From: Vermamoeba vermiformis
Lineage: Eukaryota
Direction of reading: 5' to 3'
Assembly: GCA_045837725.1 (NCBI GenBank)
Contig: JBEWZL010000287.1
Span: forward strand, 124,001-186,358
Length of the DNA: 62,358 nt
Below the pieces are notes generated by a model. That model was not told the DNA's origin. It made no database searches and saw only the letters and a list, made by a program, of their open reading frames with translations. This document shows positions 1-62,358 of the stretch, in pieces. The position numbers and the translations under genes are program-made. How positions within the stretch are numbered: the stretch's first letter is position 1; the number at the start of each line of letters is the position of its first letter.

Positions 1-637
1 TGCTCGCAAATAAACATCAGCCAATAATAAGCGAATTCTAGGGTTCGAATCATGCTTCAATGCCTGAAAGGTAGATCCGACGTTAAAACCGATACATCAA
101 TGTTTTATATAATATAGAGGTACCTCTTTATAATCCTCGATGCATCTATGCATATCTCCTATTTTCGAGTACAAATTTGCTCGACTAACGTACGCTTCAC
201 CAAACTACATCAACAAAAAAGGTCAGCAATGCGGTAATTAAGATCAATGAATTATATATATATACCTTTTCATTAATAAATAGTGCTTGTTCATATTGCT
301 TCAGAGCCTTTTTGATGTCTTTCAAGCCTTCGTAACATCGACCAATCAATAAAAGCAGCGGTGCATTCATTCGATTTATTCCTAGAGCCTAAAACTCATT
401 ATAATTAGCATAATTATGTATATTATATTATGAGGGTCAATATTAGTACCTTTTCTAAATCAGGCAAAGCAAGAGCAGGTTTGCCTTCCAAAAGTAAGCA
501 TTCGCCGCGATTAATCAACGCTTCGCCGTTGCCCGGCTGATCATTTAACACTTCTGAATATAATCGAATAGCGAGCTCATATTGGCCGCCTTTTTTAAGC
601 TCGTTAGCTGAGTGCAGCGCATCCACGATCGGATCCT
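1..637 (-). CDS. TPR-repeat protein, partial (spliced; 3' end runs off the window, start not resolved)
   Basis: Exons read ...ANELKKGGQYELAIRLYSEVLNDQPGNGEALINRGECLL...EK | ALGINRMNAPLLLLIGRCYEGLKDIKKALKQYEQAL; TPR-like helical pattern, GT-AG introns. Confidence 0.7.
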
Positions 638-1216
638 ATTTGAACCAACTCATTAGAAACTATCCTCTTGAAAAATTGCTACACGTATTTAATGTTATTG
701 TATTGTTATAATCTTTGGATTGTCAAGGTTAACAGAGCCCATAAATATGAGTTCATTAGCGTTTTTTAATTTACCTCGTGCCTGGAAGTCGTAAATGAAC
801 CTTCTTCTTTATTTCTATTACGTATGCTGGTTGAAAATGATTTGTGCAAATTTTTCTGACGCTCTAGCAGAGAGATTTGGATCAGATCCGCAATTGTCAT
901 ACGCTCAAGCACTATTTACGTACCGCAATTCGGACTAAAAATATTAACATTATTTTTCAATGGCTTTTTGCTGTTATTTGTTGTGGTTGTCAAACAACGA
1001 GCGTAGATTTGCCTCCTGCACTGATCGAGATCTCGTGCACAGCCTTGATAAGGCTGCTCTCGATATCAACATTATGTTATTCGTGCCAAATATAAGCTAA
1101 AAACAGTATTTTCACCCGATCCGCGATAGTTTTCTAATTTATCAAATTTATGAAATTTTTTGTCGCTAAGTTTTTCGTCATCATAAGACTACTTATAATA
1201 ATACATCAGCCACAAT

Positions 1217-3705
1217 ATGAGCTCGCAAAAGATGGAACAGGACTTCACTCCCTTAGTGGAGGAGAAGATCCCTGAGAACAGAAAATTGGCTTTGGAGGTA
1301 AAATACTAGATGTTGCTTTGTCAAAAACAAATTTCACTTTTTGACGGCATTAAATTATAAATAATATTCATATAGGCATTATAATAATATAGGGCTTATT
1401 AAGCAAGCCGCTAATATTTTCAATTTTGAAAATTTTATGGTATTGACTAATATTGATTTGTAGCACAAGAACCTCGCCCAAGCTATTGAAAATTTGTTAG
1501 TTATTGAAAAACAAACCAGAAACGTAAGTTCAATGCTAAAATACGAAGATAAAACCATCAACAAAGCGAATCTAAAAAATTGGAAAAACTTTCCATTACA
1601 AACCCCATTTATTTCAAGCTCCTATTGCTAAAATATTTGATAATGTATTTTTGTAATAATTATTGATGGCTTATAACTAATATCAAATTGAAAAGGGTGG
1701 AGATTCACCATCGACTGGAAAAATTTTGTCAGCCATCGTAGAACTCTGCTATGAAACGAAGGACTTTAAGGCACTCAATGAAAATATCGTATTATTGTCA
1801 AAGCGAAGAGGCCAATTGAAACAGGTAAGAAACTATGGCCACCTCAAAAAAATTCAAATCTGGCAAACTCAAATAGACTCGCGCACCAAATATTGGCAAA
1901 ATTCTAATTTAAATTATTTTAGGCTATTAAAGTCATGGTCAAGAAGGCAATGTCATTCTTGGAGTCCCTTGACTACGACCACAAAATGGAATTAATCGAC
2001 ACTTTGAGCAAGGTTACTGAAGGAAAGGTACGTTTATTTGATACAATATACTACTCTATATGTCTTTATATTAATACGAACCATATTAGATCTTCGTCGA
2101 GAAACAAAGAGCTCGTTTGATTTTGAACTTGGCTCACATCCGCGAGAAGGAAGGCAAGATCAGCGAAGCTGCTAACATTTTGCAAGAAGTTCAAGTAAGT
2201 ATTGGTAGATTATTATAGTACAACTATAAGAAGAAAAAGATATCGCCTTTCTTTGTGTAAAGGCTGAATAGATCCGGCTCGAAATTTCTATACTCGCAAT
2301 GCATAATTAGTTTCGATCGATATTAATACGACTGTTTTATATTAGGTCGAGACCTTTGGTGCTATGAAGAGGAAAGAGAAGACCAACTATATTTTGGAAC
2401 AGATGCGTTTGTGCCTTGCCAAGCGCGACTTTATTCGTGCTCAAATTATGTCCCGAAAGATCGCTAACAAGGTGCTGGAGGACAAAGAATTCCAAGAAGA
2501 GAAAATTAAATACTACACTTTGATGGTCGACTATTACACGCACGAAGGCAAGAACCTCGACATTGCCCGCGCTTACTTCAGCATGTACAGCACTCCCAGC
2601 GTTCAAGAAAACCCCGAGAAATGGAAATACGTAAGTACTCGGGACCTATAGTATACCATATCAATATGAAGGCGTTACTATAATATACTATTGTACAAGT
2701 GTGGCGGAAAGTGCGCGGATCTGACAGAATTTTTTTTCTTAGTATTTGAAGCACGTTATTCTTTTCTTGATCGCTTCGCCTTACGACAACGAACAAAGCG
2801 ACTTCATTAACAGAGTTAACGAGGACGCCAAGCTCAACGATATTCCTGCCTTTAAGTACGTACCTCAGATGCGCATCCGCTATTACTCAGCAACGGAGAC
2901 TAATTGCTTAACTACCTTAGGGATCTTACTAAGAAGTTTTTGACCACTGAGATCATCAGATGGCCCGACTTTGTTACTCGCTACAAGGCTGAATTGGATC
3001 AACTCGATGCTTTGAAGAGCGCCAACAAGGACAAGCTTTGGGAGACCATTCAAAAGCGTGTTACTGAGCACGTAAGTATTGTTGTTGAAATTTACCTGGG
3101 TCTTAGTTGACCTTGAGAAAGAGCTCGTACGATCGCGTACCGGCTAGATTTGAGTCCGCTTTACAACTGCAATAACATTTTTATGATTCTTTTAGCATTT
3201 ATATGTACTAATGACTTAATATTAGAGCATTCGTGTTGTTTCCAAATACTACCAACAGATCAGACTTGCTCGATTATCCGAACTTTTGTCCTTGGATAAC
3301 CTGGTAAATAGAAGCGAAAGATATTACTATAGGTCTATAATTATACTAATACACGATATTATTTAGAAAACTGAGGCTCACTTGGCTGAATTGGTCGTCA
3401 ACAAGATGATCTACGCTCGTATCAACAGACCTGAAGGCCTCGTAAACTTTGTTAAGCCCAAGGACCCCAACCAAGTAAGTCAAGCACCTATATCGGTCAA
3501 TTACCTTATAATAATTTGAATTCTTCTTTTTCTGTTTTTGCGCCGAATCTGACTTTTCGTTCGCTAGATCTTGAACGAATGGAGCTCAGACATTTCATCT
3601 CTGCTCGGATTGGTCGAACGCACGTGCCACTTGATCTATCGTGAGAACATGATTCACAAGATTGATACTAAGGGTGTCGTGGCTGATGGTGAAGGCGATG
3701 CTTAA
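1217..3705 (+). CDS. PSMD12: 26S proteasome lid subunit Rpn5 (PCI domain), multi-exon
   Basis: Spliced product MSSQKMEQDFT...LLSKRRGQLKQ...VTEGKIFVEKQRARL...VETFGAMKRKEKTNYILEQMRLCL...RVTEHSIRVVSKYY...LNEWSSDISSLLGLVERTCHLIYRE; TAA 3703-3705. Confidence 0.95.
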
Positions 3706-4768
3706 AAAAATTAAGCTTCATGTCTCATTTTAATACTGTAATATGCACGACAATAAGGAATTGGTGCATAATTTGTGCAAAAATGAGCAATAAATAATGT
3801 TTCAATCATCAATCAAGTTGACTGACCGTCGTAGGACATCCTTCAATCATTTTTACATTGGGAGCTTGGCTTCAATATTTATCGCTAAGGCAAGGTTAAA
3901 TATTCCCGTCTTGTTTCGCAGTAGGCAAATGGTATTCAAATTCGTAGCGAAGGTGGAATGCGTAAGCTGACTTTAAGCCTGAGGCCTCATCCTGATGCTG
4001 TAAATAGCGTAAGACCGCTGTATTAGCCCAATATCTATTAGATATGGTGAACATATCATTGTTAGCCGAAAGGTGTTCCGGCTTGTGATTTATGGGACGT
4101 ACAAGATTTGTGCTTATAAAGAGCTCTGACAGGCAACAGACAGCTTGAACTCTTACATACTCTGAATAGGCCAAGTAATCATGAATTGACGTTGAGATCC
4201 GCTCTTTGATTCAGTTTGTCGTACATGTCAAAAGCGTCACTTTTCGTGCACCTTATCTCGCTAGCGAGCAGCAGCAGATCTTTGGGCTGTTTCCCTTAAT
4301 TAGTTTCGGGATTGATTCGAGATAGTGAATCGAAAAGATTGTGCTCGTGATTCAATCTTTGGGCTGGTAATCCATGGATCCGAACGAGTACCGCAAAGCT
4401 AATTTAAAAAGTAATCAATTTATAATGCTAAGTTTATATCTTTAAGATTGAATTGGAATTCCGTATCTCGTCACGGCGATTTAGTCCGCAAGTTAAAAAT
4501 AACGAACTATTTAAATACATAACATTTCTCCTTATTTGGTAATAACACTCCAAACTTACATTTAAGGTTAATAGTGCAAAACTGGACACATTTCATGCAG
4601 ATAACGGGCAGATTAAGCAAAACCGGTATTGCTGCGAGATGATGCAATCGGATTTTGAAAATAAAATGGATTCGGTTACGCAACGAGCCTGAATTGGTTA
4701 CAAAATTGGAATAATTAGCTATGGAGGATGATACACTTCGTAATTGTAATCGGATTGCTTACCGAGCA

Positions 4769-5917
4769 TTATTTGTTGACGAATAAGTCCTCTCCAATGA
4801 GATCGGTAATTGGTTGTAAAATGGATTTGATCTCCTTGACCACTGGCTCCGCGCTTTCTCCTGCAATCCTTAATACTGCACCATTAGACTTTAGTATAGG
4901 ACTAGCACTGCCGAAAATAAAGCTGTCGCTCGATAGGTCAGAGTTTCGGTTCGTTGAAGTAGATCTGTTCGTATATGACTTTCTTTGGTATGTAGCCAAT
5001 ATTTTCGTTATTAAATCTTGTACTTGAGGTCCAATAAGTATCAATATTGCAAATATATGAAACTTGAGCTCGCCAATGCGCATCCGCTCTTCGATAGGAA
5101 TCTGATCTTGGCTTGACAGTCGAACAACGTCGCGCATGAAGCATTCATCTTCCATCATTACTTGAATATCACTATGATACAGTCCAAACGACCAACTCTC
5201 GTTATTTGCAATCCGACCACTAAAAATTATCATTAGGTTTCCGTTCTAGATGCAGAGTTGAGAGAACGAACGAACGAATGAACTCAAATAAATAACGATA
5301 TATATGTGTATACCTAGTATACCAATCTAATACGACCAAAGAAGACTCTGAAGACTTCAATCGGTAGATCTGGGTCTGTTTGAACTGCGCGTCTTTGAAG
5401 CAACACGTGGGACCAGGCAGCGAACAAAATAAACTTTTGGCGCCAATTTTAACTGAAATGTGTTGTTGACTGGGCTGTAGCGATGAGCCTGATTTGTAGA
5501 CCTTGTTGTAGGACGAGCTTGTTAGAACGAGGCCTGAATTATCTTCTACCGTCACTTCGAAGGATATTATATCACCGCCTGCATATTCAAGGTTAATACT
5601 GGACTTAAATTTAACATTCGATTTCATCAAAACAAAAAAATTATCAGTGTAGCAGATCCGCTGTAAAATTGAATACTTGTGATTACTATAATACTAATAT
5701 GATGATATACATGATAACTAGTAATATGGGGCTATATAATACCTACGAGGCCACCGCCGTAATTGGTAGCGTAAACGATCTTCAAGTAGGGGTTATGTTT
5801 GTCGCTGCTAGTGACTAAAAATTTGAGCGGATAGGATGCAAATTGACGAATAATTTCTGTTTTGTTATTGACGGAGCGGCAATGAAGAATACCAGAGCCT
5901 GGTTGAGATCTAGACAT
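4769..5917 (-). CDS. ureD: Urease accessory protein UreD, eukaryotic type (3 exons)
   Basis: Motifs YPLKFL, YGGGLV|xGD, KVYKS, LPGPTCCFKDAQFKQTQ, VLDWYT|SGRIANNESWSF. Confidence 0.9.
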
Positions 5918-6240
5918 CGTTTGATTTTAAAATTCTTCTCCTGCATTAAATAGAATAATTAACATCAAAAACAAATACATAATTAACGCACGTATATTAA
6001 CGCCGAATAAAAAATTTAACAGAGGATGCAGTGTTTAAAAATATGAAACGTCAATTAAATAGCTTCTGTAAGCGACTAGACTTCTTTATAACATTAATCA
6101 CATACCTAATATATTAAATACGCTCGCTTTAACTGATAGTAAGATTTAAGATCGGTTGTGGGGTCGTGATTGTCCGAGGAATGAAAAATATCATTTTTTG
6201 ATTGCTCTCGCAAGCCAAACACAGATCCTAATTGGAAGAG

Positions 6241-7841
6241 ATGCTGAGAGCTATTACAACCAATATTTTCTCGGGCGTCAAGTCCCAAAATAAGACACAT
6301 CTGGGAGCAAATCTCTTCAGTTCCCGATCACAGCTTGGATCTGTCAGAAATACATTCAAACGCGTTGCAGAGGAGTTTAAAAAGCCTAAGCAAAAGAACC
6401 CTACTATTAGACAATATTTACGGTCGCTTAATCCGGTTCAACAAACTGAAGCAGTCAAAACAAAGAAACGAAGGACGAAAGTCAACGTATTACGCCCTCT
6501 TATTCCCGTATGTACATTAATATAATTTTAGCGCATATTTAGGCCTGTGTAAATTAATTATGAAATTATTTTGATTTTTTATTTTGCTCATCTTGACCAA
6601 TTTTGCTTAAAATCGTTTATTTCGATTATATTATGTGTATTATCGATGCATAATTATAATGTATTTTTTCTATGATTTTTAGGCCTCTCCAGAGATGGTT
6701 GAATATGCAATGAAAATTAAACGAGAACAAGGTCACTTCGTCCGATTAGAAAACGTCATGGTAAGCCCAATATCCCATATATTATTTTTGTGATTCCATG
6801 TGGCGTTTATAGTCCCGTCACACCAATTAGAACGCTTAATTTTCTCGATCCAGTCATTCAAAATGTTGCCTTCTCAGCAGTACTTTATCAATTACAAATT
6901 ACCTATATTATTTACTGCCGTGTCGAATAACCCATATATAGTGCCTTGATTTAAATAATAAGGCGATACAAAGGGATCTGCACGTGCGACATTCTCAGAT
7001 GTCGTTCGTAGCTTACAAGAAGTGTACTAATATAGCCTATTCTTTCGTAGAAAATTACTAGTGAAGATTTGAAGAAACAAACAGAAGACGTCGAAGCTAA
7101 GATGCAACAGATGAAGGAGAAGCAACAGCGATCCGTCGAATTGAATGCCTTGAGAACTTCAGGCCGAGCTTCGCGCAAGACTGAAACTAAACAGGATGAA
7201 AATGAAGAAGACGTCGAAGAGAATGAAGAACAAAACGAAGCTGAAGTGGATGCTGATCGCGCTCAAGTTTTGGCTGCTTTGGAACGAGAAAAGGTTATTG
7301 AGGCCAGAAAACGCAATGAAGAGGTCGCTAAGGATGGTAAGTCATATTATCTATATTATATTACGCTATTTTGCCACATTTGTAACGGATGCAGCAAACA
7401 ATTTGAATTCATGTGAGATCAGCTTAATATGAAATTCTAACCGCTCATTATCTCGAGTACTTTATTTATACATCATTATGGCGTCATATTATATATTTTA
7501 AACTTGCCAGTTAGAAATTATAAGCACTTTCCAAACCATGATCTTAACGCATCCAATGCACCTTTTGTTTCAACGCGGCCAAGCTGCCAACCTCTATATC
7601 AATCGATCTCGTTATACTAATCATTACTATTATAGTCGCTGAAGCATCTGAGGCCTCGCCAGTAGATCAAGTGGCCGTGGATCTGGCTGACGTAAACAAC
7701 GAAACAAGCACTGAACGAGATGAAGCTGCTCAAAAGCGACTGAACAAATTGAAGAAGAAATTGAAATTGAAGAGATTGCACGAGTTTAAACAAGAACTGA
7801 AAGCAAAACGAGGACAGATCCCAGAAGAAGGATCTGCTTAA
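6241..7841 (+). CDS. Hypothetical coiled-coil protein with possible mitochondrial presequence (4 exons)
   Basis: N-terminus MLRAITTNIFSGVKSQNK... is R/S-rich and acid-poor; E/K-rich coiled-coil exons 7051-7336 and 7636-7841 joined by GT-AG introns. Confidence 0.65.
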
Positions 7842-8749
7842 ACAAAAACGACTTGGGAATAATATAGAACCGATCTTTGTGATCCCAATCATGTTATTAA
7901 ATATTTAATATAACCTTGCGATGACAAATAAATGAATGTATTCAAGCCAGTACACGATCTGCCTGAGCGAATCAAAATTTTATGAAACCCTAAGAATTGC
8001 CAATTAACTGCTTATAAACCAATGTCTACGTATGCCATATCTAAAAGATTCGCAATGTACACGACAAATAAGGCCAGATCCAACGCGTCAACACTAAAAA
8101 TTATAAATAATTCAAGTTGCAACTTGGATCGGTTCTGAGCCATGACACTTCCTGTGTAAAGATCTTATCGTCATTTTAGTAAATGTAATTTGATTCGTTG
8201 TTGAATATTTCCTTTCAATTAAATTGGATCCTTAATCAGGATGCCATCACCTTTTATTGCCTGCGAAGGGAACGTTTCGCGGATTATCCCATTTATTGCT
8301 AAATCGTGGAACTATTCACCTAACAAATCAAGAGTAAATTAAACCGACGCGCTGTATCGCTAATTGATTGGTGACACCGGCCATTATTATGAACGAGTCA
8401 ATGGAAAACCGAAGATTAAATCCTGAAGAGACAAGCGCAATTGACAGGCATTTTCGACTACGAATTTTCTGTTGTGTGTCTATTTTTGTACTCATCAATT
8501 TGCAACATGAGAAGTCATGAGGTCAGCCAGATCTGCACAAAAATGTTTTGACAGTACGTGAGGTGGATTTCTGGCAAATTTAAAAGCTAAAGGCATCAAT
8601 GGAAAAATGCAAATTCGCGTTTGCGAATTATTGAAACTGGATCCACAAATAGCAAATTAAACCAGTTTAGGAACAATAAATATTCCTAACATTTCAAAAG
8701 TATACCGCACTGTGTCATCTCTTACGCACAATCATTCTTGTAGTCGCAA

Positions 8750-11736
8750 TTATATCTCGTCGCGCTTTATTCTCTCGCGTAATTCAGCCATCTTATTCAA
8801 CATGTAGTGAATGTTATGGATCGTACCAAGAACTGCACCAGCTGGCTCATGCATCTTGAAAAGATGGTTCAAATACGACCCTGAATAGTTGGAGCACCTA
8901 TAAAAGGATACTTAGTTTACTTTAACGACCACGTGTCAGTAAACTTTTGAAACGTTTCAAAATTACGTAGTAAATGCGAGATTTACGGAATTATGGAGTT
9001 TCTATTCCTTGCATTCGCAAAGCAATTTTATATAGGATAGCAATGATACTTACGTCGGGCACTTGCATCCTTTTATAGGGGCCTCGTCATGTTTAGCAGC
9101 GCTGGATGCCTTCGGAAATGTTACGCGGCCATTACTATTCGTTAAAGAGTCAATCTGGTTAGTGAAAGCTATTGATTCAAGTCGCACGATAAGATCATCG
9201 CCAAAACGAAGCTAGATCCGTTTCTAAACTTTGAGTTTATGGGGTTTTGGAGACTTACTCAGAGAATAGCGTGCCATGACGACCAAGTCTGGTAGGAAAG
9301 CATGAATCGAACGTGTCTATAAAGAATATCCGTCAGTCCAAGAAGTTTAAATCGTTATTGAATCGCCCGACATAAAATTTATTCGATCTACTCGAGGAGA
9401 TAGATCAGGAGATTGCAATACAAAAAGGAAGGATAAAGAGTGATTCATCCGTAATCTCAAAACGGTTGCCCTGTTATCAGACCGAAAGTTGCACTACAGT
9501 TCAGATCTGCAGTGCGCGCCAAAACGGAGCGGAGAATTACATGGTTTAAAACCATGCCAACGGCTAAGTTCATAAGTGCGCGCCGGAACAATGCTCAACG
9601 CACAATCAGTCACTTATATAGTCCGCTGGTTAAACACTCCTTGCTGAACCCACTGTCGGCAGGAGCAACATCCACGAGTAAATTGTAATTGACCTTATTT
9701 GTAGCGAACTAAAATTATATCATAACGCTCGAACGTACCTAAACCATAGACAACAGACGACTCGACGCTCTCTGGGTCTCCAATACCTACGAATATCTAT
9801 GAGTACAAACAGCATCCAGATCAATTTTCGTACCAAGCAGATGCACGGGCTTTCCAGCAGGCAAGTGTTCGCTAATATAGCCAAGGACCTCGTGCATTTC
9901 TTTACGGTCCCGACCTAAGCTTCCGCCTGATTACGAAAATGCTCTTAATTAATTATTGTGCACTTTTTTCGTACTACTTCACGGGTACTTGCCGATAGCA
10001 ATGCCATCAAAGGGCAGCTTTGAAAGATATTCAAGACTTAGCAACCTAATCAAGTTAGTATTGCGATATATGCACGTCATATTACATACCTATAGTGCTT
10101 ATGAACGCCTCCGTGAAGAACGGCGTACATGGCTTGATTATTTACATTTTTCAAGTGCTCTTGGAGAGATCGCGCCTCCCACCTGCCAAAACAATCAATA
10201 CAATGAAAACTAGTACCGCAGATAACGTACCTATGCGTTCTGTGGAAACTCTCAACGAACTTGCGTTCCTTCGAAGCCAGAGGCAGTAATATATCGAGAG
10301 GAATGATAATGTCAGCTCCAAGGCTTTTCTGTGCTTGAACAGAGCCTTCAGGAGTCAATTCAATATGATCGCCATTAAGATATGATCTGCAATGCACATA
10401 TCAATATGTGTGTCCGGCTAATTAAAGAAATAAATTTCTGGATGAAAGTGGATCCCGCCGACAAATTTATCTCGTGTCACGAAGATTTAAATTGATCGCG
10501 TGTTGTGTCTTTACCTGAACACGACGCCCTCTTCACGAAGCTTTACCAAGTTTGAAGAATAGCTTTTTGCCGCCTTTCCTTTAAGTTCGTCCTGCGGTGT
10601 CGTGACAGCCATCGAAAATATCTAACAAGCGTTAATATTGAGCGCCATCGTACATAAACTTTACGTTATTCTCCACATATTCAAGTTACAACTAATATAT
10701 AATAAATTATAAAAAGCACAAACGTAAATATGGATTAACACAATAAAACTCGCAAGTTTTCGAATCAAAGTAGGAAAGCCAGGTAGAAACATAATCTCGT
10801 CTTTTCAGTCAAGTTAAATTCATAATTTAATAGCTGTCGATATGTCTGTAAAGATTTATCTTCGGGAAATGTGAAACAACCGCTTCAATTCATTCAGTTA
10901 AAAAGTATAATAACTTACCTGAAAGCCTCCGGAGTCAGTAATGAGCGGCTTATTGTAGTTGATCCATTTATGCAAACCACCTGCCTTCGCAACGTTCTCA
11001 GGGCCTGGATGGATAAGCAGATGATAGGTGTTGCAGAACATTAATTCACTGCCTGAATTTTCGTCAGAAACTCGCGTCAAGTGGAATTTAAATTCGTAGC
11101 CAGCGGAAGTTCTTCCGAGATAACAAAGCTAGGGAAACGTACCAATACTTTCCGCCTCCGTGGGAAGCACATGCTTGAGCGTGCCTGTTGTAGCCACTGG
11201 TACGAATCCTGGGGTCTCAATAGTACCGTGAGGGGTGTAATCAAGAGTTAAGGGTTGAGAAGACACGTGTCGCACAGTGACACTTTTGAATCAAACGGTA
11301 TTAAGGATATATGAATGCGCCCGACACGTGCACGAGACTTCTTGCTTTGGTGAATGATTTCAAAACGAAACGCGTTCGTGGCGGTTGCGTTGATCTGCGA
11401 GAACAGTTGTGGGTCGGGATAACTTTGTTTTTTAATAGCCTCTTCTAAGGTTGGTTCTGGAAGAGGTCTAGCATAACTATGAATTGTCTGGTTAAAATTG
11501 GAGCCAAATGGCACGCGTAGATCTCGTGATCGCAAACGAAATAATATTATATTAATTCATCAGGCTCGAGATAATTTCTCCTTCGTTGCGCGTAATGAAT
11601 AGTAAAGTGCTATTATTAGGAAAATTATTACGCTGCAATTATAACTAGGAAGATTGACTGCAGATTTGCATTACCTTCGAACACCACGAAGTCTGACCAG
11701 CTTTTTGGCTTTTGATAATAAGCATCTAGAAAACAT
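8750..11736 (-). CDS. tgt: tRNA-guanine transglycosylase (queuine tRNA-ribosyltransferase), Chlamydia-like, about 13 exons
   Basis: [74 protein letters not shown], zinc site CKCPTC...HN; TAA at 8750-8752. Confidence 0.93.
9440..9680. ncRNA. Candidate structured RNA or element inside the 422-nt tgt intron (9317-9738)
   Basis: GC-richer island with hairpins GCACTGCAG/CTGTAGTGC, CATGGTT/AACCATG and CTCCT-GC/GC-AGGAG, plus a direct repeat AGTGCGCGCC; no family recognised. Confidence 0.35.
11237..11310 (-). other. U12-type (minor spliceosome) AT-AC intron, 74 nt, in tgt
   Basis: 5' site ATATCCTT at 11310, branch site CCCTTAAC (11254-11247), 3' end TTAC; removal restores GRIH|TPHG in frame. Confidence 0.9.
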
Positions 11737-12381
11737 CTTGCGTTAATATATCGTTGTGCGTGTTCTGGGCATGTTGCTATCAAATCTGCGCCAGGTGAAT
11801 TCAAATAAAAAAACGGTTACAAATCGCTATTTAGCTGGAACAGTCCAACAGTGCTACAATCGAGTAAATGCCCATATATTAAAGGAATATTCAAAGCGCT
11901 GTCGCTGATCTCCGCGGAGAAGCTTTGTGTGAGCACATACTTTCTTAAATTTAATCTCCAACTGGTGCAATGATAAATTAATGCGTTGTGTATTTCCGAC
12001 AATGGAACAATGACAAATTCGCTCTGGATGTGTGCATCCTGGGAGGTAGGTCGCGGATCTCGATTTCAATCTCACTTAAATAATTCCTTCAATCTGGAAT
12101 CCGCCATCAACACTCCAGGCGTGCTAAAATTGTACGCAATAAATCCATATTAGTACCGACGTTTATTTTTATCTCCGTGAAGATACCAAAATCTCCAAAG
12201 ATTGGAGATTCCGGGAGATTCCCAATGAGCGAGATACAAAACAAGAAAACGCGGGTGACATTCTTTTTGATTGACTACGAAACAAGCACCACGTCAGGCA
12301 TATTTTTATACCATTGATTTTATATATGCTATTGCTGCGCACTTGCACGCACGCACATCTATCGATAACCAGCTATTGAAT

Positions 12382-13201
12382 ATGACCCACATGTTCAGAC
12401 CACAGAATCCTTTGGGCAATGCCCGCGTGGAACCAACTAATGGCTCTGTAGACGATTTATTGAACATAATTGTTCTGCAGAAAATTTCCGAACCTAGCGA
12501 GGCTGTATCTTGCTACTTCGATCACAATCCCAGACCAAACAAACGTCAGCACACCGCCCCAGTCAGTTGGGCCGACTTAGATGTCTCGGATGATGAATTA
12601 AAAACACTCACAACAAGCAGCAACACCAAAGTTCGCCCATCTCCTCAAATCCTTCAGCCCATCCAAGAAGAGGCTGAGGTGGCAACTTTTGTATCGGCTA
12701 ATGACCAGCCTCTTCCATTTGATGGAATGGAGTTCCACACAACCACTACTATTGCGGATGATAGCTACGAAACAAGACGGAAGTTCCTGAAACGAAGAGC
12801 CTCAACTTTATACGAAAACGACAATACTGCTCAGGTAAATGACGTTGATATCTATCTAACCCTGATTCCGTTTTTTGCCAAATCGTTTATATAATGCAGC
12901 AGGTTTTAGTTTCATTACTTAATTTGTTTAGATGGAACTTCAAGACTGCTGAAAAAATCTCGCCTTTTGACAAGATTAACAAGCCCGAAATATGACGTGA
13001 CTAACTCGTATTCTCTAGGCTCAAGCCATCTACAAAAAGATGTACAAGACTCTGCCTACCTTCGTGGCTCGATCTGCTGGGGAAACAGGGAACTTAGTTC
13101 GCCCGACTCCAGTTTTTGGTGAAGGAATCAGACTCCCGACACCTTCTTTCGAGCCCATGGCGCAGTCCTTCGCTTCAGCTCCTTACGCGTTCAACCCGTA
13201 A
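12382..13201 (+). CDS. Hypothetical protein (2 exons: 12382-12834, 13019-13201)
   Basis: ORF MTHMFRPQNPLG...NTAQ joined through a GT-AG intron to AQAIYKKMYKTLPTFV...FNP*; no recognisable domain. Confidence 0.55.
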
Positions 13202-13773
13202 GCTAAACTACGAAGTTGAAACGAGATGAAATAGATACGAGATGCAAGCCTCCCTTCGACGCTTCAGCAGCGGGCTTTCGATGGATTAGAGTACATAGAC
13301 ACGAGCTCAGGCGAGTTTACGCTATTAGAAGCAAATTCAGGGCCGCCAACCGATTTCGAAAGCCTCTAAGCTTTGTGAACCACTTACGAGTCCCCGGAGT
13401 GCTATTTACGGCGTGTAAAATAATTACGAAATCAGCAATCGTAATCAAAGCAGTACCTCTGCAAGCTACGTCAGCGCTAACCGGCAGCCTATCACGACTA
13501 ACGAGATATTCGGAAATTGCTCGCGCTCGCGCAATTCCCTAATTTTACAAGTCGCGCAACTCCTGTGTCGCGACATCATAAATAAACAAACCTTTACGCA
13601 AAACTACGAGTGCTCACGAACCACAATTTCAATTCCTCGAGCAAACTTTCGAAAAACAGTTACTCTCGTCACTCGATCTGACGCATGACATCCGCAAGAC
13701 GAGAACACGAAACCGACTTGTTTATGAACCTGATTAGCGGCATACTTATAAGCAACGCACGGTGAGTCTATTG

Positions 13774-13792
13774 CAGATTCTCCTTGCCTTTT
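13774..13792 (+). repeat. Target-site duplication, left copy
   Basis: CAGATTCTCCTTGCCTTTT identical to 20440-20458 (last 4 T overlap the A-tail). Confidence 0.92.
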
Positions 13793-16700
13793 TTTTTTGT
13801 TTTGAAATTCCTCACACTGCTAACTAGTCTCGCTATTTTATTTCTAGCGATATGACTAGTCCCACGCAGGACTTTATTAAGATTCGTTTCAAATACAATA
13901 TTTACAGGTTTAAAATATGTATATATCGGGTCCAATCCCTATTTCTCGGCTACTTCTAACTTTGTTCATCGATCTCATTTTCTCCATCCTGACGCCCCTA
14001 CTTTCCACTCGTCCCACTAATCATGGTTTTAACGAATGTTGCTTGCCCCACCTCAAGCATCTATTCGGGGGTTATTTCATCAGGTTTTGGATTTCGATCT
14101 TTGAATTTTGGTCAGTCGCATCCGGTAATCTAGTTATTTTTCCCGTTCTGATAATATTAAAATTAAAATTCGTTAAAATATAGTTGCTCGATTGCCTTTC
14201 TTTGCTCTTCTTCCTCTTGTTCAATATTGTTGAATTGTTCTTCGAGCTTTCTGGCCTTCTGTTCTACGTGCGTAAGTCCTTTCTCGACTATGATCTTGTT
14301 CCTTTCATTCCATATTTGATTGAATGATTGAATAATGATATTATTAATTCTCTTCGCTTTCCTTAATGTAATGACTCTCTCCAGGTGGATCGGTATTGCT
14401 CCGCGACAAGCTAATTGCTCAGGGAAGAAGCGGTTCTCTTGTGTTGGTGCGAGCCATAGATATCTGTTATTTGGTATGTTCATTTCATCCTTAATTTGTT
14501 GCTTCAGTTCTTCTCTTATTTCATGGTACTTTTCGCATCGTAGCATCACGTGTTCTTGATCTTCGTCTTCTTTTCCACACGCCGGGCATAATCTCGAGTC
14601 GTATAATTCTGCGCATCTTGTTGACAATAGGCTCATTGTTGGCAGTGCTTTGGCGTTGCATTGAATGGCGAAGTTCAGTCTGTCTTGATTCCTTCCGGTA
14701 CTAAAGAAAGACGGAATTTTCCATACTTGTTCGCTTGTTGCTGTTCTTATCGATGCTATTGTTGCTTCTTTCTTCATGCGTTGGTTTTGGCTATCTATTC
14801 GGATTATTTTGGAGATATTGCCTTCGAATAACTCGTTCTTAATTAGCGGGATATACATTGGTAAGTGTTTCCAGTTGATTGGGGCCCGTTGTTCTCGTTC
14901 ATTCGTTTCTTTTGCCGCTTTATCTGCCTTCTCGTTGAGTTTCGAAAGTTCGTCTTGGTTTCCTGTGTGCGCTTTAATATGTCTTAGTGATACGTTTACC
15001 TGGTCCATGATCTCTACGATTCTTCGTATAATTGATGCGTTGTCATTCTTATTGATTATTTTCTCTTTTCTCGTTCTCCGGTATTTTTCGATGATTTGTA
15101 GAGTCGTTTTTGAGTCCGATATAATATTGATGTTCCTGTTATTGATTAGGTTCTTTTCTAGGCATATTTGGATTCCGTATGCCTCTGCTCTTGCAATTGA
15201 CTGTTGTTCGGGCACTCGGTGTTTGTACGTGGCTTTATCTGAGACCACTGCCGTGGTTGCAATTTCACCTCGTTTAGATCCGTCCGTTGCCCATATCAGG
15301 TTGTTTAACGGTACGTTGTGTTGCATTCGTTCGGTGTATCGTTCTAATCTAGCATGCGCTGTTTCATAGACTTGGTTGAATATTGGTAGTATTGCTCGTT
15401 GTCGATCTATTGGTAGTTTGAATGTTGTTTCGTAGTGGTAGTTTATGGGACGGCAGGTAATTAGATCGTATATTGGAGCGTGTTCTCTTCCATTTCGTTT
15501 GAATAAACTGCATATTTTCTTCATTTTTTCGTTCTTCCTGCCCTTGAGTTCGGTTTCAAGGGTTTTCTCTTGCTCTTTTGTTAGTTTGATTTCGTTGAAG
15601 TATTCTTCGATCGTTAAATCCTCTATCTCCTTTGTCGGGGCCTTGTTGATGAAGATTTTTATGTCTAATTCGTGCAGTGTTTTGATTGCGTTAACTATAT
15701 TTGGTGGATATTTCTTTGATTTGTTATCGTTCCGTATATTTCTTCCGTTTAATACTTGTGTTTTATAGTCTTTATTCATATCCGTTATTGTGTTCTCGGT
15801 CGTTAATCGTACGAAAATATTCTTGTTATTTAAGCACTTCATGAGGTTACTTACCATCCTTCCTTTATTAATTGCCTCGAGGTCTTCGATATGATGCGCA
15901 AATAGTTTCTTGTCGAGGAAATACATCGATGTTGCGATGCGGTAGGCGTTCGTTGGATCTGCTTTGTTCTTAATCGCTCTAATTATTTCCTTGTTGAAAG
16001 ATTTGCTGTACGGTACCAGATCCGCTGAAAATCTGTATATACTAATGGTGTCCGAGTTAATCAGGTTCAGCTTTGTTTCGGCTGGTATGTTATGTTTCGT
16101 TATTCGCTTCATGCTATTTTTCATTGCGTATTTCATTATTCTTTCATGTTCGCTCCAGTTAACGTATTTGTCTATGTGATATCCCAAGAAGCGCATTGTG
16201 TTACTCGGTTTGATTTCTGTCTGGTCAACGTTGATTACGTCATCGTTGTTATTATTGAAGGCCATATAGCTGCTTTTGTGTGGTGATAATTTCATTTGAT
16301 ACGCGTCCAGGAATTGTACTAGCTCGTTAGTCATTGTTTGTAGTTCTTCGTTTGATCGTGCGATGAAATTCGAGTCATCTATCCATTGTAGTCCTGGTAT
16401 GTGTATATTATTTACCTCGTATCCCCTTTGCTTCGATATCATCCAGCGCGTAAACATATCCATGAAAAGGACAAATTTGAGCACGCTGAAAGGGTCTCCT
16501 TGTGGTATTCCTTTGTTGAAGATAATATCTCGTGAGTGTCCGTATACTGTTCGCACTTTGTTAATTAGTTTGTCTTGCATGAAGATAATTGTTTCTATCA
16601 TCTTATTTGGTAATCCTAGAGAGCGGAATGTGTCGATGACGGCTTCGTTTGGTTCGTTGTCGTACGCTCCAGAAATATCGTGGCATCCGATGTGCAGTTC

Positions 16701-19700
16701 ATCCTGCTGTCTATGAGCTTTCTTAATGATGTTAATTATCACTTGGGTTGCTTCTCCGCAACTCGTATTTGTAATTCCTCCAAATTGACATGGTGTTATG
16801 AATTGTATTTGTTGGTTCATTATGCTAATTCGTTCTGCGATCACTCCTGTAATTACTTTGTATGCTATTTCCAAGAGCGTAATCGGTCGGTAATTTTTTG
16901 GTGAATATTGGTTATCTCGTTTGTAAATTAATACGATTTCCGCGCTCTTGAAATTTTTAGGTGATAATTTTTCATTAACGATAGCGTTTAAAATATTCGT
17001 GTATAATTCAATTCCTTCCTTGGGTAATATTTTAATCATTTCGTACGTTACCTCGTCAATACCGCTGGCCTTTCCGTTTGGTCTTTCTCTAATATGATTT
17101 ATCAATTCGTCGACCGTTATGTCAGCTTCCAGTTTTTGGTTACTATTATATTGTGCTATTTGTGCTCTTGTTTCCTTCCAAATATCATCGTGTAACCATG
17201 GTTTTGTTACGTTCCTGGGTTGTATGTTTTGACGCTGTTGTTCGAAATAGTTTGCTATCGATTCTTTTACGTTGTCGGGGTTTGTTATTAATTCTCCATC
17301 ATTTGTAGTTATAGCTCTCAATTGGACGTTCTGGGCTCTATTGAGAATTGATCTAATTTTCGATGAGTTGGCATGCCCTTCGTTCTTGATCAAGTCTTGC
17401 CATTCTTTCGTTCGTTGTTCTCGGAATGCTTTGATTTCTTTATTCAGTTTCTTATTGGTTCGATTCTTCTTATTAGTTAGCTCCTTCAAGTATATGTCGA
17501 TATCGGCGTGATTTATGTCTCCTGGTTTGAGTTCGGCGATATCTTCCGTCAACTCGTTTGGTTCGAAAATCTTTCTATCTTCATTTGTTATATTAATCGG
17601 ATTTGTCGCTTGTATGAATTTCATTCTTTTGATCGCCCTGTTGATCCAGCTAATTCTTCCTATTAGCCGTCCTCCTTTCGAGTCGTACGGGAAGGTTCTG
17701 GTTGTCTTCTTGATACTTCTTTTTGTCTGTGCGTAGATACGCTTCGCCGTTGTCGTTATAATTTCGTTAAATTGTTCGTAGAGGTGCTCGCCTTTGTCTT
17801 TCTTGTCCGTTTTAAATTCTTCGATCGTTTCCTCGTTTTGGTAGCACCAGTTACTGATCATTCTTTGGTATTCGTGTAATTTCTTTTTGTCTCTTCTATC
17901 AATTTTGATTCGTTCTTTGAATTGTTGCGCTTCTACGTTTCCTGTAATTAACTTGGGGGAGATTGTTAGTACTACCGGTAGGTGGTCCGCGATCTCGACA
18001 TTAATTGTTTTGCACGTGACCACTCCGTCCCGGAAATTAGTTAATATGTAGTCTAGTTTACTTGCGTAGTTCTTTCTCATGAAGGTGGCTCGTTCTTTAA
18101 TATTGTCGTTTTCATCATGTTCTTCTAACTGACATTTGTCCCGAAAAAGCTGCATATGTTTGATTTTATGGTGTGTATTATGCGTGGCGTCTTTTTTGCT
18201 GATTAAGTTATTGAAATCGCCACCAATGATGATTCGATTTTCGTTTTCTTTGACAATCTTCGTAATTTGATTCAGGAATTGCGGTTGTTCTCTCTGGTCT
18301 GCTGGTCCATATACTCCAATTATTCGTATTCTTTCGTTTTCTTGTGTAACGACAGATAACTCGCAATATCTTCCTTCTGTTATTTCGTTTTCATCGGTGT
18401 TCTTTGGATCAACCGTGATTATGCTTGGCTTTGTTAGTATTGCTACTCCTCCTCGTGCGCTATTTGGTCTTTTTCTTATTCGTTTTGATTTCGCACTTAT
18501 GCTTCGCCATTCGTAGCCTGGTATATTTATTGGAGTGACTGTGCCGTGGATCCGTCTAATTTTGTGTTCTGTTAGTATTATTATATCGGGCTCATAATCC
18601 TGTATCCACCGTACGAGCTTATTTATTATTATTAGAGACGATAGACACATTACGTTCACTGCCGAGATCGTTATGTGTTTTTCCTCTAACGCGTTGGTAT
18701 TACTCGCTTGTACCTGGGATATTAATAGGAACAAGGTCATTATAATTGTCGTACGGGGATACAGGGAAGGCTTATTTATTGACGATGCTACACGGGGTTG
18801 TTTGCTTTGTTTATCTTCTCCTTCGTCGTCTTCGCGCGTTCTTTTCTTGGTTGTTCGTTGATCCGGATTGATTGACAATGTCTCCATTACTTTGTTGATT
18901 TTGTCGTCAAGCTTTTTCTGCATTTCTTCTCTTGCTCGCTCTTTCTCTTGCTCGATCTCGGATCGTTTTTGATCTCTTTCAATTTGACTTGTCATTAGCG
19001 TCATTAGCTGATTGAATCTTTCGTCATTACTCTTGTCTCTCTCGGCTTGAATTGCAATCTGCTTTTCTTGGATTGCTAATAAACGGTCGGTTTGTTCAAT
19101 CGATCTTCTCACCGTTTCGATAAGAAGGTTAGTTGTCGTTCTAAATTCGTTGACTATCTCCATTCCAGTATTGGTTTCTTTTGACTTCAATTGAATTTGA
19201 TCTGGTTGTCTTTCCATTGATTCGTTGTAGTCGATCGTGTTTTGAATTTTCACATTTGTGTCGTTGATCTGCTTTAATTGTCTTTTGATTTTATCGCTTT
19301 CCTCTGCTGTGAATGTTCCAATATAAATCAATCCTTTGCTTTTGTCGAAATCGAGGTAAGCTGGTTTAATTCCCGTCTTGTTCTGAATTTCTTGGATTAC
19401 GCTGTTTTCGTCTTGCGTTGCTGTAATCTTTCTCGGAACATTGGAGATCGTTATTTCCGTGTATGACTTCGGTATTCTCTTTCCTGTCATGTAGAATTCT
19501 ATTTCTAGTCCGTTCTCCTTGATCTCGAGGTTCTTGATTTGCTGAGCGAAAAACTTTCTGGTCGTATTGACTACTCCCCAGAATTGATTATTGCTTTTTC
19601 CTGGGAATACTAGCACTTTGCTTTTGCTAATTAGTTGATCGGTTTGCTCTTCAATTCCTTTGATGATGATGTTTCGGATTTGATCTCTGTCTTCCTTATT

Positions 19701-20439
19701 GAAACCATGGTTACCACTCGTTCGTAGTAAGACAGTTCTAGCAACGTCTCGATCTCCATAATCAGCTCGGTAGTCGATTTCCATGTGAGCCACCTCTCTG
19801 TTAGCGATTTTGTCCGCTTCATCCGGATTGAGGTTGATGAAGACGTAGTCCATTTCTGCATTTCCTTTTGATTCAGGTTTTTGCACGTTATTAATCTTGA
19901 CTTTGAGAGCTTTCTCTAAGTGTTCGCGGATCGCCGTCGAGGATTTCTTCATGACATCTGCTGTGACACCTTTCACTGTTAAGTGCGCGCCTTCAAGTTT
20001 CGCTTCGGTGATTGGAATTGCTTCTGGTATGTTCGTTATTCGTTGCTCTTCCTCTTCCTTCTGTTTCGCTGCGTACGTTTGAAGACAGTCTGTAAAGTAT
20101 CGGATCTTCATCGCAGTTTCACTGGACAGCGTTGTTTCCCATTTGAAACCTTCTTGTTCGGTGTCCATGATCACCATTGAGAAGGCAATGTCGTTCTTGT
20201 TCTCGTTCTTTGCTGAAATGTCGGTGATCTTCAGAACAATAAAGTTTTCGGGTTTGTCTCGGATCTTCTGTTCTTCGAGGTCATCGATAATAATAGCTTT
20301 GTTCTTAATTGTTATTTCTAGGTTCTCTAATTGCGTTATAATGTTCTCCTCCTGATCGAGGTCCATTTGGCTGGTCATTTCGGTTTTAATAAAATATAGA
20401 TAAATTGATTTGTGGTGCCCAACACATGACTGAAACACC
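13789..20439 (-). mobile_element. Full-length non-LTR retrotransposon (LINE; APE-RT-RNase H type)
   Basis: Flanked by direct repeat CAGATTCTCCTTGCCTTTT; short A-tail (T run 13789-13798 on +); intronless 6.2 kb ORF with LINE domains. Confidence 0.95.
14163..20378 (-). CDS. Retrotransposon polyprotein, 2071 aa: ORF1-like region, APE endonuclease, RT, RNase H, CCHC finger
   Basis: APE: LTEHK, VYGP, GGDFN, KLDYIL, DHLP. RT: KASGIDEV, YRPITLL, QFGG, DISGAYD, GIPQGDPFS, WIDD, FLGY. RNase H: TDGS, AEAY, SDS, HIKAHTG..NEKADKAA. CPAC..EDQEHVMLRC. First ATG inside the TSD is 20378. Confidence 0.95.
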   Translation of the reverse strand: MTSQMDLDQEENIITQLENLEITIKNKAIIIDDLEEQKIRDKPENFIVLKITDISAKNENKNDIAFSMVIMDTEQEGFKWETTLSSETAMKIRYFTDCLQTYAAKQKEEEEQRITNIPEAIPITEAKLEGAHLTVKGVTADVMKKSSTAIREHLEKALKVKINNVQKPESKGNAEMDYVFINLNPDEADKIANREVAHMEIDYRADYGDRDVARTVLLRTSGNHGFNKEDRDQIRNIIIKGIEEQTDQLISKSKVLVFPGKSNNQFWGVVNTTRKFFAQQIKNLEIKENGLEIEFYMTGKRIPKSYTEITISNVPRKITATQDENSVIQEIQNKTGIKPAYLDFDKSKGLIYIGTFTAEESDKIKRQLKQINDTNVKIQNTIDYNESMERQPDQIQLKSKETNTGMEIVNEFRTTTNLLIETVRRSIEQTDRLLAIQEKQIAIQAERDKSNDERFNQLMTLMTSQIERDQKRSEIEQEKERAREEMQKKLDDKINKVMETLSINPDQRTTKKRTREDDEGEDKQSKQPRVASSINKPSLYPRTTIIMTLFLLISQVQASNTNALEEKHITISAVNVMCLSSLIIINKLVRWIQDYEPDIIILTEHKIRRIHGTVTPINIPGYEWRSISAKSKRIRKRPNSARGGVAILTKPSIITVDPKNTDENEITEGRYCELSVVTQENERIRIIGVYGPADQREQPQFLNQITKIVKENENRIIIGGDFNNLISKKDATHNTHHKIKHMQLFRDKCQLEEHDENDNIKERATFMRKNYASKLDYILTNFRDGVVTCKTINVEIADHLPVVLTISPKLITGNVEAQQFKERIKIDRRDKKKLHEYQRMISNWCYQNEETIEEFKTDKKDKGEHLYEQFNEIITTTAKRIYAQTKRSIKKTTRTFPYDSKGGRLIGRISWINRAIKRMKFIQATNPINITNEDRKIFEPNELTEDIAELKPGDINHADIDIYLKELTNKKNRTNKKLNKEIKAFREQRTKEWQDLIKNEGHANSSKIRSILNRAQNVQLRAITTNDGELITNPDNVKESIANYFEQQRQNIQPRNVTKPWLHDDIWKETRAQIAQYNSNQKLEADITVDELINHIRERPNGKASGIDEVTYEMIKILPKEGIELYTNILNAIVNEKLSPKNFKSAEIVLIYKRDNQYSPKNYRPITLLEIAYKVITGVIAERISIMNQQIQFITPCQFGGITNTSCGEATQVIINIIKKAHRQQDELHIGCHDISGAYDNEPNEAVIDTFRSLGLPNKMIETIIFMQDKLINKVRTVYGHSRDIIFNKGIPQGDPFSVLKFVLFMDMFTRWMISKQRGYEVNNIHIPGLQWIDDSNFIARSNEELQTMTNELVQFLDAYQMKLSPHKSSYMAFNNNNDDVINVDQTEIKPSNTMRFLGYHIDKYVNWSEHERIMKYAMKNSMKRITKHNIPAETKLNLINSDTISIYRFSADLVPYSKSFNKEIIRAIKNKADPTNAYRIATSMYFLDKKLFAHHIEDLEAINKGRMVSNLMKCLNNKNIFVRLTTENTITDMNKDYKTQVLNGRNIRNDNKSKKYPPNIVNAIKTLHELDIKIFINKAPTKEIEDLTIEEYFNEIKLTKEQEKTLETELKGRKNEKMKKICSLFKRNGREHAPIYDLITCRPINYHYETTFKLPIDRQRAILPIFNQVYETAHARLERYTERMQHNVPLNNLIWATDGSKRGEIATTAVVSDKATYKHRVPEQQSIARAEAYGIQICLEKNLINNRNINIISDSKTTLQIIEKYRRTRKEKIINKNDNASIIRRIVEIMDQVNVSLRHIKAHTGNQDELSKLNEKADKAAKETNEREQRAPINWKHLPMYIPLIKNELFEGNISKIIRIDSQNQRMKKEATIASIRTATSEQVWKIPSFFSTGRNQDRLNFAIQCNAKALPTMSLLSTRCAELYDSRLCPACGKEDEDQEHVMLRCEKYHEIREELKQQIKDEMNIPNNRYLWLAPTQENRFFPEQLACRGAIPIHLERVITLRKAKRINNIIIQSFNQIWNERNKIIVEKGLTHVEQKARKLEEQFNNIEQEEEEQRKAIEQLYFNEF

Positions 20440-20458
20440 CAGATTCTCCTTGCCTTTT
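20440..20458 (+). repeat. Target-site duplication, right copy
   Basis: CAGATTCTCCTTGCCTTTT identical to 13774-13792. Confidence 0.92.
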
Positions 20459-20594
20459 CAAAAATCTCGGAGCGAGCTTCAAACTTTGACCACCAAATTT
20501 TCAACAATGTTTTGGTCGTCAAAAAAAATACCAACTTGCCCTTGACAAAAATTTGTAAGTCAATTTCACTATTCACGTACATATAATATCAATC

Positions 20595-21836
20595 ATGGAA
20601 GTTCTTAACGCACCTGGCCAAATCAATACTGCCGCTGATCCCAAACAACACAGATTTGAGGCTTACGTTAATAACGGAGGGTAAGGCGAGCATTGACCAA
20701 AATCGAAAATAATTGTTAATTAATTATTAGAACCGTATTGGCAATTGCTGGCAGCAATTTCGCTGTTGTCGCTGGAGATACGAGAATGAGCACTGGCTAT
20801 GCTATTCACACTAGATATGCTCCAAAGACTTTCCAATTGTAAGAATATATTATTATAGGATATATAACATTTTTTTGGTCATTTTATAATTGCAATAATG
20901 TCAATATGGAGATTATGACGAAAAATTTTGCATCGACTAAAAATTTTTCATTTATTTACATACTCTCAAAATCTATAATTTCTTCGTGCAATATTATTTA
21001 GGCACACGTAGTATACTCATATGATAATAATCAGTACTTTCTAGTGCAATATAATTTAATAAATTTGTGACAATAATAATAATTAGATGCGTCAATCCCT
21101 ATAGTTTGGTATTAATTCCTCGTTAGAACGAACAAAGCCGTTATTGCTACATCTGGTATGCAAGCCGATCAAAAAGCTCTTCACAAATTATTGGCCACCA
21201 GAATCAAGAGCTACGAATACGTGCACCGCAAGAAAATGAGCACTCCTGCCATCGCTCAAATGCTCGCCAATACTTTGTACTATAAGAGATTTTTCCCTTA
21301 CTACACTTTTAACGTGTTGGGCGGTATTGATGAACAAGGTAAATTTCCGTTTTGAATGGGCGAATGTGCGTGTCACACTCGTTCTTCATAATACTTGAAA
21401 TGAATATTCATATAATGCATGGTGTTCTAACTGGCAATCTTAGGCAAGGGATGTGTATATTCATATGATGCTGTCGGTTCTTACGAAAGAGTCGCTTACT
21501 CAACATCCGGATCTGGAGCTGAATTAATCCAACCTTTGCTCGATAACCAAGTAAGTCTATCAGCTATCCTATTATATACTTACACATATAATGATATATA
21601 TATGTGCGCGGTTAGGATTAGGCAACTAACTGTTTCTTTTCAATTGTAAGGTTGCGCGTAGAAACCAAAAGCTCGACGGACCCATCACTTTGACATTGCA
21701 AGAAACCATTGAACTCGTCAAGGACGCCTTGAGCTCGGCTGCTGAAAGAGATATTTACACTGGAGACTTTGCTGAGATTTACATCATCACTCAAGAGGGC
21801 ATCCGAAAGGAGGACTTTGAGTTGAAGCACGATTAA
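20595..21836 (+). CDS. PSMB1: 20S proteasome beta subunit type 1 (yeast Pre7/beta6), 5 exons
   Basis: [17 protein letters not shown]...AGDTRMS...[41 protein letters not shown]...QPLLDNQ...[10 protein letters not shown]. Confidence 0.95.
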
Positions 21837-22197
21837 AGCTGCTCGAACTCTTAATAACACAGGACTCGCCTAGCGTAGGTTGTTATCGAAGTGTTATGCT
21901 ATTGACTATTAATATAGCTCGGTAGTGTTGCGCCTTCAATACCAACTACGCATCCGAATCCTTTTTGTAGATCGTGCAATCCAATCAATAAAGTGTACAT
22001 ACTTAAAACTTAAGCTGCTGGTTTTTACAGCAAGTTGTCATTTTGACAATAAGTAGGTGCAAAGTGCATCCAGGGTAAACTTAAAAAATCGGCGCACAAG
22101 TAGCCGTTGTCATTGATTTTTTGCTCCTCACTTGAAAACACAATCTTGCATTGTGAGGATTTGTACATTTATAATATATAGCATATATCATCGTTAA

Positions 22198-23549
22198 ATG
22201 GACGGCTATCAACTAGGCTCCAATTTTGAAAGCCTGCAACAAGAATTATTCGATCAGGTAAAAAATAAGCATTATTAAGCTAATAAAAATCATTTAAATA
22301 TACGAAATAATTTTTAGCATTAGTTTTCCTGATTATTAGTTATTTTTGTAATTGTATGCGAAGATGCACTGATATTTGTCACTCATCTGATAACAGTTTT
22401 ACCCTCTCTAATATTAGCATCTATAATAATAAATAATGGGATTTACATATTAATTTGTAAAATTTGAAGGCCATGCGAGAAGCCCAGATCTTGGGTTTGA
22501 ATTTTCAGGAGATGGAGAGGCGAGAACAAATTGCCAAGCAAAAATTTAGAGAAGTGATCGAAGAATATTTGGAAACTATTTATAAGCTTCACGGTACGAC
22601 GTTTGACATTTTAAATTTTATCGCGGGCATTTTGGATTCACCCGCTAAATATGCTACAGTTGAGTTTAATCAATAATTTATCGTGTATCAATACTATTGT
22701 TGTTTGTAGCTATAATTGTCGATGTATTACTGATTTGCTAGACAGTTGAGTACTGGATCTCCTTACTGATGTTATTTATATTGTAGAGGAAAAGAGCTTG
22801 CAAGAAGCAGCTGACAAAGAACGCATTAATGAACTGGAAGTCGAGAATAGACGCTTGAAGGCATACGAAGACAGTGTTGGCGAAATTCAACTCAAATTTT
22901 ATGAACTCAAATATTTATTGGAGAACGAGCGAAAGGTGATAACATACCTCTAATGTTCTTAATATTATAACATATATGCTAAATATTACGATTTTAGAAT
23001 TCTGAGAAACTTACTGCTGACTATAATGCCGTACAACGTGAGCTGGCCGAAACTAAGGCAAAGTACGCACTCTTGCCGAGATACTCGTGTCTATTATAGG
23101 ACACTATTAATATAATAATAATTATAGATATAACGCGTTGAAGCAACATTCACAAGAGAAACTCGACGAGGTTCATAATATGTTAGTCAAACAAAAAGAA
23201 CAGTTCCAAAACGATACCACAGTACTAAAGTAAGTATTTGTCGCTACGATTAGGCCTTATAGCACAAGGCTCGTATTATCGCTACCCTAGCTATTTGATG
23301 GTCAAATTTCAGTTTTTTGACGAACAAAATTTCCAGTACGCGAACACTCGTAATAACAACCTACTTATTAGGGCTAAGGCAGTTCGATCTGATGCCAACA
23401 ACCAAGCATTGAAGCAATCTCTTGAAGCTAAAGAAAAAGAAAATAAGAACTTGATGGATATTTGCCAACAGCTGTTATCGAAGGCTGAAGGACGAGCAAC
23501 AAACGTCGAATTAGATACTATTAAGCAATTGCTCAGCTCGCACTTTTAG
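22198..23549 (+). CDS. TACC-domain coiled-coil protein (multi-exon)
   Basis: Coiled-coil exons, RYNALKQHSQEKLDE, and C-terminal ALKQSLEAKEKENKNLMDICQQLLSK resembling the end of the TACC domain. Confidence 0.7.
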
Positions 23550-23899
23550 ATGGAGTTAGTTGCACCAGCCCCACTGTTTTTGTAATGTTTATTTAAATTG
23601 AAATTAACCCCACGATAGCTAGCGAAACGCGTTGCATCCATCGAGAGCACTCCAAGCGAGTAATAATCATCTATTATGCAACATAATGAAGCTTGTATCG
23701 ACAGTTGCTTATGTATGATGGAGAACCAGGCAGGCATGTATGGCAAAATGTGAGTGGAAGATCGAAATCTGGTTTCGCGCACCCTCGCATGAATTAGCTA
23801 TTGATGATGACAATCTATATACGTCAAGTGAGGTTCTTGCTTTCTACAAGCGTAGTTTGTTCGCGTATTTACAGGTTTATTGGATCTCGTACATGAGGA

Positions 23900-25715
23900 C
23901 TAAGTTGTACTAGTTCGTTTGACGCTAATAGGACCATCGCAATAAGGACAATTACCGAATACTGTATCATAAGACTGTCTGTTTGTACGTAGATTATGCA
24001 GCCACTGATACAAACACGAGCTATGGAAAAATCGTGCGCAATTAGGATTGTCGCAGATCTTATCAGGAATGTTGTTTTCGAGCTTATATGAATAGCATAT
24101 AGCGCATTCAGTGCTAAACTCTTCTTTAGCGCTCTTTTCAGGCGCTGGAAACTGGATCCCCAAGACCTTTTCGAGATTTTCTCGTACAAATAACGCAGTG
24201 TTCCTGGAGTACAAGATCTACATCAGTATTGCTCGATATCATTATAATTAACGGTTTAGGATTGTATCTTAGTATCGAGCTAAAAATCTTTCGCGCACTT
24301 ACCATAAATGGATATTGCTATTTAAACTCTGGCGCAGCGGGCCAATTGCCGTTTCAGATCCCAAGAACTTAATCTCAGGTATCGTACGAGTCATGAGAGG
24401 ATTAACGTCGATCATAATGGATACATGTTTGCCTTTACAATTAATTAATTTGGGGTTGAAATAATTAATGAGCTAAATTTAGCGGCCTTATCTCCGACAA
24501 AGATAAATGAGTACAAAGAATAGCAACGTACCTATAGCTATTCGTCGCATAGTATTGCTTCGACGAGGATTTTCCGGTTCTAAGACGCAAGTATTTTTGT
24601 CCAAGTCGTCCATGGTCTCCCAAAAATCATCGAATGGATCAACTCCCTAGAGCAATTAGCCGCTGCTATATTTAGAAGCAATATTGGCTTATATTGCGAT
24701 TATGACGCCTAAACTAATAGAGCACTATTTTTGAAAAGGGCTCGAATAGAGTGTTGCTGAGATCTAGATCTGCAAGATCCTCAGACTACTTACTTTTTGA
24801 TATTGAGCTATTACATCCATTAAATTCGATTGCTTAGGATTCCATAAGAGCTCTATTGGCCTCGGTACATCAGCTGTAGTCTTTGGAGCGGTAAGTGGGT
24901 AGTCAGGTCCTGTTTCTATTTGTACTACGTGCTCTCTATTCTTTTTATCTCTATCATACCATATTAACTTAATACTGAGCCATAGTGACATCTTATATAC
25001 AGATAATCTTGAGCTAAATTAGTTTTGTACCTGATCTTTACGTGCAACGCGTTTAACTCGTGGTTGATGTAAGCTAAGTTGCTCCATCCAATCTCGTTGA
25101 TTTCTTCGATTAATCGCGAGTAAAATATTGTGTTGGGGACTGCTTGCGATTTGTTTGCTCTGGACAGACGATCCTGCGATTGAAACGGATTAGATCCAGA
25201 TCGCTACTAGTCAATACTTAGATCAATTTACAAAAGGTATATATGAAAAAGTGATTGTTCAAATGAAGGCATGGAAATGGACGTACCAGAAGATGTTTGA
25301 ACTCAACCATAAACGAAAGTAGATCCGCTGAGTGTTCCAGTCGCTGTGGATTCGATCAATATAGTATTATTTAAATAGTAACATACTTGTTTAATAACTT
25401 GTTCTTGTCCTTTAATCAAATCATTCAACGCTTCATCTGTAAACAGTTTCGCGCCTTTTAGTTGCTTGGCATTAGGCAGCTCTATTCGCATAAAATATTC
25501 ATGGCCCTAGTGTTTGGGATATTAATAACAGATTTTCAGACATTTGGAGTGGATTCAGGAGGTATTAAACAAAAAATAATTGAAAAATTATGTCAAAATT
25601 CGTGGTAAAATCTTACTTGTATATTAATGAAGCCGCTATATGCTGTTAAGTTAATGTTCTCTGGTAATAATAAAGGAAAAATGTCTGCAACGCTGGAGAG
25701 CTCTTTCAAGTCCAT
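23900..25715 (-). CDS. FANCL: Fanconi anemia E3 ubiquitin ligase FANCL
   Basis: IFPLLLPEN..YSGFI, EIGWSN, FWETMDDLDKNTCVLEPENPRRSNTMRRIAI, RING CAICY...CDNPNCARFFHSSCLYQWL...FGNCPYC. Confidence 0.93.
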
Positions 25716-25947
25716 CTCGAACACAATCTTCCCTTCAAATGAGTTGGTACTGGTAAGAATTGAGGCTAATATTTACAATTATATACACATATGTGATGCC
25801 AACTCTTTGCCAGTAAAATATAAAGCCCGTCGACGCTGGAGAACTCAACTTGACTTAACTCACGATCGTGGCTTAACGCGGAAACAATTTCTTCCGTGTT
25901 GTTAATTTATCTGCCAGTTCTTAACTAATGTTTTAAAGCGAACGACA

Positions 25948-28816
25948 ATGATCGCTCTTGCGTGGATTATATTCGCCGCGGTTGTCGTGGTAAGTAATTA
26001 CGCTGGATGTGTCACAGCACCGCTGGAAGAAACTTTTCCTCTGAAAATTAATACCAGAAATTATAACAATTAAGCCAATAGCATGCCATAGTTTCATATT
26101 CTACTAATTTCACCAATTTCGATCGCGACTTTCAATTATTAATTTTGATTTTCTACTATCCAATGTAAATTATTAATCCTATTTTATTTTCTTAGGGCGT
26201 GTTGTTATTGAATTTTATTATTGTAAAATATTTCAACTCGCGCTATGACTCAGAAACTTTCCCCACGATCGTATCCATTTTTGCTTTGACCCTTACTTTG
26301 CTCTGCGTCATGATAATTCCTGTGGATATCTATGCCGTATCACTGAAGAATGATGATATTAACTCAGTCATTTCAGTATTGTATTACAGTAAGTATCAAA
26401 CTTTATTGTTTTTTCATAAATCCAGATCTTGCACCAAAAATAGAAAAATGAAGAATTAGAGCATTTATAAGCGTGATTAATACCACAGCATTGCATTAAA
26501 ATTGGAATCATTATTATCGATAGCTTTTCCCCATTTTTCTAATTTTCGCGTCTCCATCCAGTCTTCTACGCTGGCATTTTGGCGACTTGCTTCGTCATTA
26601 TTCCATTCGTATACTTCTTCTACGAGGCCTATGATCCTGAAGGTACCACTGGCAAGCGCATCGTCGACGGCTGCAAGGTACGAACTCTTTACTTTTCTTT
26701 TTCTGTTCCCTTATTCATCCTTTTTATTATAGTACACTATTGGCTTATTGGTCGTTGTTATTGTTCTCTTCGTTGTCGGTTTGTTCTTGAAGCCTGGAGA
26801 GAAGCCCAACGGAGGAGATCCCTTCTGGGTATGGGCCAACAAATTGCTCGACGCTGAAAACAGTACGTTAAATTGGTGCTATTAATATCTCTATTTATGC
26901 TAATTCCCATCTATAGGCGGTGCTGGTGCTATTACATTCGCCATTGCTTGCTTGTCTTTGATTGGTCTCGTGTCTTGGTGCTTCTACACCGTAAGTCACA
27001 TTTAGCAATTAATACTTAAATATTGGCAGAATATGGCAACTATTTAATAATATGATAAGCATTAGACTTTGAATTTTCTGAGTTTTAGATCCGAGTCTAC
27101 CTAGCACTTCTCATTCATTTTACTAAATATAGGCATTTGGCTTGTCGTTCTTCCCGATTGGAATGATTAGAGGCCGTCGTAGACTTATGGATGAGAAGCG
27201 TCAGTACGATGAGGAAGCTGAAGATACACGCGAGAAGGTCAGATTTATCGATGACAAGAAAAAGAAGTCCAAGCGTGATCAACAAGACCGCGAAAGATTG
27301 TTGCGCCGTGAAAGGTTAGTAGATCATATATAATAACACAAGAGCTTTTTTAGTGCCTTTAATTCTATTGATATGGCGACCCAAGAGGGCGAATCTGGTG
27401 CGAACTTTTTGGCGGGCAAAGTGATGTTAATTGGCGTACCTGTCAACTTATTGGCCATGTTTCTAATACTGTTTTTTTAGAGCTTTGGCTCGTAGAGCAG
27501 ACCGCGTAGAAGGATCAGGTTGCTGCTACAAATGTTTGCAATGCTTGCGTCCTCTTACATTCATCTTCGGTCTTCTCTTCTTGCTCGTGACTCTGTTGAT
27601 CATCGTGTCGACTATCTTGACTTCGTTGGACAAGATTTTGAACTCTTACTGCGGTGCCAAGTGCGGCTTCATTTTGTCTCACCCTCAAATCTTCAACCCT
27701 CTCGACGAGTTGTTGGTCATTTTGTCCAAGGTAAGTACCCTGCTTGATAGTACTCTACGAACTTAATTTACATTACATTTGTTTGTTGCTTTTTCTCGTG
27801 TTGTATAGTATTAATCGGTGTGTTTTTGCAGTACTTCCCTATTGACTACGCGTTGATGGCTCTCATCATTCTGTACTTCTACTTTGCTACTTTATCTGGC
27901 ATTACCAACATGGGCATCCGTTTCTTGTGGATTAAGGTATGTCTAGTTATAGAGTATTAATTTCATGCGGATGTCATTTTGCATTCGGATCTGCTTGTTT
28001 GTGACCACTAGAGTGCACTTGTATTAATTACTATACTCTTCAGATGTTTACCTTCAAGAAGCGAGCCACACCTCCTCAAGGTTTGTTGTTGGCCTCAGTC
28101 ATTTTGATGCTCAGCATTCTCGTGCTCAATCTCCAAGTCCTCACTCTCGCTCCTCGTTACACCACTTTCGGATCTCAAACTTTCCAATGGGTAAGTCTAA
28201 AATGCTCCTCAAGTTAGCACATTAGCGTAAATTTATTTGATTAAATGAGCTGCAATGTGGTCAATTTTGTGCTCGTGTACTGACGGTAGATCTGCAGCAA
28301 AATATGACCGAGCCAGCCTTGTGCAACTTTGACTCTATTGAAGAGAGTGATTGCGTGCCTACTCAATTGAGCGTTATTTGGAGTCGTTTGGGCTTGAAGA
28401 TCTCCTTCTTTGGTGTTGTGTTCTACTGGTCTAACTGGGCGTTCATTGCTTTCTTCTTGCTTGGCCTTATTGTTGCTGCTTGCAGGTATGTTCGAACGTG
28501 CTTTACAATAATACTATTATTCAACATAACACTGTACAAAATGAAATTATGGATCGCACATCCAATCGAAGCCGTTACACCGGCTACAACAACCAGAGAA
28601 TTTATAATTATAGGTTACACTGGCTATAATATATATCTAACTTCTGTTATACAGAAAGCGCAAGTCAAATATCGACGAATACTCTGACGACGAAGACGAG
28701 CCTGAAGGTATTTCTATCAATTAGTTTATTAGCAATAAATCCAATTTATTTTCGTATCTATATATTATATATAACTTATATATGTATATTTAATAGGTCT
28801 CAGTCCCGATATTTAA
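25948..28816 (+). CDS. LMBRD1: LMBR1-family lysosomal cobalamin transport escort protein (LMBD1-like)
   Basis: Multi-TM; IIPVDIYAVS, IPFVYFFYE, YT|AFGLSFFPIGMIRG, LTSLDKILNSYCGAKCGFIL, NPLDELL..LSK|YFPIDY, KKRATPPQGLL, APRYTTFGSQ. Confidence 0.88.
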
Positions 28817-28948
28817 AGCCCTAGTTACAGATAGCAGATCCGTTCTGATCAGCTAAGTTTTTTTCCTTTCTTTTTTGCGTTTGTCTTCTTTCTATCCTTT
28901 AGTTTAACATATTTTTCGTGTAAATAAATAGACAAACAGTTTATTATA

Positions 28949-30645
28949 CTAGAAAGCAATAAGCAAGCCAGAAATAATTACGCTTGCGAATATGACCAGA
29001 TCAGATCCAGACGACGTCTTAGCAACAGGAGCGGCAGGAGTCACAGGAGGGGTAACAGGAGCAATAGGTATCAATGTGCACCCATTATCACCATGTCCGT
29101 GGCCTTCGTATCCGCCGTTACAAGTGCAACTAAATCCGCTACAAGTCGCATCTGGACTGCAAGGTTCTGTATCGCAAATACTGCCCTTATCGAACTCTTT
29201 AACGAATATTGATCGAGACTTATCGCCAACAGCCCATAAGATGCCTTGAGAAATCGTTCTGCTGTAATAAACAGATCCAGGTCTCGTTGAATTGTCTGGT
29301 ACGTAAAGCACATCCGTAACTGGTTGAGGATTAACACCTGGTCCTTTGTAGGTATTGGCCCATTGATTGGTATATACGTCATAATACCAATCTTCGTCTT
29401 TCGCTTGCGCACCGTTTGTAGCGTAATCCGCGAATCCAAAACTCAAAGCCAAAAATCCGCCAGGAATATAGGTCATTGAATTATATTCCGCTCTTGGAGG
29501 CCATGCATCAGCAGAAAATTTACTCGAATTTCCGTAAGTATTAGCAGGAACGGTGTCCAAGTAAGAATTAACTCCGCCTAACTTCTTCCATCCTAGAGTT
29601 CGATTGAAGACCCACAAATCGTTCATGAAATTTTTCGACTGCTCACCACCATATATCCTAATAAGGAAACATTATTAGGGATTAAAGGTTAAAATCGTAA
29701 CGAAGAACTGGTCCAGTACGTACCACACATTATTCTCAGTATCTATGGCAGAATAGGGAGCCCATCGACTACTAGGATTATTATCAAAAGAAAATTCACC
29801 GGCAACAGCGTTGGTATTATTAGTTTTAGGAGTATCAGGCCCTGAGAACCACATCCACATTCCGGATTCGATCGAGTACTTCCAGACTGCTGGAGGAACG
29901 AAGGAAAGAATCGTAAGATAATTATAATCGAGACCAAATGCCATCCATAGCGAATGATCATCTGCTGTGTACCAAACAGCCATACCTCTGCGACATCCAG
30001 GGTACGTAGTGTTAGATTCGACTCCAACTTGGCCAAAGCTCACAGAGGAATTCATAGGAGTATGATCGGTCCAGTTACCTTCCACAACATTATACATCCA
30101 GAAGTCGCATAAGTAAGTGCCGTCCTTTGTTTTACCGCCATATATCCAAACGTTATCATTTTTGTCGATCCACATGGATGAATCTGCTCGGTTGATGGGT
30201 CCAGGATTGCTTACGTTATATTCATCCCATACCACTGTCCATTCTAATATGGATTTATCGTAATAGCGAAGCATCGCGGGCCTGCTCGTGCAGTACTGAT
30301 CTAATTAACGAAAAAAGTAAGAAAAATTTACAATTAATTCTGCAATTAATTTTATTATTTTCTTTAACCATTTTTATGCTGGTTTGATTGACTATTTTGT
30401 AAATTTATTTTCAGATCCTGATCCAGTACAAATTTTATCTTACCTGATCCACCGAACAACCACACTCTGCCAGCAGAATCAGTAGCTGTTTGTACTAGCG
30501 TAATCTGGCTAGTAAGACTAGCAGTGCAATTCAGATAGTTTTGTTCTTGCAACGCAGTCCAGTATGGCAAGTCCACGCACCACGAGAGCGATACGAGCGA
30601 CAGGAATATTATTATTACTATCGTACTAAACTGAGTAGCTCTCAT
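28949..30645 (-). CDS. Cell-surface Kelch/galactose-oxidase-like propeller protein with EGF-like domain and C-terminal anchor (3 exons)
   Basis: Signal peptide; repeats WLFGG, WIYGG..DFWMY, DLWVF; EGF-like CSPDATCSGFSCTCNGGYEG; P/T/A stalk; hydrophobic C-terminus (GPI-like). Confidence 0.75.
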
Positions 30646-31371
30646 TTGTGGTAAGAGTTGCAGCCAAAAACCGAATAATATTATTTAACGAATAAATTCC
30701 GGATCCCGTTCTCCTTCACACACTGCAAACTAATATTCTATTGTATTAGGTTTTAATGGTTTCTACGAATTAGTGGATTAAGGTCAATAGCATTTTATGC
30801 CATAAAATGTTAGGCAATTAATACACGTCCTCCAACGGTCAAGATCCATGCGGTTGAAACATTAATTAAACTCTCGTGGCATTGAAGTTTACTTTCCGAG
30901 CTCGGAGTACTGTTGCCAATAACATCGCCTAATTTTCGAACTCTTTTCGAAAAGAAATGGGAAATTAACCTTTCTTACGACTTCTCTGCTTGGCCCGGTA
31001 CGGTCGTGAAATTTCAATTCGTGACACTTCATCTGATCGTATCACATATTCATCAACTTTCATACAAAATCGAAGAACGGTGCCCTGAGTAATGATAACT
31101 GTTACGAAGTGAGTGGATCTTGATCAAGATCTAGAACCAACTCTTTATGCGTGCTAAGGAGGGATTAGATACTGCGCTACACAAAATTGCATGGTGCCCT
31201 TACGTACATACAGTGGCTAATAGTACGTATTAATCCGACAACTCCTCATGCTCATGACTTTGTTCGTTTATTTTTTTGATTTTCCGTGGAATTTTCAAAT
31301 TTAGTTCGAACACATTTAAATGTAGCAGCGCCTTACGCCCATGAACAAACTAGTATTTTCAACGTTGGACA

Positions 31372-34167
31372 ATGGACAGCTACACACAGATTAGAAACAG
31401 ATCTAAGTCTCAGTCGGATTATTCTTCGATCAAATCTGACAACGATCTCCTCAACCGTTTTTATTCGGACTATAATCCAGGTAAGCCAAGCGCTTAAATA
31501 AAAGTTTTACAGCTAATGATGGCGTAAATTAGATGCAAGGGGCGTTTGGGGTCGATTTTTTACCCTTCTTAGGATTGGATTTCGATCGCCGTTTTCAGCA
31601 GCAAGTGTTTCGATGTACTTTGCTATTATCTTTACTATCGCGAACTCGCTGATATATGGACTGTATCCTGGTTTGGTAAGTCAAAGCCGGATCACCGTAC
31701 AAAGAATTTACTGTCAAATGTTTTTTAATCTTGGTGCAAAGTACCGATCAAATTTATGACTATATGCTCCATATATAACGCTCATTATTATGATATTATA
31801 TCTACTTTCTGGCTAACCATCATATAAATTTAGTTCGGTCAATTTGTTTGCTCGTTGACTTGTGATTGCCCAACACCGGAATACAAAGATAATCCGGTTA
31901 TACAAGTGTTAATAGCCAGTGGATGGCTTATGGCAATGTTAGGGTCCATGGCACTACTTCAAACTTTTAGCAGCTACTGCAGTAAGACCTGGATCGTTCA
32001 AAAAGAGCTTGACTTAACGTATTAACCATAATATATGCTAGGTAACATTTCAAACATTAACTTGCGAAAGAATATTACTTTAAAGCTTCAAAACGAGATT
32101 ATGAACAAAAAATTGCTTTACGATCTGGTCGGCATGGATTTGAACTTGGTACGTGAACGACGTCGTATTGTATTTCTTTATGTTACTTTTTCTAATGCAC
32201 GTTACTACTAGGATAACATTGATCAGCGTATTGCCGCCGATACGGGTGTGTTCGCATCGTTGATAGGGGATCAGCTCGTCCTTGCTTTTCTGGGCATGAT
32301 TCGTAAATATACCACTAATAATCAATATACCTTAATATATAACCTATTGTATACAGTAAACACGGTCATATTTACAAGAGAAGCGTTCTCTGCCCAAGGA
32401 TGGATCGGCATTGTTACTCCCTACGGGTACGTCTTGTTTGAACGTATCTAGATGGGACGATTATATTTGATTAAATATGCTTATTTTAGGTTATTTGTAT
32501 TCGCTGCAGTCGTCAAAGTATTGCTGTCAATTCGCATCCCGAAACAACAGTACAAAATTGAACAATTTGAAGGGTCTTTCAGATATGCTCAGGTGCGCGT
32601 AAGAACATATGCCGAATCAATTGCATTTTTTGGTGGAGAACCACGAGAAAAAGAGATCTTGGACGAGGTAAGCCACATCCGCCGATAAAAAACTATTTTA
32701 TTTGTTTTAATTATTGAATATTCGTATTAATGTAGAGGTTCAACGATGTATTTACTTCGCAAAAACGACTATTTGGCATGTTGATTCCATTAGGCCTAGC
32801 AGACTCATTTATGTCTGGTGGATCCGCTATCTTTCCGTACTTACGTAATACTATCTGCCCATATCTTTCTTGCATTTCTATTAAAATATTGAATAGCAAT
32901 TATTTTATCGCTTTATAAGAATAAAAGCTGCACTTTTTCGAGCTCTAGCGTAATGTCGCAAGCTGCTGGTAAGTACTAACACCAAAAGACGCTAAAACAC
33001 CGATATTAACCTGCATATAGCTACTCAATCATTATTACAGGCTTTAATGGCCATTCCAGGATTGATTGCGACGCTTGGAATTTTTGCTGGCTACATCCAT
33101 CGCGTTGGTACGAAATTTTTTTTCTAGAGAGAAGAAAATTAACTTATGAATTATTAGGTCAATTGGTTGAAGCATGCGCTTACGTAGAATCCAAGAAACG
33201 ATTAAAAGAAGCAAATACGATAACTACTCCTTTCGATGAAATTTCTCTGGATCACGTACACGTCGTTTCGCCAAAGGGAATCACTCTTATTAAGGATCTT
33301 ACATTAGAAATCAACAAAGGAAAAAACGTGGTCATCACTGGACCAAGGTAGCGTCAATTCAAACCTCTAAATTGTTGACTTTTTTTTTGACCCCATCTGC
33401 ATCCAGTGGTAGCGGCAAGAGCTCATTGCTAAGAACTATTGGTGGCCTCTGGAAACCTGTAATGGGTACTATTACTCTACCTGCCGCAGCTAACAAAATA
33501 TTTTACTTGCCTCAAAAGTATGTTCTGGATCCGATCTACGCGTTATCTTACTTATAACACCTTGTTTTAGGTCCTATATAGTGTTAGGCTCACTTAGACA
33601 ACAAATTTTATATCCAAATGACGAAAAAGAATCGCACGCGAGCGATGAATACTTGCGAGAGATTTTCCGCGTGGTTGGTCTCGATCAAGTTTTGAAAAAG
33701 TACGTAACTTCATAAAAATGCTTTGCTATATATTATTAAATATCTTATCATTATAGGTTTGATTTGGACGAGGTCGCACAATGGGAAGACGTGTTGAGTC
33801 CCGGTGAAGTTCAACGCCTTGGATTCGCTCGACTACTCTTCCATAAGCCTACCTTTGTCATATTGGACGAAGCCACTAGTGCATTAGGCAAGGATTATAT
33901 TATTTACCAAGGAATGTGAACGGGTTCGACTAATCGGAAATTTCAAATCAGATCTGGAGACGGAAGCAAAGTGTATGGAGGCATGTGTGGCAGCAGGCAT
34001 AACGATTATAAGTGTCGCACATAGACCTTCAGTAAGTACTAATATTTGTAGTAAATATTGTCTTATTCGTTCTATGACAGGTGGAAAAATATCATTCTGT
34101 CAGGTTGCATTTGCCAGGTGACGGCCATTGCTCGATTGCACCGCTGCGTAACGAAAGAGATATCTAA
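31372..34167 (+). CDS. ABC subfamily D half-transporter, ABCD4-like (many exons)
   Basis: [34 protein letters not shown] (EAA motif), Walker [58 protein letters not shown]. Confidence 0.88.
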
Positions 34168-34449
34168 TGCTATGTATTATTTAAGTGATTGATAAATAAC
34201 TCAACTTCACTTTTGATGGCTCTTCTGATGTGTTTTTGTTCTCTAACTGCCTTTTCATTAATTGACCAGTTGTAGTTGACGGAGCTGTCATTGCCGCTGC
34301 AAATTAAAAACGTTGAAAATGTTCCAAAAGGAACTGAAATTGTAAAGCGGACGCATTTCACCTCGTAAGTTTTTCGCTGCGAATAGGATTGAGGTTGGTA
34401 CTAATATTGTCATGTTAATATCATGAAAGAACTCACGTAAAAGGGCAGT

Positions 34450-36180
34450 TTATTTAGCGCTTCTAACTTGTTCAATCATTTTCGCTCGAATTTTCTCGCG
34501 TTTCTCGTCAGTGAGGTTCGGTGTCAAATCTATCGACTTGTTGTAACATTTCAACGCTTCTTCTTTGTTGTCTTGTGCCATATATATTGTCGCAAGAGTG
34601 GACCAGCCCTTATTATTACCAGGATGTAATTCAACGAGTTCTTTGGCCCGTTTTATTGCGTCGTCAATTTGACCCTACAGCGTGAAGGTTACTCACAAAA
34701 TTCGTTCATGAACGACTCAGACGGACTTACCAAAAATAGTAATGAGTTAGAGACGCCGTATAGGGCTTGAGGATCTTGTTTATCGAATGTGAGGTATTTT
34801 TCATAGGCCATTACAGCGTCGCCAAACTCTTCAAGTGCGAAACAAGCCTCGCCCTTTGAGAGCCACAGTCCCGGACGATTATCCGAAAGATTTATCGCTC
34901 TGTTGATCAAATCTAATGAATCGTGATATTTTCCTAAAAGGCAATTCATTAGAGCAACGAGCCTTGAATCTGTCATTAAAATTTTCTAACTTGACAGGTG
35001 TCAAAGTTGAAGCTCGATCGTACAATAATTGTATAAAAGTAACGATAGTAATTAGTTTGAATGGAGATTCGTTTGATTTTTTTTGGCACTGTGAAAAATA
35101 TTGAGTGACACGTGTCAAAAATCGGACTTACCTTGTTCCATACAAACAGCGCTTAAGAAGGTTAATACTTCCGGATCTTTATGATGCAATTTCAAACTCT
35201 TCCGCAAATATTCTTCTGCCAATTTGAAATCTCGCTCATTTGCAGCCAGGGCGCCGAGAATAAAAAACAAAGTCTCGTCGTACCCAAACTCTTGTGCTTT
35301 ATCCGTGTATTCTTTCGCTTTTTCGAAATTTCGTTCTCTGAAATGCATTTGTGCTAATGCAATCCACGCAAAATAAATATCTGGCGTCAATTCGACAGCT
35401 TTTAGAAATTGTTCTTGCGCCTTAATTTTATCTCCCTATAAAATATTAGCAATAGGCTAACGCGATGTTAAATATTAACTTACACTGTCAAGGTATAAAG
35501 ATCCGCGTAGGAAATAAGGATAGCCGTCTGTCGGATCTGCCTCCGTTGCTTTGCTAGCAGATTCGATGGCTTGATCCAGCTGATTTAACATTGCATGAGA
35601 CTTGGCTAAGTTAAATAATTAATATATATCGTTATTATATTGTACCATGTTACCTTTTCCGTATAAAGCCTTTCCTAAGATCTTAATGTTTTCTGAATCA
35701 TTCTTATCGATCTGATCCACGATCTGCTCGAAAGCCTTCAGTGCACCTTTTGCATCATTATCATTTTCTAATAATTCAAATGCATGATTGAGTTGTTCCT
35801 CTATTATTCATTATTTGATAAAGGCTACAAATCAATTTTTTACTTACGGATTTGTTTTTCTGACTTCACTTTTTTTGCAGCACCCCACCATAAATTTCTT
35901 CCTATTATAAATAATGATTAAACGATTTTTGTAACTAAAATCGATCATTTTGTAATTATTCAAAATTAAGAATATATTTCAATTTAAATTTGAACTCACT
36001 CTGACAGTCAAGGCTAGGACCATTGTGAAAAATACTATCATTTGTATTAGTAAATATTTTTGTCGAGTTTTTTCCAGGCTTGCAATTCAAAAACAGTCCG
36101 TATTGTATCTGCACGATTGTTTGTTTAGATGCGCGAGCGTTTAATGCTCTGCTAGTGTTTCGTATAATATTACGAAGCAT
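34450..36180 (-). CDS. TPR-repeat protein with probable mitochondrial presequence (multi-exon)
   Basis: N-terminus MLRNIIRNTSRALNARASK; repeated TPR units, e.g. LWLSKGEACFALEEFGDAVMAYEK and EALKCYNKSIDL. Confidence 0.72.
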
Positions 36181-36266
36181 TGCAATGAGGTAGACGATGT
36201 ATTGATTACAAGCTGAAAAGATCCTAGTTTATTTCTAAAAAAGTCACAATAACCTGCCTAATCTAA

Positions 36267-37392
36267 CTACTGGCACTTTGAATAGTCCGTAGTGCAATTA
36301 AAGTAAGCGTAGGGCAGCAAAACACGATCTATTTTGTGGACAACACCGTTATACGCGTATGAATCCGGGGCAACAATCGATGCATCGTTCACTGTAGTTT
36401 TTGACGCGCCAGGGAAACTAGTGCGTCTGATGGTCAATGTAGCGTTAGCGAATGTTTGTACTGTTAAGCCATCGTAAAGGTCTGTCGAGAACAAAGGCTG
36501 ACTATGGATGAAAGATCAGGTATTAATAAGTGCTTATGAAAAAATGGAAATTTCCCGAGGAGGCTTACCCTAGGATGTGATACAATAAGACCTGCTTCAA
36601 TGCTTTCAAATTGTTATAATTGAACAAGGGACCCACCGAAGGGTCGTTGAAGGCGTCGTTGGTCGGTGCAAAGAGCGTGTATTGAGGACCGAGAAGTGTC
36701 AAAACAGAGTCCAAGCCAGTCGCTCGCAGTGTGTATTTAAGTGTGCTCAAATTAGGGTCTTGCAAGATCAAGGCGTAGATGTAGGGATAAGAAGTAGAGA
36801 ACTGCCAAATGTCTGTGAACAAGACTCGATCCAACGAATGAATCACACCGTTGGACGCAGGGATGTCAGTTTGAGTGACACGTGCATCGTTCAGTGAAAT
36901 GGAGTAGTAATGACGAGTTTTGAATGGGCTGCGGAAGTAAAGATCAATAGCACTTCCTTGTGCAGATACCAAGGTATAATTTCCAAGAACAGCAAGTTGC
37001 ATGGCATGCAAAGACTGGCCTGGAAGCACCTATTCACGACGGATCTGATTAGCCATTCACTTTATACGAAAAAAAAAAATGATCGTAATTGTTCTTAATC
37101 GTCTTATAAAGCAGTGCTTACATGGTACAGAAGTACTGAGCGAAGCAGGTCTACATTAGCGGGATTTCGCAAAGTCTGAAGGGTGGACGAAGGCAAAGCA
37201 TTGAACGCTGTGTTGTTCGGAGCAAAGACGGTGTAGTTAACTGGAAGCGATAGAGTTTTTTGAAGACCAGCAGCTTGAAGCTAGCATTGAGAACGAAGGA
37301 TTTGAGTTGATGACATCAGTAATGGTTTTAACCTGCGCCGAGCAGGTTGTGAGAATTATCAACAACGTAAGGATAGCTATTATGCACCGCAT
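36267..37392 (-). CDS. Secreted double FAS1 (fasciclin) protein; frame problem near 37281
   Basis: Signal peptide MRCIIAILTLLIILTTCSA; YTVFAPNNTAF..LLYH, ASNGVIHSLDRVL, YTLFAPTNDAF..LLYHIL, NGVVHKIDRVL. Confidence 0.8.
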
Positions 37393-37667
37393 TATTATTG
37401 TTGTTTACGTGTATTGTAGATTTAAAAATGTCACTTCTTTTTCGTTGAATTTTTAAATGAATCGATCAGCAAGGGACGACAGGTCACTAAGAGATTGCAT
37501 TGTGAAACAGAGGTCCTAAGTGAGATCGCTCTAAATATAGGACCTCAGCTCATATTTTTCCTCATATTTGGACGAATCTGCCACGCCAGAAATTTGAAAG
37601 AATTGCAAATTTTATTCTTTCAGTACGTAGCCACTCAATTTGTTACAAAACAGCACGTACCAGTAAT

Positions 37668-40600
37668 TTATAACGTTTCGAAGACGTTCTTTTTGGCGTA
37701 TTTCTTGGTGCACACCAACGACGTGATGAGCACAGCAAGAGCTGCACCGAGCACCAAAGCAATGGCACCAACGATCCAAGGATTGGCATCCGAAAGAACT
37801 TGTCCTACGCTCTCAGGTCCCTTTGAAGGTGATTCTGCAGGCGTGTTAGTGTCGCTCAGTGACTCCACAAAGCTCAGTTTTTGAGTGAAGGCACCGCCGT
37901 CCGCGTAAGTCAACCACAAGCTGACGTCAAGCGAGACGTTTGATGGCACGTACGATGGCGTGAAGCAGCCCACGTGATTGTCATCGAGTCGGAATGCACC
38001 CGTGGTAGCTAATTCGAAATGTCAATCACTGAATTCAAAATATGACACGTGTCAACATAATTTTTCCAAGCTAAGACGCTATTGGCATCAATATAATATC
38101 ACATACCATATTGGAAGACGCAAGTCAAGCAGTCACCAGACAAAGTCGGGCGTGCAGATTGACCGAAGCAGCCCTTGAACTCGCGAATAGTGTCCTTGAC
38201 TTCAACTTCGATCCAGTTCTGTGAGTTGCTCTTCACTTCACTCGTGCTCAATTTGACGACAGTGGCAGGGTCTAACAAATCAAATGAGTGTCAAACTTAA
38301 AAGTCAACTACGATTACTTACACCAAGTCTGAAAAGCGTATGGACCAAAGGTCTTGCCGTTATATTCAATTTTGAACGAGTACATGGCAGGTTCTAACGG
38401 CTTTTCAGCAGTAAAAGTTGCGCTGATGTAATCAAGTGCGCCTCCAAATGTCATAGTGGATGTCTCCAAAGTGATGCCATAGTTCAGTTCGGTCACTGTA
38501 GCATTAGCGATTGAAGAGTTGAAGTTGGTGCCGGTCCAAAAAACAGATACTAAGGAAAATGATAATTAATACGCATATGACTTAAGAAGATGGTTGAAAT
38601 GAGGACTTACGAGTTTGAGTGCCGTTGAGCAAAGGAGCACCAACAACGGGCGATGACAAAATAGTAGGAGCATCGTTAATTTTAGCGCTGCAAGGGACAG
38701 TCTTGTTCAGACCAGTAGCGAAGACAGCCAGCTCAAGTTGAGCACAGTCAGCGGCGGTAATAGTGAGATTCGATGATTGGCCAGTGATAGGGTCCTTCAA
38801 GACAGTGCCGTTTTGAAGGAATTCATTGCAAGCCTTAATATGAAAAATTGAGTTTGCGACAAGATGCTAATGTCCGATAGGGCCTACCTGTGTCAAGAGG
38901 GCGGCGTGCTGAATGAAGTTGGTAGTTGAAGTGTGCGAGCCAAGTGCACGGATGTAAATGTTGAAAGCCTTGATCAAACCAACACCATCAACAATGACGT
39001 TGTTCACAAAACCTCCATCGACGAAGAGAGCGTAGGCTTGGTTGGGAACTCCGGAGTTTGAGTGCACGCCTCCGTTATCGATTGCAGGATTGCAACTAAG
39101 AGAGGCCTTAGTAAAATATCACCACTTGATAAACGGTTCAGACTTACACGAAGGTTGAGTCAGTGGTCGTGGCAGGATGCTTGTAGCAAGTCGGGTTGTA
39201 CATGTCACGAATGCCAATAGTATAACCAGCAGTAGATAACTTGGGAATAGCCTCAGTCACTTGATCTCCGATAACCCAACGAAGACTCTCGGAAGTATTG
39301 AAATCGCAGCGTCGGTGAGAACGTGGAGGGTAGTATCGCGGTACTTGAAGCATGAGTTGTGTGCTTTCACCGATGATGTCAGCATATGCTTCATTGAGAG
39401 CTCCGGACTGGCCTTGATAAACCAAATTTCCACCGTAAGAGCTGACATAGGCTACGTTCCAGGGTTAGCGAAACACGGTACGTCGAAGCAAAAAATTTAA
39501 CGTGGATGTACTCACCATGACCCCATTCATGGGCTACAACATCAATACCAGCCATGCCAGGGCAGAAGAATGTGTGATTAGCGTTGAAGTAGGCGTTGGG
39601 GCATCGAAGCAAGCTTGGTGCGACTTGCATTTGCATCAATGTACCTGACAAACGTAATTCAGCAACCAAGGCTCCGTATAGAGGTGTGCTTACCGTTGTT
39701 GTCCCAAGAATTATAATCAATGAGATTGCTGAAAATAGTGTACACGGTCTTGCTAGCCAACAGCAAATTCTCGATGGTCGCGTCAGTTGTGTTCTTCGGA
39801 TCCGAGACTTCATCCCATGATGTTTGCAAAGAGCCATCTTGCCAGTTAAATCCCAAAATCTGTCTGTGGAGTGCGTGTCGGATCGTTGACATGTGCGAGA
39901 TGATTTTGCCGTCGTGTGCATCCACGAACACTTCGTAGCCGAGGGTGATCGGTTGTGAGCTCTGTACAACAATTTTGTGGACAAGATGGATTGTGTCGTA
40001 AATAGAAGGGCCAGTAAGACCTTGTTTGAAGATCATAAGGCCGGTAGGCTCAACAGACCAAGACTGCGAATCCGGATGCAACATAGAGAGCATTTTCAAA
40101 GTTACTTCAATGGCCTTTGATTCATCAACTCTTGGTTCAGTGTCGACCGAGGAGAGTTCTTTTGGATGTATCAAAACGCCGCTTAAACTAGTAATGTGGG
40201 CGTTATGATTGAATTTGATTTTCAGATCGCCTCCAAAAACTTCGACACCTTGGAACTTCTGCTTGTAGTGATGCGTAGACCAATGCGCGATTTGTTTGTC
40301 CAGAAATTCGTGTTGAAAAGTCAAATCAGCCACTGTGAGCCCATTAAAGCTACTAGAATGTTCGTTGAGAAATTCAGCTACCAGATCTTGTTTTGATTGA
40401 GTCAAATGAACCACTCCTTGCTTTGGCATTTTATGATACGGCTCATTGAGTGTAATTAAAAAGGGCATGTTGGTGTTCTCGTTGTTAACGATCGAGAATT
40501 CGCTTGATCGAGCCAAGCCTGTAGAAAATTGATTTTAATAAATATAATCGCTGTTGATTATTTAATAAATATTTTTTGATTTTTTAAATTAAACTGGTCG

Positions 40601-40696
40601 AGTTGCGAGAACGGTCCCGTCTACCGGGCAGATCGTCCAAACGTACGCACCAATAAAAGCCAAGCACAAAGAAAGGACCAGTATCGAACGCTTCAT
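37668..40696 (-). CDS. Membrane-anchored M4 (thermolysin-family) zinc metallopeptidase
   Basis: Signal MKRSILVLSLCLAFIG; FTP-like (HYKQKFQGVEVFGG) and PepSY-like (VFVDAHDGKII) propeptide; NAYF, DVVAHEWGH, SGALNEAYAD, GVHSNSGVPN; C-terminal TM WIVGAIALVLGAALAVLITSLVC. Confidence 0.88.
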
Positions 40697-40862
40697 TGTT
40701 GGTCGTGTGTCTGAGCTGCACGAAATAACGAAAAAGAAGATTGTTATTCATAACCTGCGAACTTTCCACGCGAACTTCCCAACAAAATTGTGCAGTATTT
40801 TTACCGCGACCAAAGCTACGGCCGTATATAACAATTTATACAAACTACTGTACAATGACATA

Positions 40863-43274
40863 TTACTTAGGGGGAGGGATGTCTCTCGGTCTAGGTCTGG
40901 GTGCTCCGCCCAAACGGTGCATGACCGGCGGTCCAACTGGGCTGAGCTTCGGTTTGGGTACTAAGCTGACACAACGGCCCATTTCAGCATATTTGTGCAA
41001 GGTTGTTTCATCGCTCACTAAGAATCAAAGTGTTAACATCTACAGTAAAACACGATCGAATCTTCTGTACGTGCCTGAATAGACAGTCTTTTGACACTTG
41101 TCACAAAATCGTTCGTTTTCGTTTTTGCCTGTTTTCATCTTTTCCCACAACAACGGGCATTGAAACTCAAAGTCGCAGTTTTCTGTTTGAACTCGTTAGA
41201 TTGGTGGTCAATAGCTCTCGAGCTCGTTGTAGGTACGTACCGATGAAATTCTTGCTGCTGCCCTGAGCTCTAGGCACAGCCGCTGAAGGTTTCACACTAG
41301 AGCGGCGTTTGTACAAGGTGTACCATGATTTGAGTTTCAGTTTCGCGTTTTGCATTGGCCACTTAGCAAGGAACAGACGCTTCCAAATGAGGTTATCGCA
41401 CGCAACCTGACTGAAGTTTTTGTTGACGTGGCGGAACTCGAGTGCTAATTCAGGCGATGTGACCGCATAAGACAGAATTACGGCAAGGATTTCCGTAGGC
41501 ACAGATTTCATTCGATCAGTTTTGTCGCTGCGATAATCAGGGATTGAGCGCACGTCAATTTTGAACGGTCCATTCAGTTCAACAGTGAACGACACCTCCG
41601 AATCACTTTTGAATGACACACCAGGGAAACAATCCATGCCTTTATGAATAGCCGCGGGAAAGTTGCCGAGCATCTGTCCGTTTTTGGTGAAGAAAAGACG
41701 TCGCGTATTGTAACTGTCATACAATATACCAACTCCAATCGTGTCGCCAGCTACGATAAATTTCAGCGCTGAAACCACGATAAAAGTTTGTGACTTACCT
41801 TCAAAGCCAGGGAAATACGACGGTTCTTGAGTAACGATGTTATGCGATACCTATACAGAAGAGAGATTAGATTAATGAGTTATTATATGACCCGTTTACA
41901 ATACTTACAGTTCCATTATTAAAGTATCCGTAGCTGTTCTGTTGCAATCCAAGCATTTGATTCTGAACCCATATTTGATTGCCAATACCAACACCGACGA
42001 AACTGTTCGGTGCAAATTTGGTAAACGTTACTTCCATATATGCATTTGGCACTGGTTGAGTCTCGATCTTTGACAAGTTCCAACGTCGATTTGAGATCAT
42101 GCTGCAGCCAAAAGGGATCTTAGCGTCTTTGTTCAATTGTAATGAAAACGCGTTGCCATCTACATTCATTACTGAAGCTAAGTGTTTGACCTCGAGGTGA
42201 GTCGGATTGTTCGACGAATTTTTTGAGACTTCAACGGTGGACTTGTCAGCCTTCTTGGTCGAATTTCCAGTAATAGCATCTCCGCTAAGATTTCCAAGAG
42301 CTTCCGCGACCAAAATCGGTTTTTTAATCCCTTTCGCACAAGCAGGGCACTCATCATAAACTTGGCACGTGATGCAATGATACACCTCGCCACTTTGATC
42401 CGTCTTGCACTGATCGCAGTTGTAGTTGCCGTTGTAATCTTCGTTGAAGCAGATAGGATCATTTGCTCGCTCAAATCTTATTAGTGCGTGTTCGTGAGTG
42501 GGTGACTTGACCATTTTTCTTGACAACTCTCGCACACTCGTTTCGCAGGTCTCGCAAATACGATAATTATGGCAAAATTCACAGGTATATCCTTTAAAGT
42601 AAATTAGCTCAGTCTATAACGGAGTGAATGAGCGAGAACAGATCCGGTTACCTTGCCAAGCTTTGTTTGAGCATAGTTTGCATTTCAACGCTTCTGTAAT
42701 GTGAATTGATGTCGCTTGTAGTCCTCCAGTGTATTGATCCGAATTTGTTGCGCGAGTAAGAGGGTGGGGGTGCGCGGCATTGCGGGCTGCCTGCAGCATT
42801 CGAGTTAAATTGATCTTATTGATCCATTCATCGGCTCCCTAGAATCGTAGTAATATTAACTATTGTTAATAGTTGATGTTACTCACCTTAGCATCCGCCG
42901 CAGAAAACATGGGTCCACTTGAGTAGTCAGATTCCGGTACTGTGTTGACTACAAACACCTCAGGATAATTTGCTCGCCTAGATCTTGTAGTAGTAATCGT
43001 AGGCCCAACCTTAACAAGCTTTGTGGCCTGCGATTGGAATTTTAGAATTCAAATCCGTAAAGATATTACCGTTTAATTAATTTAATTCATAATTAATAAT
43101 AGTATGGACAATTAATAATTTCGGTATATTATTTAAGCTTGCCTTATCAACTTGATATTCGAGAGACGCATCTGAGAACAAGGTCAAAACTGTATCGCTC
43201 CAGGAGGCGATGTATTGTTCTCCAAGAACCTTTACATTGCCTTGAAGAACAATCGATCTCTTGTTATCGGCCAT
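40863..43274 (-). CDS. Multidomain protein: PH-like, two Cys/His zinc modules (ZZ/DC1-like), SPRY, F-box, C-terminal Cys domain
   Basis: ADEWINKINL; CDQC..YHCITCQVYDECPAC; AYMEV..VGVGI..SYGY..GDTIGVGI..LFFTKNG; SVPTEILAVILSY..DNLIWKRLFLAKWP. Confidence 0.75.
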
Positions 43275-43663
43275 GTTGGTTTCAAATTTAAGATTGGCTT
43301 CGCAACCAATTAAACCCAAATAACTTTTCTATATCATTGTAGGTAATTAAACGCACTGACAGGGGTGACAATTTGGAATTCCATAGATTTTTATCGTGCC
43401 GAAGATTTAGGCGTAATTTGATGTTGCATCTTTGAGTAGCCTTCAGGATGGTCCAAAACGCCAGGACGATCGCGAGTCCAGTGAGCAAATAGGATGGAAA
43501 GTACGGTTGCAGCGGGGTTAGGACTTAACTTTTGAAGTTTTGCAAGGCGCTCGTGCATTTCCGCCGTCGATCTATCGGATCGGCCGATCGTCGTGAGGGC
43601 TTGTCTTAATTACTCGTTTATTTATAATAACAAGGTCAAAAAGGTTTTTATAACCATGATATC

Positions 43664-44901
43664 TTATTTCTTCGATTTACGAACGGATTGCAAGCGCGCT
43701 TTGTGGGCCTCATTAACGTTGGGTTTTCGCTGCGGCTTGACTTCATCATTTGAGAATCCAGGCACGCGAATGTTCCAATTTTTTTCTACTCGACAGTTAG
43801 ATATGTTTGTTTTGTATAGCGTATCATAGCGAGGTTATACTAACCCAGATATAACTGCAGATCCTTTGTTTCGAGAGTGTTGGATCCGCGATGCTTAGCT
43901 AACGTGCACGCAAAATTTGTAACATTGTCAATAAACTCCTCAGCAATAATCATCAATAGCTATAATAATATTGTATTAGTAACGTCTTCTAAGCTTCCTC
44001 AATAGTGAAAATATGTCACGTGTACACCGTGTAACACGGGTACTTACATCTTCAGCCTCAGTGTCCAATTTTTCTCGAGGATCAACTTGTGCTAATAATT
44101 CTTGCAATCTTTGACGGGAAATAATTTCTTGTGACTCAGGAGGTTGTAAGTTTGGTCTGTAACGTGGTCAAGTTAGCAAAGTACAACGCCTACTCGACAC
44201 AGCATTCTACGTACTTTGTAATAAGCTGAGGAACTGGAGGCACCATCATTGGACGAGGAGCACCTCCTGGCATTGGTTGTCCCATTCCTGGTTGACCAGG
44301 CTGAACCTAATTAGTACGATCCGTAAGTAAAGAATGCCGAATCAATATCGGTGATATTAATTTTTAGCACGTGTTATATCATTATTTAAAACAGTTATAG
44401 CCTTTCTTATGAAAATAGACGAAAACTATTTTTTGTAATAAAATAAATTTACTTATATTAAAATCTAAATCGGTTGTAAATGCATAAAACCGTTACTTGT
44501 AATATTTACTAGTTTTTAAAAAATATCTAAAAGCGTTCGATAAGAAATAAAGTAGATGGGTGTTTCGAAACACAAAAACTTACCTGCATCGGTGGCTGGT
44601 TCGGCGAGCCCTGCATAGGCATTCCTGTCCTCTGTTGCTGTTGCTGCATTATTAATTGGGGATTTATTTGCATGCCACCGTGCATAAACTGCTGATTCGT
44701 CGCGACGGGGATGGCATTTTGACCTAGCGCTTGATTTAATTGTGCTTGGCTTATTTGCTGGGATGGCGGCTGTGTAATAAAAGTATTTGGATTGACTAAG
44801 CGAGGGTTGGACTGCATTGTAGGAATGTTTAGTGGATTTTGTGGCGGGCCTTTTGGAAAGTTAGGCGGCAGCTGACCAGGTTGATTAGGTGGAAAGGACA
44901 T
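43664..44901 (-). CDS. TAF12: TFIID/SAGA subunit TAF12 (Q/P-rich N-terminus plus histone fold)
   Basis: [59 protein letters not shown]...WNIRVPGF...AHKARL. Confidence 0.93.
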
Positions 44902-45329
44902 TATTAATATATAACAAATAAATATATATGTACAAAATTGACTTCGCCCGTGTGGTCGTTGTGGTTGAAAAATGAATGAAATAAAATTTGACCGTTTTTA
45001 TTTCTTTTCACCAACTTTTCTGGATTCGAACACGGACGAACGAGCAAAGACCCATATTAAGAGGGTCTATAAGCTTATTGGTAGGTTCGATATTTCAGCT
45101 AACACGTCATCCGACATCTGTCCCTTGATTCGGTTTCGAATCCGTTATTATTGCTTGACTACGATTTGCGATAGTTAAATATTTATTTTCTTAATATTTA
45201 GGACGTGCAATCACTCTGTGCAATTGAATTAAAGAGAGCTGAAGGTTTGAGTTCAATTAGCAAAATTTCTCAGCTGCACATACGACGAATATTTAGTCAA
45301 CATTACATATATTATTAACAGTGTATATA

Positions 45330-46268
45330 ATGACGGCAAAGCAGTTTAATAGCGATCTGTTGGTAAGCCTAATTTGATTTTATATTTTTATTTTATAAAA
45401 TTAATTATAAATGGTAGGATATTGATCAAGATGACCTAAAAGAAGTGCTTAGATGTAAGATGCAATATTAAAAATAATTATTATCATCTTACTAACCACA
45501 GAACCGAACAGGCATGATCCACACAATTCTATTTCAGCGAGCATTGGGACTTATTAAACCAAAAGACTATCACATAGAAATACTCGATTTTTATTACGTA
45601 AGTACACTTTATATAAGAGACTAGCGTCAGTGTCGCGGGCTACGGATGGTCTTACCTAAATCCATTTCTTTTATTAGGTGCAATGTGATCATCCTGATCT
45701 GATTAAAAGAATAGAAGAAAGAATAGACGCTATAGTTAGCAACTTCGTTAAGAAGCCCAAAGAAATGTTACAAGTTGAGATCTCGTTTCATCACAAGGTC
45801 GAGAAGTCCAAGCAAAGCTGGTTCGGCAAGAACGAGATGGTTTGTTGGGAACAATGGTTTGTAAATTTGAAAGTCGGAAAGCCCGCTCCAAAGACACCTG
45901 GTACGTTAAAACCCTCGTGCCATCTCAGGCGATCGAGATCTTCACTCGCTGAGCAGAGTTATTTCGTAGCGATTATTTTTAGACGATAATAACGCATTTC
46001 ATTAGAGAAAAGAGATCAACTTGAGTCACAGCTTCGAGACCGCGTTATTTGGGTCATCCAGCAAAGTACAGAAAATAGAAACCACATACCGCCCTTGACG
46101 ACAAATGAGGTCGCTCCATTCCCGTTCAAGGTAATATAATAATATTTAATAGCGTGGATGAATACTAACCGGTCTGGATTGCAGATTTCGACAGAACAAA
46201 GCTCCGACAAATGGTACGGCGTATTTATCGATATTTTTAAAGGAGCGAACCCAGATATTGTTTCATAA
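45330..46268 (+). CDS. ATG101: Autophagy-related protein 101
   Basis: LKEVLRC|MIHTILFQRALG..PK, WF finger SWFG..VCWEQW, NHIPP...FPF. Confidence 0.9.
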
Positions 46269-46430
46269 TCACTTGTACATAGCAATGGTGCGTTAAATGT
46301 AAATAAACTTCAAACCAAACAGTTTTTTTGCCGCTCTTACAAGCGCGGGAAATTCAAAAAATGAAAAGAAAAAAATGGTTGCAGTTCATTCGTAACGTGC
46401 AGGCAATACCACAACTGGCAGGTCTCAATC

Positions 46431-49400
46431 ATGAGTGACTCAGAGATGTCCGATATAAGCGAGGTCGACTTTGAAGACGACTTCGAGGAGACACCCAAGA
46501 AGGTAACGATCGAATCTTGCTTGCAGAATTTTTTAAAATATTCTCTCCTACTGAATGTACGTTAATAATGGATGTAAATAATAGAAAGCACCTGCCAAGG
46601 CTGCTCCTAAAAAAGCTGCGGCGAAAAAAACATCTGACGAAAAACCCGCCAAAAAGAAAGCAGCTCCGAAAAAGAAGAAAGCAAGCGACGATGAGATGGA
46701 CTTGGATGATGACGACGATATGCCCATGCCCATTGACGATGATGAGGACGAATCGCCCCAAAGTACGTCAGATTTAAAAATTAAATTAATTGTTGCGAAT
46801 CTTTTTTGATTGAAGCGACGCTCATATCGAAATTAATATAGAGCCCGCCAAACCAAAGAAAAATAAGACCGTTGATGAGACATACACAAAGATGGATCAA
46901 CGCGAGCACGTACTTGCGCGACCTGATATGTACGTTGGCTCGACTCACAAGATTAAAGGTAAATAACAGGTTCTATTTACTATCGGCGGCTATAAATATT
47001 AACAACTCCTAATAGAACCTCAATACGTCTATGACGATGAGAAAGGCGGCATGATCCTCAAGAACTTGACTTATGCCCCTGCTTTGTACAAGATTTTCGA
47101 CGAAATTCTCGTGAATGCAGCCGATAACTACCAACGTGATAGCTCTATGAGCACTATTAAAGTCACTCTCGACAAGGAGAAGAACTTGATCAGCGTTTAC
47201 AACGACGGAGCAGGTAAGCAAACAAGAGACCAATAGTGCATTAATAGTATACGGTAGTCGTATTATATCAATACCTATTAATCGTTGCATAAACAGGTAT
47301 TCCTGTCAAGGTCCACGAGCAACACAACATCTGGATCCCTGAAATGATTTTCGGTCATTTGTTGACTGGTTCCAACTTCGATGACGAAGAAGACAAGGTT
47401 ACTGGTGGTCGTAACGGTCTCGGAGCTAAGTTGGCCAACATTTACAGTTTGGAATTCACCGTTGAAACTGCCTCATCCAAGTTCAAGAAAAAGTTCAAGC
47501 AGACTTACCGCGACAACATGATCGAGAAGGAGAAGCCTCGCGTTACTGACAACGCTAAGGGCGAAGATTGGACCGAAATTACTTTCAAGCCCGATCTGAA
47601 GCGCTTTGAAATGGAGGAGCTCGAAGACGATATGATTGAGCTCATGCGCCGTCGTGTTTGGGACGTTGCTGGCTGCAACTCCTCGCTCAAGGTACGTTCG
47701 TGCATTGTTTATCTCGTTAGACTCTTTGACTGATCCGTGCACAGGTGTACTTGAACGGCAAGAGATTGATGGTCAAGAGTTTCACTGATTACGTCAAGAT
47801 GTACTTCAAAGACGATCCTACACGCGATGTTGTCTTCGAGAGGGTTCTCGATAAGACTGGCAAGCGCCGTTGGGAAGTCGCTGTCACGAGTAAGACAAAT
47901 TTTCATGTTCGAACGTCATGTCTAACTTTGTTCCTAACAGACAGTGATGGTGAGGCTAAGCAAGTCAGTTTTGTGAACAGTATTGCTACTACTCGTGGTG
48001 GTACTCACATCACTCACGTGGCCACAAAAATCGTGAACTACTTGCAACCTATTGTCAAGAAGAGAAACAAGGGTGCTGAGGTCAAGCCGTTCCAGATCCG
48101 TAACCACTTGTGGATCTTCGTTAACGCACTGATCAACAACCCCGAGTTCGATTCTCAGACTAAGGAAACTCTCAAGAGCAAGCAGAACGCCTTTGGTTCC
48201 AAGTGCGAGTTGACTGAGGCCTTCTACAAGAAGCGTAAGTTCACAGCGTTGTTTACTGTGACACGTGTCTCATATTCTATTCAGTTGCCAAGGGCCCCGT
48301 CGTCGATCAAATCTTGACCTGGGCTCAAAACAAGGGCATGGGAGACTTGAAGAAGGTCAGCGGCAAGAAGACCTCCAAGTTGACTGGTATTGCCAAGCTC
48401 GATGACGCCAATCAGGCTGGTGGACGCAAGGCCGCTGATTGTACCTTGATCTTGACGGAAGGAGATTCCGCCAAGACTTTGGCTGTCTCTGGTTTGAGTG
48501 TCGTTGGTCGCGATTACTATGGTGTTTTCCCGCTTAAGTAAGATACTTTCATGACGTTTTCATCTTCTCAATTATTAATTTTGATCTTAGGGGTAAATTG
48601 CTCAACGTGCGTGACGCCACTAATGCGGCAATTAAGAAGAACGAAGAAATTATTGCCTTGACGAAGATTATGGGTCTTCAATTCTCTACTCAATACTCTG
48701 ACGTCACCAAGTTGCGTTACGGACATTTGATGATTATGGCCGATCAAGATCACGACGGTTCTCACATCAAGGGTCTCGTTATCAACTTTATTCACAAGTT
48801 CTGGCCTTCTTTGCTCAAGGTCCCTGGCTTCATGCTCGAGTTCATCACGCCTATCGTCAAGGTTACTAAGGGCAAGAACTCCGTTTCGTTCTTTACTATT
48901 CCCGAGTACGAGGCTTGGAAGGAGAAGAACAACACTGCTGGTTGGAAGATCAAGTACTACAAAGGTCTTGGTACTTCCTCTGCTGAAGAAGCTCGTGAGT
49001 ACTTCTCGGCCTTGCAAAAGCACCGAAAGGAGTTCATTTACAAGGGCGACAATGACGACGAAGCTATTGACTTGGCATTCGCAAAGAACAAGGCTGACAA
49101 CCGTAAGGATTGGTTGCGCAACTACCAACCTGGCACTTTCTTGGACAACTCTATGGCTAGAATTCCTTACAACGACTTCATCAACAAGGAGTTGATTCTC
49201 TTCTCTTTGGCCGATTGTCAACGTTCTATTCCTAGCTTGGTCGACGGTCTCAAGCCTGGTCAACGCAAGGTCTTGTTCTGCTGCTTCAAGCGTAACTTAA
49301 AACAAGAAATCAGAGTGGCTCAGCTCAGCGGTTACGTCTCCGAGAAGTCCATGTATCACCACGGTGAAGCCAGTTTGCACTCCACTATCATTGGTATGGC

Positions 49401-51905
49401 TCAGAACTTTGTCGGTGCCGACAACATCAACTTGCTCGAGCCTGTTGGTCAATTCGGTACTCGTTTGCAAGGTGGCAAGGACTCTGCTAGTGCTCGTTAC
49501 ATTCACACTCATCTGTCCGAGTTGGCTCGCTACCTCTTCCACCCTGATGACGACAAGATCGTCACTTACTTGGAAGATGAAGGTGTCAGCATTGAACCCG
49601 AGTGGTACATCCCCATTATGCCAATGGTCTTGGTCAATGGTAACGAAGGTATCGGTACTGGTTGGAGTACTAAGATTCCTAACCACAACCCTCGCGACAT
49701 TGTCGAGAACATTCGCCGCTTGATCCACAAGCAACCTGTTGAGCCCATGACTCCTTGGTACAGAGGCTTCAAGGGTTCAATCGAGTGGAGCGAAGCCGAC
49801 AAGACCTACATCGTTCGTGGCATCTGGTCTCGTGTTGACGACGACACCTTGGAAGTCACCGAGTTGCCTGTTCGCACTTGGAACTTGACTTACAAAGAGT
49901 TCTTGGAAGTCTGCATGGCTGGTGGCAAAGAAAAGGATAAGGAGAAGGACAAAGAAAAAGACAAGGACAAGGAGAAGGACGATGATGACGGCGAATTCAC
50001 CAAGGGCAAGAAGGGCAAAGCTGCCGCTGAAAAGAAGAAGCCTGCTGCCACTAAGCGCTACCCCGAAGTTAAGGGCTACAAGGATCACGGTACCGACACG
50101 ACTGTTCACTTCGTTATCAACGCTCCTGGTGTTGGCAAGATGAGCGATGATGAAATCGAGAAGTTGTTCAAGCTTCGCTCCAAGTTGGGCAAGTCCAACA
50201 TGCACTTGTTCGATGCCGAAGGTCGTATCAAGAAGTTTGACACACCGGAACAAATCATCGAAGAGTTCTATCCCTTGCGCTTGAAGTACTACGCCAAGAG
50301 AAAGGAGAACCTTGTTGAGAATGTTCAACGTGAATGGAAACGCTTGGAGAACCAAGTCCGCTTCATTTTGATGGTCGTCAAGAAGGAGATTGTCGTTGCT
50401 AACCGCAAGAAGGTTGATTTGCTCGAGGAACTTATCGAGAAGAAGTTCGACCCTATGCCCAAGCAAAAGAAAAAGAAGGTTGCTGGTACCGTTAAGAGAG
50501 GCAACAAGACTACCAATGTTGAGGTTGAAGCCGATGACGATGACGAAGATGAAGACGATGGAATTGAAGACGCCGACACCAACTCCAAGAACTACGACTA
50601 TTTGTTGTCTATGCCCATTTGGAGTTTGACCTTGGAACGTGTCAAGAAGTTGCAAGAGCAATTGAACGAGCGAAAGAAAGAGCTCGATGAGTTGCTCAGC
50701 ACTTCTCCCGAACAATTCTGGGAGGCCGATCTCGATGCCTTCCTTGAAAAGTGGGATGTAAGTAGTCACTACAAGATGCTCTTGATTAGATAGCTAACTC
50801 TTGGACATAGGATTATGAGGTTAAGCGTGTTGCTCGCGAGAGCACCAACCGCAAGGTTAAGAAGCCCATCGCTGGCAAGGCTAAGCCCAAGAAGAGAAAG
50901 ACCTTCGATGACAGCGATGAAAGCGACAGTGAGGACTTTGAAGTCAAGGCTCCCACCCCGAAGAAGGCTGCTCCTAAGCCCGCTGCACCTAAAGCCACGA
51001 CGACTGTCAAGACCGAAGTTAAGACTGAAGCACCCAAAACCACTACAACTACAGCTGCCAAGAAGACCGAGACAGCTGCTGATGACACTAAGAAGCGAAA
51101 GCTTGCCCAGGCTTCGTTGGACTCGTTCGCCTTCAGCACTAAGACTGCCAAGAAGGACGACGATGAAGACTCAAGTAAGTATTGTGGATCGCATGATGTA
51201 AAGCATGTCCTAATCCATCGCTCAGAACCTGCCGCTAAGAAGCAGAAGACAGGCATAACCACGTCTGTTGCTACAAAGAAGGCCGCTGATTCTGACAGTG
51301 ACGACGAGGACAGCAAGGCTGTGCCAATGTCACTGATGGAACGACTTGCCCTGAAGCGAAAGGAAGAAGCTGCCAAGGCTGCTAGTACCACTGCCAAGAA
51401 GCCTGCGGCCAAGAAGGACGACAGCGACGACGAGGATGACGACGACTTGGTCCCAGCCAAGAAGCCAGCACCCGCTCCTGCTAAGAAAGCTGCTCCTGCC
51501 GCCTCCAAGAAGCGTGCTATCGACTCAGATGACGACGACATTGATGAACTCGATGCCGATGATGATGACGTCAAGCCTGTCAAGAAGAGCGCTCCTGCTG
51601 CCAAGGCCAAGGCTGCTCCTGCCAAGAAAGTGAACCTTGTTGATGACGACGAGGACGATGAAGACGAGAAGCCTGCAAAGAAGGCTGCTGCTCGTCCTAC
51701 GCGTGCTGCTCCTAAGAAACGCGTTGTCGATGACGGTAAGTCGGATCTGGTGAAGCCCACACAAGGAGCAGAATACTAATGGTACTATACAACAGATGAT
51801 GAAGATGACGAGATTTCATCCTTGTCTGAAGAGGAAGAGGACTTTGATGGTGGCGATGACGATGAAGATGATGACGTCGATGAGGATGATGAAGACGACG
51901 ACTAG
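46431..51905 (+). CDS. TOP2: DNA topoisomerase II (type IIA, eukaryotic)
   Basis: EHVLARPDMYVGS, KIFDEILVNAADN, GGRNGLGAKL, TEGDSA, PLK|GKLLNVR, MADQDHDGSHIKG, KYYKGLGTS, DGLKPGQRK, YHHGE, ASARYI; long K/D/A-rich C-terminal tail. Confidence 0.97.
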
Positions 51906-52092
51906 ATCTCGATCCGATCCGATCTTTGCGCGACTTAGATCTTTCTTTTTGTTTGTAATTTTCATTTGCTTGTAATGTTGCTTTGGACGCAACATTATTA
52001 GCATTCATTTTATTGTTATAGTAAAGAGCTTTACATACACGAAAACCTTGGTGATTTTTATTTTGCGATCCAGAACAGAAGACAACAACACA

Positions 52093-54546
52093 ATGTGGAA
52101 AAAACCTTGGAAACCTCAAAAACAGAATTTAATTAAGACTTCCGATAAGAGGAGGTTAAAAGAAAAGATTGCAGAGCAATTTCCCAAGATCACGAAAGAA
52201 CAACTCGATCTGATCATCCCACAAAAGGGACAAATTACGACGATTAAAGTCGGAGGCGAATCAAGAACAGTTGTTTATTGCTTGGAGAAGGATCCTATAT
52301 TTTTTGATATTGATGGACGAGAAAAGCAATTTATTCCTACTGGTAATTTGATCTGCGCTCCTCATAATTAATGTTAATTGTTTTATTATTAAGATCTACC
52401 TGTATTTGAATATTTTAGCAATTAATTTGGCGAATAATGCATTATTAAATATTTTGAAAATTCATTTTTTGTTGGATCTGTCACTATGCGACTATAACCA
52501 TATTCATTCGTTGATTATTACTTAAAAACAATATTATTTAGTCTACACTCTTTGGAAGCTCGACGCATTCCTTCCGACATTTGTCACACCTACAGCTGTC
52601 TTCCGCTACATTTCAGGCGGTGCAGATCTGATGCTTCCTGGTGTTATTCCTCCAGACGGCAATCCTGATAATTACCCCGACTTTAAGGAAGGAGATTTAT
52701 TTACTATATCGTTCCCTGGCTATCCGTAAGTTCGCTATAAATGTCAGAAATATCTGTCGGACATAAATTTTTGTTCATGATTAATCACCGTTATTAATTT
52801 AATTTAATTTATTAGTAAGCCCTACGCTATTGGTTTGACTCAGTGCAGCAAAAATTCAATTAAACAAAACGGCATGACTGGTCGTGCATTGAAAGTTTTG
52901 CATTCGTATCCTGACAACTTGTGGAAAATTGGCAGCAAAGAGCATTTGCCACCGCCAGCTGAAAAACCTGAAGAAGAGCTTGACTTAAGTACGTTTCACC
53001 GTGACTTAATCATTTTGTTAATTTTCTTCGTGTAGCGCAAGTTGAGGAAACTCCTGAAGGAGAGCAAAAAGACGGAGAAAATGAAGGAGACGCGGAGAAT
53101 AAAGAAGGAACTGAGGGTGAAAAACCAGTTGAAGAAGGAGGCGAGAATAACAATACAAATGTGACTAGTGAAGGAACAGCTGAGCCATCGAACAATAACA
53201 ATAACAATGTGCCTGCCAAGCCTGAAGTTAATATGGACGAACTTATCGAAAAATCGTTCTTCCAAGCTATCAAACGGCGACTGAAAGACAAGGAATTGCC
53301 TATTTTGGCAAGCACATTTTACTCCAAGTACCTTTTGCCCTCGCGACCTGCAGGCACCGAGATCGACATCAAAAAGAGTTCTTATAAGCAAGTAAGTCAT
53401 ATTATAAGTATACCCGGTACCTAGTAATATTTAATTAATCTTATGATTGTTTTAGTTGCGTGGTCTCCTTGACGCAATGGTTGAAAAAGGCGTCATTAAA
53501 ATTCAATCGCAACAACAAGGCGTGATTATGATAACTGAAGTAATAAGAGACAATGAATGGTATGCTTTAATAGGACGAATAACGGTAGTATAAGGCACTA
53601 ACTGTTATGATAGGATTGCAAAGTTCAGAACTATGGCTATTGAGGCCACCGCTGAAGGCGCGAAAGACGAGCAAAACGACGATGAAGATGAAGACGATGA
53701 GAACTTGGCAATTAAAGAATTCTATCAAATCCCTAAAGACCTGTCGTTTTTAACTGAAGGCAACGAATAGTACGTAAATTTCCTTATTTGGTAATAACTG
53801 TTCTGACCAATGTTGCGATTTCTAGCAAGGAATTTCGGTCACTTACTGATTGCAACAAAGTTCTGTGGGACTATATTGCCGCTAAGAATCTTAATGTAGA
53901 AGGCAACGCGAGATTTGTATCATTGGATACGAACTTATTAACAATGCTCAGCAAGAATCAGAAGCAAGAGATTAACATTGGATCCGCTGACATGCCAAAA
54001 ATGGAAAAGAAGCAACTCGCATTAACGTAAGCTCATTGTTAGTATTAGATTTCATACCAATACTAACAATTCATACAGATTTAAGAACAAGCTCGTTCCC
54101 TATTATGAGATTATTGTGCACGGAATTCGAGAGATGAGGTGAGTTGATCAGATCCGGTACCTTTTCCTCACACTAATGAAATTTGCTTCAGAAAAGGAAC
54201 AGTAAAGAGCGTTGTAGTTACCGAGGATAGACGAGGACGACACGTAGTGGCTCATGTGAGTGGCTTAGAACACTTCGGACTCGATCCAAAAGAGGTTGCC
54301 AAAGCCTGCTCGAAAAAGTTTGCAGTCAGTTCTACGACAGCTAAACTTCCTGGAAAAGGTATAAATATAACATTTTTAGCAATATTTCAAGCTCTAATTA
54401 ATTGTTCAGATAACAATGCGATGGAAGTCCTCGTTCAAGGCAAGGATCTGCAAGATTCCATTGCCGAGTTGCTTGAAACGCAGTATAAGATTCCTTCTAA
54501 GTACATCGATGTAATTGAGAATCGACAAGCATCAAAAAAGAAGTAA
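52093..54546 (+). CDS. EIF2D: Translation initiation factor 2D (ligatin): PUA, SWIB-like, SUI1
   Basis: MWKKPWKP..IKTSDKRRL, PT|VYTLW, GGADLMLPGV, IDIKKSSYK, VSGLEHFGLDP..KKFAVS, EVLVQG. Confidence 0.92.
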
Positions 54547-54603
54547 ACGATATTTATGAACCACTTTGATCTCTCAAATCTGGATCGAAACTTTCTTAAA
54601 GGC

Positions 54604-55298
54604 CTACAAACTCGTTACCTTCAAGGTTTCCTGTCCTTCCACGCCAAGTACTCCTTCGTTTCCCTCTCGTGCTTCACTTACAAGGCTGAGAGCCATCTCA
54701 AGACGTGCTAAAAATGACAGTCAATTCACGACTTCCGGTTAGTAACTAAAATGCAAGAGAAGGGTAAGCTTTTTTGTATGGATACTTAACTATGGGTTTG
54801 AAAATAACGAAATCGAGTTCGTTCTCTTCCCCGTTACAAAATTGCACTGGAATTAAGTAATGTTCGTCTGTCTTTTGTCAATTTCATTCAACAGCCAATC
54901 GCATGTGATTACTCCGTGCGCAGCTTTCTGTCGAACAAGATCGCAAAGTCAGAAAATTAAGAAAAGATCGGATTCGAAAAGCGCCTCATTTATAACCTTA
55001 AGTCAATTTATTGAGCGGCTTAGAAATGGCGATAAGATGGTTTGGATCGATGCTGCTTAGGGGAGAGACTCGGTTGTCGACCCAAGTTGAGGATCAAAGC
55101 CTTCATCCGCTTTTTTTTCTCGTCTTTGACGAGCTTGCGAATTAGCTTCTGCGCCTCGATAGGTTGTTCAATAGGTTCTTTTTCGGATGGGAATAAAGCG
55201 TCTCGGATCGCAGAGTCCTTAGGGGCCAAGTCATCTAGATCGTTGAAGCGAGTGCGGTTTCGCTTGTTCAGTTGAGGATAGTACTCGTTTCTTTTCAT
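54604..55298 (-). CDS. Possible hypothetical protein (structure unresolved)
   Basis: Coding-like ORF MKRNEYYPQLNKRNRTRF...; downstream exon-like segments could not be joined cleanly. Confidence 0.3.
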
Positions 55299-55797
55299 TG
55301 ACGATATAAGTTGATAGTGTGAAAGAGTAGAGGTGTGGTTTAGATGAAAAAAAAGTTGGTAAATAATGCAATTTCGGAGAGCAACTCTTTTACGCGTCAA
55401 ATGATCATTGGACATGGAAATTTACCATCTAGGTCGGGTTTGGGACCAAAAAAGGAAACATGTGAGCCGGATTTAAAGTTTCTGTGTCCTGTGTCTTAAA
55501 TTTTTCAATATCATTGGATACCAAACCCCGAGTATTATTATTTTGCTCATTGATAACCAACGCCAAATCCTTTTTTAATCAGAAAAAATTTGTTAATGGC
55601 CAGATGCAACGCTTTAAAATTTATAAAGTAATTGTTTAAAATTAGGTTAACTATGAAATTAAACATATATATAGTATATAGAACACTTGTTTGCCACAGA
55701 TTAAAACCCTGATACCGCAATTTTTGATCCGGAATAATATACGATTTAGATTTGCAAATCTTTCGTAATGTGGACTGTACGTACGGTTCTACATTCT

Positions 55798-57264
55798 TTA
55801 TTTAACACCTTGGTAATCTTCGTCTTCGGGAATTATTTGGTAATTTACACGGCTTGGCGCATCATTTTCCGCAGCACCTTTTCTTCCCGAACAACAGCAA
55901 CAAGGCCGTCTTCGACAGAAGAAAACTGTTGTTACTAGCCAGCATATAAGTGCGTTGAGATTGACGATCATAATAATGACCATTAAGGCTAATAATACTG
56001 GCGTAAAAAGTTTCAGATCGTCGGCAATTTTCCATACAAAAATAAGGAAAAAGAACCCTATTAATGCTATAAATGCTACGATAGTTTGAATAATATAAGC
56101 AGTAATATCTAATGCTGCTCGTCTTTTCGGCGAATTTTGATAACTGTTTGAGATCCATTGAATAACTTGTTTCATGACCGATCTGGCACCAAGAACTGTT
56201 CCGATAGCGCCAAAAACGGATATCAATATCGTTGATACGCCATTATAAAATATTCCGACTACTATCCATTGGCTTGGGACCACTTGGAACTGAATAATTG
56301 GATTTTCGCATCCGGATGTAGCAACAAATTCTGATTCCACGACTTCATCCACTCGAACTTTCTGAATTCCAATACTATTCACTTTGAATTTAGTAAATAA
56401 TGATATATCAACGCTTGTAGTGGCTGTTAAGGTTATTTTAACTGCTGGCGCGCTGTTGTTTGAAAATGTTGCGGCGTAACTTGAAATTCGTTCGCCAAAT
56501 GTGAGTGAAGGCAAATTGACATCGTTATCGTCCTCTGGCAATATACCAGTACGTATAGCAAAGGGGACATATTGCAAATCAATTGGTTTTGTGCTGCAAA
56601 AAGTTACGATCGGATTTGACAGTTTCCAAAAATCCACCGAAAATTGCTTGAATTGAACTTGGATATTGGCAATGCACTGTTCTGCTATTAAGTTGCATTT
56701 TGAATCGCCATTTACGATGTAAAAGCTGTTGTTTTGGTATAACTGATCGAAAAGTACTAAATCTGCTCTGTGCATGCCTCGTTCAGCCACGCGGAATCTT
56801 GCACTATCTAATGTATAATCTGTCGATAATAAAGTTGTTGATTGTGGCAACTGATATTTTCTTTGGTGCTGAACTGTGGCTGGGATGTCGAGTTCAGATG
56901 TGATCACATAGCCAACGAGTACTGCGATTGCCATCACTATAATTAATACTGCTACTCCTCCTTCTGCACTTTTAGGACGCTGTACAACGAATTTGACGTC
57001 GTTCTGTTTGACTGTATCAACTCCACTATCGCCCGCATCCAATTTTTTCAAATATTTAATTAAATATCTGAATATGCCAGAATTCGAGGGATTAATAAGG
57101 CACGTGTAAGTAATATTTAATAGAAAAAATACAGCGATCACGATCCACGAAAAAGCTGCAGCTGCTTGTTCGCGTTCAGGCGTGCCTTCAAATTGGTCGA
57201 ATGAATGGCTAGTGCATGGATTAATAAAATTAATAGGACTCGCAGGACATGCAGGCGTGGTCAT
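55798..57264 (-). CDS. Intronless multi-pass membrane protein, about 488 aa
   Basis: Single ORF from MTTPACP; about 5 hydrophobic segments, ~210-aa loop with N-glycosylation sequons, CCCC cluster after the last TM. Confidence 0.75.
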   Translation of the reverse strand: MTTPACPASPINFINPCTSHSFDQFEGTPEREQAAAAFSWIVIAVFFLLNITYTCLINPSNSGIFRYLIKYLKKLDAGDSGVDTVKQNDVKFVVQRPKSAEGGVAVLIIVMAIAVLVGYVITSELDIPATVQHQRKYQLPQSTTLLSTDYTLDSARFRVAERGMHRADLVLFDQLYQNNSFYIVNGDSKCNLIAEQCIANIQVQFKQFSVDFWKLSNPIVTFCSTKPIDLQYVPFAIRTGILPEDDNDVNLPSLTFGERISSYAATFSNNSAPAVKITLTATTSVDISLFTKFKVNSIGIQKVRVDEVVESEFVATSGCENPIIQFQVVPSQWIVVGIFYNGVSTILISVFGAIGTVLGARSVMKQVIQWISNSYQNSPKRRAALDITAYIIQTIVAFIALIGFFFLIFVWKIADDLKLFTPVLLALMVIIMIVNLNALICWLVTTVFFCRRRPCCCCSGRKGAAENDAPSRVNYQIIPEDEDYQGVK

Positions 57265-57755
57265 CGTGCGCGAAATAAATAAATAAATCAACAGATATTA
57301 GCCGGTTTTAAAAATTTCAGTAAAATCGAAAACGCTAGTGCCTTTTCAAACGATCATCCGCGAATTATACTAAAGAAGAACGATGCGCAGTAACACTTTA
57401 ATTGGCAACGACAAAGAATTGAAACCGGGACCTTATCATCTTTAAACTTGTAAGTATTTGGAAAGACTCTGGATCTAAACTCGATCAAATAACGAGCACA
57501 TACATAACAGGCTCCATATTCAGCACGTTGCACCAACCCATGTATAATTGTGATGCATTACTACTTGAAGATGCATCAGAAATTAGCGACGCTTCGTGGC
57601 AGACATGAGCATTGTTTGACGATCAACTTTTTGTCTATAATTACTACTACTGCTTGGTAGGACAACAAAGACTTGAATTGAAAAAGTGTAAGCTTTATTA
57701 TTTACATAACGGACAGTGTCTAAGCGAGATCAGTTTCGGATCTGTAGAGACCGCG

Positions 57756-59218
57756 TTAAGCTTGAGGGTTCTTCAATGCTTTGCCAATCTCCGAATCTCC
57801 GAAACAGCCGCTAAGTCCGTTCTCGAAATCACAATGTAATTCCAAAACGCCGTTTTTGTACGAACACAACTTTTGGTTGGGATTCTTCACGTTTTTGATC
57901 TTGATCAGTTTGAGATTTGGAGTCGGATTGCATCTCAATGCCATATTGATACGATGACCAGTCATATTATCGTAAAAATTGAGCTCTTGTTTCGTAGAAA
58001 AAGAATTCCAATCGACTTCGTATTTGGCTTGCAATTTGAATTCTTCTCGAAGTTCTTTTTCTCGTTCAGGAATGGTCTTTTCTTTCAATTCTTTTAACAT
58101 TTGAGCCTCTTCTAATTTCAAATTCTAAGAAAAGCGCATTAGAATAAAATACTTGTAGCATCCGAAACTAAATCCAACTTACATCCATCAAGAATTGTTC
58201 GATCTCGACGTTTTCGAAGTATTTTCGGTCCATCGAATTCACTTCCATCAAACTAAAGCAGCTTTTGACGGTCAAAACGCCGTTCTCGAGCAACATCTGC
58301 TTCTCACCAAACGAATCCACGCCTTTAATGACAATCTTTTTTAAAGTCTGTTCTAAGGCGTCCTTCGCTACCTAGATTCATATCAAGCATTAATACGTGC
58401 TGAAACATATTCTAAATAAGGAAATAACTGATTTTACCTGACTGCGAGCAGATGCACCTCGAACACCACAAACAGCTCGGAAAATACCAGTGTTGTCGAC
58501 GAAGGTCAAAGCAGTCTTATTCATATGCAAGCTATCGATGTCGACTTCGATAGTCATCTTCGTCTTATTGCCGAAAATTTCGTTGAGTTCTTTGGTTCGT
58601 AGTGGAATATTTTCATTTTTAAGCTGATGAAGCAGTTTTTTCTCTGCAATATGCAACAACTATAGTAACATAATTGTTCTAATATTTACATAAATATTTT
58701 AAAGGCGACACACTTACTTCGATCAAATACTTTGAGAGTTCGGAATCGTTAAAGGCAGATGCGACGCAGATATTGACTCTGAGTACTCCATCAAGAAATT
58801 GAAACCATCTCGTATTAGTAAATGCAACGTAATAGATGATAATCTTCTTTACAGCAGCAATCTCACGTTTGGAAATGGGATCAACGCATAAACTTGTAAA
58901 AACGGCATTGATGCGGTTCAGGGCATTGCATTCGACCAGATCTAATGCTTTCTCACTAGTGAAGGTGCTCCAGCAAAGTTCATATTCGATTTCAGTGTCA
59001 GTTTCTGCTCGAAGTGCAGATGTTTTTTCGGGGATCGTTTGCTTCTTGAGCTTCTTCATGGCTATGTTGAATGCAGAAGAACTGTTCGTATTTTTGGGCG
59101 ATTTTAGGAGCTGTTCTACGGTCACTTTGAGCTCGCTAAGCTTTTGCAAAACCTTTCTTAAATCGTCTTCGGATTTGCCAGCAAGATCAGCCGCGTTAAT
59201 TTTAAGAATTGCGTCCAT
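57756..59218 (-). CDS. Uncharacterised triple-repeat protein, copy 1 (4 exons, 426 aa)
   Basis: Exons 59218-58718, 58659-58438, 58371-58183, 58124-57756 join in frame through GT-AG introns; three internal ~120-aa repeats. Confidence 0.8.
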
Positions 59219-60322
59219 TGTTGCTTATGCTGTTGTGTTGTTGATGTTAAAAAAAAGATTTAAAATTTGATTTTTAAGAAACGAAGCACGTGATGGAGAT
59301 CTGACTATAAACTTTCCTTTTTCAGACCTTGACCGCCGAGAGTTTATCGAAAATTCACGTATCGATATCAAACAGCCACAACATATTGAATTCGTCAATT
59401 ACGACAGTCACAATCAAATAAAGGGTGCACAAATCTTTGTACTGAAGCAGTAATAAATCATACGGTTTAAAGGCACGGATCTTCTGTAAAGAAGGCGAAG
59501 TGTATGTAGTAGTTTTACGTTTATTCAAACGGGTATACGAACGAAGACAAGGGTTTCGTTCGTATTTATGTTGTACAATATAATAAAGTTAATAAAATAG
59601 TTAATTAAACGAGTGGAGCGAGATTGAATCTAGGAGTTAGTGTGGATTAGTTATTACTTGGCGCTTACCGTCCGCGGATCGCGTGGATTTAGCCAAATAT
59701 GGAAATGAAGCACCGTCGCTTCACACTTCTTCTCCATCGTTTTTATTCCGATGCGCCAAATGTAATGACGCGTAAAATATAACAATGTACACGTGTGCTT
59801 CTGCAATAACACTTGAAAAAACGGAGACAAACCTACCTTCACATGTAGCCGGTCTTAAAATTTCGTTAAAATCGAAAACGCCAATGCCTTTTCGAAACGA
59901 TCATCCTACCTGCATTATAAAGAAATGAATCTCAGTAACAGTTGGATTGGCAAAGACAAAGAATAGAAGCTGGGACCATTTATAGCTTTGTAACGAACTT
60001 TAAGACGTCTGAAGGGTTACTAGTAATCAAAAAGTTCTATCAAATGGCGTAGTCTATTACTATATTAAGGTACAGCGTAATATGAATAGGAAGAACAAAT
60101 TTGTGTAGCGGCTTGTGATGCAGCACCTTGAAACTGCAACAAAATAGCGACTCTTCGACACTGCCTTGGGCACTTTGATGATCAACTGTCTACCTATCAA
60201 TACTATTTTATACTGCATGTTAAGACAACAGAAACTTGAATTGAAAAAGTAAGCTTTATTATTTACATAACGGACAGTGTCTAAGCGAGATCAGTCTCGG
60301 ATCTGGATCTGTAGAGACCGTT

Positions 60323-61785
60323 CTAAGCTTGAGGGTTCTTCAATGCTTTGCCAATCTCCGAATCTCCGAAACAACCGCTAAGTCCGTTCTCGAAATCACA
60401 ATGTAATTCCAAAACGCCGTTTTTGTACGAGCACAACTTTTGGTTGGGACTTTTGACGTTTTTGATCTTGATCAGTTTGAGATTTGGAGTCGGATTGCAT
60501 CTTAATGCCATATTGATACGATGACCAGTCATATTATCGTAATAATTGAGCTCTTGTTTCGTAGAAAAAGAATTCCAATCGACTTCGTATTTGGCTTGCA
60601 ATTTGAATTCTTCTCGGAGTTCTTTTTCTCGTTCAGGAATGGTCTTTTCTTTCAGCTCTTTTAACATTTGAGCCTCTTCTAATTTCAAATTCTATGAAAA
60701 ACGTATTAGAATAAAATCTTTGTCGCATCCGAAACTAAATCCAACTTACATCCATCAAGAATTGTTCGATCTCGACGTTTTCGAAGTATTTTCGGTCCAT
60801 AGAGTTCACTTCCATCAAACTAAAGCAGCTTTTGACGGTCAAAACGCCGTTCTCGAGCAACATCTGCTTCTCGCCGAACGAATCCACGCCTTTAATGACA
60901 ATCTTTTTTAAAGTCTGTTCTAAGGCGTCTTTTGCGACCTAGATTCATATTAAGCATTAATACGTGCTGAAACGTATTCTAAATAAGGAAATAACTGATT
61001 TTACCTGACTGCGAGCGGATGCACCTCGAACACCACAAACAGCTCTGAAAATACCAGTGTTGTCGACGAAGGTCAAAGCAGTCTTATTCATATGCAAGCT
61101 ATCGATGTCGACTTCGATAGTCATCTTCGTCTTATTGCCGAAAATTTCATTGAGTTCTTTGGTTCGTAGAGGAATACTTTCATTTTTAAGCTGATGAAGC
61201 AGTTTTTTCTCTGCAATATGCAACAGCTATAGTAAAATTATTGTTAGAATATTGGTAAATATATTTTAAAGGCGATAGACTTACTTCGATCAAAAACTTG
61301 GAGATTTCGGAATCGTTAAAGGCAGATGCGAAGCAGATATTGACTCTGAGCACGCCATCAACAAATGATAACGATCTCTTATCAGCTGATGCAACGCAAG
61401 AGACGATAATCTTCTTTACAGCAGCAAGCTCACGTTTGGAAACAGGATCAACGCATAAACCTCTAAAAGCGGCATTGATGCGATGCAGAGCGTTGTATTC
61501 GACCAGGCCCAATTCTTTCTCACTAGGGAAGGTGCTCCAGTTGAGTTCGTATTCGATTTCAGTGCCAGTTTCTGCTCGGAGTTCAGATGTTTTTTCGGGG
61601 ATCGTTTGCAATTGGAGCTTCTTCATGGCTTCTTTGCATGCAGGAGAGCTGTTCGTATTTTTGGGCGATTTTAGGAGCTGTTCTACGGTCACTTTGAGCT
61701 CGCTAAGCTTTTGCAAAGCCTTTCTTAAATCGTCTTCAGATTTGCTGGCAAGATCAGCTGCGTTAATTTTAAGAATTGCGTCCAT
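60323..61785 (-). CDS. Uncharacterised triple-repeat protein, copy 2
   Basis: Same exon layout and near-identical sequence to 57756-59218. Confidence 0.8.
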
Positions 61786-62358
61786 TGTTGCTTATGCTGT
61801 TGTTATTGATTGTAAAAAAACAATTTAAAATTTGATTTTTAAGATTTCACTTTTGAGCCGTTCACTGAACTTTGCTTTTTAGATATCTTTGACAAAAAAG
61901 GAAACTATTCAACGAATTCTGCACTTTTTTGAACGTATCGATAACAGCCACAACATATTCTATGAACTTAATCGTCTATTATCGATAATCAAATAAAGGG
62001 TGCACAAATCTTCCAGGGATCTGATCTCACAGATTGATCTCCAACAAGACAGTCTGGTTAATATCAAGCTTGTCAACACTATTTAATATTAAATATAACT
62101 TACGTAATCACAATCATGTTTGACGTCCCTACAGAAGCCGAATGCGTGTCTGATGAATCTGCTTTTAAATGCGCACGAACTATTAATTAGTAATATTAAA
62201 TTTTACTAAAAAAGCACATGTATTTTCTCTATTTAAAGGCCAAGTAATTGTCAAGCTTGTTTAAATCAAATTAACTACATTCTAACTCAATCTAGGCCTT
62301 AGTTGCACTGCCATGCATATTCATCCTTTTATATTTTGTTATGATATATATTAAATAT

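Follow-up and report, generated by a model that had tools for sequence, protein, structure and literature searches.

The window analysed here, a stretch of 62,358 nt from Vermamoeba vermiformis, contains a non-LTR retrotransposon in which an ORF1-like module is fused in frame to the endonuclease and reverse transcriptase; this is an unusual layout for a LINE and one that is also kept by a distant relative. We consider it probable that the element, hosted by a small aquatic eukaryote, is a young autonomous APE-type LINE moving by target-primed reverse transcription, with a single 2,071-aa polyprotein that combines a module analogous to ORF1p with an ORF2 of the I/Tad-like type. Coordinates of all features are collected in Table 1.

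Table 1. Features of the element and of its flanks; positions are those of the window
Feature	Coordinates	Strand	Remarks
Whole non-LTR retrotransposon	13793..20439	-	6,647 bp, 42% A on the sense strand
Target-site duplication at element 3′ end	13774..13792	.	exact 19-mer, identical to 20440-20458
Target-site duplication at element 5′ end	20440..20458	.	exact 19-mer
5′ UTR	20379..20439	-	61 nt; holds a 13-codon upstream ORF (20427-20386); putative promoter
Single ORF, protein P0001	14166..20378	-	2,071 aa; stop codon 14163-14165
Tandem RRM-like (beta-alpha-beta-beta-alpha-beta) domains, predicted	19221..20021	-	AF2 model of aa 115-400
Long helix, aa 404-501, predicted parallel in-register coiled coil	18876..19169	-	AF2 helix 405-501
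Basic/acidic linker TTKKRTREDDEGEDKQSKQPR	18768..18830	-	possible nuclear localisation signal
Hydrophobic helix, aa 543-559	18702..18752	-	ends Q-x-Q-A; adjoins endonuclease; conserved in P0012
APE-type endonuclease	17973..18683	-	Pfam Exo_endo_phos 6.6e-11 (aa 587-802), also Exo_endo_phos_2
Reverse transcriptase core	16173..16922	-	Pfam RVT_1 2e-24 (aa 1153-1402); PDB alignment spans aa 1080-1459
RNase H domain	14904..15299	-	Pfam RNase_H 2.8e-14 (aa 1694-1825); D, E, D, D positions readable
C-terminal CCHC zinc knuckle CPACGKEDEDQEHVMLRC	14535..14588	-	aa 1931-1948; same motif in P0002
3′ UTR	13793..14162	-	370 nt; AATAAA at 13878 and 13842, stem-loop 13809-13871, A6 tail 13793-13798

Element boundaries and untranslated regions

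The first-pass annotation had described an exact 19-bp target-site duplication. We saw that both copies are indeed identical and cannot be extended, no further base being alike on either side; no other exact repeat in 13500-20750 exceeds 14 nt, and the same exact-repeat search of this interval found neither LTRs nor terminal inverted repeats. The sense strand terminates with CAAAACAAAAAA at its 3′ end; because the duplication opens with AAAA on the sense strand, the border between tail and duplication is uncertain by up to 4 nt. An APE-type LINE is expected to show a duplication and an A-rich 3′ end and to lack LTRs and terminal inverted repeats, as is the case here. The 62,358 nt of the window hold no second copy of the element.

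The empty site rebuilt from the window reads ...CCTTTT/CAAAAA on the primer (+) strand, the same as the CCTTTT/CA proposed before. Its supposed resemblance to the L1 site TTTT/AA holds loosely, the two readable sites being TTTT/C and TTT/C.

The ORF runs from 20378 to 14166 in the standard code with no stop or frameshift; between the ORF start at 20378 and the element edge at 20439 lies a 5′ UTR of 61 nt. Coordinates and translation agreed with the earlier account on this length, on the 370-nt 3′ UTR, on the short A tail and on the unbroken 6.2-kb ORF. The last 108 nt of the element fold with −26.3 kcal/mol (z −3.83), and none of 200 shuffles was equally stable. The upstream ORF in the 5′ UTR is a detail that was absent from the earlier account.

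Enzymatic part of the protein

Residues 566-2071 comprise an APE endonuclease, a reverse transcriptase (RT), an RNase H and a C-terminal CCHC knuckle, with catalytic motifs in place; Pfam and PDB matches put APE upstream of RT within one ORF, again as in APE-type LINEs. The endonuclease aligns with L1 endonuclease structures at 1e-8 and keeps the N, E, GDFN and DH motifs, and motif C of the RT is IDD. In a phmmer search against PDB, where only R2 and L1 are represented, the best solved relatives of the RT were R2 proteins (2.3e-16), and L1 ORF2p gave no match to the RT region at E≤0.01. A weak Pfam match to zf-RVT covers aa 1908-1952. The ORF, the Pfam domains and the 19-mer all agree with the initial reading of the element as an APE-RT-RNase H LINE that is intact and has a perfect duplication.

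N-terminal module

Pfam gave no match for aa 1-580; Transposase_22, the type of L1 ORF1p, was not matched even at E≤10, and in sequence comparisons no known ORF1p or RRM family proved homologous to aa 1-560. The AF2 model of aa 115-400, built from two sequences and of middling confidence (pLDDT 62.2; 76-85 on the last domain), contains predicted RRM-like domains, of which those at aa ∼208-304 and ∼304-386 are well supported and a third at aa ∼120-205 is possible. Foldseek returned 168 PDB matches to this model at E≤1e-3 (best 5.9e-8), the top ones all being multi-RRM proteins. VIA-align superposed the RRM fold of this pLDDT 62 model on solved RRMs: model residues 190-272 on the TRMT2A RRM (7nto; Z 9.7, rmsd 2.3, 76/78 residues), residues 94-190 on a UHM (Z 8.7), with raver1 RRM1 reaching Z 9.6 at rmsd 1.8; 117 of 997 chains had Z≥8.

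For the long helix, prediction with three copies of aa 395-510 gave an ipSAE of 0.67 (best of three controls, 0.01), with contact agreement between runs of at least 82% and partner pLDDT of at least 80. In calibration the ipSAE mark was reached by 21 of 30 same-chain-pair proteins and 0 of 23 single-chain ones (17/29 and 0/30 in eukaryotes); the three-copy job differs from this set-up, and, as coiled coils resemble solved complexes, the score may reflect memorisation by the predictor. The K-R-T...RED core of the linker is kept in P0012 (see below), and the segment aa 543-559 is the third-highest hydropathy window of P0001, with a helix predicted at 542-558.

Having RRM-like folds in aa 115-400 and a predicted coiled coil in aa 404-501, the N-terminal module resembles ORF1p; the likeness of aa 1-560 appears to be one of common fold and layout and not demonstrated homology. 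It had been suggested that the first ∼540 aa look like ORF1 and that modelling could reveal RRM folds; the multi-RRM proteins matched by the model of aa 115-400 (Foldseek, VIA-align) and the ∼100-aa predicted parallel coiled coil speak in favour of that suggestion.

Conservation of the fusion

A HMMER search with aa 1-560 among 1.84 billion representatives produced one match, P0012 (E 7.2e-27). Aligned by BLASTP with aa 181-640, it shows 156/469 identities (33%; E 1e-59) and crosses from module to endonuclease in a single frame; as a 446-aa fragment it speaks to the open junction only, not to the intactness of the whole relative. The junction is also bridged by two contigs that come from other copies or strains: record 6 of run X1 (18031-18950), with 12 differences, no gaps and no stop, and record 15 of run X5 (18315-19821), with no gaps. 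Thus, the in-frame fusion noticed at first reading is kept in P0012 and in both contigs, and the stop or frameshift feared at the junction was not seen in them. Judged by these sequences, the fusion is conserved and not peculiar to the window copy.

Copies, polymorphism and RNA

In run X1, 169 contig pieces were placed, 126 of them at ≥99% identity, 37 at 95-99% and 6 at 90-95%; summed depth on the element was ∼2x that of the flank. Among the 40 listed of 161 differences between copies, 32 were in the ORF (26 synonymous and 6 non-synonymous). A filled/empty polymorphism, which the first-pass annotation had proposed to look for in reads, was found in a water metagenome: one X5 contig joins the 11 bases preceding 13774 directly to 20440 and so carries the empty-site allele. 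Loose ends in X1 and X5 indicated a second full-length copy with a ∼15-bp duplication at a TTT/C site; the two readable target sites have only TTT/C in common and are otherwise unrelated. Further loose ends behind 15306, 15411 and 15391, along with other flanks at both ends (contigs only), suggest truncated as well as full-length copies.

Run X8 is taken to be RNA because its flank contigs are spliced. Element RNA is seen there as pieces (for example 18765-19791, 0 differences, depth 20), with no contig over the element middle, ∼15400-18700; DNA carry-over from a multi-copy element may be another source of these pieces. In the listed pieces of X5 and X8, divergence from the window is ∼1.6-2.6% in the flanks and ∼0.3-0.4% in the element. 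Run X21, RNA reads with the same species label, had zero reads on the element; of its 364 placed reads, 278 matched the window at no more than 90-95%. Transcribed exons flank the insertion on either side at a distance of a few hundred bp at most, and its presence varies between strains. The empty-site contig, the near-identical extra copies, the synonymous to non-synonymous count (26:6 among 40 listed of 161) and the pieces in a spliced transcriptome point to recent activity of the element, in line with its first description as recent and probably active.

Proposed mechanism and alternatives

We propose that one mRNA would be translated into one 2,071-aa polyprotein. Its N-terminal third would be a functional analogue of ORF1p, having two to three RRM-like RNA-binding domains and then a ∼100-aa self-associating coiled coil, with the basic linker and the conserved hydrophobic helix joining this module to the APE/RT/RNase H/CCHC part. 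The polyprotein would bind its own RNA in cis, probably via its RRM modules and the stem-loop in the 3′ UTR, and would multimerise through the coiled coil. The endonuclease would nick T-rich DNA at TTT(T)/C; pairing of the A tail with the T-rich 3′-OH would prime cDNA synthesis, RNase H would remove the template, and a second nick 15-19 bp away would give rise to the target-site duplication. Among these points we infer RNA binding, multimerisation in the cell, the full-length fusion as the active form, and the promoter.

One could speculate further that the element belongs to a LINE lineage not described before, one that has its RNA-packaging protein permanently joined to the replicase, the active particle being a coiled-coil multimer, possibly a trimer, of the ∼240-kDa polyprotein with its RRM, coiled-coil, APE, RT and RNase H parts; this we offer tentatively and with some doubt. 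If true, chaperone and enzyme would be made 1:1 with cis-preference built in, and such a ratio would contradict the L1 rule of ORF1p greatly outnumbering ORF2p. Extra RRM/coiled-coil module would restore the usual high ratio, and it could come from polyadenylation of a shorter mRNA at the border of the module, or from proteolysis near the Q-x-Q-A segment; we see this as unlikely. Of eight AATAAA on the sense strand, none falls within the initial 1.66 kb, and the three nearest the 5′ end (18780, 18627 and 18531) cluster at the border; the X8 contig 18765-19791 stops 10 nt past the first of them, X8 depth is 8-20 on the 5′ 1.7 kb versus none on the APE-RT part, and the hydrophobic helix with Q-x-Q-A is kept in P0012. 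However, the coincidence of contig end and AATAAA is weak, because ∼3% of element positions lie 5-30 nt past an AATAAA and there are about a dozen contig ends in X8; moreover, contig ends cannot reveal RNA ends, and this contig has no poly(A). A transcript cut at the border would be left with no stop codon, and the element has no protease domain (Pfam) and no 2A (NPGP) motif.

RRM folds are widespread and serve many functions, and aa 1-560 are not similar in sequence to any ORF1p family; the N-terminal 560 aa could then be a lineage-specific accessory domain for recognition of host RNA or target, packaging being either missing or provided in trans by a different element. The accessible parts of two sources offer parallels, with some single-ORF L2/CR1 subgroups bearing an N-terminal PHD thought to target (PMC4120745) and other single-ORF APE LINEs working without ORF1 (PMC3894237). 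We find this reading rather improbable: the pairing of multiple RRM-like domains with a long coiled coil that self-associates is the hallmark of L1-type ORF1p, as far as the available text of PMC5940361 and PMC6428221 goes, and the two readable target sites, alike in TTT/C only, argue against specific targeting. The single copy in the window would also fit a fusion that arose by accident, through a lost stop codon or misassembly, and is a dead end. That reading is nearly refuted: P0012 has the same open junction at 33% identity, two independent contigs of other copies or strains cross it with no gaps, synonymous differences prevail among copies (26 versus 6, 40 listed of 161), and the second full-length copy has a duplication of its own.

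In the view derived from L1, retrotransposition needs many ORF1p trimers per ORF2p, both made from a bicistronic RNA. Under the preferred reading of a LINE with one polyprotein, an apparently active natural element with both functions on one chain would test the need for this stoichiometry and for a separate ORF1, and would provide a further example of modular ORF1 evolution. Being compact and self-contained, a single-polypeptide retrotransposon with RNase H would be of practical interest as a model of RNA-templated insertion; the family that the element represents is apparently still moving in the host genome.

Comparison with known LINEs

The nearest full-length protein found, P0002 (1,828 aa), has an RT 25% identical to that of P0001 (E 2e-40) and has the RNase H and the CPxCG...H...C knuckle in common with it; however, P0002 begins directly at the endonuclease, with no RRM/coiled-coil module, and has a long Lys-rich C-terminal tail.

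The single ORF of Ingi/L1Tc codes for APE-RT-RNase H. In the accessible part of PMC3894237, the single ORF of Ingi/L1Tc and Vingi is equated with ORF2 only, and elements without ORF1 tend to be those with a 2A peptide at the N-terminus. The window element likewise has one ORF but is not of this ORF2-only type, as it adds a ∼560-aa ORF1-like module and has no NPGP motif. L2 subgroup 4 and CR1 subgroup 6 have an apparent single ORF and, similarly, an extra N-terminal domain in the APE-RT ORF; this is a small PHD finger, not several RRMs with a coiled coil, and RNase H is not mentioned in the portion of the source available (PMC4120745).

L1 ORF1p is described in the available sections of PMC5940361 and PMC6428221 as a coiled-coil trimer with RRM and CTD that packages L1 RNA. 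A long self-associating coiled coil and the RRM fold are common to both, though predicted here; the L1 endonuclease is the closest among solved structures, and its target is likewise T-rich. The order in L1 ORF1p is coiled coil, RRM, CTD, whereas here it is reversed, with several RRM-like domains preceding the coiled coil; the module is covalently joined to ORF2, and it is not an ORF1p of the Transposase_22 type characteristic of the L1 clade.

ORF1 of the Drosophila I factor carries gag-like Cys-His motifs, whereas the window element has no zinc knuckle upstream. In I-group and Tad1-like elements, such as the I factor, ORF2 comprises APE, RT/RNase H and, at the C-terminus, a Cys-His domain (PMC2881922, part of the source). 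The order APE, RT, RNase H, CCHC is alike in the window element, where RNase H follows RT and a Cys-His motif lies at the C-terminus, a likeness in domain order; having no site specificity, making target-site duplications and ending in an A-rich tail are also in common. These elements have a separate upstream ORF1; in the window element, instead, aa 1-2071 are one continuous ORF, with the RRM/coiled-coil module fused in frame.

Anatomy and genomic setting of the element

The minus-strand element is a real, young LINE whose fused architecture is both unusual and conserved; its anatomy, its duplications, the conservation of the fusion and the polymorphism are all directly observed. Re-reading of the sequence returned the same figures for the duplication, the UTRs and the ORF as those of the first-pass annotation, which had described an intact single-ORF LINE with ORF1 and APE-RT-RNase H fused in one protein. 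The duplicated 19-mer is the sole exact repeat longer than 14 nt in the range 13500-20750, and repeat comparison over this range revealed neither LTRs nor terminal inverted repeats. On the primer strand the empty site of the element reads CCTTTT/CAAAAA. The sense strand of the element has an A content of 42%, and folding of its final ~100 nt predicts a stem-loop that none of 200 shuffles equaled in stability (z -3.83). No further copies of the element were found inside the window by blastn or tblastn; Rfam and tRNA scans of the window for non-coding RNA were both empty.

Features of the element, of its 2,071-aa protein (P0001; aa numbers) and of the surrounding window (window positions)
Feature	Position or length	Strand	Remarks
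Element	20439 down to 13793	-	6,647 bp, between identical 19-mers
Target-site duplication copies	13774-13792 and 20440-20458		exact 19-mer, no extension possible on either side
Single ORF	20378 to 14166	-	2,071 aa, no stop or frameshift
5' UTR	61 nt	-	contains 13-codon upstream ORF, 20386-20427
3' UTR	370 nt	-	terminates in CAAAACAAAAAA
APE-type endonuclease	aa 587-802		Pfam
RVT_1	aa 1153-1402		Pfam
RNase H	aa 1694-1825		Pfam
CCHC knuckle	aa 1931-1948		weak Pfam zf-RVT match over it
UreD urease accessory protein	4772-5693	-	two exons
ORF with fungalysin/thermolysin propeptide motif	39662-40534	-
Topoisomerase II	47293-50790	+
eIF2D	51976-54543	+	Pre-PUA, WH_eIF2D, SUI1 domains
Fasciclin-domain ORF; F-box/SPRY ORF	elsewhere in window

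Short GT-AG introns and ~39% GC characterise this eukaryotic window; its topoisomerase II exon scored 696.7 bits against the yeast enzyme and 678 against the human one, nearly equal values. A larvacean tunicate was rejected as host, since the UreD exons and the topoisomerase scores give no indication of an animal. The host is an aquatic eukaryote, not clearly an animal; as a guess, the propeptide ORF, UreD and the GC content would fit an early-diverging aquatic fungus. A 499-aa open frame (55801-57297, minus strand) matched no Pfam family and had no usable match in the ESM Atlas. Transcribed regions lie on both sides of the element: one reaches 13600, and the other starts at ~20588 and has GT..AG joints on the plus strand.

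Conservation of the fusion

The first-pass annotation had named a stop or frameshift between the two regions in other copies as the observation that would speak against the fusion. Such a check was run on other copies and a relative, and neither was seen: a database fragment and two contigs are open across the junction, the in-frame border between the ORF1-like module (aa 1-560) and the endonuclease. The fragment, P0012 (446 aa), aligns with aa 181-640 at 156 identities out of 469 (33%; BLASTP, E 1e-59) and holds in a single frame the RRM-like region, the coiled coil, a K-R-T basic patch, a hydrophobic stretch and the first endonuclease motifs, the alignment reaching AVNVMCLS and PDIxIxTEHK. 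The contigs derive from other copies or strains and bridge the junction gap-free; one from the DNA run X1 (record 6, 18031-18950) has 12 substitutions and no stop, the other (record 15, 18315-19821) is from the water metagenome X5.

Among full-length relatives, the closest to the enzyme part is the 1,828-aa database protein P0002 (25% identity in the RT), which starts straight at the endonuclease; it therefore looks, from these sequences, as if the fusion characterises the P0001/P0012 lineage and not the wider group.

Between the basic linker and the endonuclease there is a hydrophobic helix followed by Q-x-Q-A (aa 543-559, 18702-18752), which is kept in the 33%-identical P0012. This segment resembles the core of a signal peptide with its cleavage motif.

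The N-terminal module

Sequence searches with the N-terminal module were nearly fruitless. Pfam gave no match to aa 1-560 even at E<=10, a profile search of the PDB gave nothing meaningful, and the ESM Atlas had no usable match to aa 1-400. Word-index searches returned 0 matches among 7,997 candidates (aa 1-560 against proteins of 1,139-3,625 aa) and 0 among 7,933 (aa 181-1100 against shorter proteins); no relative emerged when metagenome_contigs was scanned twice and viral_contigs once, and BLASTP among the N-terminal segments detected no internal repeats at the sequence level. When 1.84 billion representatives were searched exhaustively with HMMER, P0012 was the sole relative recovered (E 7.2e-27).

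Predicted structure was more informative. The AF2 model of aa 1-560 made without an alignment was poor (pLDDT 45) and unfit for structure search; strands and helices alternate in it, with helices at aa 405-501 and aa 542-558. With P0012 as second row, the model of aa 115-400 reached pLDDT 62.2 and pTM 0.53, and aa ~309-384 reached 76-85. At E<=1e-3, Foldseek paired 168 PDB chains with this model; all of the top ones were multi-RRM proteins: Prp24 (5.9e-8) and raver1 RRM1-3 (4.6e-7), then SHARP, U2AF65 and hnRNP A1. In VIA-align, 117 of the 997 aligned chains had Z of at least 8; model residues 190-272 superposed on the TRMT2A RRM (Z 9.7, rmsd 2.3, 76 of 78 residues), residues 192-269 on raver1 RRM1 (Z 9.6, rmsd 1.8) and residues 94-190 on a UHM-type RRM (Z 8.7). 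On the strength of these matches, two predicted RRM-like domains (aa ~208-304 and ~304-386) are well supported, and a third (aa ~120-205) is possible.

The segment aa 395-510, modelled as three copies, was predicted to associate into a coiled coil that is parallel and in register, with a score of 0.67 (the best of three controls scored 0.01), contact agreement between runs of at least 82% and partner pLDDT of at least 80. In calibration this mark was reached by 21 of 30 proteins solved as same-chain pairs and none of 23 solved as single chains (for eukaryotes, 17 of 29 and none of 30), three copies being used in the coiled-coil job and not in the calibration. As coiled coils resemble many solved complexes, this pass may reflect structures already known to the predictor.

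The enzyme part

Over the enzyme part, the L1 endonuclease gave the best alignment to the endonuclease among solved structures (1e-8), and the motifs N, E, GDFN and DH are all in place. R2 proteins matched the RT region (2.3e-16), and L1 ORF2p gave no match to it at E<=0.01, again among solved structures. RT motif C is IDD, and the acidic residues of RNase H are present. A word-index protein search with aa 570-2071 returned only 10 distant matches, all at <=25% identity.

Copies, polymorphism and recent activity

The DNA run X1 has flanks identical to the window. It gave 169 contig pieces, with identities of >=99% for 126 of them, 95-99% for 37 and 90-95% for 6, and the summed depth of the element is ~2x that of the flank; therefore, several slightly different copies exist. 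Loose contig ends of X1 and X5 revealed a second full-length insertion, which has a separate duplication of ~15 bp and was nicked at TTT/C, as well as additional 3' and 5' flanks of the element; loose ends at 15306, 15411 and 15391 are consistent with 5'-truncated copies. Among the 40 differences listed (there are 121 others), 32 are within the ORF, 26 of them synonymous at third positions and 6 non-synonymous. Such an excess of synonymous changes would be expected of copies descended from lineages whose function was maintained.

In one X1 contig, with a depth of 585 and a shorter side of 25 nt, 13879 is joined to 20410: the last 87 nt of the element, with the 3' stem-loop and the tail, lie directly against its first 30 nt, and 6,530 nt are skipped. 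It may represent an internally deleted, non-autonomous mini-copy keeping only the two ends.

In X5, one contig puts the 11 bases preceding 13774 directly before 20440, an empty-site allele. The X5 flank differs from the window by ~2.6%, compared with ~0.4% for the element pieces listed. Over the listed pieces of X5 and of the transcriptome X8, the flanks (12800-13600 and 20588-21400) differ by ~1.6-2.6% and the element by ~0.3-0.4%. With flanks more diverged than the element, the family looks younger than the strain split or else spread between lineages; coding constraint may explain a part of this gap.

The earlier description of the element as recent and probably active agrees with the near-identical copies, the 26 versus 6 differences, the empty-site allele and the element pieces in the RNA run X8; the element is probably active.

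Transcription and the proposed mode of insertion

The run index listed no RNA run matching the window. We take X8 to be RNA because its flank exons are spliced: a 288-nt flank intron has a depth of 0.86 versus 57-63 in the exons. Element pieces in X8 are near-identical to the window (18765-19791, for example, with 0 differences at depth 20). The transcript is seen only in pieces, with no contig at ~15400-18700. None of the raw RNA reads of X21 matched the element, but 278 of the 364 reads matching the window were only 90-95% like it. At 12800-13373 and 20549-21400, X21 reads share a species label with the best DNA match, yet most are 90-95% like the window; the label probably covers diverged lineages.

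Two other features of X8 contigs were observed. At 14271-14385 a contig skips 113 nt, not a multiple of three, with GT..AG on the plus strand, antisense to the element; this could reflect splicing of an antisense transcript or else a deletion variant. In the transcript of the right-hand gene, 30 letters upstream of 20587 have no counterpart in the window even with 4 mismatches allowed; they may stem from another 5' exon, from a spliced leader or from variation among strains beside the insertion site.

We infer the biochemical steps of insertion from what is known of LINEs. In the most likely course, one mRNA would yield one polyprotein, whose RRM-like domains and coiled coil would serve as a built-in ORF1p that binds in cis, packages or chaperones, and multimerises. 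After the endonuclease has nicked at TTT(T)/C, pairing of the T-rich 3' end with the A tail would prime reverse transcription, RNase H would clear the RNA, and a second nick 15-19 bp away would produce the target-site duplication.

The main rival to a polyprotein as the only product is that the cell still produces the N-terminal module in excess. The first 1.66 kb of the sense strand lack AATAAA; the earliest one, at 18780-18775, falls on the module border, and an RNA-derived X8 contig stops 10 nt downstream of it (18765); it is a possible premature polyadenylation site. However, ~3% of positions would qualify and X8 has about a dozen contig ends, which makes the coincidence statistically weak and no more than a lead.

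Comparison with known LINEs

According to one published account, 'young' APE-type LINEs typically have two ORFs, and the single ORF of Ingi and Vingi is ORF2 only, the absence of ORF1 correlating with a 2A peptide (PMC3894237); the element has no 2A motif. In some L2 and CR1 subgroups, by another account, the only ORF bears a small PHD domain at its N terminus (PMC4120745). Phrase searches of the literature, subscription papers being outside their scope, found no natural LINE with a multi-RRM and coiled-coil module fused to APE-RT-RNase H; since these searches were crude, and Repbase and Dfam were outside the comparison, we do not rate the element as categorically new.

L1 ORF1p, as portrayed in two sources, combines an RNA-binding fold with a long self-associating coiled coil (PMC5940361, PMC6428221). 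The N-terminal module is predicted to have the same parts in reversed order, a likeness in fold and layout that does not imply homology. As for the enzyme part, its domain order of APE, RT, RNase H and Cys-His is common to the element and to ORF2 of the I factor, as the latter is outlined in PMC2881922.
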